A stretch of 64,000 bases of DNA. Source: a virus (lineage: Duplodnaviria > Caudoviricetes). The position numbers and the translations under genes were made by a program. The first letter of the stretch is position 1. The number at the start of each line of letters is the position of its first letter. The stretch spans positions 68,000 through 131,999 of the IMG/VR virus record IMGVR_UViG_3300027509_000013; one strand, written 5' to 3'. Positions 1-64,000 of this stretch are shown here, piece by piece. A model generated the notes under the pieces. It saw only the letters and a list, made by a program, of their open reading frames with translations. It was not told the origin of the DNA and made no database searches.

Positions 1-263
1 CTTCTCTGGAGTTGCACCCTTGTAACTGTAGGCATTTCAAATACTTTTGCCTTTACGGTTTTTTCTGCTCCTACTGACTCAATAATAAACCTTTGGAGTG
101 CTTCCAAGTCGGCACTATCAATAGTGATACTTTTACTCGTTTTCTTTCCAATTGATTCGGTTGATAAGATTACGGTTATACATTCTATTCCGTTCCTTTC
201 CTTCTTTAACTTCATAATAATTTTATTTTTTTGATTTTTAATAACTGGTTTGATCCTTGGATT

Positions 264-494
264 TTATCCAAAAATGAAATTTACTTTTCTAAGATTCTTC
301 ATTGAATTCTGTAGGAACATAAGACTCTGATATGTCTTTTGTAGTTCATCCTGAGAGACTTCTTCGTCTCTAATTATTGATTTTTGAGTCATCAATATAT
401 CTAGATACTTATCAAATGTCTTATCACAGTCATGCGTGTAAAAATCATTTAATAGCGTGTGAATTGCTCGTAGTACTTGGTCTTGTGTCTTCAT
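264..494 (-). CDS. hypothetical phage protein
   Basis: 76-aa ATG ORF in a tightly packed minus-strand run. Confidence 0.6.
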   Translation of the reverse strand: MKTQDQVLRAIHTLLNDFYTHDCDKTFDKYLDILMTQKSIIRDEEVSQDELQKTYQSLMFLQNSMKNLRKVNFIFG

Positions 495-497
495 GGT

Positions 498-722
498 TTA
501 AAAATGATTTTTGATTAAGAATTTATTTAATGCGCTTAACATTTGAACCCTCGCAGCTAGTGGCGAAAGTACATTATATGGGTCTACATCTTTGACAAAA
601 TAATTCCAAATCTCTTGGAAGTCTTCGCCTGAAGACTTAACATAGTTGTTCAATCTGTTTACACAACTTTTATTGTAGTCTGATAAGTTGTCAATGATGT
701 GCTGCAAGTGGTTATCTAACAT
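498..722 (-). CDS. hypothetical phage protein
   Basis: 74-aa ATG ORF, 3 nt from the next gene. Confidence 0.6.
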   Translation of the reverse strand: MLDNHLQHIIDNLSDYNKSCVNRLNNYVKSSGEDFQEIWNYFVKDVDPYNVLSPLAARVQMLSALNKFLIKNHF

Positions 723-793
723 GGTAATTTTTCATTTAATGGTGTGAAAATTGGCGAACGTCTTAGTCTGGTGAAGGTCGCCTAAATGATTAT

Positions 794-1111
794 CTACAAT
801 TCTTTAGCATAAGATAAAAACAACTCCATCTCATGCTCTTTATCTTCTTCAGATAGACTATTCCAGTCATTAATTGATTCGGCTAAAACTTCTGTTATAC
901 TTTCATCTCCATCATAAACAATAGGATAGCCTCCGCTATTTGTCACATTTATGTACGAAATAAAAACATTCGATGTAGACCAGTAATCTAATAGGTAAAC
1001 TTTTAATTGATTTCTTTTAGTCCTCAATTGAGAAACTGTAAAGTAAGTATTTTCTAAAATAGCTTCAATAAATTGTGCCGTCGTTGGTTTGTTTATTTGA
1101 TAAAAGTCCAT
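794..1111 (-). CDS. hypothetical phage protein
   Basis: 105-aa ATG ORF; TACCTTTG promoter-like motif upstream on the minus strand (~1155-1162). Confidence 0.65.
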   Translation of the reverse strand: MDFYQINKPTTAQFIEAILENTYFTVSQLRTKRNQLKVYLLDYWSTSNVFISYINVTNSGGYPIVYDGDESITEVLAESINDWNSLSEEDKEHEMELFLSYAKEL

Positions 1112-1235
1112 AACTTAAATTTTGATTTTGATATAAATGGTTAAACAATAATTCAAAGGTAATACAATTATTTGAATTATTCAAGTATTGGAATAAATAG
1201 GGATTAATATTTTTACTTATCACTATCAATTCATT

Positions 1236-1335
1236 ATCTCTTTCTTACTCTCTCCCTCTCTCTCGTACTCTCTCCTGACTCTCCTTCCATCTCCTGACTC
1301 TGGTACTCACTCTCTCTTCTTGCTCTCTCTCAGGA
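1236..1335. repeat. CT-rich low-complexity tract with short repeats (CTCCTGACTCT x2, TACTCTCTCC x2)
   Basis: Strong pyrimidine skew in a non-coding region, followed by a GC-rich stretch. Confidence 0.6.
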
Positions 1336-1682
1336 GGTCCTACTTCATCGGGTGGCTCTTGCCGTATGGTTACATTTACTAATACCCCGCGCGACGCCTG
1401 GCACTGACTTGACCGGGGGGTATTCGAAAGTCCGAGAGGACAACCCCCGATATATTATACATGACCCCCAGACCGAGCAATGTGGTTGTTAAAGCATGAA
1501 TGGTAAATAAGTATTATCTTAGTATAGATAATTACTTTTTTAAGATTTGGAAGTCTATGAGGTCGGTCCAGGAGGTACCGGCCTTTTTATTGATAAGAAT
1601 CAGGGTTTTATTGATCTCCAAGGGTTTCGTTGGATGCAATGGAATGAGGTTGGTATTAACTCATGTTGGTTGGGGCAGTCTT

Positions 1683-2357
1683 TTAGGTTAGACTGCCCCT
1701 TTTTATTTGGTTATTAGTGTTCATAAATCTTTTTATGTTAGAAAGGTCGTGTTGGAGACTTATTAATTTGGATTCCATAAGCATCACAATCATAGCGCAG
1801 ACATGGAGATCTTTATGTGTTTTAGCTAGTCCATTTAATTGATATCTAGTTCCCTCGACTGAGAGTATAAGAGGTTTGATAGACAATGTAATTTTTTTGC
1901 TAGAATCTGTAATATCTATTGAATGTTTGATCACCTCGTATATATCTAGATCATCTTCTATTCTTTGGCCTACTATTTTGTCTCCAGAGAAGTGTTTTAC
2001 TTCAGTTCTGAGTCCGACGTAAGCTTTGTAAGCAAGTATTAAGTCTTTGAACTCTTTATCGATGTCAATTTCGTCGATACCTTGTTCTTTTATTGATACA
2101 TTATCCATTTGGAAGCACATCTTCTCAAATTCTTTATTAGTGAGAACAGAGATCTCAAGATTAGCATCTTTAATGATCCAATCATTTTCATTTAATAGGT
2201 TCATAGTTTCATTCAATCCAATTATTCGAGGATCTTCAGCTAGAGTACATTTGAACCTATACTCTGTTCCTCTTAGGAAATTGTTTATTCTATCGAATTT
2301 AATAGCTGTTCTTTGCCACTGCATTGCTTCGATTTCTTCTTTTCTTGTGTATTTCAT
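1683..2357 (-). CDS. hypothetical protein (likely start MKYTRKEE at 2357)
   Basis: Long ORF; the internal ATG avoids overlap with the upstream gene. Confidence 0.65.
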   Translation of the reverse strand: MKYTRKEEIEAMQWQRTAIKFDRINNFLRGTEYRFKCTLAEDPRIIGLNETMNLLNENDWIIKDANLEISVLTNKEFEKMCFQMDNVSIKEQGIDEIDIDKEFKDLILAYKAYVGLRTEVKHFSGDKIVGQRIEDDLDIYEVIKHSIDITDSSKKITLSIKPLILSVEGTRYQLNGLAKTHKDLHVCAMIVMLMESKLISLQHDLSNIKRFMNTNNQIKRGSLT

Positions 2358-2370
2358 AGATCGTTGTGTT

Positions 2371-3405
2371 TTAGTATGAGAAATTAGGTGTGATATTGAT
2401 ATTGTAGTTGTGTTTAAAGAAAGCCTTAGTAGCTTTTTTGGAAGAGTAGTCTTTATCGGAGCAGACAATGCCATTTTCCATGTAAGAGCAGAATAGGCAT
2501 CCTAGGATCTTTTTATCTTGAATAAAGGTTCCGGCTAGAGGTTGTTCGGAAGCACATTGAGGGCAGAAGCCTTTGATTCTAGTAGGATCTGATATACGAC
2601 CACCTGCGTAGTAGTTTATAGTATCAGGACAGATAACAAAATGGTTTTCATCTGGGATGTTTGATACTTCCGAGAGATCGAGGTTAAAATAGATCATAGA
2701 ATCCCTCATAGGCATAGCAGGGAATAGATATCCTGGTGTTTTGAGTTCATGAGTACACTTTTGATCTTTCTTGTTGATATTTTGTGTGATTTGCTTGAAT
2801 CCATGGTCAAGCATGATTATTTTTAGTCTAGTGGCCATAGCATCGTTGTAGCCGTATATTTTATCGAAATAAATCTGTCTAGAGTCCTTATCTATCCAAG
2901 TAAGGCTTCTGGCAAGTAGCACTTCGCCGCGTTTCACCCTTTTAGAGATACAAGCAGCAGTGATCATCTGTCTATCGTACCAGTTAGCAGAATCTATTTT
3001 AGCCTGACTCTCTACCATGCAAGTCCATAATCCATTTTTATTATGCTGTCTGTATTTGTAGAAGTTTTGAGGTCTAAAGAGATAAGAAGGGCTATTAGTG
3101 TAGAAGTAATCGATATTAGTAAGCGAGCAAGCTTTGATTATGTCCAGAGCCTTGTTAGTAGTAAGAGAAGAGTATTTACCTACTCTGGCGATGAGTTTAC
3201 CCGGCTTTACCTTACGATTATGCTTATCTAGCAGCATAGGAGAGCCAGGAATAGACTTTAGCGGTTGTTTTCGCATAATCTTAGCCAAAGGAGCTGAAAG
3301 TCGCTTCACGGAGCTTAAATCGTGCATTCCAAGGGTCTCTTGGTACTTAGAAATAGGGGAATAGAAGATAGAATCTTGTATAGATCGTCGCTTAAATCGT
3401 TGCAT
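2371..3405 (-). CDS. hypothetical phage protein (possibly PcfJ-like; C-terminal CxxC...CxxC)
   Basis: 344-aa ORF with TCM, ARSLTW and YFDKIY motifs and a Zn-ribbon-like tail. Confidence 0.6.
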   Translation of the reverse strand: MQRFKRRSIQDSIFYSPISKYQETLGMHDLSSVKRLSAPLAKIMRKQPLKSIPGSPMLLDKHNRKVKPGKLIARVGKYSSLTTNKALDIIKACSLTNIDYFYTNSPSYLFRPQNFYKYRQHNKNGLWTCMVESQAKIDSANWYDRQMITAACISKRVKRGEVLLARSLTWIDKDSRQIYFDKIYGYNDAMATRLKIIMLDHGFKQITQNINKKDQKCTHELKTPGYLFPAMPMRDSMIYFNLDLSEVSNIPDENHFVICPDTINYYAGGRISDPTRIKGFCPQCASEQPLAGTFIQDKKILGCLFCSYMENGIVCSDKDYSSKKATKAFFKHNYNINITPNFSY

Positions 3406-3452
3406 AATGTAAAATTAAAGAAATTTATTATGTATTAGTTGAAAAATTGTCT

Positions 3453-3460
3453 TAGATTTG
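3453..3460 (+). promoter_or_regulatory. Bacteroidota-type -7 promoter element for tRNA operon 1
   Basis: TAGATTTG matches TAnnTTTG. Confidence 0.6.
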
Positions 3461-3498
3461 TTTCGAATTAAGAAGTTAGCAATAGACAATACATTAAA

Positions 3499-3567
3499 GT
3501 GAAAACAAAAATTCAACAAAGGCATCCTCGCAACTATCACACTCGTGATGGAGTAGACGCTATTTGA
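3499..3567 (+). CDS. putative attenuator leader peptide 1 (MKTKIQQRHPRNYHTRDGVDAI)
   Basis: GTG...TGA; the codon run CAA CAA AGG CAT CCT CGC matches downstream Pro/His/Arg/Arg/Gln tRNAs. Confidence 0.8.
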   Translation: MKTKIQQRHPRNYHTRDGVDAI

Positions 3568-3595
3568 CCTTTTGTAAAGAACTATTAGTGTAGAT

Positions 3596-3631
3596 GCCCC
3601 TCATGAGTGAAAGCTTATGAGGGGTTTTTTT
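3596..3631 (+). terminator. intrinsic terminator/attenuator before tRNA operon 1
   Basis: GCCCCTCATGAGT-GAAA-GCTTATGAGGGG followed by T7. Confidence 0.85.
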
Positions 3632-3645
3632 ATTTTGATCAATAT

Positions 3646-3721
3646 AGGGATGTAGCTTAGTGGCCAGAGCGCGTATTTTGGGAATACGAAGGCGAGTGTT
3701 CAAATCACTCCATCCCTACCA
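3646..3721 (+). tRNA. tRNA-Pro(TGG)
   Basis: Cloverleaf; anticodon arm CGTAT-TTTGGGA-ATACG; encoded CCA. Confidence 0.95.
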
Positions 3722-3726
3722 ATTAT

Positions 3727-3802
3727 GGTAGCCTTGTGCTGTTTTGCAATGCAGCCGGACTGTGGATCTGGTGCGACGGGTTGGATTCCCGAGGTTTACC
3801 CA
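3727..3802 (+). tRNA. tRNA-His(GTG), atypical D and T loops
   Basis: CCGGA-CTGTGGA-TCTGG; T loop TTGGATT; imperfect acceptor stem; ends CCA. Confidence 0.8.
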
Positions 3803-3807
3803 ATAAT

Positions 3808-3880
3808 AGCCATGTAGCTCAACTGGCAGAGCGCTTCCCTACGAAGGAAGGGGTTGGGAGTTCGACTCTCTCCATGGTTA
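3808..3880 (+). tRNA. tRNA-Arg(ACG)
   Basis: CTTCC-CTACGAA-GGAAG; canonical D and T arms. Confidence 0.95.
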
Positions 3881-3924
3881 CTAAAATTTTAAAAATCGAC
3901 GGCGCTTCGCGCCTAGATACACAT

Positions 3925-4004
3925 GGTCAGGTAGCCACCCTCCTCTTCTAAAGGAGTAAGTGTAATTGGAGCTGAAAATCGGGGTTCGAATCCCTGTCTG
4001 ATCA
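3925..4004 (+). tRNA. tRNA-Arg(TCT), D-armless with long variable region
   Basis: Acceptor GGTCAGG/TCTGATC; CTCCT-CTTCTAA-AGGAG; T arm CGGGG-TTCGAAT-CCCTG; only 8 nt between acceptor and anticodon arms. Confidence 0.8.
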
Positions 4005-4054
4005 CTATTAAATAATAAATTTATTATTGTATATTTGTAAAAAATATATTAATT

Positions 4055-4321
4055 ATGACAGCATCGGAATTGTTAAATAAAGTACTGACTAAAGTATTTG
4101 CACTTCAATCTTTATCTGGTAAAATCAGGATAAAGACTGAAGAAAATAAAATGCAAGAACTAAATCTGTTTATTGTCTACTCTAATCATCCTGTTCAGTA
4201 TAACAATAAAATAAGTATTCTGAATTCTGATGATCATGATCTTGAAGAAATTTGGGAACAATTCAAAGAAGATGTTGATACCAATATAAGAGCAATTGAT
4301 CATATCGTTAATATGCCTTAA
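4055..4321 (+). CDS. hypothetical protein
   Basis: 88-aa ATG ORF with TATATTTG at 4030-4037. Confidence 0.7.
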   Translation: MTASELLNKVLTKVFALQSLSGKIRIKTEENKMQELNLFIVYSNHPVQYNNKISILNSDDHDLEEIWEQFKEDVDTNIRAIDHIVNMP

Positions 4322-4330
4322 ATTACACAA

Positions 4331-4403
4331 TGATGGTTAGCATAACTGGTTAGTGCATCGGGTTTTGGTCCCGAGGGATGGAGTTCGAGTCTCCGACCGT
4401 CAT
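4331..4403 (+). tRNA. tRNA-Gln(TTG)
   Basis: TCGGG-TTTTGGT-CCCGA; T1-A72. Confidence 0.95.
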
Positions 4404-4418
4404 CTAAATTACTGTTTT

Positions 4419-4715
4419 ATGAATGATACAAACATACCTGGTCCTTCCTTTACGGACTTTCTATATGCTGATATACCTACATTTACATCAGGTGAAGGTG
4501 TAGATACTCTTGAATATTTCAAACCTATCATACCAGATCCTGGTCCTAGACAGTTTAATTTATTTGTAGGCACCGAAGGATTCTTTCTTATTAGTGACGG
4601 GTTTAAAGATGAAAGAGATCGATCAGAACGTAAACACTGGCTAGCTCAAAGAATAGCTTACAGGAACCTGATCGATGGTAGAGAATATTACTCACGATTT
4701 AATAGCCCAGTATGA
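4419..4715 (+). CDS. hypothetical protein (start MNDTNIP)
   Basis: ATG just after tRNA-Gln. Confidence 0.6.
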   Translation: MNDTNIPGPSFTDFLYADIPTFTSGEGVDTLEYFKPIIPDPGPRQFNLFVGTEGFFLISDGFKDERDRSERKHWLAQRIAYRNLIDGREYYSRFNSPV

Positions 4716-4997
4716 GAAGATTTATAGGTCAGGAGATAGATGTCGGATCATTCTATACTTTAAGATACAGGTGGGTTTACCTGCCAAATGAGGCCTACAT
4801 CGAAGTTCCGCGGCAAATCCGACCATCAGTGCACTCAAACAAACAAAACATCCTCTACAGCGGCCAAAAACTACTTATCCGATGAATAAATACTACAAAC
4901 AAGCTATTATTGAAAGATATCAAAGCCACAATGGATGCTTATCATGCTTTATATTTATTATCTGGATTTTAGTAATGCTTATTGCATTGATACTTTC

Positions 4998-5252
4998 TTA
5001 CTCATGAAAAAACAAGAAATAAATCCAAGCACCAATAAATAAAAGTACAGGTATAAAACCAAAAATGAAATAACGAAATTTTCTATAGTATATCATTTTC
5101 TTCTCCTTTATTATAAGCTGATCATAATAGTAGTTAATAGCTTTGGGAATAGAACTACTCCAATAACCAAATGATATAGAAGATTCCTCGTAGTGCTCGA
5201 GAGCTCTTTTCCTCAAATCTTCTAGTGGTGTTTGTGCTGCTTGATTATCCAT
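4998..5252 (-). CDS. small membrane protein
   Basis: C-terminal hydrophobic segment. Confidence 0.65.
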   Translation of the reverse strand: MDNQAAQTPLEDLRKRALEHYEESSISFGYWSSSIPKAINYYYDQLIIKEKKMIYYRKFRYFIFGFIPVLLFIGAWIYFLFFHE

Positions 5253-5691
5253 TGTCTAATTTTATTTTAGCATCTATTTCTAAACCAATTATATCATGCA
5301 ACTCTTTCCTCAGATTCTTAGCTGTCTTTTCTGCTTCCAGTATCCCAGATATCAATTTCTTATGTCTTAATTTAGGATCGTGAATCCTTTTATCTCTAGG
5401 CTTGCTAATTGCAACCGAAGCCAAATCAAAACCTAAATTAGCTATTGCAACATTCAAATCATCTAGATATAAATCTCTAGGAAAACCAAATGCATTTCCA
5501 TCAGTTAATTGCTTGAAAATAATCATTTGAGGAACTGGATTGATTTCATGCTGTTCGCAGATTATTTTAGCCTCTTCTAAGCTTTGCTTGCTGTATCCAA
5601 CATAAGTGCCTCCAGTCCTAGAAGCACATTTTAAAAGATGTATGGTTTTACCACTTCTTCTTGATTTATATAGTATTTGTACATTATTCAT
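5245..5691 (-). CDS. small P-loop NTPase-like protein
   Basis: RRSGKT Walker-A-like and LYLDD Walker-B-like motifs. Confidence 0.6.
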   Translation of the reverse strand: MNNVQILYKSRRSGKTIHLLKCASRTGGTYVGYSKQSLEEAKIICEQHEINPVPQMIIFKQLTDGNAFGFPRDLYLDDLNVAIANLGFDLASVAISKPRDKRIHDPKLRHKKLISGILEAEKTAKNLRKELHDIIGLEIDAKIKLDNG

Positions 5692-5872
5692 TTTTTGATT
5701 TTATTTGTTCTTTAAGCCATAAAAAAGCTATTTCTTTTGATTCAAAATCAGAGCTTGCATCTGATACATATACACCAACTCTTTGTTTAGTGCTTTTAGC
5801 TATAAATGATACATAATGCTCTGTTCCATTATGCTCTACCTCTGTTAATTCTATAAATCTATCTAAAGTCAT
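5684..5872 (-). CDS. hypothetical protein
   Basis: 62-aa ORF directly after a TATATTTG motif (5877-5884, minus). Confidence 0.65.
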   Translation of the reverse strand: MTLDRFIELTEVEHNGTEHYVSFIAKSTKQRVGVYVSDASSDFESKEIAFLWLKEQIKSKNE

Positions 5873-5902
5873 AAATCAAATATACAAAAAATTTTTATTT
5901 AG

Positions 5903-5977
5903 TACACCAGGTGGGCTACGATCCCACGATCCCTCGATTAAAAGTCGAGTACTTTAGTCCAACTAAGCTACTGGTGC
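5903..5977 (-). tRNA. tRNA-Lys(TTT)
   Basis: CTCGA-CTTTTAA-TCGAG; T loop ATCGTAG. Confidence 0.92.
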
Positions 5978-5979
5978 AT

Positions 5980-6055
5980 TGGAGAACGTAGACGGGCTCG
6001 AACCGTCGTATCCGGATTTGCAGTCCGGCGCCTATGCCATCTCAGCCATACGTTC
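5980..6055 (-). tRNA. tRNA-Cys(GCA)
   Basis: CCGGA-CTGCAAA-TCCGG; U73; encoded CCA. Confidence 0.95.
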
Positions 6056-6060
6056 ATTAG

Positions 6061-6128
6061 CACAGGATGAATGAGTCGAACACTCTCGTAAGGGTTTGGA
6101 ATCCTTTTAGCTCCACAGCCTATCCTGC
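6061..6128 (-). tRNA. tRNA-Trp(CCA), shortened D arm
   Basis: AAGGA-TTCCAAA-CCCTT; D arm GCT-GTGG-AGC; G73. Confidence 0.85.
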
Positions 6129-6133
6129 ATAAA

Positions 6134-6216
6134 TGATTGATCCTCGGATTCGAACCGACCTCTGCCATTGCCACTCACTTTTCAGCGCGGGAGGAATCGA
6201 ACCTCAAAATCAATCA
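6134..6216 (-). ncRNA. tRNA-like RNA with two T-arm hairpins
   Basis: Closing stem TGATTGAT/ATCAATCA encloses GAGG-TTCGATT-CCTC and TCGG-TTCGAAT-CCGA. Confidence 0.55.
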
Positions 6217-6219
6217 TAG

Positions 6220-6291
6220 CGACAATGGACAGATTCGAACTGCCGTCCTCGGAACTTCACCCCGATGCTAAGCCACCTCAGCTACATTGTC
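6220..6291 (-). tRNA. tRNA-Phe(GAA)
   Basis: TCGGG-GTGAAGT-TCCGA. Confidence 0.92.
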
Positions 6292-6295
6292 AAAT

Positions 6296-6331
6296 AAAAA
6301 AAGCCTCGCAAAATTAATTACGAGGCTTTTT
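6296..6331 (-). terminator. intrinsic terminator/attenuator before tRNA operon 2
   Basis: Minus strand AGCCTCGTAA-loop-TTGCGAGGCT followed by a T-tract. Confidence 0.85.
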
Positions 6332-6353
6332 CATATGATCTAATCACATAGGT

Positions 6354-6413
6354 TTAGCAATCTCGCAATTCATGCAAAGAGAAACAAAACCATTTTTTTG
6401 TAATTAAAATCAT
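6354..6413 (-). CDS. putative attenuator leader peptide 2 (MILITKKWFCFSLHELRDC)
   Basis: ATG...TAA; AAA AAA TGG TTT TGT TTC matches downstream Phe/Trp/Cys/Lys tRNAs. Confidence 0.85.
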   Translation of the reverse strand: MILITKKWFCFSLHELRDC

Positions 6414-6417
6414 AATG

Positions 6418-6437
6418 CAAATATAGTGTTATATTTG
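6418..6437. promoter_or_regulatory. divergent Bacteroidota-type promoters
   Basis: TATATTTG on minus (6418-6425) and on plus (6430-6437). Confidence 0.65.
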
Positions 6438-6449
6438 TTAAAAAATAAC

Positions 6450-6776
6450 ATGATATCAAAACTTTCTTCAGAAGTAATCGATTTCGTAGCTAAAGTAGAA
6501 GCCAAATATCTTGAATACATGCAGGAGAGATTCCCTAATAATCGTATTGAGGAATTTGAAGTAACTGAAAACAAAAAGTACGTTAAGGTTATTCAATCAG
6601 GTGCCTTCTGCTTTATCAATAGAGAAAATGGGGATATCTATATGGCTAAAACATTTAGTTCTCCATCATTAAAAAATCCTCGAGGTAATTTATTCTCTAA
6701 ACAACTGGGAATGGAAGCGATATCTGAAAGATCTGCAGGAGGTAGAATCCATCCCCATATTAGGTATCTAAGATAA
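6450..6776 (+). CDS. conserved-looking small phage protein
   Basis: KKYVKV...FINRENGDIYMA...PRGNL pattern resembles small phage proteins; own promoter motif. Confidence 0.7.
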   Translation: MISKLSSEVIDFVAKVEAKYLEYMQERFPNNRIEEFEVTENKKYVKVIQSGAFCFINRENGDIYMAKTFSSPSLKNPRGNLFSKQLGMEAISERSAGGRIHPHIRYLR

Positions 6777-6780
6777 AAAG

Positions 6781-6851
6781 CGGGCCATCCCGGGCTCGAA
6801 CCGAGGATAACGGAGAGACAGTCCGTCGTATTACCACTATACTAATGGCCC
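6781..6851 (-). tRNA. tRNA-Asp(GTC)
   Basis: ACGGA-CTGTCTC-TCCGT; G73. Confidence 0.92.
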
Positions 6852-6855
6852 ATTG

Positions 6856-6929
6856 AGCCTAAGCAGGGATTCGAACCCCGGACATCTTCATTACAAATGA
6901 AGCGCTCTGACCAGCTGAGCTACTTAGGC
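6856..6929 (-). tRNA. tRNA-Thr(TGT)
   Basis: CTTCA-TTTGTAA-TGAAG. Confidence 0.95.
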
Positions 6930-7366
6930 AAGTTTTTATTTAAATGAGACATTTTACCTCCACATCTTCGGCTACATGTAGGTGTTTTTCCCATTGATAG
7001 TTTATGATTTATATTTTTACAGTCTTTTGAAAATTCATTTTTACAAATTGGACAAATTAAGGTTATCATTGTTTTAGATTTCCCAATATGCTTATTGTGC
7101 TTCACTATATTCTCTTTTCTGGAAAGGATTTGAAGATTTGATATAGAATCATTCATTTTATTTTCATCTATATGATCTACATGCTCTTCTGGCCTTAAAT
7201 ACCTTCTTACATGACAACTCATTATATATCTAGCATATGAAGTCGAAGTTTTTGTCCCATCTCTCCGAACCAATGCGACAACTCTTCTTGGTTCTTTGTT
7301 TGTATTTACATATCCTGCGATGTAATCTTTATAATATGGCCATCTTAATACTATTTTTGTTGACAT
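6920..7366 (-). CDS. HNH homing endonuclease inside the tRNA array
   Basis: HVDHIDENKMNDSISNLQIL HNH motif and C-terminal CPIC...CSRRC; stop overlaps the tRNA-Thr 5' end. Confidence 0.9.
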   Translation of the reverse strand: MSTKIVLRWPYYKDYIAGYVNTNKEPRRVVALVRRDGTKTSTSYARYIMSCHVRRYLRPEEHVDHIDENKMNDSISNLQILSRKENIVKHNKHIGKSKTMITLICPICKNEFSKDCKNINHKLSMGKTPTCSRRCGGKMSHLNKNLPK

Positions 7367-7386
7367 ATAAATTTATTTACTTAATG

Positions 7387-7463
7387 TATCTGCGGAGAGA
7401 CTTGAACTCTCATGTGACCAATTACGCTTTCGACAAGATATAAGCTTGAGGCGATACGCAGAC
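7387..7463 (-). tRNA. tRNA-Ile(TAT), D-armless with long variable region
   Basis: GTCTGCG/CGCAGAT acceptor; CAAG-CTTATAT-CTTG; GAGAG-TTCAAGT-CTCTC. Confidence 0.8.
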
Positions 7464-7475
7464 AATATAACATTG

Positions 7476-7546
7476 TAGTTCTGGCAGGACTTGAACCTGC
7501 GTCCATGGTATGTAACACCACTGCTCGGCCACTGAGCTACAGAACT
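7476..7546 (-). tRNA. tRNA-Val(TAC)
   Basis: GTGGT-GTTACAT-ACCAT. Confidence 0.92.
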
Positions 7547-7619
7547 AGAGCCGCTTTCATTTATAACGCGCCAACGTCACCTTCTAAAAAGGCAGGTCAT
7601 TACAAGCGGGACCTGTTTG

Positions 7620-7693
7620 AGCACGAATTCGGGATCGAACCGAATCTATTCTAGCTTGGAAGGCTAGCGCACCACCATTTATGCGTCTCGTGC
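7620..7693 (-). tRNA. tRNA-Gly(TCC)
   Basis: CTAGC-CTTCCAA-GCTAG; U73. Confidence 0.92.
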
Positions 7694-7797
7694 TTATGTA
7701 CCTCAAGTTGATCTTAAAACTCTTCCTAGCTCCCTAAATGGGAGGGCTACAGAAATTCAAATCAAAATGGCTTGGGCCATCAGGTAATTTCAGTTAG

Positions 7798-7874
7798 TTG
7801 GCACAATAGGATTCGAACCTATGTTTTCAACCGCTATCTTAGTCATGCGTATCAGGCATGCCGATTATGTGCCA
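7798..7874 (-). tRNA. tRNA-Ile(GAT), D-armless with long variable region
   Basis: TGGCACA/TGTGCCA; CATGC-CTGATAC-GCATG; ATAGG-TTCGAAT-CCTAT. Confidence 0.8.
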
Positions 7875-7879
7875 ATATG

Positions 7880-7953
7880 CTGCTTTGCAAGGGATCGAAC
7901 CTTGGACCTACGGATTAACAGTCCGCCGCTCTAACCAACTGAGCTACAAAGCA
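7880..7953 (-). tRNA. tRNA-Asn(GTT)
   Basis: GCGGA-CTGTTAA-TCCGT; G73. Confidence 0.95.
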
Positions 7954-8012
7954 ATGTAAGGGTAATCGTAAGATCTCGACGGCCACTTCGGACACCCTAA
8001 AATCGATTATTG

Positions 8013-8085
8013 TGGAGAAGAAGGGCTTCGAACCCTCAACCTTCTGATTGCAAATCAGATGCACGTCCTCTTGTGCTTCAACCCC
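8013..8085 (-). tRNA. tRNA-Ala(TGC)
   Basis: TCTGA-TTTGCAA-TCAGA; G3-U70 present; two U-U mismatches in the acceptor stem. Confidence 0.9.
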
Positions 8086-8088
8086 AAA

Positions 8089-8162
8089 TGGCGGGAGAGG
8101 GAGTCGAACCCTCGTCTTGGGCTTATGAGACCCAGCTGGAACCACCTCCAGTCTACCCCGCA
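8089..8162 (-). tRNA. tRNA-Met(CAT), initiator-like
   Basis: TGGGT-CTCATAA-GCCCA; 1:72 mismatch and a GCGGGG acceptor as in tRNA-fMet. Confidence 0.85.
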
Positions 8163-8175
8163 ATATATTTTCCAT

Positions 8176-8213
8176 AAAAAAAGGGACCAGAAAATTAATC
8201 CTGATCCCTTTTT
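8176..8213 (-). terminator. intrinsic terminator/attenuator before tRNA operon 3
   Basis: Minus strand AGGGATCAGGA-loop-TTCTGGTCCCT followed by a T-tract. Confidence 0.85.
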
Positions 8214-8234
8214 GTATATTGTATGTTACTTACT

Positions 8235-8315
8235 TCAATACATAAAGAGACCAGGTGACGTATCATCGCCTCCGGCTACTATTGTAATATTGATATTGGT
8301 AATAATTTGTTTCAC
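8235..8315 (-). CDS. putative attenuator leader peptide 3 (MKQIITNINITIVAGGDDTSPGLFMY)
   Basis: GTG...TGA; 16 consecutive I/T/N/V/A/G/D codons match downstream tRNAs; promoter TACATTTG at 8335-8342. Confidence 0.85.
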   Translation of the reverse strand: MKQIITNINITIVAGGDDTSPGLFMY

Positions 8316-8372
8316 TTTACTTTTTATTGAATGACAAATGTACATTAAGTTTTATTACTAAGCAACAATTAA

Positions 8373-8807
8373 TCAATAATATCTTTTTGCTTGTAATGCT
8401 ATATCTATTTTAGCCCAGTTTACATAGTCTCTCCCTGTCGGGTTTTTGATCAATGGGCAACATATAGATGCATCATCGATATAAATGTGACAATAAGCTT
8501 TAGGACTTGTAGTCCATGTGTACTGTGTCGGATTTGTTTGGATCCCAAATAAATGAATTTCTCTGTCCTTAAACCAATTCACTGCTTGAGCTAGATAGTC
8601 TCCTGACTCAGTTATGATCTGAGGATCTTCTGATTCTGGATTGACTATATTTGATCTCATGGTAAATAAAATCAAATTATGTCCATTGGCTACTAACTTT
8701 TTAAGAGTCTTTACTGCTCCTGGAACGTCCGCTCCGACTTTAGGAAATTCATGTATCACACATGTTCCATCAAAATCTACCCCTACGTATCTATTTTCTT
8801 GCATCAT
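8373..8807 (-). CDS. HAD-superfamily phosphatase
   Basis: VDFDGT motif I, FTMR, K and YIDD motif IV. Confidence 0.85.
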   Translation of the reverse strand: MMQENRYVGVDFDGTCVIHEFPKVGADVPGAVKTLKKLVANGHNLILFTMRSNIVNPESEDPQIITESGDYLAQAVNWFKDREIHLFGIQTNPTQYTWTTSPKAYCHIYIDDASICCPLIKNPTGRDYVNWAKIDIALQAKRYY

Positions 8808-9531
8808 TGAATAAGCTATTTATTTTTAAATCATTATATCTCTTCTGTCCATCAGTGAAGTAATCTATATCTTTTTCACAAACTACTAAAGTTAGATTCA
8901 TATTATCGATTACATTAAGTTTATTGACAGCTAGAGCTAAACTCATGCTTCCTCCATGGGTGTCTAAGATCTTCTCTCCTGGCTTTGCATATTCCATTAG
9001 TAGCCATTCGTACAACTTAACTGGCTTTTGAGTAGGGTGTATTCTCTTTTCGTTGAGTTTCTTGTTCCCTTGCTGCTTTAGTGCCTTTACTCTATCTTTT
9101 CCACAGTATACTCCTTGCATCATTCCAGAGAACATGTAGTAAACGATGTCCATTCTGTTGCTAAAGCTTTGGTAGGCGATCTCACATCCATATTGGTCCG
9201 CGCCATTTGCTACTATCTTATCCCAGACTATTCTGCCGCCAACAAGATTAGGATAGTAGTTTGCACCCCAGATTATTTGATTCTTACTTACTCTAAATAA
9301 TTCGTCAAAGTACTCTGGTGGACTTCTCTGATCATCCCAATCTTTATGTTTGTATTTCGCTTGTTTTACTGGTCTATATGTTCCATTTGGTTGTTGAGCC
9401 CGACCTGATTTTGTAGAAGGCTTACTAGCACCTATTCCATATTCAAGATCTGGCATGGCTAAGTCGAAAAAGTTATCTCCGAGATCACGCATGAAATCCA
9501 TGTTGTCAGTATGTAGAAGAAGTATACTCAT
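8791..9531 (-). CDS. DNA amino-methyltransferase (N6A/N4C, beta class)
   Basis: HPTQKPVKLY and ILDTHGGSMS motifs; catalytic motif reads DLEY. Confidence 0.85.
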   Translation of the reverse strand: MSILLLHTDNMDFMRDLGDNFFDLAMPDLEYGIGASKPSTKSGRAQQPNGTYRPVKQAKYKHKDWDDQRSPPEYFDELFRVSKNQIIWGANYYPNLVGGRIVWDKIVANGADQYGCEIAYQSFSNRMDIVYYMFSGMMQGVYCGKDRVKALKQQGNKKLNEKRIHPTQKPVKLYEWLLMEYAKPGEKILDTHGGSMSLALAVNKLNVIDNMNLTLVVCEKDIDYFTDGQKRYNDLKINSLFNDARK

Positions 9532-9797
9532 TACAGCGCAGTACCAAGAAGTTGAGCCCCGGATTCAGAAGTATCCTTAGACATAACATATTGTTTTTCT
9601 CCTTCATCATCCCAAACACGATTAGAACAATCTGAACAGTATGTTTTCCCTTCTTCAGTAATAGACCATTCTCCTGCTTCTAAGATATCATCTTTTATTG
9701 CAGATTTCTCACTTAAAGCTACACATCCACTCCAAAGCTCATAGTTCTCTTTGCAGATATCACAAGATGCACACCACATTTTTACTTCTTCTATCAT
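9531..9797 (-). CDS. small Zn-binding hypothetical protein
   Basis: CDIC...CSDC. Confidence 0.65.
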   Translation of the reverse strand: MIEEVKMWCASCDICKENYELWSGCVALSEKSAIKDDILEAGEWSITEEGKTYCSDCSNRVWDDEGEKQYVMSKDTSESGAQLLGTAL

Positions 9798-9901
9798 AAT
9801 TTTTTTATTTTCGAATAACCATCCGCTATCGGACTCCCTACCGATACCTGCTCCTTGGTGATCACCTTACTTTGGACGAGCTACGGATGATTGTTCTTCT
9901 C

Positions 9902-10336
9902 TTAATTAAATCCTAAATCAACTACTCTAGTACTCGGCGCTATCTCTTTCCAATTTCCTAATAATACTTCTGCAGGAGGCAAATCTAGTAAGCTTGCTAA
10001 ATCTATATAGGTGTCATAACATGAAGTAACATATAAATCTTTGAAATAACCCATTATAGCCATATGGTCCTGCAGAGAGATGTTTCTTAGTCTTAGATTT
10101 AAAGAACTGTCATCAATGGTCGACATTAGAATCCAGTAGTCTCCATGGTAACTATCAGGTTGAATAACTACACTGGTTGACTTTCCTCTATACTCAAATG
10201 TATTTGGATTAGCATTGAGAAGGATCTTATGAGTATGAATGCCGACATCATCAGTATAATAGATCCAATGATTCTTGTATAAATCTGGAATAGGCTGATT
10301 ATGTCTGTATTCCCAATCTTTGATGTACTTAATCAT
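9902..10336 (-). CDS. hypothetical protein
   Basis: 144-aa ORF overlapping the upstream stop. Confidence 0.65.
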   Translation of the reverse strand: MIKYIKDWEYRHNQPIPDLYKNHWIYYTDDVGIHTHKILLNANPNTFEYRGKSTSVVIQPDSYHGDYWILMSTIDDSSLNLRLRNISLQDHMAIMGYFKDLYVTSCYDTYIDLASLLDLPPAEVLLGNWKEIAPSTRVVDLGFN

Positions 10337-10769
10337 TATTAAACCGTTTTAACTCTCCACAATTTTGTGCATATTTAATAACTCCTTCCAATACATCTTT
10401 AGTCATTGATTCAATGTCATCATCAGTCATGTCTACACCCAATATTGGACCTTGAACTTTAACTGAAATACTTTGAATTTGACCTATTTTTACGAATCCA
10501 CATTTGTGAGGACAGTTAAATACAGAAACTATGATGTTTTTGTCTTTACCTTCTAATGGCATTTTTACGTGTAAGTAACGTGGATCATTTGGTAATTGAT
10601 AAGGATTATATTTCTCTTTCAGTGCTTCAAGCACAGCATAATAAGCCTTTTTTCTGCCTGGCATTATGTTTCCTGATAAATCTAAAGATTCCTTTAGAAG
10701 AGTTATCTCCTTATCATTCAAATCATTCATGTTGTCGCATACATCCTTAATTGCTTCTCTTATTTCCAT
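10329..10769 (-). CDS. hypothetical protein (start MEIREAIK)
   Basis: ATG at 10769, downstream of the tRNA-like RNA. Confidence 0.65.
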   Translation of the reverse strand: MEIREAIKDVCDNMNDLNDKEITLLKESLDLSGNIMPGRKKAYYAVLEALKEKYNPYQLPNDPRYLHVKMPLEGKDKNIIVSVFNCPHKCGFVKIGQIQSISVKVQGPILGVDMTDDDIESMTKDVLEGVIKYAQNCGELKRFNND

Positions 10770-10782
10770 TATTGTGTATTTG

Positions 10783-10900
10783 AGGCCAGAGCAGGACTCG
10801 AACCTGCAACACATCTTATATCGCTAGAAAATAAAGGTGTCTTAAAAATAAGAAGGATACTCCTAAAAAGTACTGCGTCTACCAATTCCGCCACCTGGCC
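10783..10900 (-). ncRNA. Leu-type tRNA-like RNA with TTA anticodon-like loop and ~50-nt insertion
   Basis: GGCCAGG-TGGCGGAATTGGTAGACGC...GCAGG-TTCGAGT-CCTGC-TCTGGCC; arm GTACT-TTTTAGG-AGTAT. Confidence 0.7.
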
Positions 10901-10916
10901 TTAGATTTTAAAAATC

Positions 10917-10953
10917 GTCAGGGGACGATCAATATCCTTCAGAGTCCCCTGAC
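10917..10953. other. strong hairpin
   Basis: GTCAGGGGAC...GTCCCCTGAC perfect 10-bp inverted repeat. Confidence 0.6.
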
Positions 10954-10964
10954 TTTATATGGTA

Positions 10965-11195
10965 CTATGCTTTTACAAGTATTTATGCTGACAATATAAA
11001 GAATCGCTCTACCCCTAAGCTACCCGACCTTGATTGTTTTTTAGAGGTCGGGATGGGATTCGAACCCATGACCTATTCCTTTAGTTTACTTGTAGCCTTT
11101 CCCATGTATAATCCTGATGCTAAAGCTATTACCTCAACATTAAATCTAATATCTAGCATTTAATGAATCTGAACGTAATGCTTATGCTTCAGGTA
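10965..11195 (-). ncRNA. circularly permuted tRNA-like RNA (Y-RNA/YrlA-like topology) with a 5' hexamer-repeat tract
   Basis: Order is T arm (ATGGG-TTCGAAT-CCCAT), loop-closed acceptor (CCCGACCT/AGGTCGGG), D arm (TAGCTTAGGGGTAGAGC), with closing stem TACAAGTA/TACTTGTA. Confidence 0.75.
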
Positions 11196-11197
11196 AT

Positions 11198-11989
11198 TTA
11201 CTTTTTATGCAAATATGCAAACAAACTGTCAGCAGTAATGCTTGACTTTACACTTTCTACTTCATTAGCTTCTTTCAAAGCCTGAATAACAGCAACTCTA
11301 AGCTTAGATATTCTTGACAATACCTCTGCTTTTTCTCTTTGAGAAAAAGCTCCAGTAAATATTTGACGAGAACCCTCACCTAATGTAACAGTAGTTGTTT
11401 TTTGAGCAACTTTAGGAGTATAGCTAGCTCCATCAATCTTAGAAATATTTGGATCTTCTAAGATGTAATCGACTTTTTCAGTTGTTTTATTCTCAGTACG
11501 AACTAATGGGTTTTCATAGATGCCTTTTCTTCCTTCATAAGACTCTTCTACAGTAGGATTCCACTCAACAGCATCTGATCTAACTGGTATGCTTGAATAC
11601 ATACTCTTAAATTCAGGTGAGTCAATCAAAGATTTTAATCTAAGTAATTCTAAAGTAGACAAATCCTTCCACTTAATGTCATCAAAAATCAAATCAGCTT
11701 TAGCTGCGCCAGAAGCATTAGTAGCTTCTTGATCAAAAAGACTATCTATATAATCCTTAGAACTTAAAGAAAAGTAATCTAATTTTTCATCAACAGTAGT
11801 AACCACTAATTGATTGCTTCTAAGTTTTGGGTCATCTACAGTTTGATCTTTTGGCTCATAAGTTTTCTTTTCACCAAAAAAAGCACCTTGATTTTTAGTG
11901 AAAAACTTAATGTAATTTTGAAGTGCTCTTTTAAATTCCTGACCAAGAGCATCGGTCTTTGCTAATAATACATTTAATTTTACATTCAT
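11198..11989 (-). CDS. uncharacterised protein directly upstream of the permuted tRNA-like RNA
   Basis: 263-aa ORF with its own TACATTTG motif (12008-12015). Confidence 0.85.
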   Translation of the reverse strand: MNVKLNVLLAKTDALGQEFKRALQNYIKFFTKNQGAFFGEKKTYEPKDQTVDDPKLRSNQLVVTTVDEKLDYFSLSSKDYIDSLFDQEATNASGAAKADLIFDDIKWKDLSTLELLRLKSLIDSPEFKSMYSSIPVRSDAVEWNPTVEESYEGRKGIYENPLVRTENKTTEKVDYILEDPNISKIDGASYTPKVAQKTTTVTLGEGSRQIFTGAFSQREKAEVLSRISKLRVAVIQALKEANEVESVKSSITADSLFAYLHKK

Positions 11990-12061
11990 TATAATTCAAT
12001 TTTGAATCAAATGTAAACAAAATATTTTTTAATTAAGCAATAAATAAATATTTTTTTAAAA

Positions 12062-12094
12062 ATAGCTGACATCGGTATTAACGATATCAGCTAT
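12062..12094 (-). terminator. hairpin after tRNA operon 4
   Basis: ATAGCTGA...TCAGCTAT inverted repeat followed by Ts on the minus strand. Confidence 0.55.
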
Positions 12095-12098
12095 ATAG

Positions 12099-12186
12099 CG
12101 GTAAGTGAGAGGATCGAACTCTCAAGGCCTTTCAGCTCGCCATGTTTCAAATATGGTTCCGTCGCCTGCCATCGGATTGACCTACC
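12099..12186 (-). tRNA. tRNA-Ser(TGA)
   Basis: CCATA-TTTGAAA-CATGG; long variable arm; G73. Confidence 0.9.
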
Positions 12187-12192
12187 ATGTTG

Positions 12193-12281
12193 CAGAAGGA
12201 GAGGGATTCGAACCCTCGCTACCAATTAAAGTAGACCTCAGATTAGCAGTCTGGTACTATTACCAACTCAGTCACCCTTCT
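12193..12281 (-). tRNA. tRNA-Ser(GCT)
   Basis: CAGA-CTGCTAA-TCTG; long variable arm; G73. Confidence 0.92.
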
Positions 12282-12285
12282 ATAG

Positions 12286-12369
12286 TGGGAATAGATGGAG
12301 TCGAACCACCCGAGTCATTATAACAACAGATTTACAGTCTGTCCCGCTACCCCTACGGTATATACTCCC
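12286..12369 (-). tRNA. tRNA-Tyr(GTA)
   Basis: ACAGA-CTGTAAA-TCTGT; variable arm. Confidence 0.95.
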
Positions 12370-12373
12370 ATTG

Positions 12374-12447
12374 TACACACGATCGGACTTGAACCGATAA
12401 TCAACGCATTTTAAGTACGTCGGCGTTGCCATTTAGCCTACGTGTGC
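12374..12447 (-). tRNA. tRNA-Leu(TAA), short variable loop
   Basis: ACGTA-CTTAAAA-TGCGT; 5-nt variable loop. Confidence 0.88.
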
Positions 12448-12453
12448 TAAAAG

Positions 12454-12537
12454 TACCGAAGGTGGGACTCGAACCCACAAAGGTGTCACTTTCTAAAAGT
12501 GTGCAGTATGCCTAATTCCCACTTAACCCACTTCGGC
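12454..12537 (-). tRNA. tRNA-Leu(TAG), enlarged D region and short variable loop
   Basis: CACT-TTTAGAA-AGTG; GTGGG-TTCGAGT-CCCAC. Confidence 0.82.
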
Positions 12538-12541
12538 AAAT

Positions 12542-12580
12542 AAAAAAAGCCCATTGCGATATTTCACGCAATGGGCTTTT
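12542..12580 (-). terminator. intrinsic terminator/attenuator before tRNA operon 4
   Basis: Minus strand AGCCCATTGCG-loop-CGCAATGGGCT followed by a T-tract. Confidence 0.88.
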
Positions 12581-12603
12581 GTAGTTCTTAACTTATTTCT
12601 ACA

Positions 12604-12669
12604 TCAATACCGGTTGCGTTCGTCGTTAGACAAATAGAGCAGACTCGATAATGATGATGTATTTTTCAT
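12604..12669 (-). CDS. putative attenuator leader peptide 4 (MKNTSSLSSLLYLSNDERNRY)
   Basis: ATG...TGA; TCA TCA TTA TCG AGT CTG CTC TAT TTG TCT matches Leu/Leu/Tyr/Ser/Ser tRNAs. Confidence 0.85.
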   Translation of the reverse strand: MKNTSSLSSLLYLSNDERNRY

Positions 12670-12680
12670 TGTATTATTTG

Positions 12681-12752
12681 TAACCCGTGAGATAATCGAA
12701 ATCTCCGCTTCACCTTGAAAAGATGACGTCCTGACCACTAGACCAACGGGCC
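12681..12752 (-). tRNA. tRNA-Glu(TTC)
   Basis: TCATC-TTTTCAA-GGTGA. Confidence 0.92.
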
Positions 12753-12793
12753 TAGGTTCCTCAATTTCTATGTTAATATTGTTTCTCACAGTG

Positions 12794-12801
12794 CAAATGT
12801 A
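12794..12801 (-). promoter_or_regulatory. Bacteroidota-type -7 promoter element for tRNA-Glu and operon 4
   Basis: TACATTTG. Confidence 0.6.
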
Positions 12802-13431
12802 CTATAAAATATTGATTCGTTCCCAATCCCACTCAATTAATTCGTCACTGTTATCTCCTTCGATGTAAATTCCTCTATGTGTAACCTTCTTGGCTTCAAG
12901 CTCAGTGTCATCAAAAATAAACTTGTCTCCTGCTATCAGATCATAGATGTTATAGATGATTCTAGTACCATCCTTCATCTGTTTTCTAGCTGATTTCGCT
13001 TTTTCATCTGCTAATTCATTGCCCGGATTGCCATTATGTGATCTTACCCACTTGACATATAGCTTTTTATCTAGTATTCTGGCTAAGTTGATCATTCGTT
13101 CCCAAAGGTGCCTAGCAAAGACTCTCTCTCCATTGCTTTTCATCCATCGATTGTGCTCCCAGGTGTACATCCACCTAGCGACTCCTAATGCTACATACTT
13201 ATTGTCTGTGTAAATTACTGCCTTTCTAAATGACTTGGTATTCTCTACTAGATACTGCAAACTGGCTAATACTGCTCTGACTTCTAACTCAGCACTGTTG
13301 CCTTCTCCATTTCCAAGATTGATTTTTGGGTCATTTCCATCTTCATAGATTACTGAAGCCCATCCTCCAAGACCACCTTTGCCCAAACCTGAGCCATCGG
13401 TGTAAATTGTTGTGTCATAATTCATTCTCAA
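12802..13431 (-). CDS. rnhA: ribonuclease HI
   Basis: YTDGS, AELE, YTDNKY and WVRSHNGNPGNELAD motifs. Confidence 0.93.
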   Translation of the reverse strand: MRMNYDTTIYTDGSGLGKGGLGGWASVIYEDGNDPKINLGNGEGNSAELEVRAVLASLQYLVENTKSFRKAVIYTDNKYVALGVARWMYTWEHNRWMKSNGERVFARHLWERMINLARILDKKLYVKWVRSHNGNPGNELADEKAKSARKQMKDGTRIIYNIYDLIAGDKFIFDDTELEAKKVTHRGIYIEGDNSDELIEWDWERINIL

Positions 13432-13433
13432 AT

Positions 13434-13679
13434 CTACGAAAAAAATAAATTATTTTTATTAATAGTATCACTTTCTTCGTAGATGAGTTGAATTACTCCT
13501 TTTTTGATGTTTCTGATTTTGACTGAAAATTCGCTGATACTAATTCCTCGAGATGAGCAAAACTCTATCGCAGGATCTTCTACTTTGTGTCGGGGGATGC
13601 TTTGGTTGAAGTAATCAGACAATAGATCAAATTCTTCTGGATATAGTTCTTTTATAATTTTTTCTAAGGTCGTGGACAT
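13434..13679 (-). CDS. hypothetical protein
   Basis: Packed ORF. Confidence 0.65.
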   Translation of the reverse strand: MSTTLEKIIKELYPEEFDLLSDYFNQSIPRHKVEDPAIEFCSSRGISISEFSVKIRNIKKGVIQLIYEESDTINKNNLFFS

Positions 13680-13680
13680 T

Positions 13681-14046
13681 TTAGTAGAAGTCTCCGTTCA
13701 TTAATCTTCTTGGTGACCAGTGACTTAATCCCATTACTGTTAATGGCCTAATGATCCTTGATAGTCTGGCTATCAAAAAGTCTTCGTCTACATGAGTTTC
13801 TGCTTCTTTTCTATGCCATTCTTTGACTGTCACTCCTTTTGGAAATGGAGTGAGGTTTTTCATTTGATCAGTAACTAAAGGTGGCCATTCAGCGTAAGAC
13901 TTGACTTTAGCGGCACCAAAATACTTGTAGATTGGCTTTAGTTCTTCTGCGTTTTCTAATTCCCAGGCTTGAACAGCTTCCATAGCTGATGTTGTCAAGT
14001 AGCTATTGTTGTTTGTACAGAATGAGTAATATTTAACTTCTAACAT
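13681..14046 (-). CDS. hypothetical protein
   Basis: Packed ORF. Confidence 0.7.
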   Translation of the reverse strand: MLEVKYYSFCTNNNSYLTTSAMEAVQAWELENAEELKPIYKYFGAAKVKSYAEWPPLVTDQMKNLTPFPKGVTVKEWHRKEAETHVDEDFLIARLSRIIRPLTVMGLSHWSPRRLMNGDFY

Positions 14047-14047
14047 T

Positions 14048-14386
14048 TTAGTTCATTGTTGCTTTTATGAATATCATACCTATATCAACATTAAAGAACA
14101 GTTTTTTATTTGAGCACTGCTCTAAAACCTTATAATAGATTCCTTCCTGGTCTTTATACTGTTTTTCTGCTCTCTCGTTGATAACACCGTGTATTATGGC
14201 TACTTTGTCATACATATCTAAAGACTTACACACCCTACATAGCCTATGTAGTGCTTCCATTTTGTACTTAGAAACAAGACTAGCAAAGAACTCGTTTTTC
14301 AAATAAACAATCTCTACTTTCGGTAATTGACTGTATATCAATCTATCTTCTTCAGACTTAAACTTATCTTTTCTTTTATCAGACAT
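14048..14386 (-). CDS. hypothetical protein
   Basis: Packed ORF. Confidence 0.7.
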   Translation of the reverse strand: MSDKRKDKFKSEEDRLIYSQLPKVEIVYLKNEFFASLVSKYKMEALHRLCRVCKSLDMYDKVAIIHGVINERAEKQYKDQEGIYYKVLEQCSNKKLFFNVDIGMIFIKATMN

Positions 14387-15053
14387 GATCTGCTCTTAGT
14401 ATTTCCATCAACAAGGTACGGTTTATTCCATATTTATACTCAGAAATATTAGATAAATCTTTAATGCATCTTCTAAGTTTTTTGTCTACAGAGTTAAAAG
14501 AAAGTTCTGGAATCCCTGGATCGATACTACTCCAATGCTTTACATCTTGGTTCTGAGAAATCAATAAAGCATTTAATCCAATTGATAATGCTAGTAGTTT
14601 TCTATTGAATGCCAATTGGACAAATTCTGTCTTGTCTTCTTCTGTCGAAACACCAGGTATAGCTACTTGGCCATCAAATATTGGTTTTTTGATTTTAATA
14701 GCATACTTTAGGAATTCAAGTATTTTATTGAAGTAGATCTGAGAGATAAACATTTGCCTATGCTTTCTCATCTCGTAATAGCATGCATGCATATCATGTG
14801 CATACTGGGTATCGACAAAGAGAGATTGGACTGTGTTGATATCACCTATGCTTAGCATTTCATAGAAAGTATAAGTATTATGATTTATTGAATGCTCGTT
14901 GTTTGGATCATTTTGGAGCTCGCCGATATCCATCAGTATGATATCTTCTACTGGCTCTAGGTAGACTTTGATTCTAAGGTTACTCATGAGATCGTCGAAT
15001 CCCATTGGTTCTGTACCTGTAATTACATCAAATAGTAGTTTGTACTGTTCCAT
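14379..15053 (-). CDS. possible degenerate RlaP/YcgL-like nucleotidyltransferase
   Basis: The segment FYEML...DINTVQSLF...EMRKHRQMFIS resembles this family; the GS/DxD motif is not recognisable. Confidence 0.45.
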   Translation of the reverse strand: MEQYKLLFDVITGTEPMGFDDLMSNLRIKVYLEPVEDIILMDIGELQNDPNNEHSINHNTYTFYEMLSIGDINTVQSLFVDTQYAHDMHACYYEMRKHRQMFISQIYFNKILEFLKYAIKIKKPIFDGQVAIPGVSTEEDKTEFVQLAFNRKLLALSIGLNALLISQNQDVKHWSSIDPGIPELSFNSVDKKLRRCIKDLSNISEYKYGINRTLLMEILRADHV

Positions 15054-15097
15054 TAGTCGTCTGGTTTTTTACTTTGTGTTTACATTTGCCACACTGC

Positions 15098-15556
15098 TTA
15101 TGGCATATCGGCCTTCCTGTTTTCTGCTTCGCACAGTAGAATGTAGGAGTATTCTTTGATGAATGTTTCATAGTTTGTTTCTTTTTCAGAACATGAATCG
15201 ATTATGTTTTGAAACTCATGGAAAAAAGATAATCTCTTATATTCTCCTTTAACCATTCCGCTGATTGTCTTAGTCTTTATTTCTATAACAAATAAATCAG
15301 CAAGAGGCTTGTAAATGGCATATTGGATATTAGCAAAATCCATTTCAGTCCAATCGATTAATATCGAATTACTTATTTCAATTGGTTGATAATATTCTAA
15401 AACTTCTTTGTAGTCTTTCTTGTAGTTCTTTTCTCCATTTTCGAATAGATCAGTTAAGTACAATCCATCAGGTGCTACATAGTCTACTTTTACTAAGTCA
15501 GAACTATCTTTCTTTTTTATGAAGTTACCTCTTCTTAAATTATGTCTCCAGTCCAT
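15098..15556 (-). CDS. hypothetical phage protein
   Basis: 152-aa ORF. Confidence 0.7.
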   Translation of the reverse strand: MDWRHNLRRGNFIKKKDSSDLVKVDYVAPDGLYLTDLFENGEKNYKKDYKEVLEYYQPIEISNSILIDWTEMDFANIQYAIYKPLADLFVIEIKTKTISGMVKGEYKRLSFFHEFQNIIDSCSEKETNYETFIKEYSYILLCEAENRKADMP

Positions 15557-15658
15557 GTTTTATTTATTAAAATATTTTTTATATACGTATCTTATTACAA
15601 AGATTATATTTATCTTTGTTTCATGTCGCATTATGTGGACTATATAAAGGTTTGCCCT

Positions 15659-16576
15659 TTAGATAGAGACACTGGGAGGACAAGCAAGTAGAGAAGCAGT
15701 AGCTTTAGTATTTACCTCAATAGTACTACTCTCTTCCTCGACTAAAGAAGAGCACCCGCTCTTCTTTTTTTTATTCACTCTTTTAGAATCTAATGGTATG
15801 TTGTAAATAGACCATGCCTTTTGATACATACTAAAGTAGATATTGAAACCATTCTTGGTTTTATACTTACGATATTTGTATTCAAGACAAGGATTGGCCT
15901 TCATTACTTCATTTAGGTTACCACCAAATATTTCATTTACTTCTTTCGAATCACATTTGAACAAAAGTATCTTCTTAATCACTAAAGAAGGATGTAAGTA
16001 ATTCCACGAAGTTGATTTGCTTAGTTTGACACATTGCGATATCTTAGAGAGAGAGGCCCCAATGTCACAAGTCTTATAGACATGTTCTGTAACATCTAGT
16101 TTTTCAATACCGAACCTATTAAAGGTACTGGCATCATTCCTAACATATTTTTTATTCGCAAAAGCCCACCTATAGCGTCTCTGTACTATCGTGGCAGCCT
16201 GCTGTAGAATTTGAGTCATAAAAGCTTTGTAGCTCTTTATGTGCTTCTTATAAAGCCTCACTCTAGTCCTTCCAACGTGCTTGAAAATTTTATTTTTACC
16301 AAAGACTATAACATTGTCTTTAGAAATTTTAACTAATTGTAATTTCTCTAATTTGTCGATAGCTCTATAGCATTGTGATCTACTAAGATTTGTAGTCTTG
16401 CTAAACTCTCGAACTAATACACTTCTTTTTTCCCAACCTTTACCTGCTGTTAGGTAACTCAATACATTATAATACCAAAACTCCTTCGATAGATCTCTAC
16501 CGAAAAAGTGAACTGCAGTGCTCATATCTACTAGAGCTACATGCTGAATATTATTGTGTTGGTTATCTTGCTGCAA
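15659..16576 (-). CDS. basic HTH DNA-binding protein (possible replication initiator)
   Basis: Two HTH-like segments (FSKTTNLSRSQCYRAIDKL and LSKISQCVKLSKSTSW). Confidence 0.6.
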   Translation of the reverse strand: MQQDNQHNNIQHVALVDMSTAVHFFGRDLSKEFWYYNVLSYLTAGKGWEKRSVLVREFSKTTNLSRSQCYRAIDKLEKLQLVKISKDNVIVFGKNKIFKHVGRTRVRLYKKHIKSYKAFMTQILQQAATIVQRRYRWAFANKKYVRNDASTFNRFGIEKLDVTEHVYKTCDIGASLSKISQCVKLSKSTSWNYLHPSLVIKKILLFKCDSKEVNEIFGGNLNEVMKANPCLEYKYRKYKTKNGFNIYFSMYQKAWSIYNIPLDSKRVNKKKKSGCSSLVEEESSTIEVNTKATASLLACPPSVSI

Positions 16577-17456
16577 AGTGATTTATCATAAGTTTTGATT
16601 CTTTTAATCTGATTGGGAGCGGAAGGTACATCTTTTTATCTCTTTTCGGTTTCTTCAGCTTCATATTTTTGCTCGGAACATGGGAAATATACATCCCGAT
16701 TGTTTTTATACCATCGTCCAATAGGAAATTTGCATAGCAACTCATCTTCATTGAATAGTAGTTTGCCTTAGAGTCCGCAATGTAAGAAAAAGGTGCCGGC
16801 CATACCTGGCTCTTGTCGAAAGTACTGAAGCTTAGCTTAGCATCTGTCTTATAATCTCCAATAGTAGCTAAGAATTGGCTACCGGTCCAATACAACCATA
16901 AAATATCTGCCTGCCCTGCCAACCTATTAGCATGATCAACACACAAAGCTTCCAGAACTACTACATTTTCCCTGTAATTCTTCTTTATGAAGTCAATCAC
17001 ATACTTGTTGTCATACCCAGGTCCTGTAGGCCTGACTATCACTCTGTACCTACAATTGTCAAATGGATTAAAGACAAATTCATCCTTAGCAATGAAATCC
17101 TCACAAACAAAATGTATAGCGGTACCATCAGATGATGTAGATTCACCTCTTTGAGCCCATTCAACAACATAAGCAGCTCCTTTCTCTTCTATTTCCTTAA
17201 TCTCTTCAGCTGTATGCCTTTGCTCAGCTAACCTAATCATTATCTCTAGTATATCATCATTAGCCCAATGCCCAGATATCTTCTTAGCTTCTTGCCAAAG
17301 ATCTTCATTGAAATTACGATAAGCTTTCATTATAGCAGTATCAGGATTGAACTTCTTTTTGTACTTGTTAGTAATTCTACTCACAGAAGTTAATAAACCA
17401 ATATCATCTTGATAGATGTGTCCTTCGTCAGTAAATAATATTGGTCCTTTTGTCAT
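16563..17456 (-). CDS. PD-(D/E)xK (RecB/Cas4-like) exonuclease
   Basis: SVS...GTAIH...E...AGQAD...IGDYKT motifs. Confidence 0.85.
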   Translation of the reverse strand: MTKGPILFTDEGHIYQDDIGLLTSVSRITNKYKKKFNPDTAIMKAYRNFNEDLWQEAKKISGHWANDDILEIMIRLAEQRHTAEEIKEIEEKGAAYVVEWAQRGESTSSDGTAIHFVCEDFIAKDEFVFNPFDNCRYRVIVRPTGPGYDNKYVIDFIKKNYRENVVVLEALCVDHANRLAGQADILWLYWTGSQFLATIGDYKTDAKLSFSTFDKSQVWPAPFSYIADSKANYYSMKMSCYANFLLDDGIKTIGMYISHVPSKNMKLKKPKRDKKMYLPLPIRLKESKLMINHFAAR

Positions 17457-17472
17457 TGTGTTTGTTGTTATG

Positions 17473-17491
17473 CAAATTTATCATATATTTG
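17473..17491. promoter_or_regulatory. divergent promoters at the strand switch
   Basis: TAAATTTG (minus, 17473-17480) and TATATTTG (plus, 17484-17491). Confidence 0.65.
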
Positions 17492-17514
17492 CAATAATAA
17501 TAAAATTTTTTTTA

Positions 17515-17949
17515 ATGGAAAACGGCGAAGTTAAAAATATACCTATATCAACAAACTCTTTAGAAGAGTTTGTAAAGTGGGGTGTCGGTATCTATTCTTT
17601 GGTTCTAATTAATACAGAAAGATCATTTGTTAAATTAGAGAGAGAGATATTCGAGCACATGATCATCAATCAGCTTGAACACGGCATACCTAAAGATAAA
17701 ACTGAAATGGAAATTTTAGCGAATCGATTAGTTGTTAGTAAAGTCACGAAATCTAGTGCCAGTTTCTTTACAACTCTTACCACTATGTATAAAAAGGGAT
17801 TCATTCATAAATGTAAATCTGAAGGATATGCTAAAGTAGATCCAGAATTTCTGAAGGGATTACGGTCTGCTGATATTTTCTTTAACATTAAACTTGAAGG
17901 GAATGCCAAAAACATACTACAAGGAAACACTGTGGATCAAGGTGTTTAA
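17515..17949 (+). CDS. hypothetical protein (winged-helix-like)
   Basis: Start MENGEVK after the promoter motif. Confidence 0.65.
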   Translation: MENGEVKNIPISTNSLEEFVKWGVGIYSLVLINTERSFVKLEREIFEHMIINQLEHGIPKDKTEMEILANRLVVSKVTKSSASFFTTLTTMYKKGFIHKCKSEGYAKVDPEFLKGLRSADIFFNIKLEGNAKNILQGNTVDQGV

Positions 17950-18559
17950 TGAGGCCTATGAGATTCTTAAAGAAGATCCAAGGTTTAATCAAAAATGTAA
18001 TGCAGTTGATGTTAGAAAGTTTTATTCTTATTACTTTCGGTATTGTAGAACATGCATGAATACATTTCTGTTTCCAATAATTCACATTCCCGGATTAATG
18101 AAGATAGAACCAAGCGTGGCAAAGCTCAAAAAATTGCTGCGAAAAATATTCAAAGGTCAAAAAAGAATAGGGAATAAAACAGAAGAAGAGTACAACAAGC
18201 ATTTTTACCGAATATATGAAGCATATGTAAGAGGTAAATTTGGAACATATAACGAAAAATATTTATCTAAAAGATTTAAGTCAAATGAAAGAATCCGTTT
18301 TAAAGAAACTCAGTTTATTGGAAGAGGCAAGATTGCAAGCACTTCGAAGTTTTTTCGAAGAATATCCAAAACTTTCAGAGAGAGAGGAATCGATCTTGAA
18401 TACGCAGACTCTAAAATCAAACACAGCCGTCATAGAGATTTGCTATTACAAAGACCCAAGCATGGAGAAGATAATGAATCTTCAGGATTCTTTGCGAAAC
18501 AAGTTAGACGATCTGTACAAGATAATCCCTTACGGCTACGTCCATCACGCAGGACCTGA
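17903..18559 (+). CDS. basic protein, possibly HU/IHF-like N-terminus
   Basis: IHIPGLMKI resembles the HU beta-arm; Lys/Arg-rich. Confidence 0.55.
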   Translation: MPKTYYKETLWIKVFNEAYEILKEDPRFNQKCNAVDVRKFYSYYFRYCRTCMNTFLFPIIHIPGLMKIEPSVAKLKKLLRKIFKGQKRIGNKTEEEYNKHFYRIYEAYVRGKFGTYNEKYLSKRFKSNERIRFKETQFIGRGKIASTSKFFRRISKTFRERGIDLEYADSKIKHSRHRDLLLQRPKHGEDNESSGFFAKQVRRSVQDNPLRLRPSRRT

Positions 18560-18941
18560 TTTTGGTTATACAGTCAAGAACAATATTAGCTTAATTGGTG
18601 AAGGACCATATTCAACTGTTCTTCCTGAAGAACAGTTTATTTCAGTAAAATCAGGAACTTATGTTCAGTTCCAAGACTACTACATGAAGAGCATAAAGAA
18701 CCCTGGATTCGCTCACTTCATGAATAATTCTCACTCAGAGTCAAACATGACTAAAGTATCAGGTCAGCCAAACTTCTGGCACCATAAATACTTTGAATTC
18801 TTTGGAGACATGATTAAATTTATTGACCCAATTAAAAAGCCAGTAGCACACGATTTCTTTAAAATCGAAGTTACAACTGATTTAGTCTCATCTTTCATCG
18901 AAGATCTAGATGGATTTAAATTAGCGATAGGATGCAAATAG
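18285..18941 (+). CDS. hypothetical protein
   Basis: Start MKESVLKK; overlaps the previous ORF by 275 nt. Confidence 0.7.
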   Translation: MKESVLKKLSLLEEARLQALRSFFEEYPKLSEREESILNTQTLKSNTAVIEICYYKDPSMEKIMNLQDSLRNKLDDLYKIIPYGYVHHAGPDFGYTVKNNISLIGEGPYSTVLPEEQFISVKSGTYVQFQDYYMKSIKNPGFAHFMNNSHSESNMTKVSGQPNFWHHKYFEFFGDMIKFIDPIKKPVAHDFFKIEVTTDLVSSFIEDLDGFKLAIGCK

Positions 18942-19426
18942 CATTGATCATAGTGGTAGTACTTTATTCTATAGGAGCAGGATTAGCTGTTTCTAAGAAC
19001 TCTCAAATGAAAAGGAATGACTACAAAGGTATTCCTTGGATACAGTGCTTTAGTCCTATCAAAATGCTTAGCTTTTGCGTAGGCATGATGGCCGCCAAGT
19101 TCAAAGATGAATCGATCGATAACTTTTTTGCAAAAAAGAAAGTCTCTTTAATAACTGGTCGATTATTTTTGAATCCATTTAATCTATTTGTTCCTGACTT
19201 TATAATTGAACAATTCTGGAACAGATGGAACACTTTCCCTTGTAGATTTGAATGTGCTAAAACAACTGACTCTAAGTGTATTGAAAATACTAAATGCGCC
19301 TGCAGTGGTAGAGGATTATTATTTAGTCCATTTGAATCATGCCCAACCCAAAAATATGTTAAATTCTTTTGGAGAAAATCTAAATGGATAGAATATAAAA
19401 AATTAAATAATTTACAAAACTTATAA
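18932..19426 (+). CDS. membrane-anchored Cys-containing protein
   Basis: N-terminal hydrophobic helix and a C-terminal Cys cluster. Confidence 0.7.
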   Translation: MQIALIIVVVLYSIGAGLAVSKNSQMKRNDYKGIPWIQCFSPIKMLSFCVGMMAAKFKDESIDNFFAKKKVSLITGRLFLNPFNLFVPDFIIEQFWNRWNTFPCRFECAKTTDSKCIENTKCACSGRGLLFSPFESCPTQKYVKFFWRKSKWIEYKKLNNLQNL

Positions 19427-19440
19427 ATTTTAAATTTAAA

Positions 19441-19890
19441 ATGAGCAATTTTAATCGAGAAGTATTTAACAAGATTAGAGAAACAATTCCTCAGTATTTA
19501 GAGGTTGAAACAGAAGCAGGAGTTGACAAAGAAACAACTATTCGAATTCCATTTGATGTTGGTCAGCAAATCCAAACTGCCGTATTTCTTTGTGGATGCA
19601 CAGATGTAAGGTTTGAAGCTGCATTTGAGAACCCAGACAAGCCAAGGGAATGTACTGGATATTTACTCAAGTTTGTTTATAAGCCAAAGAAAGTTCAAGA
19701 TTGGGGGCAAGCTAAAAATACTCATCTAGGACAAGTTGTAGAAGCCTACATTCTTGGTGATGATGGACAACCTGCTAATCGAAACATAGGAAAAGGTGTG
19801 ACTGTTTCAATCGTAAACACAGTAAAAGCTCGTTATAACTTTAAGCTGTTAGCGATTACGTCAAACCCAGCACTATTGAATGAGACTTAG
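19441..19890 (+). CDS. hypothetical protein
   Basis: 149-aa ORF containing CGCT. Confidence 0.7.
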   Translation: MSNFNREVFNKIRETIPQYLEVETEAGVDKETTIRIPFDVGQQIQTAVFLCGCTDVRFEAAFENPDKPRECTGYLLKFVYKPKKVQDWGQAKNTHLGQVVEAYILGDDGQPANRNIGKGVTVSIVNTVKARYNFKLLAITSNPALLNET

Positions 19891-20149
19891 AACATTATCA
19901 GGAAAAGAAGTATTACACTGTTTTAGAGATTGCAAGGTGATGGATATCCAGAAGCCACCTTGCAATCTTTGTGTTTCAAAGATGGAGAAGTCACTTAGTA
20001 AAAGGAATATCTCTATAACCGAGACAAAACACGTCTTAGAACCACAAGAAGAGAGGATGAATATGACATTTGATCAACTCTGGTGGGCCAATGGTCCAAC
20101 ACCTTGCAGAATACCAGGTTATAAGCCCGTATTAAAAAGGCAAGAATAA
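19880..20149 (+). CDS. hypothetical protein
   Basis: 89-aa ORF. Confidence 0.6.
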   Translation: MRLRTLSGKEVLHCFRDCKVMDIQKPPCNLCVSKMEKSLSKRNISITETKHVLEPQEERMNMTFDQLWWANGPTPCRIPGYKPVLKRQE

Positions 20150-20204
20150 AGTCCTTTTTTTAATTAATATAGAAAAATATTTAAAAAAATAATAAAAGAA
20201 CTCA

Positions 20205-21362
20205 GTGAAGATAAATAAGTCATATAAATACAGAATTTATCCAAATGTAAAGCAAAAGATACTTATTGCTAAGACATTTGGCTGTGTGCGTATGTACTGG
20301 AATTTATCTGTTGCTGAGTTTAATAAGCATTCTATTGAGTATAATCCTAAATATTTAACAGCTAAGCAGTTTAGGGATGAATATGAATTTCCTAAAGAAG
20401 TAAGTCATGGAGCTATACAACAAAAAAAGAGAGATTTTGAAAAGGCAAAGGCTCAATATTTTAATAAAAAAAGAAAGAAGAGTTTAGGTAGAATGAAATT
20501 TAAGTCTAGGCATAAAAGTAAAGACTCTTTCAGGATGACTAATAATAAGTTTAAGTTTAAAAAAGGTAAATTAAAAATAGAAAAACTAGGATTGATTAAA
20601 TTTGACAATCATAGACCACTGCCGGAAGATTGTAAATTAATGTCTGTCACTGTATCGAAAGATAGATGTGGGGATTATTTTGCTTCAATAAACTTTGAAT
20701 TAGAGATACAAGCTAAGAAGAAAGTAATTAATGATAATGTAGGAATAGATTTAGGACTGAGTAGTATAGCTACACTTTCGAATGGGATGCAGTTTGGGAA
20801 TCCAAAAAGATTTAGAGAAAGCCAATCTAAATTAAAGAGAGCACAACAGCATTTAAGTAGGAAGAAAAAAGGTAGCGGTAGGTACTTGAAGCAGAAGCTA
20901 AAAGTAGCTAAGATTCATCGTAAGATATCAAGGCAGAGGGAGTGGCATTTGCATAACATTAGTCGATACATTGTTGACAACTTCAATGAAATCGGGATGG
21001 AAGATTTGAATGTTCAGGGAATGATGAAGAACAGGAAACTGGCTAAGTCATTAGCAGACTCTTCTATGTCGATGTTGAAAACGATGATTCAGTATAAGCA
21101 AAAAGAGTATGGCAAAGAAGTTGTTCAGATTGGTAGATTTGAGGCTTCAACGAAAGAGTGCCATGTTTGCAAGCACACGCAGGATATGAAGTTAAGCGAC
21201 CGAATTTTTGAGTGTGGGAATTGTGGATTAACTATGGATAGAGATGTCCAAGCTGCAAGAGTAATTAGAAACAAGTCCGTAGGAGTTAATGCGGACTATA
21301 ATCGAACGAGGAGCAATAGTAAGACTTTACATCCACTTGTGGTTGTAAAGCGAATTGCATAG
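20205..21362 (+). mobile_element. tnpB: TnpB RNA-guided endonuclease (IS200/IS605 family, TnpB-only element)
   Basis: YKYRIYP N-terminus; RuvC triad GIDLG / MEDL / DRDVQAA; CHVC-CGNC Zn finger. Confidence 0.95.
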
Positions 21363-21411
21363 ATCCGTTTAGAGTAAATTAGAAAAATATTTTTCTGAAA
21401 AATTTATAACT

Positions 21412-21828
21412 ATGATTTACGTTGGAATAGATCCAGATGTTGATAAGAATGGAGTAGCTTTTTGGAACAGCAAAACAAAAGAGCTAGAATTATCTTGTGA
21501 ATCATTTTTCTCATTGTTTGACTTGCTTCAATCTCGTCAAGTCGACAAAGTTATAATTGAAGCAGGGTGGCTAAATAAGTCTAATTTTCACTTAATTCCA
21601 GGAATGACTAAATCCTCTGCAGCAGAAACGGGTAGAAGAGTTGGTCGGAATCATGAAGCAGGAATGAAGATTGTTGAGATGTGTGAGTATTTAAAGTTAC
21701 CAAATCAAATCAAAAAACCTGAAAAGTCTAAAGTCAATCATAAAAAATTTGTATGGATGACAAAATACACTGGAGGACGTACTAATCAAGAAAAAAGAGA
21801 TGCAGCAATGTTAGTTTATGGATTATGA
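21412..21828 (+). CDS. RuvC-like Holliday junction resolvase
   Basis: YVGIDP, VIIEA and RDAA motifs. Confidence 0.85.
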   Translation: MIYVGIDPDVDKNGVAFWNSKTKELELSCESFFSLFDLLQSRQVDKVIIEAGWLNKSNFHLIPGMTKSSAAETGRRVGRNHEAGMKIVEMCEYLKLPNQIKKPEKSKVNHKKFVWMTKYTGGRTNQEKRDAAMLVYGL

Positions 21829-22364
21829 ATGAAGACTTTAAATCAGAAGAAATACTCCCAAGGTCTATAGTAGGCAATGTCCATACTGACGACTTTTTTG
21901 AAAAGAATCCAGAATTCTTATTGTTAGACTTTTGCATTATTCAAATCGATATGAAAGGTCGAGAGGAAGCCAGTAAGATGATGTGGACTCTCTTTTTGAT
22001 ATACGACCCTAGAACTTGGAACTACGAAAGAAAGACTCAGGCCGAAAGGATTAAGATTGTTACAGCTAACTATAATCCAGATTTTAAGTTAGAAGATGCA
22101 GAGATCTACAAAGAATTTTATAGAGATTATGTTCTAGTAGATGATGATGTTAAGTTGTATTCTATTTTGTATGAAGAATTCTATAACAATGTTGCAGTTA
22201 GAGGGAAAAATGGGAATTTGGATATTAAGAATAAAGCTGCTGATAAAAAAGCGTTAGATGAGTTAAAGAATATTGTAACTCACAAATTTAATAAGACTAG
22301 AAGAGTCGCGACACAAGGAGTCAAGCAAAGAGGTGGAGCTAAATCATTAAGAAGTAAGATTTAA
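21825..22364 (+). CDS. hypothetical protein, terminase small subunit candidate
   Basis: Immediately upstream of the large terminase. Confidence 0.55.
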   Translation: MNEDFKSEEILPRSIVGNVHTDDFFEKNPEFLLLDFCIIQIDMKGREEASKMMWTLFLIYDPRTWNYERKTQAERIKIVTANYNPDFKLEDAEIYKEFYRDYVLVDDDVKLYSILYEEFYNNVAVRGKNGNLDIKNKAADKKALDELKNIVTHKFNKTRRVATQGVKQRGGAKSLRSKI

Positions 22365-24700
22365 TGAGTATAACCAAAATAGAAAAGGTTAAACTCTATG
22401 ATATTGAAATTTGCAACTTAGACGATTTCATAAATCATACGCATCCAGAAATAAATGGATATTATGATGAAGAGAAATATATAGACTACTGGAAACCTGA
22501 ATTACGAAAGGTTTTAGAGGGAGTTTGGGGTCACGATTATAATGAGGAAAAAGATAGAGGGGGATATCGATTTATGACCGGTAGCCTCTATTTTTTTGCA
22601 AACTACTTTGGAATGGAGAGAGATCATCCAAACCCAAGTAGACCAAGATATACTGGACTTCCAAAACTAACAACAAAAGATTGGTACATTGATTACGCTT
22701 TAGCCGAAATGGATGGCTTTAGTGGTTTCGAAGGTGATAAGAATATCACTTGCCATAAAATGATTGAGAAATTAGAGTTAGGTATACCGTTGACTCATTT
22801 CGAGATCGGATACATGAAACAAATAGAGCATAACCTCAAAAAAGAGGATGGCACCTATAAGAAGTACATGAATCCCCAAGAGTACCTATGGCAGCACTTT
22901 GATAAGCCCATGGGAAAGGCTTTATATGAGTCAGAGAAGATGAACATACTTCTATTGACATCAAGAAGGATGGGTAAGTCGTATCACGTAATATCTCGAG
23001 CACTGAGAGGATTTGTTCTTCAAGGAGCAAGATCACTTGATGACTATAGAGAGGCTAATACAAAATTCACTTGTGTTTTCGGTGCATTCTCAGATACTCA
23101 CACAAAAGAGAATTACAGTAAATTCTTCGCAGCACATGATTTCTTAGATACAATAGGATCATACCAAGTTGATGAGTTTGATGACAAACCAGGAGATCTC
23201 GACGGAAGTGGCTTCTTTTGGGCTCCATACAGCGGAGAACAAAAGCAAGGTGGACTAATTACCGATTCTCTTAAAGAAATAGGAGGTAAGAAGACACTAG
23301 AAGGAAGGAGTAAGATGTCTAGGGTTTCTTACAACAAGAAAAGTACTGCAGCAGTAGGATTTGCTGCCAATCTATACATTGGTGAAGAGGTCGGTACCTG
23401 GGCAAGGTTCACTCCGATTCATAATGCAAATGAGAATGCAACAAAGGTAGATTTCAAGTTTGGTAGTAGTATCTATATCGGTACGGGTGGTGAGATAAAA
23501 TACTCTCAGAATGTTAGGAAAGCTTTCCATAACCCAGAATCTTTTGGAGGTGTTATCTTTAAGAATGTTTGGAAGACAGGTGGAAAGGGAACCAGTTGTT
23601 TTATTCCTACATACTATCACAAGCTAAGTTATTATGATGAGCTTGGTAATCATAAATTAGATGCAGCATTTGAAGATGCGATGTCTGAGAGAGAGAAGAA
23701 AGAGAAAATAGGAGGAAGTGAATTCACTGATCACATTGCTGATCACCCAATGATTTATGATGATATCTTCATGCAGTCAAGCAGAGGATATCTTCCAATT
23801 GCTCGTTCTTCTGCAAAGCTATCAACAATCGAAGCTGTTAATTTCTCAGAAAGAGGAATTCAAAAAGGTAGATTTATTTGGCCAGATACAAATAAAAAGA
23901 TTGTCCATTTTGAAAGAGATAATAAGCTTATTCCTTTTCTAAACAGAAAAGACATAGAAAATGCTAAAGATTCGGGAGATAAGTTTGGAGCTCACCTACT
24001 TTATTCGCCGCCAGAACCAGGAGACTTATGTGCGACAATATATGATCCAACAGACCATGATCAAGGAACATCGATGAATTGTGTTTTTACATTCAGATTT
24101 AATGCTACCTATTCTGATCTTAAAATGGGAATGCTTGCTGAATGGATTGGCAGGACCGGAAGTACTAAGAAAGATGATTTCGAGGCAATCAAGCAGACCT
24201 TATATTTCGAATCATTACTTTGTGGAGAGCTTAACAATCCTCACTTAGACAGCACATTAGAAGAAAAGGGTTTGTTTGACATAGCGCATCCAAGTCCTGA
24301 AGATGCTGTTAGAACTTTCCACCATGGATTTAAAAATAAGTACTGGCATGGCCTCCATAAGTTAGCGCATTTCAACATTAAAATGGAGAAATTAACAGGG
24401 GAATGGTTGAAAACAAAAATCGGTGAACGAAAAACTCATAGCGGAAAATATGTAGATATACAAATAATAGACGTTATAGAGAGTGAAATGTTTCATAATG
24501 ATATCGTGTATTATAATGATAACGATAACTTTGATATGGCAATGTGCATATTTATACTTGCAACAGTAGCAAAACAATATGAAATAGAAAGTCTGAGAAA
24601 TGACGATCCGATATCTAAAAATGAAGCTTGGGACCAAGTTGTAGATGCATATAATTCAGGTGAAGTTTACGATAACTTAAATGATCTTCTTTGGGTTTAG
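22364..24700 (+). CDS. terL: terminase large subunit (crAss-like)
   Basis: SRRMGKSY Walker A, GEEVG Walker B, GTGG, YDP nuclease motif and DNFD. Confidence 0.92.
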   Translation: MSITKIEKVKLYDIEICNLDDFINHTHPEINGYYDEEKYIDYWKPELRKVLEGVWGHDYNEEKDRGGYRFMTGSLYFFANYFGMERDHPNPSRPRYTGLPKLTTKDWYIDYALAEMDGFSGFEGDKNITCHKMIEKLELGIPLTHFEIGYMKQIEHNLKKEDGTYKKYMNPQEYLWQHFDKPMGKALYESEKMNILLLTSRRMGKSYHVISRALRGFVLQGARSLDDYREANTKFTCVFGAFSDTHTKENYSKFFAAHDFLDTIGSYQVDEFDDKPGDLDGSGFFWAPYSGEQKQGGLITDSLKEIGGKKTLEGRSKMSRVSYNKKSTAAVGFAANLYIGEEVGTWARFTPIHNANENATKVDFKFGSSIYIGTGGEIKYSQNVRKAFHNPESFGGVIFKNVWKTGGKGTSCFIPTYYHKLSYYDELGNHKLDAAFEDAMSEREKKEKIGGSEFTDHIADHPMIYDDIFMQSSRGYLPIARSSAKLSTIEAVNFSERGIQKGRFIWPDTNKKIVHFERDNKLIPFLNRKDIENAKDSGDKFGAHLLYSPPEPGDLCATIYDPTDHDQGTSMNCVFTFRFNATYSDLKMGMLAEWIGRTGSTKKDDFEAIKQTLYFESLLCGELNNPHLDSTLEEKGLFDIAHPSPEDAVRTFHHGFKNKYWHGLHKLAHFNIKMEKLTGEWLKTKIGERKTHSGKYVDIQIIDVIESEMFHNDIVYYNDNDNFDMAMCIFILATVAKQYEIESLRNDDPISKNEAWDQVVDAYNSGEVYDNLNDLLWV

Positions 24701-24712
24701 CCAAATAGCATA

Positions 24713-27250
24713 ATGAGTAAAGATTTTATAGACAGAAAAAAAGCGCAGGAAAAAGATGATGGCATGGAGCCAAATCTATGGAAAGCGGTTTATACAGAGA
24801 ATGAGAAGAAAAGAGGAAACTATGCTATTCCAAGAGCAATAGTAGATATGCTTCGTAATCTTCAAGTTGATAGCCAGACTTACGAGAGAGAAATGGAGAA
24901 CTTGGAGCTGTCTTATGGTCAATGGACCAGATTAAAGAAAGCTCAGACAGGAACAACAATCAAGACTCAAGATAAAGGGAATGTGCAATATGGTACCAAA
25001 AGAGTCAATCATTATGGTGGTATAGAGACAATTGTTAGCGGTAAAGCAAGTGATATTCTAAGTCAAGGGTTGAGATGGGATGTAAGAGATTGGAGTAGAG
25101 ATGCGATCGTATTTCATCAGGAACAGCAAATTGTCAATGTAAAAAGATTCCTAAGTGCTGTTCATGTAAAACCAAAACTTGATAAAGTAAGAGCTCAAGT
25201 AAATTCTGAACTAGGACTAAAGACTGGATTGGATAACGTTGACGAGGAAGTATTCAGAGAAAGAGAAAGAATGGTCAATCAAAGGATTGATGAGTTAATA
25301 GATCCTAGCATCAAAAAGGCATTAAACTCAAATAAGACTCCGACTCAGCGTCTTATGAAGAAGTTACTGGAAATATCATTAGATAGATTTGATTTCGAAT
25401 ATGAACTTCAGAAAAAAGCAATAGCTAGTATTGCAAACTACAAAATGTTCTTTAGAAGAAGATTCCTTCATAATAAAGTAGAATTTGAAGCTTTAGATGA
25501 AATAAATTCAGTCTATAGATTGAGTAATCGGAGCGAATTTATGGAGGACGGTTTGATGTTTAAAAACAGAAGATATCTTAGTCCAATAGAATTGATAGCA
25601 GAAAATGTAGGTTTACTTACAGCAGCGAACATAAAATCATGGGATGAATGTCTGGTCAAGATCCCTGACGGCATTCATCAAACCATGGTAGGAGGAATAG
25701 ATAGTAGTCATTTTGGGAATACTCCAGTAGAAATGATCAATCCGGATGTTACTTTTGATATTCCTAATAAAGAAGTTCAAGTCCATGGAGGTTACAAAAA
25801 TCAAGTAGGTGGAGTAACTTATGTTCCTAATTTAATGGAAAAACTGACAAATGCTTTTTATAATAATAAGAAAGCATATTGTATTGACTATTGTACGTGG
25901 AGATGGAGCACACCGGCATACCTGGTAGGTAGAGAGACTGAGAACGGTGAAATTCAAGAAGTGATACGAGGGGGACATTACAGAAAGAGTCCGGCTAATG
26001 GAGATATTTACACTAAAAAGATAGTATTACCAATGACTTGGGAGTGTGATGCTGATAGTGCAGGTAATTACTTAGGTCTTGGTCCAGTAGAAAATCAGTA
26101 CTTAGACCCATTTGATTATCAAAACCCAGTACTAGGAGTATTCGGAGCCGTTTTTAATTCCGATAATGGTAGAATTAAAAACATCAGTGAAGTAGAATTA
26201 GCCAAGGTCCATCAGCTGAGAAAAAATACAATCACAGAAAAAGTGCATGATAATATCGTAAAAGATAGAGGCCAGGTGTTATTTATTGATGATCGTATTA
26301 TTGAGAGCAAGTACAATGGAGGATTAGAGAATTTCTTGAACATGTTAATGAATCAAGAGATTATATTATACAGTAAAGATGCTACCAATCGTAAAGGATA
26401 TGATTATTCTGACGTAAGAGTTTTAGATCTTAGCAAGAGAGCAGATATCAATAGTGGATTGGCAGCGATCGCATTTTTTGATGATAACATAAGAAGGCAG
26501 CTAAGAACAACTGGTGCTCGAGAAGGTGAATTGAATTCATATACTGGGCAGGCAAGACTTCAAGTTGGCCTCGATAATGTAAATCGACAGAACTACAAAC
26601 TGTTTTGGTTCTGGAATAAAGTGAAAGAAAGAATGCTTAATGCTTTGATGCATGGAGCACTTCATAAATACAATGATCACGATGAAATATTAAAGGCATA
26701 TTTAGATGATGAGTTATATGCTCACATGAAAAACAACATGCCTTCAATTAAAGGAAGTGTTATAAAAGCTAAGATTATTGATACCTTAGCTGAACTGCAA
26801 GATCTCAAAGAACTTAAAAATTATTTAAAGAATTATGCAGCTACCGATGGAGATATTGCGTTCATATCTAAAGCCAATAAAGCTAAAACGACTACAGAGG
26901 TAGTAGAAATGGCTGAAGAACTTACTGAAAGAACAAGAGCAGACAGACAGAAAAATGCTCAAATAGAAGCAGAAGGTCGGAAGGCAGAAGCAGATAGAGT
27001 TGCAGAAGTTCAGAAGCGAGCTCAGGATATGGAGTATGGTTATAGGTATGATCAACTTGAAAATTCTAGGAAGAATACATTGATCAATTCAATGATAATG
27101 GCAAACGCTAGAGATAGTGATAGAGATGGTGTTCCTGATGATATCACTAAGAATAGAGAAACTTGGGCATTTAAAAACAAATTATTAGATAAAGAAATAG
27201 CAGGTAAAAGGCTAATGCAAGCAGAAAAATTAAATCACGACAAAAAATAA
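24713..27250 (+). CDS. portal protein
   Basis: 845 aa directly after TerL, with a C-terminal coiled coil and DRDGVPD; crAss-like synteny. Confidence 0.8.
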   Translation: MSKDFIDRKKAQEKDDGMEPNLWKAVYTENEKKRGNYAIPRAIVDMLRNLQVDSQTYEREMENLELSYGQWTRLKKAQTGTTIKTQDKGNVQYGTKRVNHYGGIETIVSGKASDILSQGLRWDVRDWSRDAIVFHQEQQIVNVKRFLSAVHVKPKLDKVRAQVNSELGLKTGLDNVDEEVFRERERMVNQRIDELIDPSIKKALNSNKTPTQRLMKKLLEISLDRFDFEYELQKKAIASIANYKMFFRRRFLHNKVEFEALDEINSVYRLSNRSEFMEDGLMFKNRRYLSPIELIAENVGLLTAANIKSWDECLVKIPDGIHQTMVGGIDSSHFGNTPVEMINPDVTFDIPNKEVQVHGGYKNQVGGVTYVPNLMEKLTNAFYNNKKAYCIDYCTWRWSTPAYLVGRETENGEIQEVIRGGHYRKSPANGDIYTKKIVLPMTWECDADSAGNYLGLGPVENQYLDPFDYQNPVLGVFGAVFNSDNGRIKNISEVELAKVHQLRKNTITEKVHDNIVKDRGQVLFIDDRIIESKYNGGLENFLNMLMNQEIILYSKDATNRKGYDYSDVRVLDLSKRADINSGLAAIAFFDDNIRRQLRTTGAREGELNSYTGQARLQVGLDNVNRQNYKLFWFWNKVKERMLNALMHGALHKYNDHDEILKAYLDDELYAHMKNNMPSIKGSVIKAKIIDTLAELQDLKELKNYLKNYAATDGDIAFISKANKAKTTTEVVEMAEELTERTRADRQKNAQIEAEGRKAEADRVAEVQKRAQDMEYGYRYDQLENSRKNTLINSMIMANARDSDRDGVPDDITKNRETWAFKNKLLDKEIAGKRLMQAEKLNHDKK

Positions 27251-27256
27251 ATAACG

Positions 27257-28507
27257 ATGTTCGGACAAAATGGAATTAAGCCAGTAGGCGAAATAACTAG
27301 AGTTGAAAATATAGATGAGATAGGCAGAGTACCTATTGTTGATGAATCTAAAGTCGGTCAAGTAGATATCGGCAATCAAGGAAACTTTAAGGTAGAAGAA
27401 ACAGGTAAGCCTGCGGAAGACCCAGATAAACCAGTTGAAAAGTCACAAGAAGAATTAGCTGCCCAAGCAGCTGAATCGTCAGCAGATAAAGCAAAAGAGA
27501 CTAAAGCAGAAGATGATCCGGATAAATTTGAAGTAGAAACCGATCAAAATACTAAGAATGTAGAATTAGAAGAAGCTTTTACTATAAGTCAATCTAGCTA
27601 CATCAATGAAGAAATGGGATATGAGATTGGTACCGAGTTCGAGAGTACGGAAGATATGCTTCGTAGTTTTGAGCAAGAAGTAATAGCTAAAAACTCAAAG
27701 GAAGGTGGGCCTCTCTATGATGTGATGTATAATAGAGTCAAAGAAGATTTGGGGGTTACAGATAGATTTGTGGAAGAAAGGCGACAATCTTTTATGGGAG
27801 TTGACCCACGAGAAATAGATAGTATAAGGCAGATTAAAAGATTAGTCAAAAATGCAGATATTAGCGATGAAGCTAATAGAAAGGAGATATTTAGAATTGG
27901 ACATGAGATAGCAGGATTAAGTCCAGAGAAAGCTGAATCTTATGCATCTAGAGATCTTGTTTCAGCTGACGCTGATAAATTACTAGAAACATCAATAGAT
28001 GTAATCAATGGTTATGTTGACACTGAAGAGAAAAACTTCATGAATACATATAATGCATCTAAGGAAAAGTATGAAACACACCAAGCATCTGAAAGGCAAA
28101 AGACAGATAAATTGCTTAGAAGTGGAAATATTGGTGATAAAAAATATACAAGAGAGGATATTCAGAGTTATATAGATGCGAAGATGAAAAAGACAGAAGA
28201 ATATGATGATCCTGTCTTTGGAACAAGAAAAGTTAGTCTATTAGATAAACTTTCTCTTGAAACTTCGTTAGAGAAGAGACTGGCTCAAGAAATAGATATG
28301 GTTCTTGCAGTCAAAAACCCTAAAAAGGGAGAAAAAAAGAAAGAGAAAGCCAAACGAGGCTCAATCATAGAAGGAGTGAGTAAACTTACTGGAACTAAAG
28401 TAAACCTTAAAAACATGGGTGGACCTCCTCAATCTACAAGTACATCAGCAGAAGCTAATCCGAGTGGAGCTGATTTTATAAGTACACCGAAAACAATAAA
28501 AGCATAG
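27257..28507 (+). CDS. acidic scaffold-like protein
   Basis: Acidic and helical; sits between portal and capsid. Confidence 0.6.
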   Translation: MFGQNGIKPVGEITRVENIDEIGRVPIVDESKVGQVDIGNQGNFKVEETGKPAEDPDKPVEKSQEELAAQAAESSADKAKETKAEDDPDKFEVETDQNTKNVELEEAFTISQSSYINEEMGYEIGTEFESTEDMLRSFEQEVIAKNSKEGGPLYDVMYNRVKEDLGVTDRFVEERRQSFMGVDPREIDSIRQIKRLVKNADISDEANRKEIFRIGHEIAGLSPEKAESYASRDLVSADADKLLETSIDVINGYVDTEEKNFMNTYNASKEKYETHQASERQKTDKLLRSGNIGDKKYTREDIQSYIDAKMKKTEEYDDPVFGTRKVSLLDKLSLETSLEKRLAQEIDMVLAVKNPKKGEKKKEKAKRGSIIEGVSKLTGTKVNLKNMGGPPQSTSTSAEANPSGADFISTPKTIKA

Positions 28508-28519
28508 ATATCTTTAGAT

Positions 28520-30145
28520 ATGAATTTGAATCCAAGTATTGCCCAGAAGGGACTAGCAAATTATTATTTAGGAAAGGTTAAGAATCCATCAGCATCAAAC
28601 TTGTCGTATGGAGCCTACCTAGATTCTCAGGCCTTTTACGAGATTTACCCAAATGCAATGAACTACGAGAAGTTGCAAGAGGTAAGTAACGAAATTGACG
28701 CTGATGACCGAATGTTTATTGGAGAAGATCGAGCTTCTATGCTTGAAATTTGGAACACAAGGTTTAGAAGAGAGACAACGACTAAGCAGTCAATTAAAGT
28801 TTATCAGCCTCTTAAAAGTACTGAGACTAACTTTAGAATCGTCAAGGTTCATTGTAAAAAAGATGTTAAAAAAGTTGGTTTGGGTCAATCAAAGTGGGAG
28901 ATGACCATTAACACAAGAGCTGCAAACCATAAAAACTGGTTCACTCTTAAAGATCATCCACACATCCGATTTGCTCCGACCCTTCAGCAGGGAACTCCAG
29001 ATGGAGCAGGAAACATGAGATTTGAATTCATGATTCCACAAGGACAACTCAAAGATTTCATTTATATTGAAAAACTTCAAGATGCTGAATTTGAATACAG
29101 TATTGCTCCTTTAGAGGAAGCTGCAGTTCAAAGAGGTCTCTTAATGCCAAATAATCCGTATGCGAAAGCTTCGGTAATGTACCAATACCCAGGTACTAGG
29201 GCAGGTTGGGAGCACCAAATAACAGATATCTTCTGGCTTAATGCTGAGTACTACCAGATGGTAGAAAGTGATTGTGATGAAGGAGAAACACCTAATAGGG
29301 TTACTCTTTCTCAAATTGAAATGGAATTCCATAATAAGTGTGAGAATGTGATGGACCGATACCTTACGGTAGGTGCAGGTTATTCTCCATTGAATGGATT
29401 GCCAGTAGATCCTTATAACAGAAGAAACTATCAGATTGGACCATCATGGTTTGACTTCATGTTAGCGATGGGTGCTAAAACTTATTCATTCGATAACTTC
29501 AATATTCTCGGAGAGATTGATAGATTTAAGAGAAACATCGGGAAAAACAAGAATGCATCAGCAAGAGATATGGTTTACCATATTATCACTGGTACAGTCG
29601 GTTACAATCATGTAGTTAAGCCTGAGCTTCAGAGACTTGATGTCTTTAATAACCAAGATCCTAAGTATGCATACAAAGACGTAGCAAGTATGTCTGGAAA
29701 GCAGCAAGGGGTTATGTTGGCTCCAAAACAAATCATGGGTGGATATATCGATCCATATGGTTGTTATGAAGTTCATATCGCAGACATCTTAGATAAAGGT
29801 GTTCTTTGTGGAAGACACAAGTTCAAAGGTTATCCTCAGAGTTCTGCTTGGATTATCATCATGGCAGCGAAAAGAGATGCAGATGACAGAGATAAGATGA
29901 GTAACTTTATCTTATATGAGCTTTCTGCAGCAGAAAGAAAAGATTACGTATGTGGTCAATTGACACCAATTGGATTTACTGATAAGATCTCGAACAAAGG
30001 AAGGTTCACTCAGGATGGAACATTAGGAGATAGCTATAAAGTAATTAGTGATTTCTGGAAGTTCATGTACGTATCGAATATGAAAGAAAACTGTGTTTAC
30101 TTCCCAGATGTTAAGATGGAGAAGAAGCGTAGGTTTGCCGCATAA
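28520..30145 (+). CDS. major capsid protein
   Basis: 541 aa; size and position match the crAss-like capsid module. Confidence 0.75.
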   Translation: MNLNPSIAQKGLANYYLGKVKNPSASNLSYGAYLDSQAFYEIYPNAMNYEKLQEVSNEIDADDRMFIGEDRASMLEIWNTRFRRETTTKQSIKVYQPLKSTETNFRIVKVHCKKDVKKVGLGQSKWEMTINTRAANHKNWFTLKDHPHIRFAPTLQQGTPDGAGNMRFEFMIPQGQLKDFIYIEKLQDAEFEYSIAPLEEAAVQRGLLMPNNPYAKASVMYQYPGTRAGWEHQITDIFWLNAEYYQMVESDCDEGETPNRVTLSQIEMEFHNKCENVMDRYLTVGAGYSPLNGLPVDPYNRRNYQIGPSWFDFMLAMGAKTYSFDNFNILGEIDRFKRNIGKNKNASARDMVYHIITGTVGYNHVVKPELQRLDVFNNQDPKYAYKDVASMSGKQQGVMLAPKQIMGGYIDPYGCYEVHIADILDKGVLCGRHKFKGYPQSSAWIIIMAAKRDADDRDKMSNFILYELSAAERKDYVCGQLTPIGFTDKISNKGRFTQDGTLGDSYKVISDFWKFMYVSNMKENCVYFPDVKMEKKRRFAA

Positions 30146-30162
30146 ACTTAAAAACGACGACA

Positions 30163-31083
30163 ATGCAAAGAAGTGGAAAAGTTAGAGCAGTTTATTTGCC
30201 GACTAACGAAATGTTTGAAAATGCCAAAGTAGTTACCCCTAACGAGGAAGGTGCGCTAGAGCCAGTTGAGGATTTTCAGGGGAGTTACGTTCCTGAAGGT
30301 TTTGAATTAATTAGACCCGAAAAGTATAAGGGTAAGATTGATATCGATATTAAACAAGAAGATCTCGATGAGTTTGTGCAGTCGATAGCACTGCAATCAA
30401 AGGACGGGCTTGTTTTTACTAAGATTACTAAGAATGTTGATAATGAAACTAAAGATTTTTGGTCACATGAAGAACTTTCGATAGAAGTCCCAACTAAAGG
30501 CAAAGTGTTTGATCTTTCAGACCCAATAGATTATTTCTGGTATGAAGTGATGAGTTCATATAATGCCTGTTGGGATCAAACTGCTCATGAAAGACCGGAA
30601 AACTTAGTTGGTATCAGATGGACTATAGTGAAGGAAGGTGATAGATCTCAAGATAAAGAAGTGAAAACAGAAATTTCATTCTTGAGGTTAATTGACAGAA
30701 GTACGGCACCTAGGATTAAATTAATTATGGACCAAATGTCTATAGGATTTGATCCAGGTACTAAGAAAGATGATCTTGTAGTAGCTCTTTTAGACGATTA
30801 CGCTATTGATAACACTAGAAGATCTTCACTGGGAGATTCATATAGAGACTGTATTATTAGGATAACTGAGGGTAATGATATGCAAGTTGAGATTAGCGGA
30901 TTAGTTGAAGAGAGTAAGCATATTGGAATCTTGAAAAAGCAGAATAAACAAATACTCTTTAAAGGAAGATTCTTAGGAGATACCTTTATGGATGTAGTAG
31001 CATACTTGAACACAGAAGAAGGAGAAGAAGATTTAGAGAAGATTAAAGAAGCTGTAGCAGAGTATAAGAATAAGGAAGATTAA
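30163..31083 (+). CDS. conserved capsid-module protein
   Basis: FDLSDPID motif; follows the major capsid gene as in crAss-like phages. Confidence 0.65.
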   Translation: MQRSGKVRAVYLPTNEMFENAKVVTPNEEGALEPVEDFQGSYVPEGFELIRPEKYKGKIDIDIKQEDLDEFVQSIALQSKDGLVFTKITKNVDNETKDFWSHEELSIEVPTKGKVFDLSDPIDYFWYEVMSSYNACWDQTAHERPENLVGIRWTIVKEGDRSQDKEVKTEISFLRLIDRSTAPRIKLIMDQMSIGFDPGTKKDDLVVALLDDYAIDNTRRSSLGDSYRDCIIRITEGNDMQVEISGLVEESKHIGILKKQNKQILFKGRFLGDTFMDVVAYLNTEEGEEDLEKIKEAVAEYKNKED

Positions 31084-31805
31084 TGAAAGCACAAGAGGTT
31101 TATTATCATGTAAACAATGGATTAAAACATCTTAGTGAAGAAGACGCAGGGAAAATAACGTTTGTAGCAAAAGTAGCCGCAATCAACCGTGCAAAAAATA
31201 AATTTGAAGACTGGATATCTACAAAGACTAACCGAAATTCAACCGTAGATGGTTGGTTGAGGCCTTTAAAAAGGACACCTGAAAGCAAGGAGTCTGATAT
31301 CTGGAAACTACTAGATAATCACTCAGATTATAATCTGTACCATTGCGATGACTGTGTTAAAAAGATAGAGTCAGTAATGGCGATTGCACAGAAAGGTAAA
31401 TGTGAGAATCGATTACACGTTGAGGTAGGTCATACTAGAAGTATCCCTTCTGGATTGATTACAAAGTTTAATAAGCCTGATTTTCAGTTGAATTGGACTT
31501 ACCGAGATGTAGTTGCTGAAGGGCTTAGAGTTTTTCATGGAGGTGACTTCGGTATAAAAGAAATCGAAGTTCACTGGATAGAAAAACATCCAGACCTTCA
31601 CTTTGCAAGTGAGGCTAGTGGTAACAACAATAATTACGAGTATTTCGGTGAGATAATTGGACATAACCAGGATTGGTTGTATGAAGACGGATCAGCGAAT
31701 GTACTTATAGATATGGCGTTAACATGCTTGCTGTCATCGACAGAAGATATGAACGTTGTTTTAAATAGAGCATTAGCAAAAGAAAAAATAGTGAATAATG
31801 GCTAA
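31083..31805 (+). CDS. putative tail ring/adaptor protein
   Basis: 240 aa; assigned by synteny. Confidence 0.55.
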   Translation: MKAQEVYYHVNNGLKHLSEEDAGKITFVAKVAAINRAKNKFEDWISTKTNRNSTVDGWLRPLKRTPESKESDIWKLLDNHSDYNLYHCDDCVKKIESVMAIAQKGKCENRLHVEVGHTRSIPSGLITKFNKPDFQLNWTYRDVVAEGLRVFHGGDFGIKEIEVHWIEKHPDLHFASEASGNNNNYEYFGEIIGHNQDWLYEDGSANVLIDMALTCLLSSTEDMNVVLNRALAKEKIVNNG

Positions 31806-33495
31806 AGATGTATTTTCAAGATTAAATGTGATTGCCCTTTGTGGTGACCAGAAAATAGTACCTAGAAATCAGGTTGCTTACGATGATGTTACAGATAGAC
31901 TCAACGTAAAAGGTGGTCAAATCATGTTTTATGATAAGTCGACAAACTTGACTATTGATAAAACTGATGTTGCTACAGCAACTGAGATAACAGCAATAGT
32001 AGGTATCGGAAAAACTGGATCTACGCCTCACTGTTGGTTCGAGCTTACAGCTGGCGACATTGATTTGTGTCGTGATCAATTTGATATCAAATTCCAAGGT
32101 CCAAACTGCTCAACTGATAGTGAATTAGCTATTGAAGTAGGTTGTATTCAATGTGATAGCAGTTATCCTCTCGAGATTACTGTTTCAGATCCTAGAAGTA
32201 GAGAATTCTACGGTCATGAATTCAACACATTCTATCTAAGAGGAACAACTAGGTGTAAGCCTGGATGTGATCCAACGTGTAGTTGTTCTAAGAAATTTAC
32301 TTGCTATGACTTAGCTTGTAAATACTATGAGGACGTTAAGAGTTGGTCAACTAATATTACAGTATGTAATGTTGAGTTCGATAACCAAAATCTAAGACAC
32401 GTACCATTCGTATTAATTCCTCTTCAAGCAGGAGACTTAATATATAGAGCATGTCTTCCACAGTTAGATGACGAATGTTGTGCTAAGTGTGCAGGAATCG
32501 CTCCACTTGGAGAATTGACAATTACTCCTAAAGGAGAAGGTCAAGATCCGTTGGTAATCAACTTCGATGGATTTGGTGATGGAAAAATCATCATGAAAGA
32601 TGAATTAGATGCTCTTCAGGAGTATTTAGATAAGAAATTAGAGTGCATTAAAGGTGGAGCAGTAATCACTGGTGGACATGGATGTTGTCCAGTAGAGATT
32701 AAGTTCGCAGGATGTATTGATTCAGTTGAATGGGCGGGAATTGAGCTTTGCGAAGAAGATCCGTTCAGACCACAAGCTGTTGAAGCTGTATGTGGATTGT
32801 GTGGACCAAAAGAAGATGAAACTCATGTACCAGGATGTTTAATCCTAGTATGGATGAAGGGAGACAGAGGATTCTGTGCATGTAACTTCCCTGCAGATGT
32901 AAATCTAGATGAAAACAGAAGATCTTATATCCATGATGTAAACTTCATTGGTGAAGATTGGACTTATGGTTACCAAGCTTGGTACCATACAAGAAAGTAC
33001 GATACTCAGCAAGGTACTGGATATGATTGGATCATGGCAGCAATGCAAGGATATAGTCACTCTGGAGGAAGAGGTAATTTCAAGAGATATGGAGGTCACC
33101 TGATTGGTAAGTTCAAGAACAGAACATTAGAAGGTCAGGAGCTTTACAAAGCATTGACAAACCTTAAATGTGATGTTGATTACTGCGAGACGTCAATCGT
33201 TATGCAGAGAGCTGAGTTAAATCATAGAGCTGCAAATGGAGTGACTACGAACAATAAGATAGCAATCCAGTTATTGAATCCAATCGGAGACAAAGACACT
33301 GCTATTGAAGTTCAAGAAATGTGGGAAGAAATCCACAAGAGAAACAGTGCTTGTAGATGCTTTGGGAAAGGATGTTATGAAGATTGCGATGGTGAAGAGA
33401 TTGACTATACAGCAGTACCTACATGCGATGATAAGTTAGCGGCAGGTGAATTAGAGCCTGAAGCTGATCCAAAAGCAAAGAAGAAGAAGAAGTAA
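31798..33495 (+). CDS. Cys-rich putative auxiliary capsid protein
   Basis: 565 aa, many Cys; assigned by synteny. Confidence 0.6.
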   Translation: MAKDVFSRLNVIALCGDQKIVPRNQVAYDDVTDRLNVKGGQIMFYDKSTNLTIDKTDVATATEITAIVGIGKTGSTPHCWFELTAGDIDLCRDQFDIKFQGPNCSTDSELAIEVGCIQCDSSYPLEITVSDPRSREFYGHEFNTFYLRGTTRCKPGCDPTCSCSKKFTCYDLACKYYEDVKSWSTNITVCNVEFDNQNLRHVPFVLIPLQAGDLIYRACLPQLDDECCAKCAGIAPLGELTITPKGEGQDPLVINFDGFGDGKIIMKDELDALQEYLDKKLECIKGGAVITGGHGCCPVEIKFAGCIDSVEWAGIELCEEDPFRPQAVEAVCGLCGPKEDETHVPGCLILVWMKGDRGFCACNFPADVNLDENRRSYIHDVNFIGEDWTYGYQAWYHTRKYDTQQGTGYDWIMAAMQGYSHSGGRGNFKRYGGHLIGKFKNRTLEGQELYKALTNLKCDVDYCETSIVMQRAELNHRAANGVTTNNKIAIQLLNPIGDKDTAIEVQEMWEEIHKRNSACRCFGKGCYEDCDGEEIDYTAVPTCDDKLAAGELEPEADPKAKKKKK

Positions 33496-33505
33496 AAGTG
33501 AAAAG

Positions 33506-33530
33506 CGACCTAGTTTGATTACTAGGTCGC
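33506..33530 (+). terminator. hairpin after the capsid module
   Basis: GCGACCTAGT...ACTAGGTCGC. Confidence 0.55.
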
Positions 33531-33558
33531 AATTCAAAAATTCAAATAAGAGATAAGA

Positions 33559-33894
33559 ATGAACAAATTAGATCCAAGAAATATGAAGGCAGGAGGTATT
33601 TATATCTCTGGTAACCTAATGAGTAAGTTTGGAGCACTTAAAGCAAACGATCTTATTGGAGCCATGGAAGAGATGGAGCATGCGCCTCATTGTGCTTGTA
33701 TTGGTTTGTCTTGTTGTCCAATTCCTCATATTTATATGAGGAATAAAGATTGCACTGTAAAACTCAATGCTTGGGTTAATGCAGCAGGAGATGGTTTTGA
33801 ATTTGGAGATGATGAAGCGATGCAGGATTTTTGCGATACTCAACTAGCAGGAGGTAAAGAGAAAAAAGCTGAGGAAGTTACTGAAAAGAAATAA
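33559..33894 (+). CDS. Cys-rich small protein
   Basis: 111-aa ORF. Confidence 0.7.
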   Translation: MNKLDPRNMKAGGIYISGNLMSKFGALKANDLIGAMEEMEHAPHCACIGLSCCPIPHIYMRNKDCTVKLNAWVNAAGDGFEFGDDEAMQDFCDTQLAGGKEKKAEEVTEKK

Positions 33895-34427
33895 TGAAAG
33901 ATACATCTATACAGTTAGCTGATTCAAATGAGCTTTTGTGTGGATTATGCATAAAAAAGTTTAAGCTTGAATTTTGTTATGTAAGTAAAGACTACATACA
34001 AATATTTGATAAGTCGATATTTTATGGAGAGCCAGGTACTCCGGTTACTGGACAGTATGAAATTTTTGTAGGTTACGAGACTACGAACCCAACAAAATCT
34101 ATTTTTATAAATGCAGGAGGCTGTACAATGATCGATCTCAGATCAGTTGATTTTAATTGCCTTCGAGATGGAGCTTATTGTGTTCGGACCATATCATGCG
34201 GAAGACCAATTAGTATCGAGGTTCCATATTTCCCGACGTTAGAATGCACTGTTGATAATTTACTATTGAAAGATCCTGAAAATGATGATTTTCAATCAAT
34301 GGCAGATGATATCGATATGGCTAAAAAAGCTGTAAAATATCAGATGTTTGATCAAGCAATAATACTTTATCAAAGTATTGAAAAAAGAGTTAAAAAATGT
34401 AATGGCAAAATGTGTCAAATGTATTGA
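33894..34427 (+). CDS. putative tail hub/structural protein
   Basis: 177 aa; beta-rich N-terminus and helical C-terminus. Confidence 0.6.
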   Translation: MKDTSIQLADSNELLCGLCIKKFKLEFCYVSKDYIQIFDKSIFYGEPGTPVTGQYEIFVGYETTNPTKSIFINAGGCTMIDLRSVDFNCLRDGAYCVRTISCGRPISIEVPYFPTLECTVDNLLLKDPENDDFQSMADDIDMAKKAVKYQMFDQAIILYQSIEKRVKKCNGKMCQMY

Positions 34428-35133
34428 TCAGAAAAAGTTAACTCTTGATGATTTATGTAATCTTCAAGAGTCTCTTTGTCAATACATCATTTGCCAAGCA
34501 GACCTAAGAGCTCGCTATATCAAAGGATATACCGACAATAAAGTTGACATACCTGAATTGAAATTGGCCAAAAGATATTTGACTCTCATCGAGAAGATGA
34601 TAAAGCAAGTGTCTTTAACTGGTGAGTTGGATCAATGTTATTGCAATATTGATTATTCGAAGTTACAATCTTCGGTAATTGAATTAACATTGAACTCAGA
34701 TACCGGATTAGAGTCTCAGGAAGTAGATACATCTGCAATACAGCAATGGATCTATGATAACCCGAGATGTTTACCAATTGATAAGTGGGAGCAGTATTGC
34801 TATGAAATACCGTTAGTCCTTGATTTGAAAATCGAAGAACTTACATCAGAAGAAATTAAATTCTTGTATCATGTTAAAAGCATGAAATTAGAAGAAGATG
34901 AATTCTTGTTTGATGTTAAATCAGAAGTTTCTAAGGAAGAAAAGTTAACTTTTCGTGTAAATGAACAGACAAAAGTAAAAAGTTCCGTTTCATATAAAGT
35001 GAAGAGTGATGGAACACATCGAGATTATAGTTTTAAAGTGAAAGACGAAACATTGAATTCGTTGAGTTTTAAAGCCAAAGTGAGAGAAGAGAAGATCGGA
35101 CTATTAAAAAAAATGACAAGAACAAATGGATAA
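34402..35133 (+). CDS. putative structural protein (start MAKCVKC)
   Basis: Packed ORF with C-terminal FxVK repeats. Confidence 0.6.
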   Translation: MAKCVKCIDQKKLTLDDLCNLQESLCQYIICQADLRARYIKGYTDNKVDIPELKLAKRYLTLIEKMIKQVSLTGELDQCYCNIDYSKLQSSVIELTLNSDTGLESQEVDTSAIQQWIYDNPRCLPIDKWEQYCYEIPLVLDLKIEELTSEEIKFLYHVKSMKLEEDEFLFDVKSEVSKEEKLTFRVNEQTKVKSSVSYKVKSDGTHRDYSFKVKDETLNSLSFKAKVREEKIGLLKKMTRTNG

Positions 35134-38100
35134 GCGTCGTTTCAAAATATCATTAGACAAGCTAGCGTCATACATTGATTCTAGCTGTAGCAATATTGTT
35201 GTCAAGTGGGATACTCCTGAATGTGGAGATATCAATTGCTTTAAAAATGAAGCCAAAACTCATTTAATTGTTGAAGTCCCAGATTATTGTAATGACACCT
35301 GTTTTTATGGTGTCGTTAGTTGTGAGCACCCATGCGAAGGTGTAAAATCTAAACAAATAAAAGTTTGTCCATGTACTACTGATACTGATTGTAAAGCTTG
35401 TGAAGAGTGTGATCAAAAGTTAGGGTATTGTGTTGATGTTTGTCCAGAAGAACTTTTCTGTTCAGACAATGGATGTGTTGAGTGTGACGACTTAAACCCT
35501 TGCCCAGATGGTAAGGTATGTAATAACGGTTCTTGTGATTGCCCAGCTGATAGGCCTTATGATGTAGATGGTGTTTGTATGCCATGTACGCCTGACACAT
35601 GCCCACCAGGGTATATGTGTACGTCTGAAGGATGTGTGATTATAGAATGTTCTGATGGCTTTGTAGTTCACCCAGATACCAATGAATGTGTTGAGTGTGT
35701 AACTGATTTCCACTGTACAGGAGGAAAGATTTGTACAGACAACGGTTGTGTTTGTCCAGATGGATTCTTTGATTATGGAGATGGAATCTGTGTCCCAATT
35801 GGGTGTACTAGCGATGATGAATGTGGAAAATGTGAAACTTGCGATACTGTTAATGGGCAATGTCTTCCTAAAGCTTGTCCAGATGGGTATTTCTGTCATC
35901 CAGTAACAGGAGAATGTGTAGAAGAGTGTGATTGCTCTAATCCAACTTGTGGCACCAATTCAGCATGTATTCCTGCCGGTAACGGAAAATGTTACTGCAG
36001 TCCATGTAGTGGATCTTGTTTAGATGGAGATTGCGGAGAGGGATGTTATTGTGATCAAGAAAACCAATGTCAAGTAAATACATGTACTGGATCATGTGAA
36101 AATGGTACAGACTGTGGAGATGGTTGCGGATGTAATCAAGATACAAAACAATGTGAGCCTTGTGATAGCGCTACATGTACTGAATGTGGAACACTTTTAG
36201 GGTGTGAATGCGTCGGTAATACTTGTGGTGACTGTGCAGATGGAGAATACGTAACAAGCGTTTCAGACTGTCCACCAGGATATGGATTATATATGGGGCA
36301 GTGTGTATGCTGTAGTAATTTCCCATGTGATCAGTGTGCAGGAGTAATTGGTTGTGAATGTGCAGATGGTGTTAATTGTGGTGGTGGAGATAATTCATGT
36401 GCTGATAAATTTGAAGGAGTAGTATTAGACTGTCCAGATGAAGAGTATTCATGTGCATTAGAAGCATCTTTAGAGCTTAAAGAACAATGTCCATGTCCAG
36501 TAATTACAGCAAGTAGTGTATTTGACAATATAGTTTTCAATCAGTCAGAATATACTTCGGACATCAAAGTAGAGCTTTGGAAAGGATTTGGAGATGCATT
36601 AACTTATCAATCATTAGATAGGTTAGATGATACATCTAGTCCTAATATTGCAGATAATGAAATGCTTGATGATGGAGCAATTAAATTATGTGTAGATGTT
36701 TATTATGACATCTTCGATGCTAATAATAATTATTTGGATTCTAAGATGCAGAGATCATATGAGTCTCCGATTGTATCGATGGCTGATATTGCAGAATATA
36801 CATTCCAAGGAGTACCAGTTAATAGTGTTGGTTCAGTTTATCAATCTGGAATAGTTACTCGAGTTCAGGTATTAATTAAGAAAGTTGATAAGTGGAGATT
36901 CCCGAATACTTGTGAGTATGATGAGGTAAGAACACTTATCACATATGGATTTAGAAATAACACTATGCTAGATGCTAATCTAGGAAGTGGTACTGATAAG
37001 ATCCCAATGGCAGCCAATGTAACAACAGATGATACTAGATATCCATTGTTTACTTGGTATAGGTCTATTGATAATGTATATGATCAAACAGAAATAATTT
37101 ATCAATCTTATATTGGACCAGTAGATGCAGATGGAAAGTATGTGTCTAGACTTTATGGACCAAACAATTGGCCTGCGAATCAGGCGCATCCTTTAAGTGA
37201 TGCGAATCATGAAGGGCTATTAATTCCTAATCGATTCTATTATGTTCAAAATGATTGTGGATGTGAATCAGAAAAAGCATTTGACTTCGGTAAAGTCATT
37301 TTCTGTAATCCATGTGAGGTTAATGGAGAGTTACAGCAATGTGGTAGAACATTGAAAATAAATACTCCATTTGAGCCGTGTAGTGTTAATCAAGATCTGA
37401 CTCAGTTTACTGATATTACTGGAAGTAACTATCCGGTGGCAATAGATGCTCAAACTAAGTGGACTCTATGGATTAATGGAGCAGAGATAACAACATTCGT
37501 TCATAATGGAACATTAGATACAATGGTTGTCGATGGTACTACTAACTCTATGTTTAGCGAGTATACGGCATTAAATCCAAATGAAATAATTACTGAAGCT
37601 TATCTCGAGCAGAATCATGGAGAAGATGGTCAGTGTAGAATACAGTTTGAATTAGAAAGCATAGATTTAGGTGAAGTAGAGAGCACTACTGATTGTAGTG
37701 CAGGTGGAGCAAATAAATATCAATTGACAGTACCTCAAAATCAGCAAGACGGTCAGATTGTAAATGTAAGTCCTTCAGGTCTTGGATCACTTCAATCTGG
37801 AAACTGGATTATTGACTTAAATAAAGGTGAAACTACAACACTTATATTCACTTATGATACTGGATGTACTATAGAGCAATCTTTCTATGAAGAATGCTGT
37901 AGTGATGTTAGTGTTAGTGTAACTTCAAGTGGAGGATGTGGATCTAATGTTCAATTTTCAGCAACAGCTTCTGGAGGAACACCTTCTTATGATATAGTTT
38001 GGTTTGAAAATGGAACAGAAGTAGCTACTGGAAATAATTATTCGCCTGGTGATTCAAGTCAACACACAGTAGAAGCTCAAGTAACTGATGCAACAGGGTG

Positions 38101-40456
38101 TACAGCAAAACAAACACATACAAATCAGGCTACAGATCAACCAGATGTTGAATTCCAAGTTACTGATTTAGATTGTAATAACTCTAATGGAGCTATTACT
38201 GTAACAATTATAGGATATGATCAGTCTGTAGTAACTACATTGAGTTATACTTCATCTACTGTTTCAGGAGGTCAAGGGCCAAGTGGAGTGTTAACAAATT
38301 GGACTAGTGGTGGAGTTAATACAAACATTGGCAATATCAATGAAAAGTCAACTTATACATTCCAGACATTAGTAGTAGGTGATTGTACTTATCAAATAAA
38401 TGAAACAGTTACAGTAAATCCTTCATCTACCGGATCTTTCGGATTGAGTTTAAATGATGGACCTACTTATTGTACAGGAGATACAGTTAATTATGAGATC
38501 ACTGGTCCTGCGGGAGCATCGTTCATAGTAAGCACTCCAGGAGGTTCAGGAAATACATCAGGAACAATTCCAATTAGTGGAACGTCTGGAGGTAATTCTT
38601 TCTCAGGAAGCTTTATAGCTTCTACTGGAGGAAATATAACTGTAAGTGAGAATGGAAGTAATTCAGATTGCCCAATAAATAGCGACACAGAAGTTATTAC
38701 TGTAGAGAGTGGAATTCAAATAACAGTAACGGCAGAGTGTATTGGAGGAATCCAAACACTTACATTTAGTGATTCTGTAGCAAGTGTTCAAGTCACAGCA
38801 GGAAGTGGAACACCTTCTGGAAGCGGAACATCTTGGCAGATAGTTGGTGGTCAAGCAACTGAGATAGCATTTACTCCATTAGTTTTATCTAATTGTAATG
38901 GAAACAATACAGTAGATTTAATGGCATGTGGATGTGCAGCATTTGATATTGATTTAAGTTATACAATAAATGGAGGAACATCTACAGTTTATGATGCAAG
39001 TACGCCAATACCTGCGGCTGATGGAGATACAGTAGTTGTTACTGTAACTAATCCATTAAATTGTACAGATTATACTTGGGATAACTTTACTGGTGGTGGA
39101 GGTGGATTGTCAAATTCATTTACTTATACCTTTAATCCAATAGATGATAATAGAAGTGTGATTGTAACGTGTAATGTAAATGGATCTCCATGTACGACTA
39201 CACTACCTATATTATTTACTGATATTACTGATAGTTGTACACCGCCAAGTAATAGTGATGTAGTCTTAAATGTTGGAGAGTTTAATACTTATGCAGCAGG
39301 GCTGAACATAAATACAAGTGATATTCCTGGTTTCTGTGATAGTGTAGGTAATGATGGATTTGGAACAGCAGGATTCATATTGAATGTAGCAGGAGGTGGA
39401 TCAGAGGCTTATCTGACTCTTGGAACTCAAGGAATGAATGTTCCTGCAGCAGTAGCAAATGGAGTGTTCTTTGAAGCTACATGGGATGCAGGAAGTGGAT
39501 TGCCTACTACATTTAGTGTATCAATTTGTTCTACATTATACCAATGGCCAATTGTATGGAACTGTCCACAGCAGATTAATCTAGAGTTTGCTTCTTCAAG
39601 TCCTGTATCTTGTCAAAGTCAAAATAGTAGTAATGGATCAATAACTGTATCAACACCAACAGGAGGCGATGGAGCACCATATACATATAATTGGGTATTC
39701 CCAGATTTAACTCCTGTTCAAACAAATGGACCAACTATAACAGGTCTTAATCAGTCTGGAACTTATACAGTTTATGCGGAGGATGCTAGTGGAAATATAA
39801 GTCAAACAGTTACTATTAATTTATCTGATCTGAATAATTGCAATTGCGTAGAAGTAGACCTTGGAGTTGATGGAACATTTGATAATTGCGCAACAACAGT
39901 AGCCAACACTGGAAGTGCCTGTAGCCTTGGAAATAACGGAACACCTTGTTTAGATACTTGTGATAATTGGTCTAATGTTGGAGGTACTGCTGATATATTA
40001 GGTCCTGAAAACAATGTACATGGCCCTGCAAATGTAAATGAGCTTGCTCCAGGATTTGTACATAATTCTAATTTTGCAGGAGCTTTAGCAACGGAATTTG
40101 GAACTAGAGAAGGGTTTAGTACAGAAATAACTGTAATAGCAGGAAAGTGTTATCAAGTATGTTTTGATATGGGAAGTCTTTCTGCAATAACTAATGGAGG
40201 TTTAATAAGAACATCTAGCGGAGGATGGGAGGTTTCTTTAAATGGAAACACACTTCAAACATCGCCTGTAACATTTGATGGTGTAGGTTCTCAATCATTC
40301 AGTAATGCTTGTCTTAATTTTACTGCCGCAGTTTCAGGTACTGTAGATTTAATATTTACTGCATACACTGTGGCAAATATTGATTCAAGTGGTTCTTATA
40401 TGGGTATTGACAATATCGTTGTTACTCAAAAAGATAATTGTACAGATAATTGTTAA
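35126..40456 (+). CDS. giant fibre/adhesin with Cys-rich EGF-like repeats and PKD/SprB-like domains
   Basis: N-terminal ~430 aa of CxxxxxC repeats; GGTPSY and GGDGAPYTYNW motifs; carbohydrate-binding-like C-terminus. Confidence 0.85.
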   Translation: MDKRRFKISLDKLASYIDSSCSNIVVKWDTPECGDINCFKNEAKTHLIVEVPDYCNDTCFYGVVSCEHPCEGVKSKQIKVCPCTTDTDCKACEECDQKLGYCVDVCPEELFCSDNGCVECDDLNPCPDGKVCNNGSCDCPADRPYDVDGVCMPCTPDTCPPGYMCTSEGCVIIECSDGFVVHPDTNECVECVTDFHCTGGKICTDNGCVCPDGFFDYGDGICVPIGCTSDDECGKCETCDTVNGQCLPKACPDGYFCHPVTGECVEECDCSNPTCGTNSACIPAGNGKCYCSPCSGSCLDGDCGEGCYCDQENQCQVNTCTGSCENGTDCGDGCGCNQDTKQCEPCDSATCTECGTLLGCECVGNTCGDCADGEYVTSVSDCPPGYGLYMGQCVCCSNFPCDQCAGVIGCECADGVNCGGGDNSCADKFEGVVLDCPDEEYSCALEASLELKEQCPCPVITASSVFDNIVFNQSEYTSDIKVELWKGFGDALTYQSLDRLDDTSSPNIADNEMLDDGAIKLCVDVYYDIFDANNNYLDSKMQRSYESPIVSMADIAEYTFQGVPVNSVGSVYQSGIVTRVQVLIKKVDKWRFPNTCEYDEVRTLITYGFRNNTMLDANLGSGTDKIPMAANVTTDDTRYPLFTWYRSIDNVYDQTEIIYQSYIGPVDADGKYVSRLYGPNNWPANQAHPLSDANHEGLLIPNRFYYVQNDCGCESEKAFDFGKVIFCNPCEVNGELQQCGRTLKINTPFEPCSVNQDLTQFTDITGSNYPVAIDAQTKWTLWINGAEITTFVHNGTLDTMVVDGTTNSMFSEYTALNPNEIITEAYLEQNHGEDGQCRIQFELESIDLGEVESTTDCSAGGANKYQLTVPQNQQDGQIVNVSPSGLGSLQSGNWIIDLNKGETTTLIFTYDTGCTIEQSFYEECCSDVSVSVTSSGGCGSNVQFSATASGGTPSYDIVWFENGTEVATGNNYSPGDSSQHTVEAQVTDATGCTAKQTHTNQATDQPDVEFQVTDLDCNNSNGAITVTIIGYDQSVVTTLSYTSSTVSGGQGPSGVLTNWTSGGVNTNIGNINEKSTYTFQTLVVGDCTYQINETVTVNPSSTGSFGLSLNDGPTYCTGDTVNYEITGPAGASFIVSTPGGSGNTSGTIPISGTSGGNSFSGSFIASTGGNITVSENGSNSDCPINSDTEVITVESGIQITVTAECIGGIQTLTFSDSVASVQVTAGSGTPSGSGTSWQIVGGQATEIAFTPLVLSNCNGNNTVDLMACGCAAFDIDLSYTINGGTSTVYDASTPIPAADGDTVVVTVTNPLNCTDYTWDNFTGGGGGLSNSFTYTFNPIDDNRSVIVTCNVNGSPCTTTLPILFTDITDSCTPPSNSDVVLNVGEFNTYAAGLNINTSDIPGFCDSVGNDGFGTAGFILNVAGGGSEAYLTLGTQGMNVPAAVANGVFFEATWDAGSGLPTTFSVSICSTLYQWPIVWNCPQQINLEFASSSPVSCQSQNSSNGSITVSTPTGGDGAPYTYNWVFPDLTPVQTNGPTITGLNQSGTYTVYAEDASGNISQTVTINLSDLNNCNCVEVDLGVDGTFDNCATTVANTGSACSLGNNGTPCLDTCDNWSNVGGTADILGPENNVHGPANVNELAPGFVHNSNFAGALATEFGTREGFSTEITVIAGKCYQVCFDMGSLSAITNGGLIRTSSGGWEVSLNGNTLQTSPVTFDGVGSQSFSNACLNFTAAVSGTVDLIFTAYTVANIDSSGSYMGIDNIVVTQKDNCTDNC

Positions 40457-40459
40457 AAC

Positions 40460-40816
40460 ATGAATTATACAGAAGATATAATAAACGTAATAGGACCTGA
40501 TTACAGACCTAATCAGGATACACCGAGTCCCTTTATATTCAACTTCACATGGAGTACTACCATTGATGTTAATCACGAAGAAGATCCTATCGGTTTTGAG
40601 GATGAGTATTACAGAGCATTTATTGATAAGATAAATGAGAAGAGAGATAAGTTTAAAACTGGAAGAATAATACAGAGACAGGTATTCTTTAATAGAACAG
40701 CGCATGTTTATGAAGGATATCACTATCAGTTAGTAGCGACGAAAAACCAAGACGGTTCGACCGCAATAACATTTTTTGCAGCAATAGAGGTTCCATTTGG
40801 TGACCTCCCAAAATAA
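40460..40816 (+). CDS. hypothetical protein
   Basis: 118-aa ORF. Confidence 0.7.
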   Translation: MNYTEDIINVIGPDYRPNQDTPSPFIFNFTWSTTIDVNHEEDPIGFEDEYYRAFIDKINEKRDKFKTGRIIQRQVFFNRTAHVYEGYHYQLVATKNQDGSTAITFFAAIEVPFGDLPK

Positions 40817-40825
40817 GGTTAGAAT

Positions 40826-42568
40826 ATGTGTAGACCATGTGGATATAGTTATGTGACAAATAGTAAGCCAGTATGCGACAATTGCATATGGGCTCCAAGT
40901 TTGATGTGGAACTGCGATGATGGGCCAAACCCTGGACAACCATGGGATTTGTTTAACATCTTAACAGAGTCAGGATATGAATTGCCTGAAGGCAATTGGG
41001 AGTTTAAACTTATTAGTTTTGATCACCAAGGATTTTCAAGTGTTAGCATCGATGCAGCATCTGGAGATGTTGATGTCGTAATGACAAATACTTACATTAA
41101 GAGAAAGTATTATAAGATCAACTATAAAATAGTAGAGATTGATGGGACTAGATCAAGTAGTGGATGTATTGAAATATGTACTAAGAATCAGTGTTTAGAT
41201 TGCGAAGGAGAGTGTGATCCACTTACAGCAGATTGTCTTGTCGGCCACGATGTTTATATCGATGCTGAATGCAACTATACAAATACAGTTGATGTCTCAT
41301 CATGGGATTATGACAATTGGGTTATAAATAGCTCGAATGGTTGTGTAGCCAATGTTTTACTTTCAGCGAATGTATTGACTTTTGATACAGTAGGATGTCA
41401 ACCAGGTGCTAATTCATTTGAGTTATCACTGTACAGAGGCTGTTTAGTTAAGAATGTAACTATTAATTTCGAGATAAAAGATAAGTGTATTCATGTTCCG
41501 CAGGGTTATGTATGTGACTCATGTAGTGGAGCAATGATTAAAACAGAAGGGGGAGATTATGATGCTCCAGGATCTCACCCAGTATACACAGAAGTAATTG
41601 GATGTGATGATGCAGAAGTTTATACTGTATTGACTGCTGATGAAACATTAGTGTCGAATGTAGTAGTTACATCAAGTGGAATCACATACGATATCGTTTG
41701 TAGTGATCAGCTTCCAACTACTACAAAAGTAGTATATGAAGTTTCAGCTTGTGGAGCTTCGACTACTGGATTCTACAATCTGAATTTAGACTTATGTGCT
41801 AATTCTAATTGTGGTCCAAATGAAGTATGTAATCCATGTACTGGTTTATGTGAAGAAGTTTGTCCAGTAGTTACAGTAGGAGTAAAGCCTGTTATTTCAA
41901 GTGGTGTATTAAATGACACATTTCAGGGAGTAACAAATACGGCAGATTGTCCTACAAAGATGCCGCCAGTAGTAATAACGCCACCAAATCCAATTTCACC
42001 AGTAACAATAGGTGTAAGCGAAGAGGTATGTAATACAGAAGGAGGACTTAATCCATGTGACAATGTAGTACTTCCAGATGATTGCCCATGTTGGGAGTGT
42101 AAAGTAGAGAATGGTAAGCCAGTTCTCTATAAGGCAGAAGAAGTATGGGATGATAGTATTCTTGATGAAGTTTGTGAAGGAGATCTGTTTACGATATTTG
42201 GAACATGTGGAACACCGAAACAAGGGTTTGGCCGAAGAGCTGAAGTATGGGACGAGTCTTGTCTTGATGACATTTGCTGTGAAGATACGGTAACACTTAT
42301 TGGAACTTGTAATACTTCTAAAGTATACAAAGGAAGGAAAACAGAAGTTTGGGATACGGGTGACTTATCTAAAGTCTGTGGAGCTAAAGAGTACACAAGT
42401 AATTGTGGAAACATAAAGATATTCAATGGAACAATGGTCGAAGTTTGGGATACGAGTAATATTGATTTAACTAAGCTTTGTGATAATGATACAGTTTGTG
42501 TTTTTGGAAGTTGTGGTACTCCAAAAGAGTTTAGGGGAGAAAAACCATGCTTTACCGCTGAAATTTAA
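40826..42568 (+). CDS. Cys-rich structural protein with four C-terminal EVWD repeats
   Basis: Four tandem ~33-aa EVWD...C...CG repeats. Confidence 0.8.
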   Translation: MCRPCGYSYVTNSKPVCDNCIWAPSLMWNCDDGPNPGQPWDLFNILTESGYELPEGNWEFKLISFDHQGFSSVSIDAASGDVDVVMTNTYIKRKYYKINYKIVEIDGTRSSSGCIEICTKNQCLDCEGECDPLTADCLVGHDVYIDAECNYTNTVDVSSWDYDNWVINSSNGCVANVLLSANVLTFDTVGCQPGANSFELSLYRGCLVKNVTINFEIKDKCIHVPQGYVCDSCSGAMIKTEGGDYDAPGSHPVYTEVIGCDDAEVYTVLTADETLVSNVVVTSSGITYDIVCSDQLPTTTKVVYEVSACGASTTGFYNLNLDLCANSNCGPNEVCNPCTGLCEEVCPVVTVGVKPVISSGVLNDTFQGVTNTADCPTKMPPVVITPPNPISPVTIGVSEEVCNTEGGLNPCDNVVLPDDCPCWECKVENGKPVLYKAEEVWDDSILDEVCEGDLFTIFGTCGTPKQGFGRRAEVWDESCLDDICCEDTVTLIGTCNTSKVYKGRKTEVWDTGDLSKVCGAKEYTSNCGNIKIFNGTMVEVWDTSNIDLTKLCDNDTVCVFGSCGTPKEFRGEKPCFTAEI

Positions 42569-42631
42569 TCGAGTTTGACGACTATTGCGATTAAAAACGT
42601 TAGATAATAATAGGACAAATAAATAGATACA

Positions 42632-45600
42632 ATGGCAAATTTAGTAAGTAACGGAAATAAATGGTGCAGAAAAGTACCAATTCAGTTAGATCAGATAGCA
42701 GGAGCTACATCTACTGTTTTCAATAACTTCTCTGTAGATATTCCAAATCTTAATGGACTTGAAATATCAAGTAACAGTCTTACAGATGCTTCAGGAAATG
42801 TTATTAATGGAACCATCAATGGCGAATCAATAGAGTTTGGAGATTTGCCATATGGCTGCTACGAATTGAGTTACTGCTTAACGGTAGTTGATGCTACAGT
42901 TATTGAGTGTCCAATAGTTAGAGCCGTTGTAGTGAATTACGACAACTGTCCAGATGGCGAGAATAAGAGTGCAGGAACATTCTATCAAGACTGTAATGAT
43001 TGCTCATCTGCAGCAGATTGTTTGGCGGCTCAGTTTACTGACGGATCGCCAGTACCTGGTTCAGGTACTCTTAATGATCCATGGGTCTTCCCATTACCAA
43101 GCGGACCTATTGTAATTGAGGGAGGTAATAATGTAGACGTAGTATATGATAATGATACATTAACATGGACAGTAAACGGTTGCTGTACAACATTTAACGC
43201 TGCTACAGGAGAGTTAACAAATAACTTCGCCGATGGAACATCAACAACTAATGTAATAACAACAAATATTACAGCAGGAAATAACATAACTATTACTGGA
43301 ACAGGGACACCTTCTGATCCAATTGTAGTTAATGGTTGTTGTGTAAGTTATGACCCTTTAACAGGAGACTTAACAATAACAGATGCTCAAGGAAACGATA
43401 CAGTTGTAAGCCTTGTAGTAAATGTAACTTCAACAGGAGATACAGTAGTTGTAACAAACCCCACTCCAGGAACTTTCAATGTGGAAGTTAGGACAGACCT
43501 AGAGTTAACTAACAACAATAATGGTACAACAACATATGTATTTACACATCCAGATGGAACTACCACAACAGCTTGTTATAAAAACTGTGATGTAGGAACA
43601 GCAGATGCTGTAGATGGATCTCATAACATAACTTGTGGACCAAACTTTATTGATGTAAAACCAACAGGACCAGATATTCCATGTACATTTGGTGTAACAA
43701 CTTATGAACTTGTAAGTAATACACCAGGTATTACAGCAATTGATATAGGAAACGGAGTTTTTGTTGTAGAGCCAGAAGATTGTTCTGACCCTTTTGCAGG
43801 AACAGAGAATTTAGTTTACAATATACTATGTGATGGAAATGTTGTAGATACGGCAACAGAATTTTTCTCACAGGATGTACAAGGAGATCTCAAAGTAGCA
43901 AAAGATTTCTCGGTAGACTATGCTGAAACAGGAGACACTATTCAGATAGTACTTATAGCAGAGAATGTTGGTCCTGGACCGATTACACTAGTACAATTAA
44001 CGGATGCTTTAGCACCCAACTTTACTTACTCATCAGATGATGGTGGGTCTCAAGGAACAACAAGTAATCCTGGACCATTCACATGGGACGTAGGAAATTT
44101 AGCAGTTGGACAAGTAGAGACATTAGTTATTAATGTTATAGTTGCAGCAGCCGCAGGATTTGGTAACTTACCAAACACAGTGATTGGAACATCTCCAGAT
44201 GATCCTAATGATGCTTATGGTAGCGATGTAATAATTGAAACACCGGAAGTATTAACAGACTTAGCAATAACTAAAACAGCAGATGTAACAGAAACAATAC
44301 CAGGAGGTACTGTGACATTTACAATAACTGTTGTGAATAATGGCCCAGCTACATCAACAGGATTTACAGTAGAAGACGTATTTGATGCTAATTATACAAA
44401 CTTAGCTTCGGCATCACCAGGAGTTACATTCTCTGGAAATACTCTAACTTGGAATAACAATATTCCACTTCCTGCGACACAAACATTAAGTATAACAGTA
44501 ACAGCAGAAATAGCAGATACAGCAGCAGGAACAATACCTAACGTATCTACCATTACAGACAGTAATGAAAATGATCCAGTATCATCAAATGATACAGATA
44601 ACCAAGATGTAAGGGTGTTAGAGAGTGATATGAGTATCACTAAGACATTTATTGCACCACCTGAAAGCAGGGTGACAACAGGAGAGCCTAATGATGATGG
44701 TGAGGTTACATTAACTTTTTCTCAAACTAAGGCGGGATCAGCAATAACAACTTGTGAGTGTACAAGAGTGGAGTTTGAATTATTTCAAGCTGGAATACCT
44801 GTTTATGCAGAAATACAAGGAGATTTATGCACACCAGTTGAAAATTGGACATCTGTTACTGGATTTGATATAACTCCTTATGTGAGTGGTTCTGCAAGTG
44901 ACGGAGGTGTAGTTGTTTTTGCGAAAGAACAGTGGGCTCTAGATAGTGGCTACAACGAATTAGATGGAGCTAATCAATTCCAAAATATAATTGTACACAC
45001 CTATGTTGGTGGTAACGGTTGTGGAACAATCAATGACTGTCCGATTGAATCAAGTAATGTAGATAATTCTGACAGGATATGTAGAACACTAATAACGGGG
45101 TCAGATAACCAAGCGTTTTTAGTAGCAAGTGATGATGGCATAACTAAAACATTTAGTAATTATTCTCAGCCATATTCATCACCAACAAATCCAAATTCTG
45201 GAATATTGGGTAGTATTATTCAATCTCCAAGTAGTAATAGTGTGATTAGATTGACTAACACTAATGGACCAGCTGGAAACTGCCCTAGTGGTGGATACTG
45301 GGATGTTATACATTTAGCTTCAGATGTAATTACGTTAGTAGAAGTTGGTTTAACGGGTTCTGCGGACATTACATCATCAGTAGTTTTAACAAATATAGGA
45401 CCAGGTGTATGGAATTATCCAAATGAGATAGGTCCAGCGGTAGTCTCATTGCTTCCTTCATTAAAGCCTTTACCCACTCTTGTAGGGTCTATTAATAATC
45501 CGGCAAACTTAGTTTGTGACGGTCAGGTAGTTAATTGGATGAAGTTCGCAAATTGCTTTGACGTAGGTGAAACTTTGGTTTACCCTAATGACTTGCATTT

Positions 45601-45664
45601 TACTCATAGTGAGGGTGGAAATACTGAAATAATTCTTAATGTAAACTTCCTCTACGGTTACTAA
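42632..45664 (+). CDS. fibre protein with DUF11 (Ig-like) domains
   Basis: DLKVAKD and DLAITKTAD...FTITVVNNGP repeats. Confidence 0.85.
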   Translation: MANLVSNGNKWCRKVPIQLDQIAGATSTVFNNFSVDIPNLNGLEISSNSLTDASGNVINGTINGESIEFGDLPYGCYELSYCLTVVDATVIECPIVRAVVVNYDNCPDGENKSAGTFYQDCNDCSSAADCLAAQFTDGSPVPGSGTLNDPWVFPLPSGPIVIEGGNNVDVVYDNDTLTWTVNGCCTTFNAATGELTNNFADGTSTTNVITTNITAGNNITITGTGTPSDPIVVNGCCVSYDPLTGDLTITDAQGNDTVVSLVVNVTSTGDTVVVTNPTPGTFNVEVRTDLELTNNNNGTTTYVFTHPDGTTTTACYKNCDVGTADAVDGSHNITCGPNFIDVKPTGPDIPCTFGVTTYELVSNTPGITAIDIGNGVFVVEPEDCSDPFAGTENLVYNILCDGNVVDTATEFFSQDVQGDLKVAKDFSVDYAETGDTIQIVLIAENVGPGPITLVQLTDALAPNFTYSSDDGGSQGTTSNPGPFTWDVGNLAVGQVETLVINVIVAAAAGFGNLPNTVIGTSPDDPNDAYGSDVIIETPEVLTDLAITKTADVTETIPGGTVTFTITVVNNGPATSTGFTVEDVFDANYTNLASASPGVTFSGNTLTWNNNIPLPATQTLSITVTAEIADTAAGTIPNVSTITDSNENDPVSSNDTDNQDVRVLESDMSITKTFIAPPESRVTTGEPNDDGEVTLTFSQTKAGSAITTCECTRVEFELFQAGIPVYAEIQGDLCTPVENWTSVTGFDITPYVSGSASDGGVVVFAKEQWALDSGYNELDGANQFQNIIVHTYVGGNGCGTINDCPIESSNVDNSDRICRTLITGSDNQAFLVASDDGITKTFSNYSQPYSSPTNPNSGILGSIIQSPSSNSVIRLTNTNGPAGNCPSGGYWDVIHLASDVITLVEVGLTGSADITSSVVLTNIGPGVWNYPNEIGPAVVSLLPSLKPLPTLVGSINNPANLVCDGQVVNWMKFANCFDVGETLVYPNDLHFTHSEGGNTEIILNVNFLYGY

Positions 45665-45683
45665 TAAATAATAAAAGACAAAA

Positions 45684-46667
45684 ATGAATTATATAAATAA
45701 TACAGTCTGCTGGGAAATAGCAGTAACAAATAATGGACCAGATGACAACACAAATGTAGTTGTAACAGAGTCTTTACCTACAGAGTTAACCTTTGTATCA
45801 GCCACTATTAGTGGTACAGCTACAGCAGTGCCTTATGATACAGGAACAGGAGTTCTTACAGTAGGTAATGTAGCAGATGGAGCTACAGTAAACATCACAT
45901 TTTGTGCAGAGATTACAGGAGGAGCAGGAACAACAGTAACTAACTCAGCATCCGTAAGTGGAGATAACGCTGATACAGTGACTACTGATAACTCAGATGA
46001 TGATGAATTAGTAATTGAGGCAGTAGTTACAGGAAACGATGCTTGTAACTGCGTAGGGAGTCTTGAAACACAAGGAATGTCGGAAGGTTCACTTGCAGTA
46101 AATGGGGCTTTATGGGGAGGGCAGCCCCCTGCAGTTTCAGGTATAGCAGTGAGTTCATATACTTTCCCTATTACTGTTACATATACAATAAATGGAGGGA
46201 ATGTTATCACTCAAACGTATACTATGCCAGGACCATTTACAGACCCTAACATAGGAGTAGGCGATTTGGTAGAGTATGTAGTGACTAATAGTACAGGAAC
46301 TTTATATACAGGTGTCTACACTGAGTCAGCATCTGGGTCAGGGGGATATTTAAAAGGTCAAGGTATAACGCCAACTAATCTAATAAATAATTGTGCAACA
46401 GGAGGGGGTATAGATTTAGAAGTTAGATTTTATACAAACGTAGATTCTTCTGTAGGAGATAATGGAGAGACTGTTGAAGTCAGTTATGATGGAGGTACAA
46501 CATACATCCCTTATACACCAAGTGGAGGTGGAGGAACAGGTTTTGATGTCCATACTTTTACATCAATTACTTTACCATTTGTAGGAGCTATTTATACAAG
46601 AGTGTTAGATTCAAGCGGAAACTTGCTTCAAGAGCAGGGTCAATACGCAAACATAGCTGACTGTTAG
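45684..46667 (+). CDS. DUF11-domain protein lacking the first beta-strand
   Basis: Begins WEIAVTNNGPDDNTNVVVTESLP. Confidence 0.8.
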   Translation: MNYINNTVCWEIAVTNNGPDDNTNVVVTESLPTELTFVSATISGTATAVPYDTGTGVLTVGNVADGATVNITFCAEITGGAGTTVTNSASVSGDNADTVTTDNSDDDELVIEAVVTGNDACNCVGSLETQGMSEGSLAVNGALWGGQPPAVSGIAVSSYTFPITVTYTINGGNVITQTYTMPGPFTDPNIGVGDLVEYVVTNSTGTLYTGVYTESASGSGGYLKGQGITPTNLINNCATGGGIDLEVRFYTNVDSSVGDNGETVEVSYDGGTTYIPYTPSGGGGTGFDVHTFTSITLPFVGAIYTRVLDSSGNLLQEQGQYANIADC

Positions 46668-46734
46668 AAACATAATAATAACAAATGAAGTGTAATAGTT
46701 GCGGATGCCCAGTTGTAAAGTAGTATAGATTAAA

Positions 46735-47820
46735 ATGAATGCATTTAAAGATTTTTCAAAAAAGCAATCTGGAAGAAGGATTGAGTATCAAGGTAAGACG
46801 ATTACTGTTGATGGGGAGATTTTATTGCAGAAAGGAGACTGCTACGATGATCTTATTTGTAAGTTAGGAGAAACAATCTCAGCTTTATCAGATGAAGAAT
46901 ACGAAGTAGCATGTCTTAATAGTAATTGTAAGCCAAGTGACTCTACGAAAGTGCAGGGTCCAGAAGCAATAAAGAGCATAATCACCAAGCTATGCAATCT
47001 ACAAAGTGAAGATGTTTGCTATGATGGAGAGTTTTATGCTTTAGGAACTGGGATAAGCGAAAGCGCTACTCCTTTACTTGGTAAAGAATTCAATTGGGAA
47101 TTAGCAACTTCCGGTACCAAAAGCATATTGACATATAGTTCGACTGACGGAATCGGTGGCTTACCGTCAGGATATTCAGTCGGATCAGTTGATCTTAAAG
47201 TAAAGGGATCTGGTTCAAATGGAGTAATGGAGCTCATTAGAGATTCAAGACTAGCAGATGGAACAGTAGATATTCCAATAGATAGGTTTCCTGCGATCGT
47301 AAATATGGACACAAGGGTGATAGGCCCAGAGGGGCAATACTCATTAAGGGCAGTAGCTTATTTGGCTTCTCCTGGCAGTTATGGAGATTGTCCAATATTT
47401 GAGGTACATGATTACACAGCAGGGAAGAAAAAGAAGAAGACAACTCTGACAGAAATATTCGATAAGATTCTAAGCACCTTAGCAGGCGTTCAGAATTACA
47501 TTAATAGCTTAAAGAACTTTGGAGTATCTGGAACAGATTTTTGTAATGGTTTGGGAATAAAAGCATTGTTAGGTCAGTGTATTGCTCAGGCTCAGAGGAA
47601 TCAGGAAAGCATTACTGGATTGAATACAGTGAATATTGATGGTGTAGCAGGATGTGATTTATCTCAGGAGTATACTTTGCAAGAAGCTTTTACAGCAATG
47701 GCTAACAATCTTAATGAGTTAAATCAAAGTCAGCAACAGCAGAATGAAGATATTGACAATGTAGAAGGATTGGCAGGAGAAATAGCTAGTCAAAGTAATA
47801 ATGAAGATAACAGCGTATAA
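46735..47820 (+). CDS. putative fibre protein with coiled coil
   Basis: Repeated helical segments. Confidence 0.7.
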   Translation: MNAFKDFSKKQSGRRIEYQGKTITVDGEILLQKGDCYDDLICKLGETISALSDEEYEVACLNSNCKPSDSTKVQGPEAIKSIITKLCNLQSEDVCYDGEFYALGTGISESATPLLGKEFNWELATSGTKSILTYSSTDGIGGLPSGYSVGSVDLKVKGSGSNGVMELIRDSRLADGTVDIPIDRFPAIVNMDTRVIGPEGQYSLRAVAYLASPGSYGDCPIFEVHDYTAGKKKKKTTLTEIFDKILSTLAGVQNYINSLKNFGVSGTDFCNGLGIKALLGQCIAQAQRNQESITGLNTVNIDGVAGCDLSQEYTLQEAFTAMANNLNELNQSQQQQNEDIDNVEGLAGEIASQSNNEDNSV

Positions 47821-47892
47821 CAAGATGCATTAGATCGTCGTGACTTTCGGGGGCCGTTAAACGCTCTCGGGAGTTTTTTTAAAGAAAGGTAA

Positions 47893-48528
47893 ATGACACA
47901 TAAGTTAATTAAGGATGCAGTAGCGGCAGGAATGAAGGGTAACTTTTCCGAAATGGTTAGGTTACTTTGTTGCATTAAGGATGGCATTGACACCTTAACT
48001 GAAGCTGTTGAGGGAACAAAGCAGTGTGTTGTTCCTCCACCTGTTATTTCATCAACTACAGTAAAGTGTTGTACTCCTACTTGTGAAGCAGTATTTGTAA
48101 CAACAAAGCTGACCACTACCTATGTAATGGTCACAGAAGATCCATGTGTCTTAGATATTGCAGGAACAGTAGAAGAAGTTACAAGGAAAAATGCAGACGG
48201 ATCAGATTTTACAGGTGAAGTAGCAACTTTAAGTAATAATTGTGATTTTGGAAGGGTAGAAATAGAGCCATTACCGGGAACAATTTGTGCTATAGTCGAT
48301 GAGAAGTGTATTACTGGAATAGTAAAATATATCAGAAAGACTTATGAGTGTGGTGGTGGTGCTCCTGTTATAACTGTAGAAGGATTTATGGTGCCAGGAG
48401 CAACTGATTTGGTTGCTGATATAGAAGAAACAGCTTGTCCAACTTATGTTAAGTTAGATAGTCCTTTGTGTTTCCCTGCGCTTCCAGATGATGTTGAGTA
48501 TTTAGAAATTAAAGAATGCCCTAAGTAG
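47893..48528 (+). CDS. Cys-rich structural protein
   Basis: 211-aa ORF. Confidence 0.7.
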   Translation: MTHKLIKDAVAAGMKGNFSEMVRLLCCIKDGIDTLTEAVEGTKQCVVPPPVISSTTVKCCTPTCEAVFVTTKLTTTYVMVTEDPCVLDIAGTVEEVTRKNADGSDFTGEVATLSNNCDFGRVEIEPLPGTICAIVDEKCITGIVKYIRKTYECGGGAPVITVEGFMVPGATDLVADIEETACPTYVKLDSPLCFPALPDDVEYLEIKECPK

Positions 48529-48545
48529 GGTTAAAATAATAAAGT

Positions 48546-51500
48546 ATGTATTGTACTAAATATGCAGAAGTAATAAAAGGCATTCCTACTGGGAATGTTA
48601 TTTGTATTGATTCAGATCCTGCTAGTCCGACATTTGGAGAGAAGGTTGAATGTACAGAGTGTACTGATTGTCCTACAGCTCCAGTCATTGTCCATGACGT
48701 TGAAATGGTATGCAATGAGTATACTGATGTGTATGATGCATATTGCTATGTAATTACAGATGGGGTTAAAGCGGAACCAGTTATAGTACCTACAGAAACT
48801 CCATGTGATCAAAACCCACCAGAAGCAACTTCTAATAGAGTTTGTATTAATGGAGTAATTAATATAGTTACATATCTAATTGCGGAAGGAGAAGAACCAG
48901 TAGAGCTTAGTTCTATTCCTACTGAAGAATTATGTGCTGAGGTAGATGCTGATATCATTATCGATTGTAAGGGTGGAACTGAGACAGTAAAGGTTGATCA
49001 GCGTGTTTCTATTGTTGGTGCTGAGAATATTATTCCAGTTAGAGTAGTAGAAGATTGCGAGCCTACAGTAACAGTAGAAGTAGATTACAAATGTGATACA
49101 GCTCAGGGAATTCAAATAAGATGTGAAAATACTTATACAGATGGAGTTTTAACTTCAACTGTTGAGACGCCTACGACTATCCCATGTGATGATAAGAGTA
49201 TTGATTTTGAGAAAGTAAGAATTTGTGATTTAGTTACAAAGACTATTCATTTACAGATTTGTTCATTTGATCAAGATGGAGTAAAGACATTAGTTGAAGA
49301 TGTAGACACAGGAGAGCCATGTGCTTTAGATAGTGTTGCAGTCGATTATGAATTGATTTGTAATACAGATACCAATGTTTATGATCTTCATACATTCACT
49401 ACTGTAAATGGAGTGGCAGGATTACCTGTTATTACTCCGACGACGACTCCATGTGATGAGCCAAAGCCTGATTTTGAAAAGATTAGATTGTGTGATTCAG
49501 GAACAGGAACTTACCATGTTCAAATTTGCTCTATTGCAGAAGATGGAACTAAGACGATATTAGAAGATATTGATACAGGTCAGTCTTGTGATGGTAGTAC
49601 GCCTCAATTGATTAGAGAATGTATTGGTGGATTCATCAATATCGTTTCTTATGTTTTAGATGAAGCAGGTGGTAGAACGTTAGTCGAAGCTGTTCCTACT
49701 CTCGAGGTATGTGATTTGGGAGAGCCAATAGTAGAAACTGATATAGAATACATTTGTAATACAGACACAAATGTTTACGATCAGCATTTAATAGTTACTA
49801 CTGATGGAGTAGCTGCGGCACCTATCATCACGCCGACTACTACGCCTTGTGATGAAGAAAAGCCAGACTTTGAAACAGTAGAATATTGTGACTTAGGAAC
49901 AGGAACAATACATTCTATTACTTATCAAATATTAGATGGAGTTCAAACTGTATTTTCAGATATTGATACTGGATCTGTATGTTTGGTTGATGATGTTGAA
50001 ATAGATAATGAGTTTGTTTGTAACGAGGATACTAATGTCTATGACATGCATACCATTACAACAGTTAATGGTGTAGCTGGACCGATTGTCATTACGCCTA
50101 CAACAACATCGTGTGATGATCAAACTCCAACGCCTTTAGTGGTAAGAGAATGTAGGGATGATGTTATCAACATAGTTTGTTATTCGGTGGCAGAAGATGG
50201 TACTAAGACGGAAGTGTTAGCCAAACCTACAGATGAATATTGCGAGAAATGTAAAGGAGAACCTAAAGTTTATAAAGGAAAGAAGTATAGATTTGCTTTT
50301 GAAAATTCAAAAACAAGATTTACTAATTCATATAAAGTTGAATTCACTTTAAATAACGGAACAATAAGAGTTGTTGATCTTCCTACTGCGACCAATTGGG
50401 GTACTCAAATGGATGATGTTACTGGTTGGGGTAAAGTTCTTACGGATGCATTCCCTGAGTTATGTGAGGTAACAAGACACTGGGCTGATTGGAAGCAAAG
50501 CCAATTACCTCAAAGTGGTGCGGGATCTATACCTCAGACAGATATGTTAGGATTAAATGAGGTGGATACCTTAGTTGGTCAATATATTCAGTTTGAAGCA
50601 TGTCCAGATCAATTAGACTACTTACCTGTTGGAGCTAGATTTCTTGAAAGGAATGGTTCTCCATGGGAAACTACAGCTATCTATTTACTAAAAGAGGGTG
50701 CAACAGAATATAAGACATTCTGTATTAGTTGTGATGAAGATTGTGCTGAAATTGTAGATAAATGCTTTATTCCTGCAGAAGATTCATTCCCAGTAACTCC
50801 TGAGCCACAATGTACATTCAATACATTCCAAGTATGTGAGTGGGCACCCGACATGGCTGATCCAAACGATCCAAATGTAATAATACCAGGTTCAGTTGTT
50901 ACTCAAAATATATTTTTAAGGTTTGCTTATTGTGGAGCTGAATCTGAGTCAGAAGCTTTTACGTTAGATGCTGATGGTAATGAAACAGAATTTATTCCTG
51001 TTGCTCCAAATTATTTGGCACCATGCGATAGCGGATCTCCAATAATGCCAGATGTAGATTGTCCCTCAGATTGTAATTGGACAAGAAATGATGGAGTAAT
51101 ACATGCAGCTGCTTTAGATAACAATAATTGGACAGGAGCAGGAAATAATTGGGGACTAATAAGACCTCAGTGGGATGCTACTATGGAAATTGAGTTAGCA
51201 GATAGTACAACATTTGTTTTAACTCAGACAGCTAGTTCAAATGCATATGATCAATTAGCACAATGGGAAGCAGCATTTTTAGCTCAAGGGCATTACTGCA
51301 AGGTAGGATTGTATTGTGATAATTGGCGTGGATGTGCTAAGAGTCCTAATCCTAATGCTCCTTCTGGGTTAGATTGGCCAGTAGAGGTTGCTTTTGGTAA
51401 TTATCTATATGTTGAAAGTTGTGATGCAACTAAACTTCCAGTGAAAGCTACGATATTAAAGGCTAGCGGACCTTCTGGTGCCGCTAATGCAGTTGGAGCA

Positions 51501-52121
51501 GTAAATGACAATACTGGTGCTAAGACGATCCCATTCTTGTATTATGAGTGTGTGAGTTGTGATGGAAATTACTATAAAGATTGTGATGGTAATTTAATCG
51601 ATAAGCCATGTTGTGCTTGTGTTGGAGTTTTGCCAGCTAAAGATTTATCTCAAGATATTTTAGATAAACTGTGTGAAATAGCAGAACTACTTACAGTTAA
51701 ACCTGGTTGTGATGAAGTCTGTGAATCTGCTCCTTTCTGTGTGAGAGGTTTTGATTACCAAGATCTTGACACATGGGAAAAAGGTTCTATGGAATGGGAA
51801 ACTCCAACAGGAGTATCTGTAGATCAGCCTATTTCTCAAGATGATGGCGGTAAAGCCTCTTGGTACGCTAATCTTATAGCTAATGTAAATAGTAATGCAG
51901 GTTGGACCATGAGTGTAGTTACAGATGTAAATTCTACAGATCAGGGGCCTAAGCCGGTGTTCCAATTTGTTGGACCTTGTGATTCAGAATTAGTTATTGT
52001 AAGAAATGGCGGAGACACCTTAACACTTACTGTAGATGCTGATGGAGTAATGACGGGTACATTTGAAGATGGCGGTAATAACATTGCTTCTGAGACATTT
52101 GTAAATTGTGGAGGAAAGTAA
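48546..52121 (+). CDS. Cys-rich repeat fibre protein
   Basis: Multiple ~38-aa repeats (ICNTDTNVYD...TPTTTPCD; RICD...DTGEPC). Confidence 0.85.
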   Translation: MYCTKYAEVIKGIPTGNVICIDSDPASPTFGEKVECTECTDCPTAPVIVHDVEMVCNEYTDVYDAYCYVITDGVKAEPVIVPTETPCDQNPPEATSNRVCINGVINIVTYLIAEGEEPVELSSIPTEELCAEVDADIIIDCKGGTETVKVDQRVSIVGAENIIPVRVVEDCEPTVTVEVDYKCDTAQGIQIRCENTYTDGVLTSTVETPTTIPCDDKSIDFEKVRICDLVTKTIHLQICSFDQDGVKTLVEDVDTGEPCALDSVAVDYELICNTDTNVYDLHTFTTVNGVAGLPVITPTTTPCDEPKPDFEKIRLCDSGTGTYHVQICSIAEDGTKTILEDIDTGQSCDGSTPQLIRECIGGFINIVSYVLDEAGGRTLVEAVPTLEVCDLGEPIVETDIEYICNTDTNVYDQHLIVTTDGVAAAPIITPTTTPCDEEKPDFETVEYCDLGTGTIHSITYQILDGVQTVFSDIDTGSVCLVDDVEIDNEFVCNEDTNVYDMHTITTVNGVAGPIVITPTTTSCDDQTPTPLVVRECRDDVINIVCYSVAEDGTKTEVLAKPTDEYCEKCKGEPKVYKGKKYRFAFENSKTRFTNSYKVEFTLNNGTIRVVDLPTATNWGTQMDDVTGWGKVLTDAFPELCEVTRHWADWKQSQLPQSGAGSIPQTDMLGLNEVDTLVGQYIQFEACPDQLDYLPVGARFLERNGSPWETTAIYLLKEGATEYKTFCISCDEDCAEIVDKCFIPAEDSFPVTPEPQCTFNTFQVCEWAPDMADPNDPNVIIPGSVVTQNIFLRFAYCGAESESEAFTLDADGNETEFIPVAPNYLAPCDSGSPIMPDVDCPSDCNWTRNDGVIHAAALDNNNWTGAGNNWGLIRPQWDATMEIELADSTTFVLTQTASSNAYDQLAQWEAAFLAQGHYCKVGLYCDNWRGCAKSPNPNAPSGLDWPVEVAFGNYLYVESCDATKLPVKATILKASGPSGAANAVGAVNDNTGAKTIPFLYYECVSCDGNYYKDCDGNLIDKPCCACVGVLPAKDLSQDILDKLCEIAELLTVKPGCDEVCESAPFCVRGFDYQDLDTWEKGSMEWETPTGVSVDQPISQDDGGKASWYANLIANVNSNAGWTMSVVTDVNSTDQGPKPVFQFVGPCDSELVIVRNGGDTLTLTVDADGVMTGTFEDGGNNIASETFVNCGGK

Positions 52122-52411
52122 TGAGTAGAAAATCTAAAATAACCAATAGTAAAAAAGCTGCTAAAGCTTATATAGAATATCTCTTAACATTGAGTTTTGT
52201 AGATGATGTTTATATAGGCGGCAGTAGAAGTACTGAAACCAAAAAAGAGCCTACTAAAGACTCTGATTGGGATATACAAGTAATTTGTAAAAACAAACCA
52301 AAGAGAATCTTTTATACAAGTCCTAGAAATCTAGGTGTACTTCATGCTGATGTACATTGGAGAACTAAGCAAAGTGCAGAAGCTGTTCATTGGTCTAAAA
52401 TAATAAAATAA
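52121..52411 (+). CDS. minimal nucleotidyltransferase-domain protein
   Basis: YIGGSRS...DSDWDI pol-beta motif. Confidence 0.75.
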   Translation: MSRKSKITNSKKAAKAYIEYLLTLSFVDDVYIGGSRSTETKKEPTKDSDWDIQVICKNKPKRIFYTSPRNLGVLHADVHWRTKQSAEAVHWSKIIK

Positions 52412-53760
52412 TGGCTGGAAGTCAAGCAATATACGATTTACTCTGTAAGCTGTGCGGTAACGATAAAGAGTTACTAGAAAAACTATGTGATGTTTATGAA
52501 ATAGTTAGCGAACTTCCTACAGAGATTCCTCCGTGCCCTCCTTGTCCAGATGCCCCTAAATGTGCATCTAGTACTGTTTGCTATAATGTTCAAGAAAAGA
52601 TATTAGTTAATATAGGTTCTGGAGATTGTGATCCTGCAGATTTAGAATTAGGTGATACTATATGCTCTAATGTCTTTTTAGATGCTAACGGTAATGGTGG
52701 TAGTTTTTCTCTTCCACCAAGTTATAAAGGTGTCACGTATGATGGCAGTCAATTTTGTTGGATACTAGACGCTACTAATTCTGGTGGTAGTGTAATGTAT
52801 CCAGTCACTTATATAGATGTAAATGGGAAACACCATACAACTGAATTATTAGTTTGTTCAGGAGGCACTGATCAATTAACTATACTCTTAGATAATATTA
52901 CAGAGTATAAATGCATGATATGTGATGATGGAGAAGGTCCATCTTTCTTTGATATTGCAACAGGAAAAAAATTAGAAGAGTCTCCTCAAGGAGAATTAAC
53001 TTCTTGCTTTAATCAGATCAATATTCCACCTTGTCCTCAATGTACCGAAGTTATATTCCCAGATCACATACAACTAGAGAGAGTTGAGGGATGTGTAAGC
53101 GGTGTGTCAGCATACAGAGAAGACACAATAACTAATGGAGTAAGAGTAGAAGGTCCAGTAGTTACACAGACTCCTATTACTGGAGATTTTTCACCTTATC
53201 CTTGTTCTTATGTCCCTTGCGATACTGTTACATGTGATATAGAAACTGCTAATTGCTGTTGTTTCAATGATATGAATGTAGATATAACTCAACTTAGTGG
53301 AGGTTATGTTAATCAGTTATTACCTTGTGATTGTGGTAAGTCTGGAGATTTCTCTTTCAAATTTAAGATGTGTAACTTTGTAAATGATGCCTTATTCAGA
53401 ATAGGTGTTACAGATAATTGCGGTTCAACATCTATTTCTGATTTAGATCATGGTTTTTATATTCTGACAAGGGCAAATATATCAATTCCATATTCTTATA
53501 CGTATATAGTAGAGGGTAGCGGAATTGCTTCAGGAACTACTTGGGTGAACTACGAAAGAGTTGGTATTCCTAAGTGTGTGGAATATGAAATAAGAAGAGT
53601 TGGAGCTAACATAGAATACTATGTAGAAGGTGTATTAAAGTACACAAGACCTGACTTAACAGGAGGAGCTACCTTATTCCCATATGCTAATATACATGGT
53701 ACGTGGGCAGTAGATGGTTCTTTTGATTTAACCAATATTAACTTTTGTGAAATAGTATAA
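52411..53760 (+). CDS. Cys-rich fibre/adhesin with a lectin-like C-terminus
   Basis: Concanavalin-like C-terminal strands (YEIRRVG...YYVEG). Confidence 0.7.
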   Translation: MAGSQAIYDLLCKLCGNDKELLEKLCDVYEIVSELPTEIPPCPPCPDAPKCASSTVCYNVQEKILVNIGSGDCDPADLELGDTICSNVFLDANGNGGSFSLPPSYKGVTYDGSQFCWILDATNSGGSVMYPVTYIDVNGKHHTTELLVCSGGTDQLTILLDNITEYKCMICDDGEGPSFFDIATGKKLEESPQGELTSCFNQINIPPCPQCTEVIFPDHIQLERVEGCVSGVSAYREDTITNGVRVEGPVVTQTPITGDFSPYPCSYVPCDTVTCDIETANCCCFNDMNVDITQLSGGYVNQLLPCDCGKSGDFSFKFKMCNFVNDALFRIGVTDNCGSTSISDLDHGFYILTRANISIPYSYTYIVEGSGIASGTTWVNYERVGIPKCVEYEIRRVGANIEYYVEGVLKYTRPDLTGGATLFPYANIHGTWAVDGSFDLTNINFCEIV

Positions 53761-53762
53761 TT

Positions 53763-54026
53763 ATGTGTACAGAATTAGAAATAATAAAATCTCAAGGAGG
53801 ACTTGAAGGATTGTCTAATGAAGACATCAAAACATTAGCTGAAGGATTTATTTTGTCATCTGAGATTGGTGGAGATTCAGATGTAAGAGAAAGATTTGAG
53901 AAAATAAAAAAGGAATATACTGTCAAGCAATTAAAAGCAATAATCAAAGAAGCAGGAATAACTGGTTACAGTCGACTTAGAGAAGATGATTTAATTCAAA
54001 TTGTAATCGACAATAATCTATTGTAG
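53763..54026 (+). CDS. Rho N-terminal/SAP-like domain protein
   Basis: TVKQLKAIIKEAGITGYSRLREDDLI. Confidence 0.75.
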   Translation: MCTELEIIKSQGGLEGLSNEDIKTLAEGFILSSEIGGDSDVRERFEKIKKEYTVKQLKAIIKEAGITGYSRLREDDLIQIVIDNNLL

Positions 54027-54104
54027 CAATTGTAATTTGTATCGTTAATAGATAACCCAAAACGATTAAAACTCGTTATTTAGGTATACATACAATAATA
54101 AACA

Positions 54105-55139
54105 ATGGCTCAAGTAAAAGATATATTCTTCAATAAAGGTGTTCCTAAAGGTACTACCTATCCTTTGACGCAACGTCAAATCGATTCTTGGCCAAAGGGA
54201 ACTCAAGCCGTTTCACCTTATGCAATGACTCACAAGTGGGTACACTTGCAGGCTAAAGATATGCCTTTTGAGCCATTTACAACAAGTCAAGAAGAGTTCT
54301 GGACACAGTTGATAGAAGTAGCTGAAGGAGTTCAGATGGCGAGATCTAGGAGATGGAAGCCATTTGTGAATGTTCCATACATGGAAGACACTCCAACTTC
54401 TGGATGTATAATCAAAGATTATAAAGTTCACCGACCAGATCAGGCAGCCGAGTTAGTGCATGCTGATTGGCCAGATGAAATAGTAAATCATTTGTGTGAA
54501 TTTCTAATTGGCAAAGAAGCTAAGTGGAGAAACATTACAAATGAAGGAAACTATGGCAACTTCACTAATGGACCGGTATTTATAAATCGAGTTATTGGAT
54601 GGGCAATACATCATGTAAGTCCTACTTGTTTTGCTCACAAGTGGTATTATGGAGTACCTAGACCAGAAGAAGTTATAGGTGCTTTTGTTCGTGGAGAGAT
54701 CCATTCTCCAAACGAAGAGCAAAATAAAAAATTAAGAAAAATCATTAAAGGTTCTTGGACAAGAGACATATTGAGAGATCAAAGACTCTTCACTATGTAT
54801 AAGGGGAACACCCCAGGTTCTATAGGATCACCTAAGCATCCAAGTTTCGGAGCGATGCATAGTGCTATGGCAGCTGTTACCCTCATTCTTCCAGTATTTT
54901 TTGACTTGACACCTGAAGAGCTTTATGAAGTTCGTCAGACAACGGTAAACACATCATGGTATAGATTACTTGCAGGAGTCCATTATAGAATGGACAACAT
55001 GTATGGAATCGAACTAGGAGAGAGAGTAGTAGAAAAAGTTCTACCATCTTACTTAGCTAAGTATGGTGCTGATAAGAGAAAAGTACAAAGAATCATTTCA
55101 TCACATAGAAATGTAAACTGGTTACAGTATGCATCTTAA
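54105..55139 (+). CDS. vanadium-dependent haloperoxidase / PAP2-superfamily enzyme
   Basis: KWYYGVPRP, HPSFGAMHS and RLLAGVHYRMD vanadate/phosphate-binding motifs. Confidence 0.85.
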   Translation: MAQVKDIFFNKGVPKGTTYPLTQRQIDSWPKGTQAVSPYAMTHKWVHLQAKDMPFEPFTTSQEEFWTQLIEVAEGVQMARSRRWKPFVNVPYMEDTPTSGCIIKDYKVHRPDQAAELVHADWPDEIVNHLCEFLIGKEAKWRNITNEGNYGNFTNGPVFINRVIGWAIHHVSPTCFAHKWYYGVPRPEEVIGAFVRGEIHSPNEEQNKKLRKIIKGSWTRDILRDQRLFTMYKGNTPGSIGSPKHPSFGAMHSAMAAVTLILPVFFDLTPEELYEVRQTTVNTSWYRLLAGVHYRMDNMYGIELGERVVEKVLPSYLAKYGADKRKVQRIISSHRNVNWLQYAS

Positions 55140-56037
55140 ATTATTTGTTAAAATGAGAATACTTTTTGTATTTATTCTTTTCTTTATTTCTTTACAATCT
55201 TGTAGTAATCCAAGTGGGGAGTCTGGTAAAGAAACAGAAACAGTTATTGATAGCTCTTTTGTACCTCACAGTGGAACGGCTTATATGGATTGTGGGATGA
55301 GCCCATATTTATTATTGGGAGATCAGATGTTTACAGATGCAGATACATATTATGAGTGTTCTGTTCGGTTTATAAAAATTGCAAACGAAAAAGAGCCAGA
55401 AGTAGTAAATGCAAGCTTAATAAATAAAGCAATTGAAAATGCGAACATTCATTTTGAATCTTCTAGAATAAGATTTAAAGTAGAAGAGATCGTTGTTGTT
55501 GAAGATCCAAATGCATTTAGGGAAGGGATATCTATGTATCAAAAGCATGGCAGAACGTATAGTGAAAGAGGATATTTGAATGTCTTCATTTATCCAAGTA
55601 CTATAGGAACATACAGTGCGGCAGCAGGAGGAATTCCAAGTAGGTTTTTTGCTATAAAGGAATATTACTTGGCCACGAGTACTTTTGCTCATGAAGCTGC
55701 GCATTGCTTCGGACTTTATCATATCTTTACAAAAGATGATAGTGGATCTAAAAGTACATTTGCAACAGGTGATCTTATTTGTGATACTCCTTATGCTGAT
55801 TTTTATTCGCAAGGTAATTCCCTCGGATACACAGGTAGAGTTACTGACAATTGCGAATATGTAGGTCCATTAGGGGGATTGACACAAGAAGAGCATAATA
55901 TAAATATTAGGAATATTACTGGATATTCTTTACTAGAATGTAGAAAAGAATTTACAAAAGATCAAATAGATCGAGTTCATTGGATTATAAATAATTCTCA
56001 GGATTTAAAAGAAATGCTTAAAATGGTAGATATATGA
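55129..56037 (+). CDS. M43 (pappalysin/ulilysin-like) zinc metalloprotease, lipoprotein
   Basis: HEAAHCFGLYH and GDLICDTP; lipobox LQSC (true start may be 55153). Confidence 0.85.
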   Translation: MHLKLFVKMRILFVFILFFISLQSCSNPSGESGKETETVIDSSFVPHSGTAYMDCGMSPYLLLGDQMFTDADTYYECSVRFIKIANEKEPEVVNASLINKAIENANIHFESSRIRFKVEEIVVVEDPNAFREGISMYQKHGRTYSERGYLNVFIYPSTIGTYSAAAGGIPSRFFAIKEYYLATSTFAHEAAHCFGLYHIFTKDDSGSKSTFATGDLICDTPYADFYSQGNSLGYTGRVTDNCEYVGPLGGLTQEEHNINIRNITGYSLLECRKEFTKDQIDRVHWIINNSQDLKEMLKMVDI

Positions 56038-56375
56038 AAAATTTAATTGTTTTGTTTTTTGTTTTACTTAATTCAGTTTGCTTTGGGCAAAGTGATTTGT
56101 TTTCAGTCGACGTAACTCCTGAGAACTATCTATACACTGAGTTGAATTCATTGAGTAATGATGCTGAATTAATTATAGACTGTGTAGACTATGATTATAG
56201 AAGTGCTGAGTTTTATGATGGACGAGGGATTCCTCTTGTTTACATTCATGAGTCAGGAGTATTGATTTTCTTAAAGTCAGATAATCCAGATAACTTGCAC
56301 ATCATATATTCAGATATAAACGATCGAGTTTTGACAAAGTTAGATCAATTAAAATACATTTATTATCATGAATAA
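56034..56375 (+). CDS. secreted hypothetical protein
   Basis: Signal-peptide-like N-terminus. Confidence 0.65.
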   Translation: MKNLIVLFFVLLNSVCFGQSDLFSVDVTPENYLYTELNSLSNDAELIIDCVDYDYRSAEFYDGRGIPLVYIHESGVLIFLKSDNPDNLHIIYSDINDRVLTKLDQLKYIYYHE

Positions 56376-57015
56376 GATAATAGCAATACTAATATCAGTA
56401 CTTCTTTTGACATGTTGTCGACACAAGTACGATATTCCTGTTTGTTCTGTTACTGAGGATAGAGTAGCTTTTCAAGATGGATTCGAAGAGTCAGATTCGG
56501 TTATTCTTTCTGGACTTGCAGATGCTTATGGTGCAGATCAGATTTATCTTGTATTTCATACTGATGCCACATACAAAGGCAGAGAGTTTGAGGGTCCAGA
56601 TGAAATAAATCAATTTTTTAAAAATCATTATGGATGGAGAAGTCCTGGTTATATTGAATGGTTAGATCGAGATTGTGAATGGCACCAGTTAAAATCATTT
56701 AATATCGATTGTGTTATTGAGCCATGGGAGATATCTAATGGAGCAAGAGGTTATAATACAATAGCTGTACATTTAGCTTATAGCTCTTCATTAAGAATGT
56801 GGAATACTGGGGATGACACTCGGACGGATTGCATGAAGGATGCTATTGCAGATAGGGTAAAATTATATAAATCGATTTGTCCAAATGTAAAAGTCATAGG
56901 ACATAGGGATTTGTCACCTGATTTAAACGGAGATGGAATAATAACCAGTAATGAGTTTACAAAGACCTGTCCAAATTTTGATGTAGCTAAAGAATATAAA
57001 CACTTGCTTGAATGA
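56368..57015 (+). CDS. N-acetylmuramoyl-L-alanine amidase (endolysin) with a signal/lipoprotein N-terminus
   Basis: VFHT, GARGYN, GHRD and KTCPNF motifs. Confidence 0.88.
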   Translation: MNKIIAILISVLLLTCCRHKYDIPVCSVTEDRVAFQDGFEESDSVILSGLADAYGADQIYLVFHTDATYKGREFEGPDEINQFFKNHYGWRSPGYIEWLDRDCEWHQLKSFNIDCVIEPWEISNGARGYNTIAVHLAYSSSLRMWNTGDDTRTDCMKDAIADRVKLYKSICPNVKVIGHRDLSPDLNGDGIITSNEFTKTCPNFDVAKEYKHLLE

Positions 57016-57740
57016 ACACAGTAGGACATTACATAGAAGCAGTAAGAAATTATGCTGAAGACCCTAGTGGGAAACCACAAGTGACATACGCCATTCCTCC
57101 AAGGATGGCTTATTTCTATTTAATGGTACAGGTAAATTCTTTGAAGTTTCAGTTTGAGCAAAACACTAAAAGAGACTTAGACAAGACTAATCCAACTGTT
57201 TATATCGAGTGTCAAGACATTTGTGAAGTTCCTATTAGTGATTGTCCAAACGGGCCGACAGACTGCACATGGTACATGTTAGAGAAGCCATTACCTAAGT
57301 TCCATGGAGTAATGCTAGATCATGTGTATATTTCGTATTCAGGTGGATGGAATGAGATTAATTACCGAAATCTAAAAGAATTTGGAAATAGAGAGAAGTC
57401 ATTTAGAAAATGGATATCAAATGCATCTGGATATACTATCAAGAACAAAGGTTCTGAGAGTTATTTAATGCTTCAGTTTGAAGATGATCGAATGCCGGAT
57501 AAGATCTCTTTTGGAGGTAAGTGGCCAGATCCGATAGAATTAACTGAATGGTTAGATGAGTCAGAAGAGATATGTGATTTAACGGAGCTGCCATGGGATA
57601 TAAGTCCAGAATATGAGGCGTTAGCTATTCAGAGAACTTATGATATGATCACATCGTTAATGAGAAGAATGGGAGAAGGAGATAATATTGCAGATGACGT
57701 AGATGGAAGTCATAAGCCAAGAGAACAATTAACGACGTGA
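57012..57740 (+). CDS. putative tail ring protein
   Basis: Size and synteny in crAss-like tail modules. Confidence 0.55.
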   Translation: MNTVGHYIEAVRNYAEDPSGKPQVTYAIPPRMAYFYLMVQVNSLKFQFEQNTKRDLDKTNPTVYIECQDICEVPISDCPNGPTDCTWYMLEKPLPKFHGVMLDHVYISYSGGWNEINYRNLKEFGNREKSFRKWISNASGYTIKNKGSESYLMLQFEDDRMPDKISFGGKWPDPIELTEWLDESEEICDLTELPWDISPEYEALAIQRTYDMITSLMRRMGEGDNIADDVDGSHKPREQLTT

Positions 57741-58315
57741 TAAATAAGGAAGAAGCATTTGATGTAATATTTGACAACTATGATCAGAATGGTCGACGAG
57801 AGTTGAGAGCTAGCACAGTTTTAAAAGACTATGTAGAAAATTATGAAGGAGAGAAAATAGGAACAAGTATCTTATTTTTATTTTTTGCGATGAATACTAT
57901 CGCTCGAATAATGCTTAGAATTATGCTTTACGATCGGGGAGTGTTTACGTTACCTGAAGGATTGGGAAGTATTTTTTTGTATAGGAAAGAGAGAAAATTT
58001 GTTCAGAAAGAGTATAAGAAATTTGAATACAGAGAGTCTCAAAGTGGAGGATTGGATTACAAGAAGAAATATTATCCAGTATCTGGTGTTTATAAGGTTT
58101 TGATCAGATTGTTTAATAAGAATGCAATAGTAACGAATATGACGATACTCAGTTACTATAAAGGTCCAACTACTCCATGGGTGCAGATGTATCGAGAGTA
58201 TAACGACTTACAAAGAAACCCAAGGGCACAAACTCCAAACGTAAGAGATTACGTTAGATATATACCAAGACACAGAAGGGAAAAGAATGATAAATCAAAG
58301 ATTGATCTCATATGA
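57737..58315 (+). CDS. HU/IHF-like protein
   Basis: FTLPEGLGSI motif; crAss-like tail-module position. Confidence 0.55.
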   Translation: MINKEEAFDVIFDNYDQNGRRELRASTVLKDYVENYEGEKIGTSILFLFFAMNTIARIMLRIMLYDRGVFTLPEGLGSIFLYRKERKFVQKEYKKFEYRESQSGGLDYKKKYYPVSGVYKVLIRLFNKNAIVTNMTILSYYKGPTTPWVQMYREYNDLQRNPRAQTPNVRDYVRYIPRHRREKNDKSKIDLI

Positions 58316-59318
58316 TGAAATAGCAGCAGAATCAGTAGCAATGATTCCGAAAGCTCATTTGGAAGCAGTTCCAAATTCAGATTTGATATTAAGGAAGGCA
58401 TATATGGGCTATGTTGAAAAAGTACTTCCCCCAGATCGACTTACTTATTTCTTTGATGTAATCCCAGTAAAAAACAAAAGAGCTAAAATTCCTAAAGGTG
58501 CTAAGAACCTTATAGGAGTATTTGGATGTGCTGATACTGATGCCAGTAGAGAGAAGTGCTGTGGCTTTAAAAAAGAAGTCGTAGCATATATGACTAAGAC
58601 TCATGATGACTGTGCATTTACAGTAATGAGAGATTGTGATGGTTGTGTAAAGAATGACTGTAACTCAGAGATAGTTATAGCAGCACAGAAATTCGAGCAG
58701 CAACTTGGGCCACATGATGAGAAGATGCTTTATCGAATGACTTGGGGAGCTCTCAAGGATGATAAGGGAGTATTTAGAAATACCTATTCTCCTAGATTCT
58801 GTGTGTTAAGACCTCGATCATCTAAGTTCTTTGATCTCAGCGCAAACGATTCTCATTTCAATTCATTAAATTTCAGATTACCATATCATACTAATGATGA
58901 GTTTGAATATGAGATTCAAAATGGAGAGTTTATCACTGGGTACAATGAAGGATATATTCTTTTAGCATATAGAGGCAATGTGTTTGATGAAATGGACATG
59001 GTTAAATTTCCGTACTTTGAAAGCTTAATTGAAGCTATTGAAGCAAGAATGTCTATGTTTATGTATCGAGCATTAAGAAGAATATTTTTGCACGACGGCG
59101 CATATAGAAATGAATACAGAGAAAGTAAACAAGAATTTAGGGAAGCTGATATGGATGCTCGAAGAGATTTGAGAGCAATATCGTATCAGAAAATCGTAGA
59201 CATAATTCAACGTCATGAATCGCGCAGATTTCACCCGGACACATTTTTGGATCATATTACTGCTAATTATCCTGATAGGATCTTGCAGTTCGAAGAAAGA
59301 ATACTTAGACATGAATAA
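58287..59318 (+). CDS. putative tail tubular/ring protein
   Basis: V.N.RA.IP and LAYRG...DE..M..FP pattern; synteny. Confidence 0.6.
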   Translation: MINQRLISYDEIAAESVAMIPKAHLEAVPNSDLILRKAYMGYVEKVLPPDRLTYFFDVIPVKNKRAKIPKGAKNLIGVFGCADTDASREKCCGFKKEVVAYMTKTHDDCAFTVMRDCDGCVKNDCNSEIVIAAQKFEQQLGPHDEKMLYRMTWGALKDDKGVFRNTYSPRFCVLRPRSSKFFDLSANDSHFNSLNFRLPYHTNDEFEYEIQNGEFITGYNEGYILLAYRGNVFDEMDMVKFPYFESLIEAIEARMSMFMYRALRRIFLHDGAYRNEYRESKQEFREADMDARRDLRAISYQKIVDIIQRHESRRFHPDTFLDHITANYPDRILQFEERILRHE

Positions 59319-62163
59319 TCCATTACTAGCAGCATTTAGAAAGTATGTAGGATCATCTTCATCTGACGATGTTGCTACTGCATCTATTGAAAATCCTGAC
59401 GCAACTACAACTGCCGTTAGAACGTCACCTATAAAAGATAAGTTTTACGAATTATCTAATGTAGACCCTGTATCCTTTGAGAAGTATAGAAGTGCTGTAA
59501 TCAATCACGAAACAGGAAATGCAGAAGATCCATATAGTACAGTTCAGAAAGTAAATAGAGATGGAGGTGTTGTTGCTGATGGACCAGGTAAGGGAGCATA
59601 CCAGTTTGAGGGGCCAAGTCTAATTACTGCAGCTAAGAAAGCATATGGAATAAGTAAAGACCCGATCTATAAAGATATCATTGATGGCAATATAACTGAT
59701 GCGACTCAATTGAGTCCAGATGTTCAAGATGATCTCTTTTTTGCTCATAATATGAAAAGAAGATACAATCAGGATTCGGGTGAATTCACTTATTATACTC
59801 CTGATAGTTTTTCTAATGTAGATTACGATGATGTAGATCAAGTAAGTGAACTCTGGCACAAAGAACATAATAAGTCTGGGAGATCAGATGTGTTGAAGAA
59901 CATGAAAAGAGATACAGCTAGATTGTATAATGATTTTGGTTCAGAAGATGCTGTAATTCCTAAGTATAGATTAGGAGGATTTGCTAGAGCAGCAGTAATG
60001 AGTGAGTATCGTAGATTAAGGTCTATGGATGAGTTTAATGATATGTCAGATGATGTGTTAATGAGCATGGCAGAAAATAACGCTTCTGCATCGATTAACC
60101 CAGGAGCTGTCAGAAGTGCATCAGGAGTTGTAGGTGGAGTATCAAATCTAGCTTTAAATACTCTTGGAGAAGAAGAAATAAGCAGTGAAGGAGCAGGTCT
60201 TCTAGGAGGTCTTGGAGCCGCAGGGCAAGCATTTAGTTCAGGAGCAGGTCCATTAGCGAGCCTAGGGTTAGGTTTGGGAGCAGGAGTATTGAATTACTTT
60301 AAGGACAAGCAAGCTGAAGAACAAAGGCTATTCAGTGATGAACTAACGGCACGACTTGATGGGTATAACATTGATGTTACTAATGATGGTATTGGCTTAG
60401 CAAGTGAGGGAGGAACTCCAGAGGATATTGAAAATAGATCAGATGCAAATACTTCTAGCTTAGCTCAATTAGAACAAGGAGAGGTGATTACCGATGCTTC
60501 TTCAAGAATATTCAAAGCAAAAGCAAACAAGCCTCATAAAGAAATGGGGAAAGATGAAGCAACTGATCGATTGAATGGAGACTTTTACATTCATCCAATA
60601 AAGGTTAAAACTCGAAAGAAAGATGCAGATTTAGTAGTAGGTTATAGTCCTGCTATCTATAATGAAGATGGGAAAAACTACAAGTTTCATCAAGTGTTAC
60701 TTGGAGATGAAGTAGGAGAAGATCCGGAACCAATTGCAGATAAAGTGAAGAGGTTGAAGACAAGGTATAAAGTGAGTAAAGATGCTTCTAGAATTGGATA
60801 TCTAATGGAGTTGACTAATTCAGAGAACATTGCTCATAGAACACCATTCATTAATAAGCTTAAAGCAATTAATGAAGAAAAGTTAGGAAATATCGATGAA
60901 GTTGATAATCCGAACTTTAAAATCCCTCAGTACGAGAAAGGTGGTAAGGCTCAGATACCTCAATTTAGCGAGGGTGGTGATGCAATAAAAGAAAGATATC
61001 GTCAGAAATATGGAGAGTCATATGATTTAGAGATGATTGAGGAAGGAGGCTTTGTAATTGTTTATGGTAAATTCAAGAACCAAGCTGGTGCAATGAAAGA
61101 GATTGCTAGAGAGCAAGTTCGAAAGCCAACGGCAGAAGCAAGTTCGATAGATTCTATTAATCCTGGTTTATCTTCTGAGTCCCGAAATCCAGTTTTAGAT
61201 GCAGAGTTAGCTACTACAACGCCAAGAACATCAGCTAACAGAGGATATCTAAACAGAAGAAAAAGAGTTAATAGAAGATTTGATGACAGAACAGATGAAG
61301 CTGTATTGGATATTGATAGACAGATTACTAGAGATTCAGAAGATTTAAGATTAGACTTGTTAGGTAATTTTGATCAATCAGATGCATTGATAACTGATTC
61401 AATGGACCAATTAGAGAATAGAGAAATAGAGCAAACTAATCTTAGAGACAATGATTTGGAATCTTTAGATTATTTAAGGGATCTTCAACAAAGAAGATTG
61501 GCCGCAACGGGAGTAGTTCGAGGTTTGGGGATTGCACTTCAGGATGAGAGAGAACTACCTAAAGTGATCAAGCCATTTAGACAAGAAGGAATATCTCCTA
61601 GAGAGATAAAAGCCCAGTCCGATGAATTAGTTAGTAGTAGTTTGAGAGTAGCAAAAGAGCTTCAAGATAATCCTAATGTAAATTCAGATAGATTAGAAGC
61701 AGCATTAGTTTCTAGAGTCATAGATGCAGCAGGAGATGTTAGATCGAAAGGTCAAATTTATAATACTGAGGTAAATGCAAAGAATGATGAAAGAGTAAAT
61801 ATCGCAGCTAATTCTAATGCAGCAAGTATTGTTGCAGCAGAAAACATAGAATCTACAAGAAAAAACCAGAAGATAGACGCAGCAGCTAACTTATTTACTA
61901 ATGTAGCATCTACGGCAAACAGAATTGATGTTACTACTGAAATGCAAAAGAACGCAACTAACAAAACTTTTGTTGAAAATATCAATGAATTAACTGCTCA
62001 AAGAAACGAGTTATCTTTACTTTTAGCTGAGAATCAAATTTCGAGAGCTGAATTTAAGCGGGAGTATGAAGCTTTGACTGAGCAGATCAAGCAAGAAGAG
62101 ATTAATAACGAACGAGCTAAATTGCAGGCTAAAAGAGAAAGAGCCTTAGAAAATGTAAACTAA
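59311..62163 (+). CDS. putative ejected virion protein with an N-terminal lysozyme-like domain
   Basis: HET...GKGAYQF...QD motif; Gly/Ala hydrophobic stretch; coiled coil. Confidence 0.7.
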   Translation: MNNPLLAAFRKYVGSSSSDDVATASIENPDATTTAVRTSPIKDKFYELSNVDPVSFEKYRSAVINHETGNAEDPYSTVQKVNRDGGVVADGPGKGAYQFEGPSLITAAKKAYGISKDPIYKDIIDGNITDATQLSPDVQDDLFFAHNMKRRYNQDSGEFTYYTPDSFSNVDYDDVDQVSELWHKEHNKSGRSDVLKNMKRDTARLYNDFGSEDAVIPKYRLGGFARAAVMSEYRRLRSMDEFNDMSDDVLMSMAENNASASINPGAVRSASGVVGGVSNLALNTLGEEEISSEGAGLLGGLGAAGQAFSSGAGPLASLGLGLGAGVLNYFKDKQAEEQRLFSDELTARLDGYNIDVTNDGIGLASEGGTPEDIENRSDANTSSLAQLEQGEVITDASSRIFKAKANKPHKEMGKDEATDRLNGDFYIHPIKVKTRKKDADLVVGYSPAIYNEDGKNYKFHQVLLGDEVGEDPEPIADKVKRLKTRYKVSKDASRIGYLMELTNSENIAHRTPFINKLKAINEEKLGNIDEVDNPNFKIPQYEKGGKAQIPQFSEGGDAIKERYRQKYGESYDLEMIEEGGFVIVYGKFKNQAGAMKEIAREQVRKPTAEASSIDSINPGLSSESRNPVLDAELATTTPRTSANRGYLNRRKRVNRRFDDRTDEAVLDIDRQITRDSEDLRLDLLGNFDQSDALITDSMDQLENREIEQTNLRDNDLESLDYLRDLQQRRLAATGVVRGLGIALQDERELPKVIKPFRQEGISPREIKAQSDELVSSSLRVAKELQDNPNVNSDRLEAALVSRVIDAAGDVRSKGQIYNTEVNAKNDERVNIAANSNAASIVAAENIESTRKNQKIDAAANLFTNVASTANRIDVTTEMQKNATNKTFVENINELTAQRNELSLLLAENQISRAEFKREYEALTEQIKQEEINNERAKLQAKRERALENVN

Positions 62164-62164
62164 G

Positions 62165-64000
62165 ATGGGTCAAGTATTTAATAGTAAGGAAAGTTTTAAG
62201 TCGGTTGATGCAAGATTCAATCCTGCAAAGAATGTAAGTACTATCCCTATTGATTCTCTAAGAAATTTAGCTGAAGCAGGGCAGGATAGAGCATTCGAGT
62301 CAATAGAAGAAATCGAGTCAAATTACGATACATACTCTAGAACAAGAGATGAATTACTTGCTATTGATACTGACAATGGAGCTCAAAGACAAGAGGTAGA
62401 TAGTCTTAAAACTAAATACGGACTTACAGATGAGTTTTTTGATTTCGATTTAAACAATATGCTCAATTCGTCTAAAGTAACTCACCTAGATGATTCTACT
62501 GATCGATTAATGGCAGATAGGAAGTTTAAGAGAATATTAAAAGAGCAGGCCTTAGCTGATCAATTCTTAGAAGGAGTCAGTTTAATCGAGACATCAAATC
62601 CTGCGTTGGCGGCCAAAGCTAGAGGTGACTTCATGCAGCAGTATGTAAATAAAGAGAGTAGGAATGCAAATGAGTTTGGATTCCCATTGGATATAGGAGC
62701 CTATGCAACGATAGATGTAGATGCTCAATTTCGGGCAAAGCTAGATGAGAAGTTCCAAAGTGAACCATTTATAGAAACTAAAATTGATGATAGTGGTCAA
62801 TTGATCATTGTCAATACTCGTACTGGCAAGCAGATAACAGATGAAGACTATGTTCAGATAATGGATGAAGTAGTTGGTGACCTGAGTGTTAATCAAGCAT
62901 TCAAAAACAACTGGGATGCGTATGTAGCTACAAATTCTGAAAGAGGTGGATTCACTGATGATGAAGCTAAAGCAAAGATCTATTCAGATTGGAAGTTGAG
63001 ATATGTAGATCCTAAGACAGTAGATGTAGCTGTAAGGGATAATAAAGCGAGGACTGCAGCAGCAGGCGGTGGCGCTGATGGTTTAACAGCTGATCAGAAA
63101 AATGCAAATAGTGCTTTACAAGCATTGAGGGCATTGAATGAGGGTTATCATGTTCCAGATAGTTTTGCATTTTTAGCTCCTATTATTCTTAGTGGTAAAG
63201 CAAGTATAAATACTCCTATAGATGATGGGAATAAGAGAAGTATTACATATAATGATGTAGCATCAGGAAACACAAATACTATTGTGATTTACAAAGATGG
63301 ATCTCCTGAAGCATTAAATCAACAAGCAGCATCTCAGGGTAATTCAGGTCAAACAGCATTGGCACCAACAATCCAAGGAGGAATACAGGAGGTGCCTGGA
63401 ACGGTTTTGACTCCTGAGAATACATCTGACATTGATGGGAACCCACTTGGAGGAAAGAAAACTGTTACTCCTACAACATTTGCTGAACTGGATATAGAAT
63501 CTCAATTGGAATTAGTTGACGCTGATTCTGTTTCAACTAATAATCCATTACTGGTTGACATTGGTGATTTTGATAATCTTGGTGCCGAAACACTACTTGG
63601 AGTTGATGAAGATGGATTCCCAGTAGTATCATTAGAGCAACAAGCAAATTTACCTGAGCAAGAAGAAGAGTTAGAAGAAGAGGTTGTCGAGGAATCTCCG
63701 ATTGATGAATTAAGTGACGTTGAACAATTTATAGAAAGTAATGATCTGAAAGGTGATATACTTCAGAGCGGAGAAGTAATTACTGAGGTGAACATGGAAA
63801 ACGGTGTTGTTCGAATTGATACATTAAATCCTGAAACACAAGCTACAGACACTAGAGAATTAGATGTTAATACAAATAGAGGTAGAGAGGCATTTGAAAC
63901 ATTGACTAAGAATTTAGAAAATACTGATGATTTTATTCCTGAAGAAAGAGAAGTTAGTGTTGATGAGTTCTTCCAGAATTTTAGTGAAGATGATTTAATC
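62165..64000 (+). CDS. large putative internal virion protein (runs off the window)
   Basis: ATG GGT CAA... starts 1 nt after the previous stop; first ~45 codons read by hand and open; presumed to continue to the window end. Confidence 0.75.
   Translation, partial: MGQVFNSKESFKSVDARFNPAKNVSTIPIDSLRNLAEAGQDRAFESIEEIESNYDTYSRTRDELLAIDTDNGAQRQEVDSLKTKYGLTDEFFDFDLNNMLNSSKVTHLDDSTDRLMADRKFKRILKEQALADQFLEGVSLIETSNPALAAKARGDFMQQYVNKESRNANEFGFPLDIGAYATIDVDAQFRAKLDEKFQSEPFIETKIDDSGQLIIVNTRTGKQITDEDYVQIMDEVVGDLSVNQAFKNNWDAYVATNSERGGFTDDEAKAKIYSDWKLRYVDPKTVDVAVRDNKARTAAAGGGADGLTADQKNANSALQALRALNEGYHVPDSFAFLAPIILSGKASINTPIDDGNKRSITYNDVASGNTNTIVIYKDGSPEALNQQAASQGNSGQTALAPTIQGGIQEVPGTVLTPENTSDIDGNPLGGKKTVTPTTFAELDIESQLELVDADSVSTNNPLLVDIGDFDNLGAETLLGVDEDGFPVVSLEQQANLPEQEEELEEEVVEESPIDELSDVEQFIESNDLKGDILQSGEVITEVNMENGVVRIDTLNPETQATDTRELDVNTNRGREAFETLTKNLENTDDFIPEEREVSVDEFFQNFSEDDLI

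Follow-up and report, generated by a model that had tools for sequence, protein, structure and literature searches.

Predicted leader-peptide attenuators in front of the tRNA gene clusters of a marine phage

Why phages carry tRNA genes, and when they use them, is an open question, and nothing is known about how phage tRNA arrays are regulated. In the phage that we describe here, a tiny gene and a predicted stop-transcription hairpin are found in front of each tRNA gene cluster, and each tiny gene is written in exactly the codons that the tRNAs behind it read. This looks like a switch that makes phage tRNAs only when those codons are hard to translate, and we asked whether the arrangement is real, whether it could arise by chance, and how it might work.

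The DNA analysed (the window, 64,000 nucleotides) is the right half of a 131,999-bp IMG/VR virus record, IMGVR_UViG_3300027509_000013, with 35.9% G+C, and all 23 tRNA genes of the record lie at window positions 3646-12752. In a tblastn search, the large terminase was most like that of the crAss-like Cellulophaga phage phi14:2 (26% identity), and all 87 matching records are phages of Bacteroidota, uncultured gut phages, or phages with no host given. A neighbouring 263-aa protein is 42% identical to one in Prevotella Lak megaphages, and the only sequencing run containing this DNA is a marine metagenome DNA run, probably its source. The host is therefore probably a marine member of the Bacteroidota.

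A short ORF and a terminator in front of four tRNA genes

The preliminary description of this locus, which placed the element at 6296-6425, had noticed a leader with six consecutive codons corresponding exactly to four downstream tRNAs, including rare Trp and Cys, so that a chance match was deemed unlikely. It had also noticed a pairing between 6362-6370 and a terminator arm at 6316-6324, as well as an ATG lying 4 nt after a promoter motif, taken to suggest a leaderless mRNA. What had been noticed is indeed there, every element being present on the minus strand, with the small correction that the functional unit runs from about 6425 (the -7 box) to 6292 (the end of the U tract), while the ORF starts at 6413. 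Its parts are the following.

6418-6425, minus strand: Bacteroidota-type -7 promoter box TATATTTG, separated by 4 nt (CATT) from the ATG; the predicted transcription start is the A of the ATG at 6413
6354-6413, minus strand: leader ORF of 19 codons (ATG 6413-6411, then ATT TTA ATT ACA AAA AAA TGG TTT TGT TTC TCT TTG CAT GAA TTG CGA GAT TGC) plus TAA (6356-6354), encoding MILITKKWFCFSLHELRDC
6381-6398, minus strand: regulatory codon run AAA AAA TGG TTT TGT TTC (Lys Lys Trp Phe Cys Phe), codons 6-11 of the ORF
6373-6382, minus strand: region 1 (CUCUUUGCA...), pairing with region 2 in minimum-free-energy folds when no ribosome is present
6362-6370, minus strand: region 2, the antiterminator strand AAUUGCGAG, inside the last codons of the ORF
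6331-6350, minus strand: small hairpin between the stop codon and the terminator, enclosed by the antiterminator helix
6292-6330, minus strand: intrinsic terminator, with a stem of 13-15 pairs (regions 3 and 4; hairpin 6330-6299), a 6-nt loop, then U7, beginning 23 nt after the ORF and ending 7 nt before tRNA-Phe
5902-6291, minus strand: regulated genes, tRNA-Phe(gaa) 6291-6219, two tRNA 3'-half-like remnants (6129-6218), tRNA-Trp(cca) 6128-6060, tRNA-Cys(gca) 6055-5980 and tRNA-Lys(ttt) 5977-5902, the four tRNAs being called by ARAGORN

Each of the six codons is read by one of these four tRNAs, and all four anticodons are represented. Under the codon usage of the genome, a run of six or more cognate codons in 18 has a probability of 1.1e-4, and of the 1329 short ORFs (15-30 codons, six frames, whole genome), this one alone reaches a run of six for this tRNA set, while the other two reading frames of the same stretch give runs of 1 and 2. 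The view that a chance match is unlikely is therefore upheld. The RNA folds far better than shuffled sequences (z-score of -6.65 to -6.69, with 0 of 200 shuffles folding as well). The pairing of AAUUGCGAG (6370-6362) with CUCGUAAUU (6324-6316) comprises nine consecutive pairs, including one G-U, with a duplex energy of -11.9 kcal/mol against -5.3 +/- 1.7 for 2000 dinucleotide shuffles (P=0.002).

The promoter is less firmly placed. TAnnTTTG is the -7 box of the main sigma factor of Bacteroidota, and in Flavobacterium psychrophilum it occupies -12 to -5 (PMC9723704; see also PMC7366714), so that with the G at 6418 position +1 falls on 6413, the A of the ATG, which makes the leaderless reading reasonable. 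The same box-N4-ATG spacing begins the 62-aa ORF 5872-5684, and the motif lies within 60 nt upstream of 13 of 123 long ORFs, against 4.3 +/- 1.9 at random positions; a divergent box at 6430-6437 (plus strand) serves ORF 6450-6776. However, the motif carries little information (174 copies genome-wide against 159 expected), the start site is not mapped and the -33 element was not examined, so that these observations do not settle whether a sigma-A promoter is present. A leaderless start further needs transcription to begin exactly on the A, and leaderless mRNAs are only about 4-6% of mRNAs in Bacteroides and Flavobacterium (PMC9723704; PMC7366714). It is therefore conceivable, although we consider it unlikely, that the attenuator is real without being leaderless, the ATG being translated only on longer transcripts that come from the operon upstream (unit A3, below) through tRNA-Thr/Asp and the antisense of ORF 6450-6776, with the TATATTTG box either unused or starting transcription inside the ORF. 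No terminator was found on the minus strand between tRNA-Asp (6780) and 6413, as this alternative would have it. Yet the spacing between box and ATG fits the published position exactly and recurs at ORF 5872, the leader uses ATG, which leaderless initiation needs, whereas the two sister leaders that have 5' UTRs use GTG, and transcription would have to run antisense through a plus-strand gene.

Recurrence within the genome and in other viral records

The unit, which we name A2, is not alone. The same architecture precedes every other tRNA cluster of the genome, as follows.

3453-3635, plus strand: unit A1, with a -7 box at 3453-3460, an ORF from GTG 3499 to TGA 3567 (VKTKIQQRHPRNYHTRDGVDAI), the run QQRHPR at 3514-3531 and a terminator at 3593-3628, preceding tRNA-Pro, His, Arg(acg), Arg(tct) and, after ORF 4055-4321, Gln
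8174-8342, minus strand: unit A3, with a -7 box at 8342-8335, an ORF from GTG 8315 to TGA 8235 (VKQIITNINITIVAGGDDTSPGLFMY), a run of 16 codons at 8306-8259 and a terminator at 8210-8181, preceding tRNA(cat), Ala, Asn, Ile, Gly, Val, an HNH gene, then Thr and Asp
12538-12801, minus strand: unit A4, with a -7 box at 12801-12794, tRNA-Glu at 12752-12680, an ORF from ATG 12669 to TGA 12604 (MKNTSSLSSLLYLSNDERNRY), a run of 10 codons at 12657-12628 and a terminator at 12580-12545, preceding tRNA-Leu(uag), Leu(taa), Tyr, Ser(gct) and Ser(tga)

Together the four units precede 22 of the 23 tRNA genes, the exception being tRNA-Glu, which sits between the promoter and the leader of A4, and all 22 downstream anticodons are represented in the codon run of their own leader (5/5, 4/4, 8/8 and 5/5 for A1 to A4). 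Matching each leader to each tRNA set gives cognate runs of 6, 6, 16 and 10 on the diagonal, with probabilities of 6.5e-5, 1.1e-4, 3.8e-5 and 3.4e-7, while off-diagonal runs are 2 or less in 11 of 12 cells; the remaining cell, a run of 6 that the tail of the A1 leader gives against the large A3 codon set, was judged to be chance, since that set covers 43-48% of codons. Some of the tRNA assignments are weaker than others: His, Arg(tct) and Ser(tga) are called only by ARAGORN at relaxed thresholds, Arg(tct) having a poor cloverleaf; the UAG anticodon of the tRNA at 12454-12537 comes from the Rfam alignment and not from ARAGORN; and ATA was counted as read by tRNA(cat), so that if this tRNA is Met and not Ile2 the A3 run splits into 8 and 7. 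It must also be noted that tRNA-Gln of A1 has a -7 box of its own at 4030-4037, in front of ORF 4055. The gaps between stop codon and stem are 25, 23, 24 and 23 nt, the distances from terminator to tRNA 17, 7, 17 and 7 nt, the antiterminator P values 0.0005, 0.002, 0.001 and 0.024, and the fold z-scores -3.9, -6.65, -5.1 and -5.7. Only four strong terminators lie on the minus strand of the whole 132-kb genome, and three of them belong to these units.

No homologue of the A2 unit was found, so that covariation was not tested. A degenerate pattern for the six codons matched at least 119 viral loci, none of which has a tRNA within 400 nt downstream. A search with ORF 8373-8807 gave 46 viral loci at about 55% identity, of which 44 have no tRNA and the other two have one and two and no such unit; they are not syntenic and were dropped. 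The 263-aa ORF 11198-11989 gave one viral locus (L048, 49%), two metagenome loci (L049, 1.6 kb; L050, 49%) and no locus among genome contigs; L048 and L050, with two further pieces of that record (L173, L174), hold 22+7+3 tRNAs and no terminator-to-tRNA site, so that the nearest detectable kin, with 49% identity in one protein and 32 tRNAs, has no such unit. The large terminase and ORF 5245-5691 gave no relative among viral contigs, and blastn of 5000-9000 against phages hit only tRNAs. Named phages scanned in the same way gave one terminator-to-tRNA site without a matching ORF in the tRNA regions of Prevotella phage Lak-A1, no site in Xanthomonas phage XacN1 (28 tRNAs) or Pelagibacter phage Mosig, and one site without an ORF in Cellulophaga phage phi14:2 (bases 1-100,000 of its 100,418).

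In order to learn how often such a pattern appears by chance, we drew two samples of tRNA-bearing viral contigs with 18-base tRNA D-arm motifs. They hold 117 and 113 loci (230 loci, 2.06 Mb in total) with 604 and 488 tRNAs (1092), and 26 and 17 of the loci carry eight or more tRNAs. Asking for a terminator within 40 nt upstream of a tRNA, together with an ORF ending 5-50 nt before the stem, we found 16 and 3 sites, of which 13 have no matching ORF (P of 0.06 or more) and six, in four records, have matching leaders (P of 3e-8 to 0.03). These are MKNNTQQQYQPQPYPMDSGGSIVV before Tyr, Pro and Gln (P=3e-8); three paralogous MRTI... leaders, before Lys/His/Phe/Trp/Asn, before Arg/Ser/Ser, and before Asn/Ile/Arg/Thr/Leu/Cys/Val; MTSLTCNSNYFTSSFSNYGKTDQWGFA before Phe/Asn/Ser/Cys; and one weaker case, a leader before 19 tRNAs (P=0.03). 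Longer pieces of those records added three sites, two of them convincing, MVYANNIRRPQPQQPRRLYA before nine Pro/Gln/Arg tRNAs and a 42-codon leader before 18 tRNAs, and one weak. In all, eight convincing analogous units and one weak one were found in four other viral records.

A permutation test was run over the 24 sites with a candidate ORF, leaving out locus L199 (no ORF), locus L258 (its tRNA reads a stop codon) and the four short loci that were replaced by longer ones. The sum of own-leader runs is 118, against 52.6 +/- 7.2 for permutations, with a maximum of 92 in 100,000 permutations, and the own leader ranks first of 24 in 10 sites. In-frame runs of the 13 units sum to 106, against 30 and 27 in the other two frames. 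Constrained folds show antiterminators in these units too, although our duplex shuffle test, which used only the last 45 nt of the ORF, missed those that lie further upstream (unit a of record G002, one of the analogue-bearing records) or start at the stop codon (two units of another, G004), so that their P values of 0.94, 0.89 and 0.76 do not test the helices that the folds show. One record has TAnnTTTG boxes and another a TTGCAA-17-TATAAT promoter, and the hosts therefore differ. Two of the three units of G002 share promoter, 5' UTR, first codons and last codons but differ in the middle of the leader, which is what modular rewriting of the sensor would look like. Against phages, blastn of two analogous leaders (from records G003 and G004) gave no match, or tRNA matches only.

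These data bear on another alternative, namely that a chance ORF lies in front of an ordinary terminator or insulator, which would only stop or dampen incoming transcription while tRNAs are made by constitutive leakage. Plain terminators before tRNAs do exist, as the 13 control sites without a matching ORF demonstrate. We nevertheless hold this alternative to be very improbable, in view of the run probabilities of the four units (from 1e-4 down to 3e-7), the coverage of 22 of 22 anticodons, the dependence on reading frame, the constant gap between stop and stem, the significant antiterminators and the permutation test (P below 1e-5).

A model of attenuation at tRNA operons

The interpretation given in the preliminary description, that of a leader-peptide attenuator, is supported, in that every in silico test that we could run agrees with it. 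We folded the leader with the nucleotides under a ribosome held single-stranded. With no ribosome, region 1 (6382-6373) pairs with region 2 (6370-6362) and the terminator forms; with the A site on codon 6, 8 or 11, and the 3' arm of the terminator not yet transcribed, the best structure pairs region 2 with the 5' arm of the terminator; with the ribosome at the stop codon, region 2 is covered and only the terminator remains. As the terminator ends 7 nt before tRNA-Phe there is no room for a promoter in between, and in this view the four tRNAs can only be made by read-through.

We can therefore understand the stretch 6425-6292 as a ribosome-mediated transcription attenuator that gates the tRNA-Phe/Trp/Cys/Lys operon of the phage, a reading in which we have considerable confidence. 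Host RNA polymerase would start at the A of the ATG, and a ribosome would translate the 19-codon leader while the polymerase moves on. If the Lys, Trp, Phe and Cys codons are decoded quickly, the ribosome would reach the stop codon and cover region 2, the terminator hairpin (6330-6299) would form and transcription would end 7 nt before tRNA-Phe. If any of the four charged tRNAs is scarce, the ribosome would stall on codons 6-11 and cover region 1, leaving region 2 free to pair with the 5' arm of the terminator (6324-6316), so that the polymerase reads through and the four tRNAs are made. The products would relieve the stall, the loop being a negative feedback on decoding capacity. Sequence and computation establish the anatomy, the match between codons and tRNAs, the alternative structures (as models) and their recurrence, whereas the transcription start, translation of the ORF, termination and the response to tRNA depletion are deduced, this virus being uncultured and without RNA data or experiment, and so is the nature of the shortage that is sensed, be it codon demand of the phage, host tRNA decay or host anticodon nucleases.

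Two other ways of sensing have to be considered. The attenuator might read general translation or amino-acid supply, for instance host starvation or shut-off, rather than the level of the particular tRNAs, codon choice reflecting only which amino acids matter. Classical attenuators respond to charging, which depends on amino acids as well as on tRNA, and nothing here separates the two. This reading appears improbable to us, however, because the match is at the level of anticodons, not only of amino acids, as seen with AGG and CGC/CGT for the two Arg tRNAs and with CTG/CTC, TTA/TTG, AGT and TCN for the two Leu and two Ser tRNAs, and because making more tRNA would not cure an amino-acid shortage. 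Alternatively, uncharged tRNAs might pair directly with the codon run, which would offer specifier-like triplets, in a translation-independent sensor like a T-box. We regard this as a remote possibility: no T-box model appears among the 42 Rfam matches listed at E up to 10 for 6250-6460, an in-frame start and a stop at a fixed 23-32 nt from the terminator occur in 12 of the 13 units examined (15 nt in the remaining one), with a frame-specific signal, and there is no conserved platform that could bind an acceptor end.

It is somewhat more likely than not, in our opinion, that the phenomenon is broader, and that tailed phages with large tRNA arrays commonly run them under demand-sensing feedback, each tRNA operon being preceded by a multi-codon leader peptide that serves as a codon-supply meter for exactly the tRNAs behind it. 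The phage would then switch on its own tRNAs only when the host pool for those codons fails, for example after host tRNA decay or cleavage by anticodon nucleases. The device would have arisen or spread in unrelated phages of hosts with different promoter types, and would evolve modularly, by rewriting of the middle of the leader when the tRNA content changes. An attenuator whose sensor is written in the codons of the tRNAs it controls would be the first direct feedback of decoding capacity on tRNA gene transcription, and would extend a textbook mechanism from metabolism to the translation apparatus itself. It gives a sequence-only rule, that leader codons predict the downstream tRNAs, which can be searched for in any virome; it would supply compact, programmable sensors of the supply of single tRNAs; and it makes the idea that phage tRNAs answer tRNA-targeting host defences directly testable with a reporter.

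Comparison with known attenuators

Phage tRNA gene clusters in general (PMC6409571) share with the present one the presence of tRNA arrays in large phages, interrupted by homing endonucleases, and phage tRNAs have been seen as an answer to host tRNA decay or anticodon nucleases. Full-text literature searches, which did not extend to supplements or to most subscription journals, found no paper describing an attenuator or a leader peptide in front of tRNA genes, in phages or in cells. Leader-peptide attenuation is reported as likely in flavobacteria (PMC9723704). In mycobacteria, leaderless polycysteine short ORFs act as Cys-responsive attenuators (bioRxiv 10.1101/834739); there too a leaderless short ORF is the sensor, but in a different phylum, for a single amino acid and with metabolic target genes.

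Control of the translation apparatus by premature termination, tuned by the charging or supply of a tRNA, is found in the pheST (pheM leader) attenuator and in T-box riboswitches, which control aminoacyl-tRNA synthetase genes. However, pheM controls a synthetase, not a tRNA, and T-boxes bind the tRNA directly and have no ORF. Multivalent attenuation is found in ilvGMEDA (Leu, Val and Ile codons) and thr (Thr and Ile codons), where one leader senses several amino acids at once, but these are two or three related amino acids of one pathway, while here the set is defined by which tRNA genes lie downstream.

The closest mechanism is that of the leader-peptide attenuators of amino-acid biosynthetic operons (trpL, pheL, hisL, thrL, leuL, ilvL), with a short ORF carrying a run of regulatory codons, regions 1 to 4 with terminator and antiterminator alternatives, an intrinsic terminator with a U tract, and the logic that a stall causes read-through. 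The Rfam models Phe_leader (RF01859), His_leader (RF00514) and Thr_leader (RF00506) align over their full length, spanning 6294-6406, but at about half their gathering thresholds (28.5 against 55, 26.2 against 49 and 22 against 55 bits), and a run of the whole window at gathering thresholds listed tRNAs only. The unit therefore would work like these leaders without belonging to those sequence families. It differs from them in that the regulated genes are tRNAs, not enzymes, so that the product itself is what would be sensed, in that the run mixes four amino acids here and up to eight in the sister unit A3, and in that the element is virus-encoded and predicted to be leaderless.

tRNA-like and other elements in and around the tRNA operons

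window 6129-6218, minus strand: 90-nt gap between tRNA-Phe and tRNA-Trp, with two tRNA-like pieces
window 6920-7366, minus strand: HNH endonuclease gene (phrog_14913, E=3e-36)
window 10782-10900, minus strand: tRNA-like gene
window 10985-11105, minus strand: 121-nt element with a tRNA-like T arm
window 1280-1700, plus strand: G+C-rich, pyrimidine-rich stretch followed by two strong terminators

The gap between tRNA-Phe and tRNA-Trp holds two pieces that look like the T arm together with the 3' acceptor strand of tRNAs, while no full tRNA is called there, and these are probably remnants of lost tRNA genes inside the operon that lies behind the second attenuator (A2). The HNH endonuclease gene sits inside the tRNA operon of the third unit (A3), between tRNA-Val and tRNA-Thr, an arrangement that is typical of a homing endonuclease insertion.

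The tRNA-like gene at 10782-10900 scores 42.5 bits on the Rfam tRNA model and has a 39-nt insertion after the anticodon loop; its anticodon is read by ARAGORN as UUA, which makes it a possible ochre suppressor. The 121-nt element next to it scores 34 bits (threshold 69) on the Y-RNA-like YrlA model, and neither of the two is preceded by an attenuator. In the stretch at 1280-1700, the G+C-rich and pyrimidine-rich part (1280-1500) precedes terminators at 1560-1584 and 1672-1699; the whole stretch gave no Rfam match at E up to 0.1, and may be a small RNA gene or genes.

Promoter boxes, tRNA-Glu and the tail of the A1 leader

window 5872-5684, minus strand: 62-aa ORF
window 6430-6437, plus strand: divergent box, 12 nt before the ATG of ORF 6450-6776
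window 12680-12801, minus strand: tRNA-Glu and the promoter box that precedes it
window 3553-3564, plus strand: tail of the leader of the first unit (A1), DGVDAI

The arrangement of TATATTTG followed by 4 nt and then by an ATG also begins the 62-aa ORF, which would be a second predicted leaderless mRNA. As a consequence of the divergent box at 6430-6437, the two predicted promoters of the 6296-6450 spacer sit back to back. tRNA-Glu is the only tRNA of the genome that is not behind an attenuator: it lies between the promoter box and the leader of the fourth unit (A4), whose ATG starts 10 nt after the 3' end of the tRNA, and the leader mRNA would therefore begin life fused to a tRNA. The tail of the A1 leader, for its part, is made of codons read by tRNAs of the A3 operon. 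We judged this to be chance because that codon set is large, but it could be cross-talk between operons.

Analogous units in other viral records and kin of a 263-aa protein

Analogous leader-terminator units in front of tRNA clusters were found in four other viral records (G002 to G005; L numbers designate the pieces of these records that were examined), at the following positions:
G002, piece L408: 5483-8650
G003, piece L407: 14100-14240
G004, piece L405: 1556-1699 and 11962-12150
G004, piece L406: 10884-11002
G005, piece L409: 10835-10985

Their leaders match the tRNAs behind them. Units a and c of G002 are paralogues with a rewritten middle, while the leaders of G004 share the ending CAUAGGU at the stop codon.

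Finally, the protein of 263 aa encoded at window 11198-11989 (minus strand) has no PHROG match. It is 49-57% identical to three uncultured contigs, and 42% identical, over 98% of its length, to a protein of all 15 Prevotella Lak megaphage records.

Follow-up and report, generated by a model that had tools for sequence, protein, structure and literature searches.

The window analysed, a 64,000-nucleotide stretch (positions 68,000 to 131,999) of the 131,999-bp IMG/VR virus record IMGVR_UViG_3300027509_000013, contains on its minus strand a short leader ORF, an intrinsic terminator-like hairpin and a group of nine tRNA genes in immediate succession. We refer to this arrangement as module C, and its features are as follows.

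8335..8342, minus strand: promoter-like TACATTTG, matching TAnnTTTG and overlapping the ATG at 8345, such that transcription may start after that ATG.
8235..8345, minus strand: leader ORF of 36 codons plus stop, with an alternative in-frame start GTG at 8315..8313.
8259..8306, minus strand: regulatory run IITNINITIVAGGDDT (16 codons).
8244..8255, minus strand: antiterminator 5' strand CCTGGTCTCTTT (codons Pro-Gly-Leu-Phe).
8176..8213, minus strand: predicted intrinsic terminator, stem 8213..8199 with 8192..8178, loop 8198..8193, T7 at 8182..8176.
6780..8163, minus strand: operon of tRNA CAU (initiator-like), Ala, Asn, Ile(GAU), Gly, Val, Ile(UAU), an HNH endonuclease ORF (7366..6920; Pfam HNH_3), Thr and Asp.

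The leader ORF translates to MYICHSIKSKVKQIITNINITIVAGGDDTSPGLFMY*. Its run of 16 consecutive codons, ATT ATT ACC AAT ATC AAT ATT ACA ATA GTA GCC GGA GGC GAT GAT ACG, encodes only Ile, Thr, Asn, Val, Ala, Gly and Asp, the amino acids of the downstream tRNAs apart from the CAU tRNA, and includes ATT, ATC and ATA. In all six frames of the 132-kb genome this is the second-longest run of that 8-amino-acid set, and the expected number in 260 nt is about 6e-6 (-log10 E = 5.21). The run is followed by a 15-bp stem with a 6-nt loop (-19 to -21 kcal/mol) and seven T, and the first tRNA starts at 8163. The original prediction had described these sixteen codons and a 12-bp pairing between 8244-8255 and 8200-8211 ahead of a nine-tRNA operon, and the observation was confirmed. 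The segment CCTGGTCTCTTT (8255..8244) pairs with AAAGGGATCAGG (8211..8200) over 12 bp, two of them G-U by our reading of the two strands, with a duplex energy of -17.8 kcal/mol. Dinucleotide shuffles of the same region averaged -6.2 (sd 1.7) and 0 of 1000 reached the observed value.

Of the nine tRNAs, CAU, Ala, Asn, Gly, Val, Thr and Asp were found by ARAGORN at default settings. Infernal added a tRNA at 7874..7798 (39.7 bits) whose aligned anticodon is GAU, and which lacks a D arm and carries an 18-nt insert in the variable region. The Ile(UAU) tRNA at 7480..7386 was called only by ARAGORN at a relaxed threshold; by our reading it has the same odd build, but Infernal did not report it on that strand, making it the weakest of the nine. 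The CAU tRNA has three G-C pairs at the base of its anticodon stem and a mismatch at the top of the acceptor stem, which we read as initiator-like.

Module C is not a single case. All tRNA genes of the virus record lie in the window, cover all 20 amino acids when relaxed calls are included, and form four clusters, each preceded by the same build. The features of the other three modules are as follows.

12794..12801, minus strand: module A promoter-like TACATTTG, upstream of tRNA-Glu (12752..12680).
12604..12669, minus strand: module A leader ORF MKNTSSLSSLLYLSNDERNRY*, with the run SSLSSLLYLS at 12657..12628.
12538..12580, minus strand: module A terminator, 14-bp stem, -22.4 kcal/mol, hairpin 12580..12545 plus T7, ending 4 nt before the first tRNA.
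12098..12537, minus strand: module A operon, an 85-nt tRNA whose anticodon we read as UAG (Leu), then Leu(UAA), Tyr(GUA), Ser(GCU) and Ser(UGA).
6418..6425, minus strand: module B promoter-like TATATTTG, 4 nt before the ATG, so the mRNA may be leaderless.
6354..6413, minus strand: module B leader ORF MILITKKWFCFSLHELRDC*, with the run KKWFCF at 6398..6381.
6292..6332, minus strand: module B terminator, 15-bp stem, -20.3 kcal/mol, hairpin 6332..6297 plus T7, 4 nt before tRNA-Phe.
5902..6291, minus strand: module B operon, tRNA Phe, Trp, Cys and Lys.
3453..3460, plus strand: module D promoter-like TAGATTTG, 38 nt before the GTG start.
3499..3567, plus strand: module D leader ORF (GTG start) VKTKIQQRHPRNYHTRDGVDAI*, with the run QQRHPR at 3514..3531.
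3596..3631, plus strand: module D terminator, 13-bp stem, -21.8 kcal/mol, hairpin 3596..3625 plus T7.
3646..4404, plus strand: module D operon, tRNA Pro, His(GUG), Arg(ACG), Arg(UCU), an 88-aa ORF (4055..4321) and Gln; His and Arg(UCU) were called only at the relaxed ARAGORN threshold.

To determine whether the match between leader and cluster could arise by chance, each leader was scored against each tRNA set. Each leader's longest run belonged to its own set; the diagonal of the 4x4 matrix summed to -log10 E = 14.0, compared to 8.27 for the best of the other 23 permutations. None of 20000 random partitions of the amino acids into sets of the same sizes reached the observed value, the highest being 7.74. 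In six frames of the whole genome, run A was the longest for its set, run B was one of four of length 6 behind a single run of 7, and run D was among the eight longest listed. By standard wobble rules every tRNA of clusters A, B and D has at least one codon of its own in the run, although this is inference, and some run codons (ACC, GCC, GGC, CTC) would need four-way wobble by the phage's U34 tRNAs, which was not examined. The tRNA-Glu, the UUA tRNA and an initiator-like tRNA cannot be sensed in this way. As controls, 27 tRNA clusters from six other phage loci (Cronobacter, Acinetobacter and Klebsiella phages, Lak-A1 and two crAss-like gut contigs) showed no comparable run, with a lowest E of 0.07, and only 2 of the 27 had a terminator-like hairpin upstream.

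A scan of both strands of the whole genome found only 8 single hairpins of -10 kcal/mol or better followed by at least six T. Four of these are the hairpins in front of the tRNA clusters, with -18 to -22 kcal/mol and exactly seven T, and they end 4 to 14 nt before the first tRNA, leaving no room for a promoter in between. Module B has no co-directional gene upstream, as a plus-strand gene (6450..6776) lies there, and module D lies between divergent genes; these two hairpins therefore cannot be explained as terminators of an upstream gene.

In each module a segment in the 3' part of the ORF, just after the run, is a partial copy of the terminator's 3' arm and pairs with the 5' arm. The duplex energy was -9.5 kcal/mol for A, -9.8 for B, -17.8 for C and -14.0 for D, reached by 16, 14, 0 and 1 of 1000 dinucleotide shuffles, respectively. 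To assess how a ribosome would affect this pairing, each leader was folded as it exists when the polymerase has made the 5' arm and loop, with a ribosome masked at every codon in turn using an assumed footprint of -15 to +12 nt from the A site. While the A site was inside the run, 6-13 of the 13-15 arm bases were held by the antiterminator (10-13 except at the last two run codons of C, where a stall partly masks the antiterminator). The pairing was lost 1-3 codons after the run ends in all four modules: A at codon 15, B at 13-14, C at 28-30 and D at 12-14. In C, the antiterminator paired while the A site was at codon 27 or earlier, was partly lost at codons 28-29 and was gone by codon 30. Without a ribosome, A left the arm fully free (0 of 14 bases paired) and B left it largely free (5 of 15 paired), so termination is the predicted default there, whereas C and D preferred the antiterminator, so termination there would need translation to the stop codon. 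In the full-length minimum-energy folds the terminator always formed, and relief must therefore be kinetic, as in classical attenuators.

The motif TAnnTTTG is the Bacteroidota -7 element. It lies 4-53 nt before the start codon in 9 of the 10 modules found in this study (six in other phages, below), while in module A it lies before tRNA-Glu, which would then be co-transcribed ahead of the leader. The motif is only mildly enriched in the window, 93 sites against 72.6 expected (sd 8.2), so its occurrence does not settle whether a promoter heads each leader transcript. Start codons are likewise uncertain: GTG in D, perhaps GTG in C, where GTG 8315 has a GTG-AAA context like that of module D, and perhaps a leaderless start in B. 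The choice of start in C does not affect the run or the helices. No Shine-Dalgarno sequence was visible in the leaders or nearby genes that we read, although by our reading the phage's ordinary genes lack one too.

The TerL and portal of this virus match phage families. The nearest named TerL is that of the Crassvirales member Cellulophaga phage phi14:2, at 26% identity, and all 49 matching records are Flavobacterium, Cellulophaga or Azobacteroides phages, crAss-like phages, or unclassified uncultured/'Bacteriophage sp.' records. The one DNA sequencing run containing the stretch is labelled marine metagenome. A TerL search gave no close match in IMG/VR, the nearest TerL among 5.8 billion proteins was 40% identical on a contig that was not examined, and a profile search gave 24 IMG/VR loci at 34% identity or less. 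With no close relative available, there is no nucleotide covariation for module C's own helices. Relatives of the 144-aa upstream gene gave 46 IMG/VR loci at 43-60% identity; of the 15 scanned, 13 had no tRNA and none had a cluster downstream, so they were not informative. Of 5 distant crAss-like records, 3 have tRNAs, and their 17 tRNA clusters showed no terminator and no cognate run. Cellulophaga phage phi14:2 and Flavobacterium phage FpV4 had no tRNA match, and of three IMG/VR fragments one had a single tRNA. A DNA search of 50,697 phage records found only generic tRNA hits and two neighbouring genes.

Searching IMG/VR for the anticodon arm of the odd tRNA-Ile, with a long gap before the T arm, did find tRNA arrays in other phages, and six further modules (promoter-like motif, short ORF, hairpin with T6-T10, tRNA array) were identified in four other lineages. 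Lineage 2 (four near-identical contigs, GC 31%, of which the 89.9-kb contig is estimated to be 25% complete) has TATATTTG, then the leader ORF MQAISIIHIMSSINWRRNSSVVSGMSILNSGNWFG*, then a hairpin with T10 and, after a further 13 nt, tRNAs His, His, Trp, Trp, Ser, Ile, Leu, Met, Asn, Asn, Ser, Arg, Ile and Val. The 17-residue run of this module (P2) is the longest in six frames of 19.9 kb, E 1.4e-4. In the same lineage, tRNAs downstream of protein genes (Arg CCU, Arg ACG) have no leader or terminator. Lineage 3 (a complete 373-kb genome and its relatives) has two modules, P3-1 and P3-2. The first run, FFGNIAINFMPQGNNPFVQVGIAKWYNGQY, precedes Phe Lys Pro Pro Ala Trp Gln Ile Asn Asn Gly Gly Met Val Tyr Tyr, and the second, TLSSLHLDTTSTSCELSLC, precedes Ser Ser Thr Cys His Leu Leu Ser Met Met Asp Ser Glu. 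For this pair the own-set score was 12.33 compared to -0.61 when swapped, and 2 of 20000 random partitions reached it.

Lineage 4 (a 55-kb contig) also has two modules, P4-1 and P4-2; their leaders are more mixed, and the contig ends inside the second array. Lineage 5 (L105) has a leader homologous to that of P4-1, preceding Ala Ile Phe Lys Glu Asp Trp Arg Cys His Met. Its terminator stem differs from that of its homologue at four pairs, by our reading two double changes and two wobble changes, and pairing is kept through the two double changes. However, the duplex test was not significant in L105 (725 of 1000 shuffles reached it), and copies within lineages were identical (0 mismatches in 9 comparisons), giving no covariation. 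In all six modules the masked-ribosome folds released the terminator arm partway through the leader. Where a run was defined (A-D, P2, P3-1 and P3-2) the release point fell 0-3 codons from the end of the run; in P4-1, P4-2 and L105, where none was defined, it fell at codons 22-29. The result was less clean in lineage 2, where the antiterminator can re-form behind a ribosome late in the ORF.

The original prediction had read this locus as an attenuator, and that interpretation is supported by our analysis and extended to the other clusters. We consider it likely that module C is one of four ribosome-mediated (leader-peptide) transcription attenuators, one in front of each tRNA operon of a 132-kb marine Crassvirales-like phage. 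In this view, a promoter drives a short leader transcript and a ribosome translates a 19-36-codon ORF whose central run is made only of codons read by the tRNAs encoded downstream. If those codons are decoded slowly because cognate aminoacyl-tRNA is scarce, the ribosome would stall inside the run, leaving the segment in the 3' part of the ORF free to pair with the 5' arm of the terminator, and RNA polymerase would read through into the tRNA genes. If decoding is fast, the ribosome would run on to the stop codon and cover or melt the antiterminator segment, the hairpin plus U7 would form, and transcription would stop a few bases before the first tRNA. The sequence architecture, its statistics, the alternative pairings and the recurrence in other phages were demonstrated here, whereas translation of the ORFs, use of the motifs as promoters, termination at the hairpins and its relief by stalling are inferred; no transcript, ribosome or read-through data exist and no RNA sequencing run contains this DNA, so the response to limiting cognate aminoacyl-tRNA was not measured. 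The result would be a negative feedback loop on tRNA supply, set separately for each group of tRNAs. The sensor would respond to charged tRNA, so amino-acid starvation would also induce it; whether the biological trigger is codon-usage mismatch, loss of host tRNA during infection or a host tRNA-cleaving defence is open.

Other explanations were considered and appear less likely. The hairpins might simply end upstream transcription units, with the tRNAs made by leaky read-through and the matching short ORFs a coincidence picked out after the fact; in module C the hairpin does follow a co-directional gene (8807..8373) and could serve as its terminator, and short ORFs are everywhere in AT-rich DNA, with 179 ORFs of 20 aa or more overlapping the first 14 kb. 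This is very unlikely given the random partitions, the genome-wide ranks of runs A and C, the gene orientations at modules B and D, the recurrence in four other lineages with leader composition following tRNA content, and the absence of such runs from the control clusters (0 of 27 at E below 0.05). It is also very unlikely that the ORFs encode functional micro-peptides whose mRNAs are terminated by the hairpins. The ORFs have start and stop codons and promoter-like motifs upstream, but the ten peptides, 19-42 residues long with no recognisable motif, share no sequence except between the two homologous leaders, and what they share is composition that tracks the downstream tRNAs.

A somewhat stronger, though still unlikely, alternative is that the leader does sense decoding speed but acts on RNA processing or stability (for example exposure of RNase sites or RNase P access) or on factor-dependent termination. 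The full-length folds always favour the terminator, the hairpin lies so close to the tRNA 5' end that it would be part of every tRNA precursor leader, and the antiterminators of A and B are modest. However, a hairpin plus T7 is the canonical intrinsic terminator, the duplexes are better than shuffles in 4 of 4 modules of this phage, and their release point coincides with the end of the codon run, which the termination switch predicts and a processing model does not require. Direct, T-box-like binding of tRNA anticodons to the run without a ribosome is very unlikely. The regulated and sensed molecules are both tRNAs, and the runs display many codons in a region predicted to be unpaired in some folds, but no T-box or other tRNA-binding RNA family matched in 3000..14000 at E up to 1 or in 7370..8170 at E up to 10, the runs are in frame with start and stop codons in 10 of 10 modules, and no conserved structure frames the codons.

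The layout resembles the leader-peptide attenuators of amino-acid biosynthetic operons (trpL, hisL, leuL, pheL and the multivalent thrL and ilvL; PMC1183508), with a short ORF carrying regulatory codons, an intrinsic terminator before the regulated genes and a mutually exclusive antiterminator whose fate depends on where the ribosome stands; several amino acids are sensed by one leader, as in thr and ilv. Here, however, the genes downstream are tRNAs rather than amino-acid biosynthesis or transport genes, the run is a mixed 'barcode' of 3 to 12 different amino acids rather than repeats of one to three, the element is viral, there is no Shine-Dalgarno context, the promoter-like motif is Bacteroidota-type, and the loop closes on tRNA supply rather than on amino-acid synthesis. 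T-box riboswitches also sense tRNA status and decide between terminator and antiterminator upstream of translation-related genes, but they bind uncharged tRNA directly through a specifier loop and the T-box sequence, need no ribosome, and control aminoacyl-tRNA synthetase and amino-acid genes. Module B gave weak matches over 6294..6406 to Rfam Phe_leader (RF01859; 28.5 bits, E 0.22) and His_leader (RF00514; 26.2 bits, E 0.73), reflecting the same layout of ORF, hairpin and U-run, but these are below the gathering scores of 55 and 49 and it is not a member; modules A, C and D gave no match. Leaderless poly-Cys short ORF attenuators of mycobacteria (bioRxiv 10.1101/834739) have a short ORF at or near the 5' end of the transcript whose codon run senses supply and tunes downstream genes, and module B may be leaderless as well, but those control cysteine metabolism genes in a bacterium and sense one amino acid. 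Literature searches, which covered abstracts but not subscription-journal papers or supplements, found no description of attenuation of tRNA genes, and a survey of premature terminators (PMC2965389) did not mention tRNA genes, Bacteroidetes or phage.

A further reading, which is possible but tentative, is that these elements form a family of virus-encoded tRNA homeostats that sense the decoding capacity of the infected cell codon group by codon group, through a mixed-codon 'barcode' leader, and switch on the phage's own tRNA operons only when the host pool fails. That failure could follow host tRNA degradation or cleavage by anticodon-nuclease defences, which would make the phage tRNA set an inducible counter-defence. 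They would then be the first natural case of tRNA genes controlled by ribosome-mediated attenuation, and they appear widespread in marine phages with Bacteroidota-type promoter-like motifs, including 340-370-kb jumbo phages.

How phages regulate their tRNA genes is largely unknown, and why they carry them is debated (codon-usage matching, replacement of a degraded host pool, or escape from tRNA-cleaving defences). An attenuator whose sensor codons are exactly the codons read by the genes it controls would show that the phage measures decoding capacity and supplies tRNA on demand, and would extend leader-peptide attenuation from amino-acid enzymes to the tRNAs themselves. It would also give a simple, directly testable system of about 150 nt per module and provide natural multi-codon sensors of tRNA availability. 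Leader composition could also be used to predict operon boundaries and the identity of odd tRNAs in uncultured phages.

The tRNA-Ile genes of cluster C, one of this phage's four tRNA clusters (A to D), were unusual in structure. tRNA-Ile(GAU), and apparently Ile(UAU), lack a D arm and carry an 18-22-nt insert in the variable region that looks like a displaced D arm. The same odd tRNA-Ile is kept in at least five phage lineages, and it was through this tRNA that the other lineages were found. These genes lie at the following positions, where L numbers denote loci from other phages:
window 7798-7874, minus strand, tRNA-Ile(GAU)
window 7386-7480, minus strand, apparent tRNA-Ile(UAU)
L082 11632-11708, the odd tRNA-Ile
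L093 8432-8526, the odd tRNA-Ile
L094 about 2650-2730, the odd tRNA-Ile
L105 4421-4512, the odd tRNA-Ile

Other tRNA-like features and hairpins were observed in the window and in the other phages. A tRNA with anticodon UUA (window 10782-10900, minus strand), called as 'Stop' with a 39-nt insert by ARAGORN and scoring 42.5 bits as an Rfam tRNA, is preceded by another hairpin followed by T5 (10910-10952, minus strand). No cognate leader was recognized for this tRNA. The late genes read as long ORFs in the standard code, so its role is unclear. Just upstream of the UUA tRNA (window 10985-11105, minus strand) lies a weak match to the Y RNA-like family YrlA (34 bits against a gathering score of 69, E 2e-4), which contains a tRNA-like T arm. 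In three near-identical contigs, the same tRNA (L082 689-761, L083 405-477 and L084 1445-1517) was called His(atg) in two and Pyl(cta) in one by ARAGORN, which may indicate an amber-suppressor-like tRNA with a variable or ambiguous anticodon loop; a terminator-like hairpin follows it. In Prevotella phage Lak-A1 (L080, about 19650-19900 of the locus, minus strand), a -18.9 kcal/mol hairpin with a T-run, not examined further, ends 19 nt before a two-tRNA cluster (Ile, Trp), and the longest cognate run upstream is only 'II'.

The 144-aa gene upstream of the cluster C leader (window 8373-8807, minus strand) matches PHROG 1238 ('phosphoheptose isomerase', E 2e-25). Homologues of this gene, 43-60% identical, are present in 46 IMG/VR contigs of 15.6-141 kb, and the 15 of these loci that were scanned lack the tRNA context.

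When the tRNAs called at the relaxed threshold are included, the phage encodes tRNAs for all 20 amino acids within window 3646-12752, and the clusters are sorted by codon first letter. Cluster D holds C-first codons (Pro, His, Gln, Arg), cluster B holds U-first codons (Phe, Cys, Trp) plus Lys, cluster C holds A-first and G-first codons, and cluster A holds the long-arm tRNAs (Leu, Ser, Tyr), whereas tRNA-Glu stands alone ahead of leader A. An HNH endonuclease gene (window 6920-7366, minus strand; Pfam HNH_3, 26.8 bits) is inserted inside tRNA operon C, and an 88-aa ORF (4055-4321) likewise splits operon D before tRNA-Gln. Despite these insertions, both leaders still carry codons for the tRNAs beyond the inserts.

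Follow-up and report, generated by a model that had tools for sequence, protein, structure and literature searches.

Leader-peptide attenuators have been described for the enterobacterial amino-acid operons (trpL, hisL, leuL, thrL, ilvL, pheL). In these systems, a short leader ORF with a run of regulatory codons is combined with 1:2, 2:3 and 3:4 alternative hairpins and with an intrinsic terminator ahead of the regulated genes, and multivalent versions (thr, ilv) exist. The nearest functional precedent for the locus studied here is the pheST attenuator with its pheM leader, which controls a component of the translation apparatus for the amino acid it senses; however, it controls a synthetase, senses one amino acid and is chromosomal. 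T-box riboswitches, the other tRNA-sensing attenuators, read the state of a specific tRNA through a codon-like element, but a T-box binds the tRNA directly and has no leader ORF. Phage T5 and T4-like phages carry large tRNA arrays interspersed with small ORFs, homing endonuclease genes, promoters and terminators.

The locus analyzed here has the layout of the amino-acid operon attenuators, but the genes behind the terminator are the tRNA genes that decode the leader and not genes of biosynthetic enzymes. The codon run mixes 3 to 8 amino acids that mirror the downstream tRNA set, the element is phage-encoded and sits behind Bacteroidota-type promoter boxes, and some leaders appear to be leaderless. 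No Rfam leader family reached its gathering threshold: there was no hit for the leader under study (unit D), whereas sub-threshold hits covering 6294-6406 in a second unit (unit C) scored 28.5 bits against 55 for Phe_leader (RF01859) and 26.2 against 49 for His_leader (RF00514). No T-box was recognized by the covariance model at E up to 1 in positions 3000-14000; in the reading proposed below, the ribosome is the sensor. In the T5 tRNA region, where 41 small ORFs were tested, none was codon-matched (best p 0.24). Full-text literature searches found no description of leader-peptide attenuation of tRNA genes, although an older or paywalled report is not excluded, and the arrangement is considered to be a recurrent, apparently undescribed variant of a classical mechanism.

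Organization and predicted folding of four tRNA units

The analyzed stretch (the window, 64 kb) comprises bases 68000-131999 of a 131,999-bp IMG/VR virus record that was rated 100% complete by CheckV. The only public sequencing run found to contain it was a DNA marine metagenome, probably the source of the record, and no RNA run was found. There are no expression data, and all structures described below are predictions. The large terminase is distantly crAss-like. Its best match among deposited phages was Cellulophaga phage phi14:2 at 26% identity, and the best match among 5.8 billion proteins was 40% identical, on a contig that was not examined. Scans of viral contigs with the RNase H and the terminase as single proteins found no close relative, an alignment-based terminase search gave only crAss-like contigs at 32% identity or less, and deposited phages matched the region only at the tRNA-Tyr gene. 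Conservation of this particular leader was therefore not examined. Using relaxed ARAGORN, 23 tRNA genes were found in the genome, all of them in the window and together covering all 20 amino acids. The identity of 4 of the 23 rests on relaxed or conflicting calls. Apart from one tRNA-Glu, these genes fall into four units (A to D), each headed by a TAnnTTTG box (the Bacteroidota-type -7 promoter element), a small ORF and a terminator. The box motif itself occurs 44 (+) and 49 (-) times in 64 kb, against 37 and 38 expected from base composition.

Unit D, to which the initial annotation had drawn attention, lies on the minus strand. Its leader ORF of 21 codons plus stop, MKNTSSLSSLLYLSNDERNRY, occupies 12669-12604 and starts with ATG in an A-rich context. 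Codons 5-14 (12657-12628) form ten consecutive Ser/Leu/Tyr codons (SSLSSLLYLS), all of which belong to amino acids served by the five downstream tRNAs. The run uses four different Ser codons (TCA twice, TCG, AGT, TCT) and four different Leu codons (TTA, CTG, CTC, TTG), exactly as that annotation had stated, and its observation was thus confirmed. Twenty-three bases after the stop codon, a G+C-rich hairpin (14-bp stem, 7 G-C pairs) formed by AAAAGCCCAUUGCG and CGCAAUGGGCUUUU and followed by a U-run was found at 12580-12538; this intrinsic terminator was also detected by a consensus scan. The U-run lies 6 nt before the first tRNA. The downstream genes, at 12537-12098, are tRNA-Leu(UAG) 12537-12454, Leu(UAA) 12447-12373, Tyr(GUA) 12369-12285, Ser(GCU) 12281-12192 and Ser(UGA) 12186-12098. 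The first of these was missed by default ARAGORN and called Gln(ctg) and then 'cact' under relaxed settings, but the Infernal alignment showed the anticodon loop UUUAGAA, which makes it Leu(UAG). Ser(UGA) scored lower and was found only with relaxed ARAGORN. A hairpin plus T-run at 12094-12058, read from the sequence and not scored by a tool, closes the unit. tRNA-Glu(UUC) (12752-12680, 50.7 bits) lies directly upstream of the leader and is apparently transcribed ahead of the attenuator and escapes its control. The only promoter-like element of the unit, the TACATTTG box at 12801-12794, lies 41 nt before tRNA-Glu. The leader starts 10 nt after tRNA-Glu and has no promoter of its own, and initiation on a tRNA precursor is unverified.

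Unit A lies on the plus strand and contains a TAGATTTG box at 3453-3460, a leader at 3499-3567 (MKTKIQQRHPRNYHTRDGVDAI, with the run QQRHPR at 3514-3531) and a terminator at 3596-3632. These are followed at 3646-4404 by Pro(UGG), His(GUG) 3728-3801, Arg(ACG), Arg(UCU) 3911-4005 and Gln(UUG) 4331-4404, with an 88-aa ORF before Gln. For Arg(UCU) the anticodon arm was read by eye, since ARAGORN called this gene Arg(tct) and then, at -ps90, Lys(ctt). Unit B, on the minus strand, contains a TACATTTG box at 8342-8335, a leader at 8315-8235 (MKQIITNINITIVAGGDDTSPGLFMY, with the run IITNINITIVAGGDDT at 8306-8259) and a terminator at 8213-8171. Its genes at 8163-6780 are CAU (Met or Ile2), Ala, Asn, Ile(GAU) 7881-7799, Gly and Val, then an HNH ORF at 7366-6920, and then Thr and Asp. 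Unit C, also on the minus strand, contains a TATATTTG box at 6425-6418, a leader at 6413-6354 (MILITKKWFCFSLHELRDC, with the run KKWFCF at 6398-6381) and a terminator at 6332-6292, followed at 6291-5902 by Phe, Trp, Cys and Lys. In unit C the ATG lies 4-5 nt after the promoter box, which suggests a leaderless mRNA.

To check whether these runs could be expected by chance, the six-frame translation of the whole genome (263,994 residues) was searched. A run of 10 or more Ser/Leu/Tyr residues occurred once, against 0.23 expected, and that run was the leader of unit D. The longest run of each leader in its own tRNA set was 6, 16, 6 and 10 residues for units A to D, whereas in the other sets it was 2 or less, with the exception of the tail of leader A (DGVDAI), which gave a 6-residue run in the large set of unit B, equal to the run of leader A in its own set. 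Taken alone, the run lengths of units A and C were not unusual (10 and 5 runs of 6 or more in six frames, against 2.5 and 2.9 expected), but each contains every amino acid of its unit. All 22 downstream tRNAs had their amino acid represented in the run of their own unit, and both Leu, both Ser and both Arg isoacceptor boxes were represented. In an unsupervised scan of 27 small ORFs lying within 160 nt upstream of a tRNA, the four leaders ranked as the top 4 (p about 2e-4 to 1e-3), and the next best candidate scored 0.26.

Alternative folding was studied with ViennaRNA. Each leader region folded into an upstream hairpin plus a strong terminator; for unit D the total was -40.6 kcal/mol, of which about -23 was contributed by the terminator. 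The transcript up to the terminator loop was then folded with 30 nt masked to imitate a ribosome. Without a ribosome, the run codons of unit D paired with the end of the ORF in a predicted 1:2 hairpin (anti-antiterminator, 12656-12602, -17.6 kcal/mol). With a ribosome on the first run codon, ACGCAA (12619-12614) and GGU (12611-12609), which together delimit region 2 (ACGCAACCGGU, 12619-12609), paired with UUGCGU (12571-12566) and GCC (12576-12574) of the terminator 5' arm (-16.1). This is the antiterminator that had been proposed in the initial annotation. With a ribosome at the stop codon, region 2 was covered and nothing competed with the terminator (-3.8). Units A, B and C behaved alike, with antiterminators of -23, -25 and -16 kcal/mol. 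These predictions correspond to the four-segment logic of the trp attenuator, although the masking model is crude.

Codon-matched leaders in other viral contigs

To determine whether the design occurs elsewhere, other tRNA arrays were examined. In 112 loci of distant crAss-like relatives, few tRNAs were found, and none of 80 candidate ORFs was matched (best p 0.09). Viral tRNA arrays were then sampled blind to any leader, using DNA patterns for tandem T-loops. An unbiased sample gave 119 loci with 1,316 tRNAs, in which a run-length statistic without a terminator requirement had no power: with 1,105 candidates, the best p of 9e-4 is what chance gives. One contig of this sample (L209, from a 42-kb virus record with sigma-70-like promoters) carries MSNFNQHQPQNYDPHSDGAGV, a terminator and then Pro, Tyr, Asp, His and Asn, with the same three-way folding. 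Another locus (L128), with HIHPQTGHPSGTP upstream of Asn, Lys, Pro and further tRNAs, looked promising but was rejected because that frame has no start codon. A second sample, in which a T-run just upstream of two tandem tRNAs was required, gave 120 loci.

Across 348 loci plus this genome, 81 tRNAs were preceded within 80 nt by a terminator-like hairpin, and 74 of them also had a small ORF ending near it. Of these 74 sites, 18 matched their downstream tRNA set at p<0.01, 14 at p<0.001 and 9 at p<1e-4. When the tRNA sets were permuted among sites 200 times, the means were 0.81, 0.28 and 0.10, and the maxima were 4, 3 and 2. Fifteen of the 18 lie outside this genome, in 12 unrelated contigs. The count is conservative, since the terminator finder missed unit B of this genome. 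However, the design is far from universal, as only 1 of the 119 loci of the unbiased sample carried it. A like-for-like sample of 120 loci from bacterial and archaeal genomes (846 tRNAs) showed no excess, with 12 sites, of which 1 scored p<0.01 and none p<0.001, against a permuted mean of 0.19. A few of these may still be real, for example, a locus (L431) with ..QQPIQHHP.. before Met, Pro, His and Gln; whether they lie in prophages was not checked.

The matched viral leaders included MTLLLLSSLLLSWLL.. before Trp, Leu(UAA), Leu(GAG) x2, Leu(CAA), Ser(GCU), Leu(CAG) and Leu(UAG), in which the Ser codons are all AGY and the Leu codons are CTC, CTA, CTG, TTA and TTG. Others were ..PQPQQHPQ.. before Pro, His, Pro, His and Gln, ..QWQNFTNTFEM.. 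before Glu, Thr, Asn, Trp, Phe, Met and Gln, and ..NEQQEDNQ.. before Asn, Asp, Glu and Gln. The carriers span 31-46% G+C and show both TAnnTTTG-type and TTGACA/TATAAT-type promoters. Two homologous units were 73% identical across promoter, leader ends, terminator and first tRNA but differed in the middle of the leader exactly as their tRNA genes differ: locus L271 has ..TGT TGG TGC.. (CWC) with Trp and Cys, and locus L245 has ..CGT TGG CCA CCA.. (RWPP) with Trp, Pro and Ser. In 18 of the 20 best sites, at least 5 nt of the terminator 5' arm paired with upstream sequence under a stalled-ribosome mask, with a mean z-score of -2.9 against shuffled region 2. Under the at-stop mask, the mean number of arm nucleotides paired upstream fell from 8.3 to 4.2, although 9 of 20 sites still paired at least 5 nt, with weak energies.

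One locus (L263) was found to be 100% identical to the cultured Cellulophaga phage phi38:1 (NC_021796.1; Pervagoviridae, 72.5 kb), an unrelated phage whose host, Cellulophaga baltica NN016038, is a marine flavobacterium. Its 22 called tRNAs sit in three units, each with a TAnnTTT-type box, a leader, a terminator and tRNAs matching the leader (MKTIMNIATDIRTKGVK.., ..YNNFSWYSNCSFSSYN.. and ..LLHQEPLEQLRLP..), and each behind the repeated sequence AGTTTTTTTATATCAAAAAAA(A)GTTGTATATTT; the tRNAs are grouped differently from those of the phage studied here. MKTIMNIATDIRTKGVKLLGRSRVL precedes Lys, Ile, Gly, Met, Asp, Thr, Val, Arg(UCU) and Ile(UAU), and an Ala-like gene, read by eye, also precedes Lys. 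MKTNMTYNNFSWYSNCSFSSYNVERLYLS precedes Tyr, Ser, Ser, Asn, Trp, Phe and Cys, and MNVTLLHQEPLEQLRLPSRVPYYGIDELS precedes Pro, Glu, Gln, His, Leu(UAA) and Arg(ACG). In two of these units the ATG again lies 4-5 nt after the promoter box, which suggests leaderless mRNAs. The three leader terminators lie before record positions 35360, 36833 and 38076 or at them, with transcript ends expected after these positions. In the record, two of the leaders lie inside CDSs annotated as 'hypothetical protein', and the third is unannotated and is overlapped by an opposite-strand CDS. The passages mentioning tRNA in the transcriptome paper on this phage concern host tRNA genes and say nothing about leaders (PMC5335546).

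Proposed mechanism and alternative readings

The interpretation given in the initial annotation, a leader-peptide attenuator upstream of the Leu/Leu/Tyr/Ser/Ser tRNAs, was supported: a start codon and short ORF between promoter and tRNA genes, a cluster of codons tied to those genes, an intrinsic terminator and a predicted antiterminator excluding it were all present where indicated, with the caveat that the promoter box lies upstream of tRNA-Glu. With high confidence, the best reading is considered to be ribosome-mediated (trp-type) transcription attenuation of a five-gene tRNA operon, one of four such units that together would govern 22 of the 23 tRNA genes of the phage. In this view, host RNA polymerase starts at a Bacteroidota-type promoter and transcribes tRNA-Glu and then the leader, which a ribosome translates while the polymerase moves on. 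If aminoacyl-tRNAs for the Ser, Leu and Tyr codons are scarce, as could happen early in infection, after loss of host tRNAs or because the host reads phage-preferred codons poorly, the ribosome would stall on the run and keep region 1 occupied. Region 2 would then pair with the 5' arm of the terminator, and the tRNA genes would be transcribed. Once those tRNAs are plentiful, the ribosome would run to the stop codon and cover region 2, the terminator would form and transcription would end, so that the product would feed back on its own synthesis codon by codon. The analysis itself demonstrated the sequence anatomy, the statistics, the predicted alternative folds and the recurrence with covariation in other phages, whereas translation of the leader, its coupling to transcription and the response to tRNA supply are inferences, none of which was measured here. 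Transcription-translation coupling in Bacteroidota has not been established.

A broader reading, which seems more likely than not, is that codon-matched leader-peptide attenuators are a widespread and so far undescribed class of phage regulatory element, by which each phage tRNA operon measures through a ribosome how fast its own codons are being decoded and makes tRNA only on demand. This would give a per-isoacceptor tRNA homeostat and could also act as an inducible answer to host tRNA loss, whether from host shut-off or from anticodon-nuclease defences. The leader peptides could also be read as an annotation that predicts which tRNAs share a transcription unit and what odd tRNA genes decode. 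Why phages carry tRNA genes and how they deploy them is an old open question, for which codon-usage compensation, replacement of degraded host tRNAs and escape from tRNA-targeting defences are the current answers. A built-in sensor that turns on each tRNA cluster only when its own codons are decoded slowly would be new. It would show that phages regulate tRNA supply by demand, would give a direct read-out of which tRNAs are limiting during infection, would extend classical attenuation from amino-acid biosynthesis to the translation apparatus itself and would supply compact, programmable sensors for specific tRNAs. With phi38:1, a cultured marine system carrying the design is at hand.

Among the alternatives, the one that survives best, although it is unlikely, is that the same hardware reports amino-acid supply (tRNA charging) or general translation capacity rather than tRNA abundance, so that the match to the downstream tRNAs would tune tRNA output to starvation. 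A stalled ribosome cannot tell a missing tRNA from an uncharged one, as in the trp, his and leu attenuators, and the predicted structures fit either signal. However, making more tRNA does not relieve amino-acid starvation, and the leaders track tRNA gene content unit by unit and phage by phage, and also at codon level, which is the pattern that product feedback predicts. It is less likely still that the terminators only insulate the tRNA clusters from upstream transcription, or act as processing or stability elements, and that the small ORFs are untranslated or irrelevant. Terminator-like hairpins upstream of tRNAs do occur without matched ORFs, since 56 of the 74 sites scored p of 0.01 or more, but this reading does not explain why ORF content follows tRNA identity far beyond the permutation control or why region 2 complements the terminator arm better than shuffled sequence does. 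In addition, a promoter box lies upstream of each unit (in unit D, ahead of tRNA-Glu), so the terminator sits inside the unit rather than between units. A chance ORF next to an ordinary terminator is very unlikely: although short ORFs are everywhere in AT-rich DNA and units A and C taken alone are only moderately unusual, the unit D run is unique in the genome, all four units fit the rule, and the pattern recurs against a permutation control and shows covariation.

Possible codon-level matching

The initial annotation had also suggested, from the diversity of Ser and Leu codons in the unit D run, that isoacceptors rather than amino acids are sensed. This part was only partly borne out, since it does not hold up statistically from this leader alone: nine distinct codons among ten has P=0.055 under phage codon usage, and hitting both Ser boxes and both Leu boxes is expected 90% and 86% of the time. 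Across 18 leaders, modest support was obtained. Of 200 codons for unit amino acids, 173 were readable by a downstream tRNA under strict wobble, against 159.3 expected from local synonymous usage (P=0.008), and 11 of 15 informative split-box (Ser/Leu/Arg) codons fell in the box served by the unit, against 7.1 expected (P=0.04). In four-codon boxes served only by a U34 tRNA, the third bases were A 22, G 16, C 9 and T 11, against expected 20.3, 7.2, 10.2 and 20.2 (P=0.002), that is, G-ending codons were enriched and T-ending codons depleted. This fits codon-level matching and is not a simple G+C effect, because C-ending codons were not enriched. In the phage studied here, the run codons were also enriched in codons that are rare in its own genes (8 of 38, P=0.002), which could reflect tuning for sensitivity or constraint from RNA structure.

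tRNA-like genes and low-scoring RNA family matches

A 118-nt tRNA-like gene was found at window positions 10783-10900 on the minus strand. This gene matched the Rfam tRNA family with 42.5 bits, whereas it was not called by ARAGORN. In the Infernal alignment, its anticodon loop was UUUUAGG; the anticodon would therefore be UUA, which reads the TAA stop codon. The gene also had a variable region of about 45 nt. It could be a suppressor tRNA or a tRNA-Leu-derived gene with an insertion. The long ORFs of the window were open under table 11. Next to this unusual tRNA, at 10985-11105 on the minus strand, a sub-threshold match to the Y RNA-like family YrlA (34 bits against a cut-off of 69) with a tRNA-like module was detected.

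Stretches with T-arm-like motifs were also observed between called tRNAs at 6130-6215 and 7380-7470, both on the minus strand. No tool called them as tRNAs, and they may be decayed tRNA genes or tRNA-like RNAs. The Rfam hit "Plastid-psbl-rps4" at 12193-12246 on the plus strand (41.5 bits against a cut-off of 68) was found to be the antisense strand of tRNA-Ser(GCU) and is an artefact.

ORFs and promoter-like boxes in and around the tRNA units

An ORF encoding an HNH endonuclease (Pfam HNH_3, E 3.9e-6) was located at 6920-7366 on the minus strand, inside tRNA unit B, between the Val and Thr tRNA genes. The presence of Thr and Asp codons in leader B suggests that the unit reads through this ORF. 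Amino acids served by unit B also made up the tail of leader A (DGVDAI, 3547-3564, plus strand), although unit B lies on the other strand. This could be due to chance (set frequency 0.34) or to cross-talk between the units.

In the region 4030-4404 on the plus strand, a further TATATTTG box preceded an 88-aa ORF, which had no Pfam hit and was followed directly by tRNA-Gln. Therefore, this tRNA may have two sources of transcription. The ORF downstream of unit D, at 11198-11989 on the minus strand, belonged to DUF7873 (E 5e-36) and had its own TACATTTG box ending at 12008.

Leader-like ORFs in bacterial genomes and in phage phi38:1

A few bacterial genome loci (L431, L459 and L470, taken from genome contigs) also showed leader-like ORFs matched to downstream tRNAs, for example ..QQPIQHHP.. 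before Met, Pro, His and Gln; whether these loci lie in prophages was not examined. In phi38:1 (locus L471; NC_021796.1, record positions 35230-38000), the three tRNA units started with a promoter module of about 33 nt that was nearly identical in all three. Two of the leader ORFs of this phage are deposited as parts of the hypothetical proteins gp066 and gp070.

Follow-up and report, generated by a model that had tools for sequence, protein, structure and literature searches.

A Glu-rich mini-ORF reading through a phage tRNA-Glu gene: a candidate terminator-free cognate-codon leader

In classical ribosome-mediated attenuation, known from the leader peptides of the trp, his, phe, leu and thr operons and of pheST, the regulated gene is closely preceded by a short ORF in which codons for the sensed amino acid or tRNA form a run. 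Translational attenuation by stalling, as in the ermC and cat leaders, uses a drug-dependent stall that remodels the RNA and exposes a ribosome-binding site. T-box riboswitches respond to whether a particular tRNA is charged and control genes of the translation pathway of its amino acid. Phage tRNA genes, for their part, are generally regarded as constitutively expressed aids to codon usage. In the full-text literature (subscription journals lay outside the scope) we found no description of leader-peptide control of phage tRNA genes, or of translation directly controlling the maturation of a tRNA.

Here we describe a Glu-rich mini-ORF that runs into a phage tRNA-Glu gene and has something in common with each of these systems. 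It shares with classical attenuation the short ORF and the codon run just upstream of the gene. However, there is no terminator or antiterminator before that gene, the gene makes the tRNA itself, and the ORF runs on through it. The mode of action proposed below resembles attenuation of the ermC/cat type, in that a stall in the leader would alter the folding of the RNA just downstream without the help of a terminator, but here the remodelled RNA would be the pre-tRNA and the stall would depend on the supply of Glu-tRNA. As in T-box regulation the charging state of one tRNA would be sensed, although T-boxes bind the uncharged tRNA directly and need no ribosome. A T-box covariance model found no match in 3000..14000 at E up to 1.

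Overlap between phage ORFs and tRNA genes is frequent in itself, and ORFs read 6 nt or more into the tRNA in 520 of 784 contexts. An HNH ORF (7366..6920), for example, ends inside tRNA-Thr, and in the related record L001 a 111-aa ORF ends inside tRNA-Glu. These are ordinary genes without cognate runs, whereas the ORF described here has 12 codons, is rich in Glu and starts at the predicted transcript start.

The tRNA region and its four leader units

The window, by which we mean the whole 64,000-nt stretch of DNA that was analysed, forms the right-hand half of a virus record of 132 kb, with 35.9% G+C. The sequencing runs that contain its sequence come only from a marine metagenome, probably its own source DNA sample, and no RNA run was listed. 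The intergenic TAnnTTTG promoters, together with the nearest genome-contig matches in Cytophagales/Saprospiraceae MAGs, suggest that the phage host is a member of the Bacteroidota.

The tRNA region holds 25 tRNAs that cover all 20 amino acids (ARAGORN, relaxed settings). Ahead of its arrays lie four short leader ORFs, each followed by a strong hairpin and T-run terminator:

Leader a, GTG 3499, plus strand: MKTKIQQRHPRNYHTRDGVDAI, then Pro, His, Arg, Arg and Gln tRNAs; cognate run QQRHPR
Leader b, GTG 8315, minus strand: MKQIITNINITIVAGGDDTSPGLFMY, then Met, Ala, Asn, Ile, Gly, Val, Ile, Thr and Asp tRNAs; cognate run IITNINITIVAGGDDT
Leader c, ATG 6413, minus strand: MILITKKWFCFSLHELRDC (MILITKKWFCF...), then Phe, Trp, Cys and Lys tRNAs; cognate run KKWFCF
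Leader d (leader 4 below), ATG 12669, minus strand: MKNTSSLSSLLYLSNDERNRY, then Leu, Leu, Tyr, Ser and Ser tRNAs; cognate run SSLSSLLYLS

The longest runs of codons cognate to the leader's own array are 6, 16, 6 and 10 codons in leaders a, b, c and d, respectively, and runs cognate to a foreign array reach at most 2 codons, with the exception of leader a against array b (6). Compared with classical attenuation, these four sister units match the full design of hairpin, antiterminator and terminator, and we read leaders a-d as working through a classical terminator/antiterminator switch. Glu is the sole amino acid that falls outside the runs of all four, and tRNA-Glu is preceded by codons for E-I-E-E.

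The unit nearest to tRNA-Glu is that of leader 4, which consists of the following parts:

12604..12669, minus strand: leader 4 ORF, ATG, MKNTSSLSSLLYLSNDERNRY; ten consecutive Ser/Leu/Tyr codons, matching the five downstream tRNAs
12566..12619, minus strand: predicted antiterminator pairing of segment 2 with segment 3, -12.5 kcal/mol with a ribosome masked on leader-4 codons 6-12
12545..12580, minus strand: intrinsic terminator of leader 4, a 14-bp stem followed by a T-run
12098..12537, minus strand: array of five tRNAs downstream of the attenuator, Leu(UAG), Leu(UAA), Tyr(GUA), Ser(GCU) and Ser(UGA)

The identity of Leu(UAG) is a reading of its anticodon loop; the gene scores 33.5 bits as an Rfam tRNA, and relaxed ARAGORN calls it a Ser tRNA with an intron. 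Leader 4 folds into a hairpin over the regulatory codons plus the terminator (z -5.84). Equilibrium folding kept the terminator every time, and the antiterminator was seen only when the 3' arm was withheld, in imitation of co-transcriptional folding, with a ribosome masked on codons 6-12. As modelled in this way, leader 4 is a classical three-structure attenuator design. It has its own ATG-AAA start, as the other leaders do, and its ATG stands in an A-rich context 11 nt past tRNA-Glu.

Anatomy and predicted start of the Glu mini-ORF

The tRNA-Glu gene lies between the RNase H gene and leader 4, on the same strand as both:

12802..13431, minus strand: RNase H gene (PF00075), upstream; it stops 12 nt short of the GTG of the mini-ORF
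12826..12824, minus strand: possible -33 TTG, 22 nt upstream of the TACATTTG box
12794..12801, minus strand: -7 promoter box TACATTTG, which fits the Bacteroidota sigma-A consensus TAnnTTTG and abuts the RNase H stop codon (12804..12802)
12753..12789, minus strand: 5' leader of the tRNA-Glu precursor, 37 nt, coextensive with the mini-ORF, GTG AGA AAC AAT ATT AAC ATA GAA ATT GAG GAA CCT A(GG)
12757..12768, minus strand: Glu-codon run GAA ATT GAG GAA (E-I-E-E), -16 to -5 from the tRNA 5' end
12680..12752, minus strand: tRNA-Glu, anticodon UUC (ARAGORN; Rfam RF00005, 50.7 bits against a gathering score of 29); no encoded CCA
12604..12789, minus strand: full open frame of 61 codons from GTG, MRNNINIEIEEPR, then PVGLVV..., then MKNTSSLSSLLYLSNDERNRY, comprising the mini-ORF, tRNA-Glu read as codons, an 11-nt spacer and leader 4

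The mini-ORF has 12 codons, and the AGG that ends the frame as written above straddles the first bases of tRNA-Glu. The acceptor stem of this tRNA starts with two G-U pairs. The original prediction had described a GTG 4 nt after the promoter motif, a GAA ATT GAG GAA run just before the tRNA and a frame that stays open through tRNA-Glu and joins leader 4 in frame, and the coordinates bear out all three: the box TACATTTG at 12801..12794 is followed by cact and by the GTG at 12789 on the minus strand, the Glu run occupies 12768..12757 and ends 4 nt before the tRNA (12752..12680), and the 61-codon ORF 12789..12604 contains ATG 12669. Neither of the other two sense frames stays open across tRNA-Glu.

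We found no terminator-like site between the TACATTTG box and tRNA-Glu, and the nearest terminator (12580..12545) is downstream of the tRNA. The prediction was thus right that nothing of the kind stands in front of tRNA-Glu, but it went too far in calling this the only such tRNA. Two others also lack a terminator in front, namely tRNA-Gln (4331-4404), which directly follows an 88-aa ORF, and an intron-bearing tRNA (10782-10900), which follows the DUF7873 gene. Even so, tRNA-Glu stands alone in following a promoter as the first tRNA with no leader and terminator ahead of it.

The fold of the 5' leader plus tRNA-Glu (12789..12670) is at the level of shuffled sequence (z -0.09, with 92 of 200 shuffles at least as stable), and unlike that of leader 4 it contains no antiterminator/terminator switch. 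No non-tRNA Rfam family matched within 12604..12801 at E up to 1.

The start of the transcript can be predicted from work on related bacteria. In a study of Flavobacterium psychrophilum, the sigma-A box TAnnTTTG spans -12 to -5 and leaderless mRNAs account for 5.5% (PMC9723704); a study of Bacteroides names a box of this type the '-7' element and puts 5' UTRs shorter than 10 nt at about 3.7% in B. thetaiotaomicron (PMC7366714). With the box at -12 to -5, the predicted +1 is G12789, so that the GTG would form the 5' end of the transcript and the mini-ORF mRNA would probably be leaderless. The 4-nt spacing between box and start codon is common to the mini-ORF (cact), leader c (TATATTTG-catt-ATG) and a 62-aa gene (TATATTTG-attt-ATG). 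Among the non-coding TAnnTTTG boxes of the phage genome (those outside long ORFs), 5 of 30 have an ATG or GTG at the spacing of the mini-ORF. Over all TAnnTTTG boxes of the genome there is no excess of start codons at +4 (9 of 174, with 8.2 expected), and in the window the motif itself is in modest excess (93 observed against 72.6 expected). Two other intergenic promoters with the TACATTTG box have a TTG at 20 and 22 nt. Because there is no terminator between the RNase H stop codon and the GTG, read-through transcripts and re-initiating ribosomes could provide a second route to the GTG.

Rarity and recurrence in related phages

One alternative, which we consider rather unlikely, is that the mini-ORF is a chance ORF. 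The promoter would then drive an ordinary pre-tRNA-Glu, whose 37-nt 5' leader is removed by RNase P, with leader 4 behind it as the true attenuator, and the GTG, the Glu codons and the open frame would be coincidences in AT- and purine-rich sequence. Open frames across tRNAs are indeed common: they make up 12 of the 63 sense frames over 21 window tRNAs, several of them longer than the stretch held open here, and a start-anchored mini-ORF (start at most 60 nt upstream) is open through the whole tRNA in 103 of 784 unique phage tRNA contexts. Together with the many ORFs that reach into tRNAs, this is what chance would provide. The in-frame junction between mini-ORF and leader 4 is likewise ordinary, as it is expected roughly one time in three once the frame is open. 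The absence of any standout alternative structure fits a chance ORF as well, as does the fact that leader 4 has a start codon of its own. Of the four features of the mini-ORF, two, the open frame and the junction with leader 4, are therefore at chance level.

The other two, the Glu run and the start codon at the predicted transcript start, are out of the ordinary. Of the 6104 start-anchored frames of the phage genome, 1.9% have 3 or more Glu among the 12 codons that follow the start, and 0.25% have 3 or more within a stretch of 4 codons. We collected 52 other tRNA-Glu(UUC) genes from IMG/VR with a degenerate tRNA pattern, and none has 3 or more Glu codons, in any frame, within the 45 nt upstream. 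In a set of 750 unique tRNA contexts, at least 3 Glu codons lie upstream in 2 of 59 Glu contexts, compared with 0.6 expected from the non-Glu contexts. Mini-ORFs with at least 3 Glu read into the tRNA in 4 of 712 non-Glu contexts, and such mini-ORFs are open through the whole tRNA in none of these 712 versus 2 of 60 Glu contexts, namely the window and the distant relative L027. This joint rarity counts against a chance ORF, as do the position of the start codon at the exact predicted +1, where leader c also has its own, the recurrence in L027 and the fact that Glu is exactly what the four other leaders miss. Phage tRNAs as a whole show no comparable tendency, and this speaks for chance. Mini-ORFs that read into tRNAs have no enrichment of cognate codons in 772 contexts (20 observed against 21.8 expected), and in the 750 contexts there is no general excess of 3 or more cognate codons just upstream of tRNAs (74 observed, 59.8 expected).

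Relatives close enough for a test of conservation at the codon level were found in none of the collections searched. In the phage collection the DNA matches were at the level of tRNAs only and the protein matches were distant, the best being to Lak phages at 42% (DUF7873 gene). IMG/VR scans returned no relative with the RNase H protein or with a 25-nt piece of tRNA-Glu, and one relative, at 49%, with the DUF7873 protein. Alignment-based scans yielded 72 metagenome loci (best protein identity 57%, again for the DUF7873 gene), 23 IMG/VR loci and 3 loci in Cytophagales/Saprospiraceae MAG contigs, most of them without a tRNA near the gene. A comparison of the tRNA-Glu DNA with the whole records of four nearer relatives gave only a 17-nt match in the T-arm, and the record L020, when read through, had no clear leader or tRNA-Glu.

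The logic of leader, terminator and array is nevertheless found in three other records, one of which, G006, is a 55-kb fragment with 47 tRNAs:

L027: TACATTTG, then MTHTIYIIGANRGNDREVKRSAGYQLCDTDLG, a terminator, and tRNAs Lys, Val, Arg, Asn, Gly and others
G002: a leader of the form MK..., followed by a terminator and tRNAs
G006, leader 1: ...HIQPQPQHPQ..., ahead of Pro/His/Gln tRNAs
G006, leader 2: MKRLFDILVAVLMVDVLLWAAEEDKLCTVG (...AAEED...) and a terminator, then Asp, Asp, Glu, Glu, Val, Val, Leu, Ala, Leu and Trp tRNAs

In G006, then, Glu codons occur in a classical leader ahead of Glu tRNAs, which suggests that Glu codons serve as sensors in this group of phages. The same fragment contains an ORF beginning MNRNN... 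before a tRNA-Glu(UUC), which we considered as a counterpart of the mini-ORF; it has no Glu codon, and we treat the resemblance as chance.

A Glu-rich mini-ORF proper recurs in L027. Here an ATG that overlaps the stop codon of the upstream cREC_REC gene (ATGA) opens MNNLKEGEELIA. GAG codons stand at -18, -12 and -9 (run -18 to -7), compared with Glu codons at -16, -10 and -7 in the window, and the E-x-E-E spacing is common to both. The L027 frame, too, is open through the whole of tRNA-Glu; it ends at a TAA 9 nt beyond, and tRNA-Asp follows directly without leader or terminator. If the roughly four related contexts are taken as the trials, this recurrence has a chance probability of a few percent and is unlikely to be accidental. 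If all 59 other Glu contexts are the trials, with a background of 4/712, the probability is about 0.28, which is not significant.

The original prediction had looked to conservation of the frame in related phages, and in this respect it finds no support. The register through tRNA-Glu differs by one base, with codons starting at tRNA positions 3, 6 and 9 in the window and at 1, 4 and 7 in L027, and the junction of the mini-ORF with leader 4 is unique to the window. Contexts of the L001/L037 type have the 111-aa gene ending inside tRNA-Glu, with one Glu codon nearby and no Glu-rich mini-ORF, and the tRNA-Glu(CUC) genes of gut phages have hairpins with T-runs upstream and no Glu-rich ORF. Of about 4 independent tRNA-Glu contexts in relatives, only 1 has the feature. 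Nor is the DNA upstream of tRNA-Glu significantly similar between the window and L027, since equal or higher scores come from 54 of 784 other contexts and 990 of 5000 shuffles. Both the absence of the feature from most relatives and this lack of similarity are what a chance ORF would predict.

The relatives also bear on a second alternative, that the 61-codon frame is, or once was, a composite leader of a Glu-Leu-Leu-Tyr-Ser-Ser unit with tRNA-Glu inside it. The Glu codons would then decide whether the first ribosome gets as far as the Ser/Leu/Tyr codons, and a stall at them would lead to termination at 12580..12545, with tRNA-Glu itself unregulated. Or else these codons would be a relic from a time when tRNA-Glu still followed the terminator, as the Glu tRNAs do in G006. 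The frame is continuous, no frame but this shared one is open across tRNA-Glu, its E codons and subsequent S/L/Y runs equal the tRNAs of the unit, and the classical multi-amino-acid leader of G006 does include Glu codons. However, an in-frame junction arises by chance about one time in three, leader 4 has its own ATG in an A-rich context 11 nt after tRNA-Glu, and tRNA-Glu lies upstream of the terminator and would hence be unregulated. In L027, moreover, the mini-ORF closes 9 nt beyond tRNA-Glu, and neither a leader nor a terminator separates it from tRNA-Asp. We regard a composite leader as improbable.

A third alternative dispenses with translation. The GAR run, which is rich in purines (GAGGAA in the window and GAGGGCGAGGAGC in L027), could act as an untranslated RNA element, for instance by pairing transiently with the acceptor or T-arm strands of the tRNA or as a processing signal of the precursor. 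By reading of the sequence, CGAGGAGC of L027 can pair with the acceptor 5' strand GCUCCCG, and the minimum-energy fold of the window pairs the 5' GUGAGA with UCUCAC (T-stem/acceptor) and CUAGGCC with GGUCUAG (D-arm). These pairings differ between the two phages, however, the fold in the window is at the level of shuffled sequence (z -0.09, 92/200), and an element of this kind leaves the in-frame start codons in both phages unexplained. Such an RNA element seems to us very improbable.

Candidate mechanism

We tentatively propose that the mini-ORF is a fifth, terminator-free cognate-codon leader, the Glu member of a set that would cover all 20 amino acids. We favour this reading because the Glu run is rare, both among the frames of the genome (0.25%-1.9%) and upstream of other tRNA-Glu(UUC) genes (0/52), and because the GTG lies exactly at the predicted +1, as do the starts of leader c and the 62-aa gene. 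It is further favoured by the fact that leaders a-d carry runs cognate to their own arrays and leave Glu over, and by the presence of the leader logic in L027, G002 and G006 together with the Glu mini-ORF of L027. The idea of a terminator-free variant of the same sensing logic, as originally put forward, therefore gains from the cognate run, the leader-c start geometry and the L027 recurrence, and finds no backing in general cognate enrichment or in most relatives.

Several observations weaken the case for a Glu leader. In the absence of a terminator, an antiterminator or a significant structure, the known mechanisms of attenuation are inapplicable. Leaderless GUG starts are weak in well-studied bacteria and leaderless mRNAs are rare, and the transcript start is a predicted one. 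The feature is present in 1 of about 4 related contexts, with a register and upstream DNA that differ from those of L027, and across the genome there is no excess of start codons at +4 from TAnnTTTG boxes.

As no terminator precedes tRNA-Glu, the Glu codons of the mini-ORF cannot regulate the transcription of this tRNA. For a stall to raise the output of tRNA-Glu, translation must therefore lower that output. We hypothesize that this could happen by occlusion, the mode put forward in the original prediction. Ribosomes would start at the GUG, or re-initiate after the RNase H gene, and then traverse the nascent tRNA-Glu, blocking its folding and its cleavage by RNase P. With charged tRNA-Glu in short supply, they would halt 16 nt upstream, on the first Glu codon, and the body of the tRNA would be left free to fold and mature. 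Ribosomes that pass through would enter leader 4 in frame, so that its attenuator would be left undisturbed. The transcript start, the translation of the mini-ORF and its effect on the maturation of tRNA-Glu are inferred from the sequence. Occlusion fits the fact that the ORF spans the whole tRNA-Glu in the window as well as in L027.

The geometry of the ribosome footprint, as we assume it, cuts both ways. A ribosome at the first Glu codon (16-18 nt upstream) would presumably leave the tRNA body free. One at the second or third Glu codon would, on the same assumption, cover the first bases of the tRNA, in the acceptor strand, and this counts against the mechanism. Occlusion may also do no more than delay maturation, since the tRNA can still fold once the ribosome has passed. 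That ribosome traffic over the pre-tRNA forms a terminator-free feedback switch, in which tRNA-Glu is matured only when charged tRNA-Glu is short, completing a sensor set for 20 amino acids by which the phage would gauge each tRNA pool of the infected cell and top it up when needed, is a doubtful proposition on this evidence.

Taken as a group, the four leader/terminator units and the one terminator-free unit suggest a demand-driven supply of tRNAs, in which charged-tRNA pools would be read through stalled ribosomes. If the Glu unit is a product of chance, the four classical units still stand and tRNA-Glu is a constitutive member of the set. If it is functional, it shows that the maturation of a tRNA can be under direct control of translation rather than of transcription termination, and the unit would be a compact, testable model of 120 nt.

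Leaders matched to their tRNA arrays

In four units of the window, a short leader ORF is followed by a strong terminator, behind which lies a tRNA array. In all four leaders (a to d), 6-16 consecutive codons are exactly those decoded by the tRNAs downstream.

3453-3645, + strand: leader a unit, codon run QQRHPR
8342-8164, - strand: leader b unit, codon run IITNINITIVAGGDDT
6425-6292, - strand: leader c unit, codon run KKWFCF
12669-12538, - strand: leader d unit, codon run SSLSSLLYLS

By their sequence, these units look like classical attenuation, here on phage tRNA genes. Distant relatives show the same logic, among them a fragment of a jumbo phage that carries 47 tRNAs, so that conservation of the design extends across a phage group. 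As examples, Pro, His and Gln tRNAs are preceded by a leader run HIQPQPQHPQ, and Leu, Val, Ala, Asp, Glu and Trp tRNAs by a leader rich in those amino acids.

Leader/terminator/array units in loci of relatives
L027, 130-330
L098 (relative G002), about 1750-1580, - strand
L155, 2340-2495 and 8172-8372
L156, 10755-10956 and 2874-3164

tRNA complement and ORFs within arrays

Between window positions 3000 and 13000, ARAGORN found 18 tRNAs by default and 25 at a relaxed threshold, the latter set covering all 20 amino acids; those gained were His, Arg-UCU, Ile-UAU, Ile-GAU, Ser-UGA, a UUA tRNA and 12453-12537. From its anticodon loop this last gene reads as a putative Leu(UAG), whereas ARAGORN called it Ser with an intron. 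The UUA tRNA-like gene, whose anticodon would decode UAA, scored 42.5 bits as a tRNA in Rfam and adjoins a weak Y RNA-like (YrlA) match, and array b encloses an endonuclease ORF whose stop codon lies within tRNA-Thr.

10782-10900, - strand: tRNA-like gene, anticodon UUA, 39-nt intron (relaxed ARAGORN)
10985-11105, - strand: YrlA-like match, 34 bits against a gathering score of 69
6920-7366, - strand: HNH endonuclease ORF (PF13392)

ORFs likewise sit between tRNAs of a single array in relative G006, a 55-kb fragment.

Start codons at promoter boxes and the surroundings of tRNA-Glu

Genome-wide, an ATG or GTG lies exactly 4 nt downstream of 5 of the 30 non-coding TAnnTTTG boxes, which suggests, from predicted transcript starts, that leaderless mRNAs are commoner in this phage than in its presumed hosts.

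Example boxes
5884-5877, - strand
6425-6418, - strand
15611-15618, + strand
genome position 67867, - strand

In the distant relative L027, a gene matching the cyclic-phosphate processing receiver domain (PF20274; 2818-3267, + strand; E 1.4e-20) directly precedes the mini-ORF and tRNA-Glu, such that a domain linked to RNA-end processing adjoins a tRNA cluster. In gut-phage relatives (L078-L097), hairpins with T-runs lie directly 5' of tRNA-Glu(CUC) genes; these relatives also have an amber-reading tRNA (anticodon CUA), which hints at stop-codon recoding.
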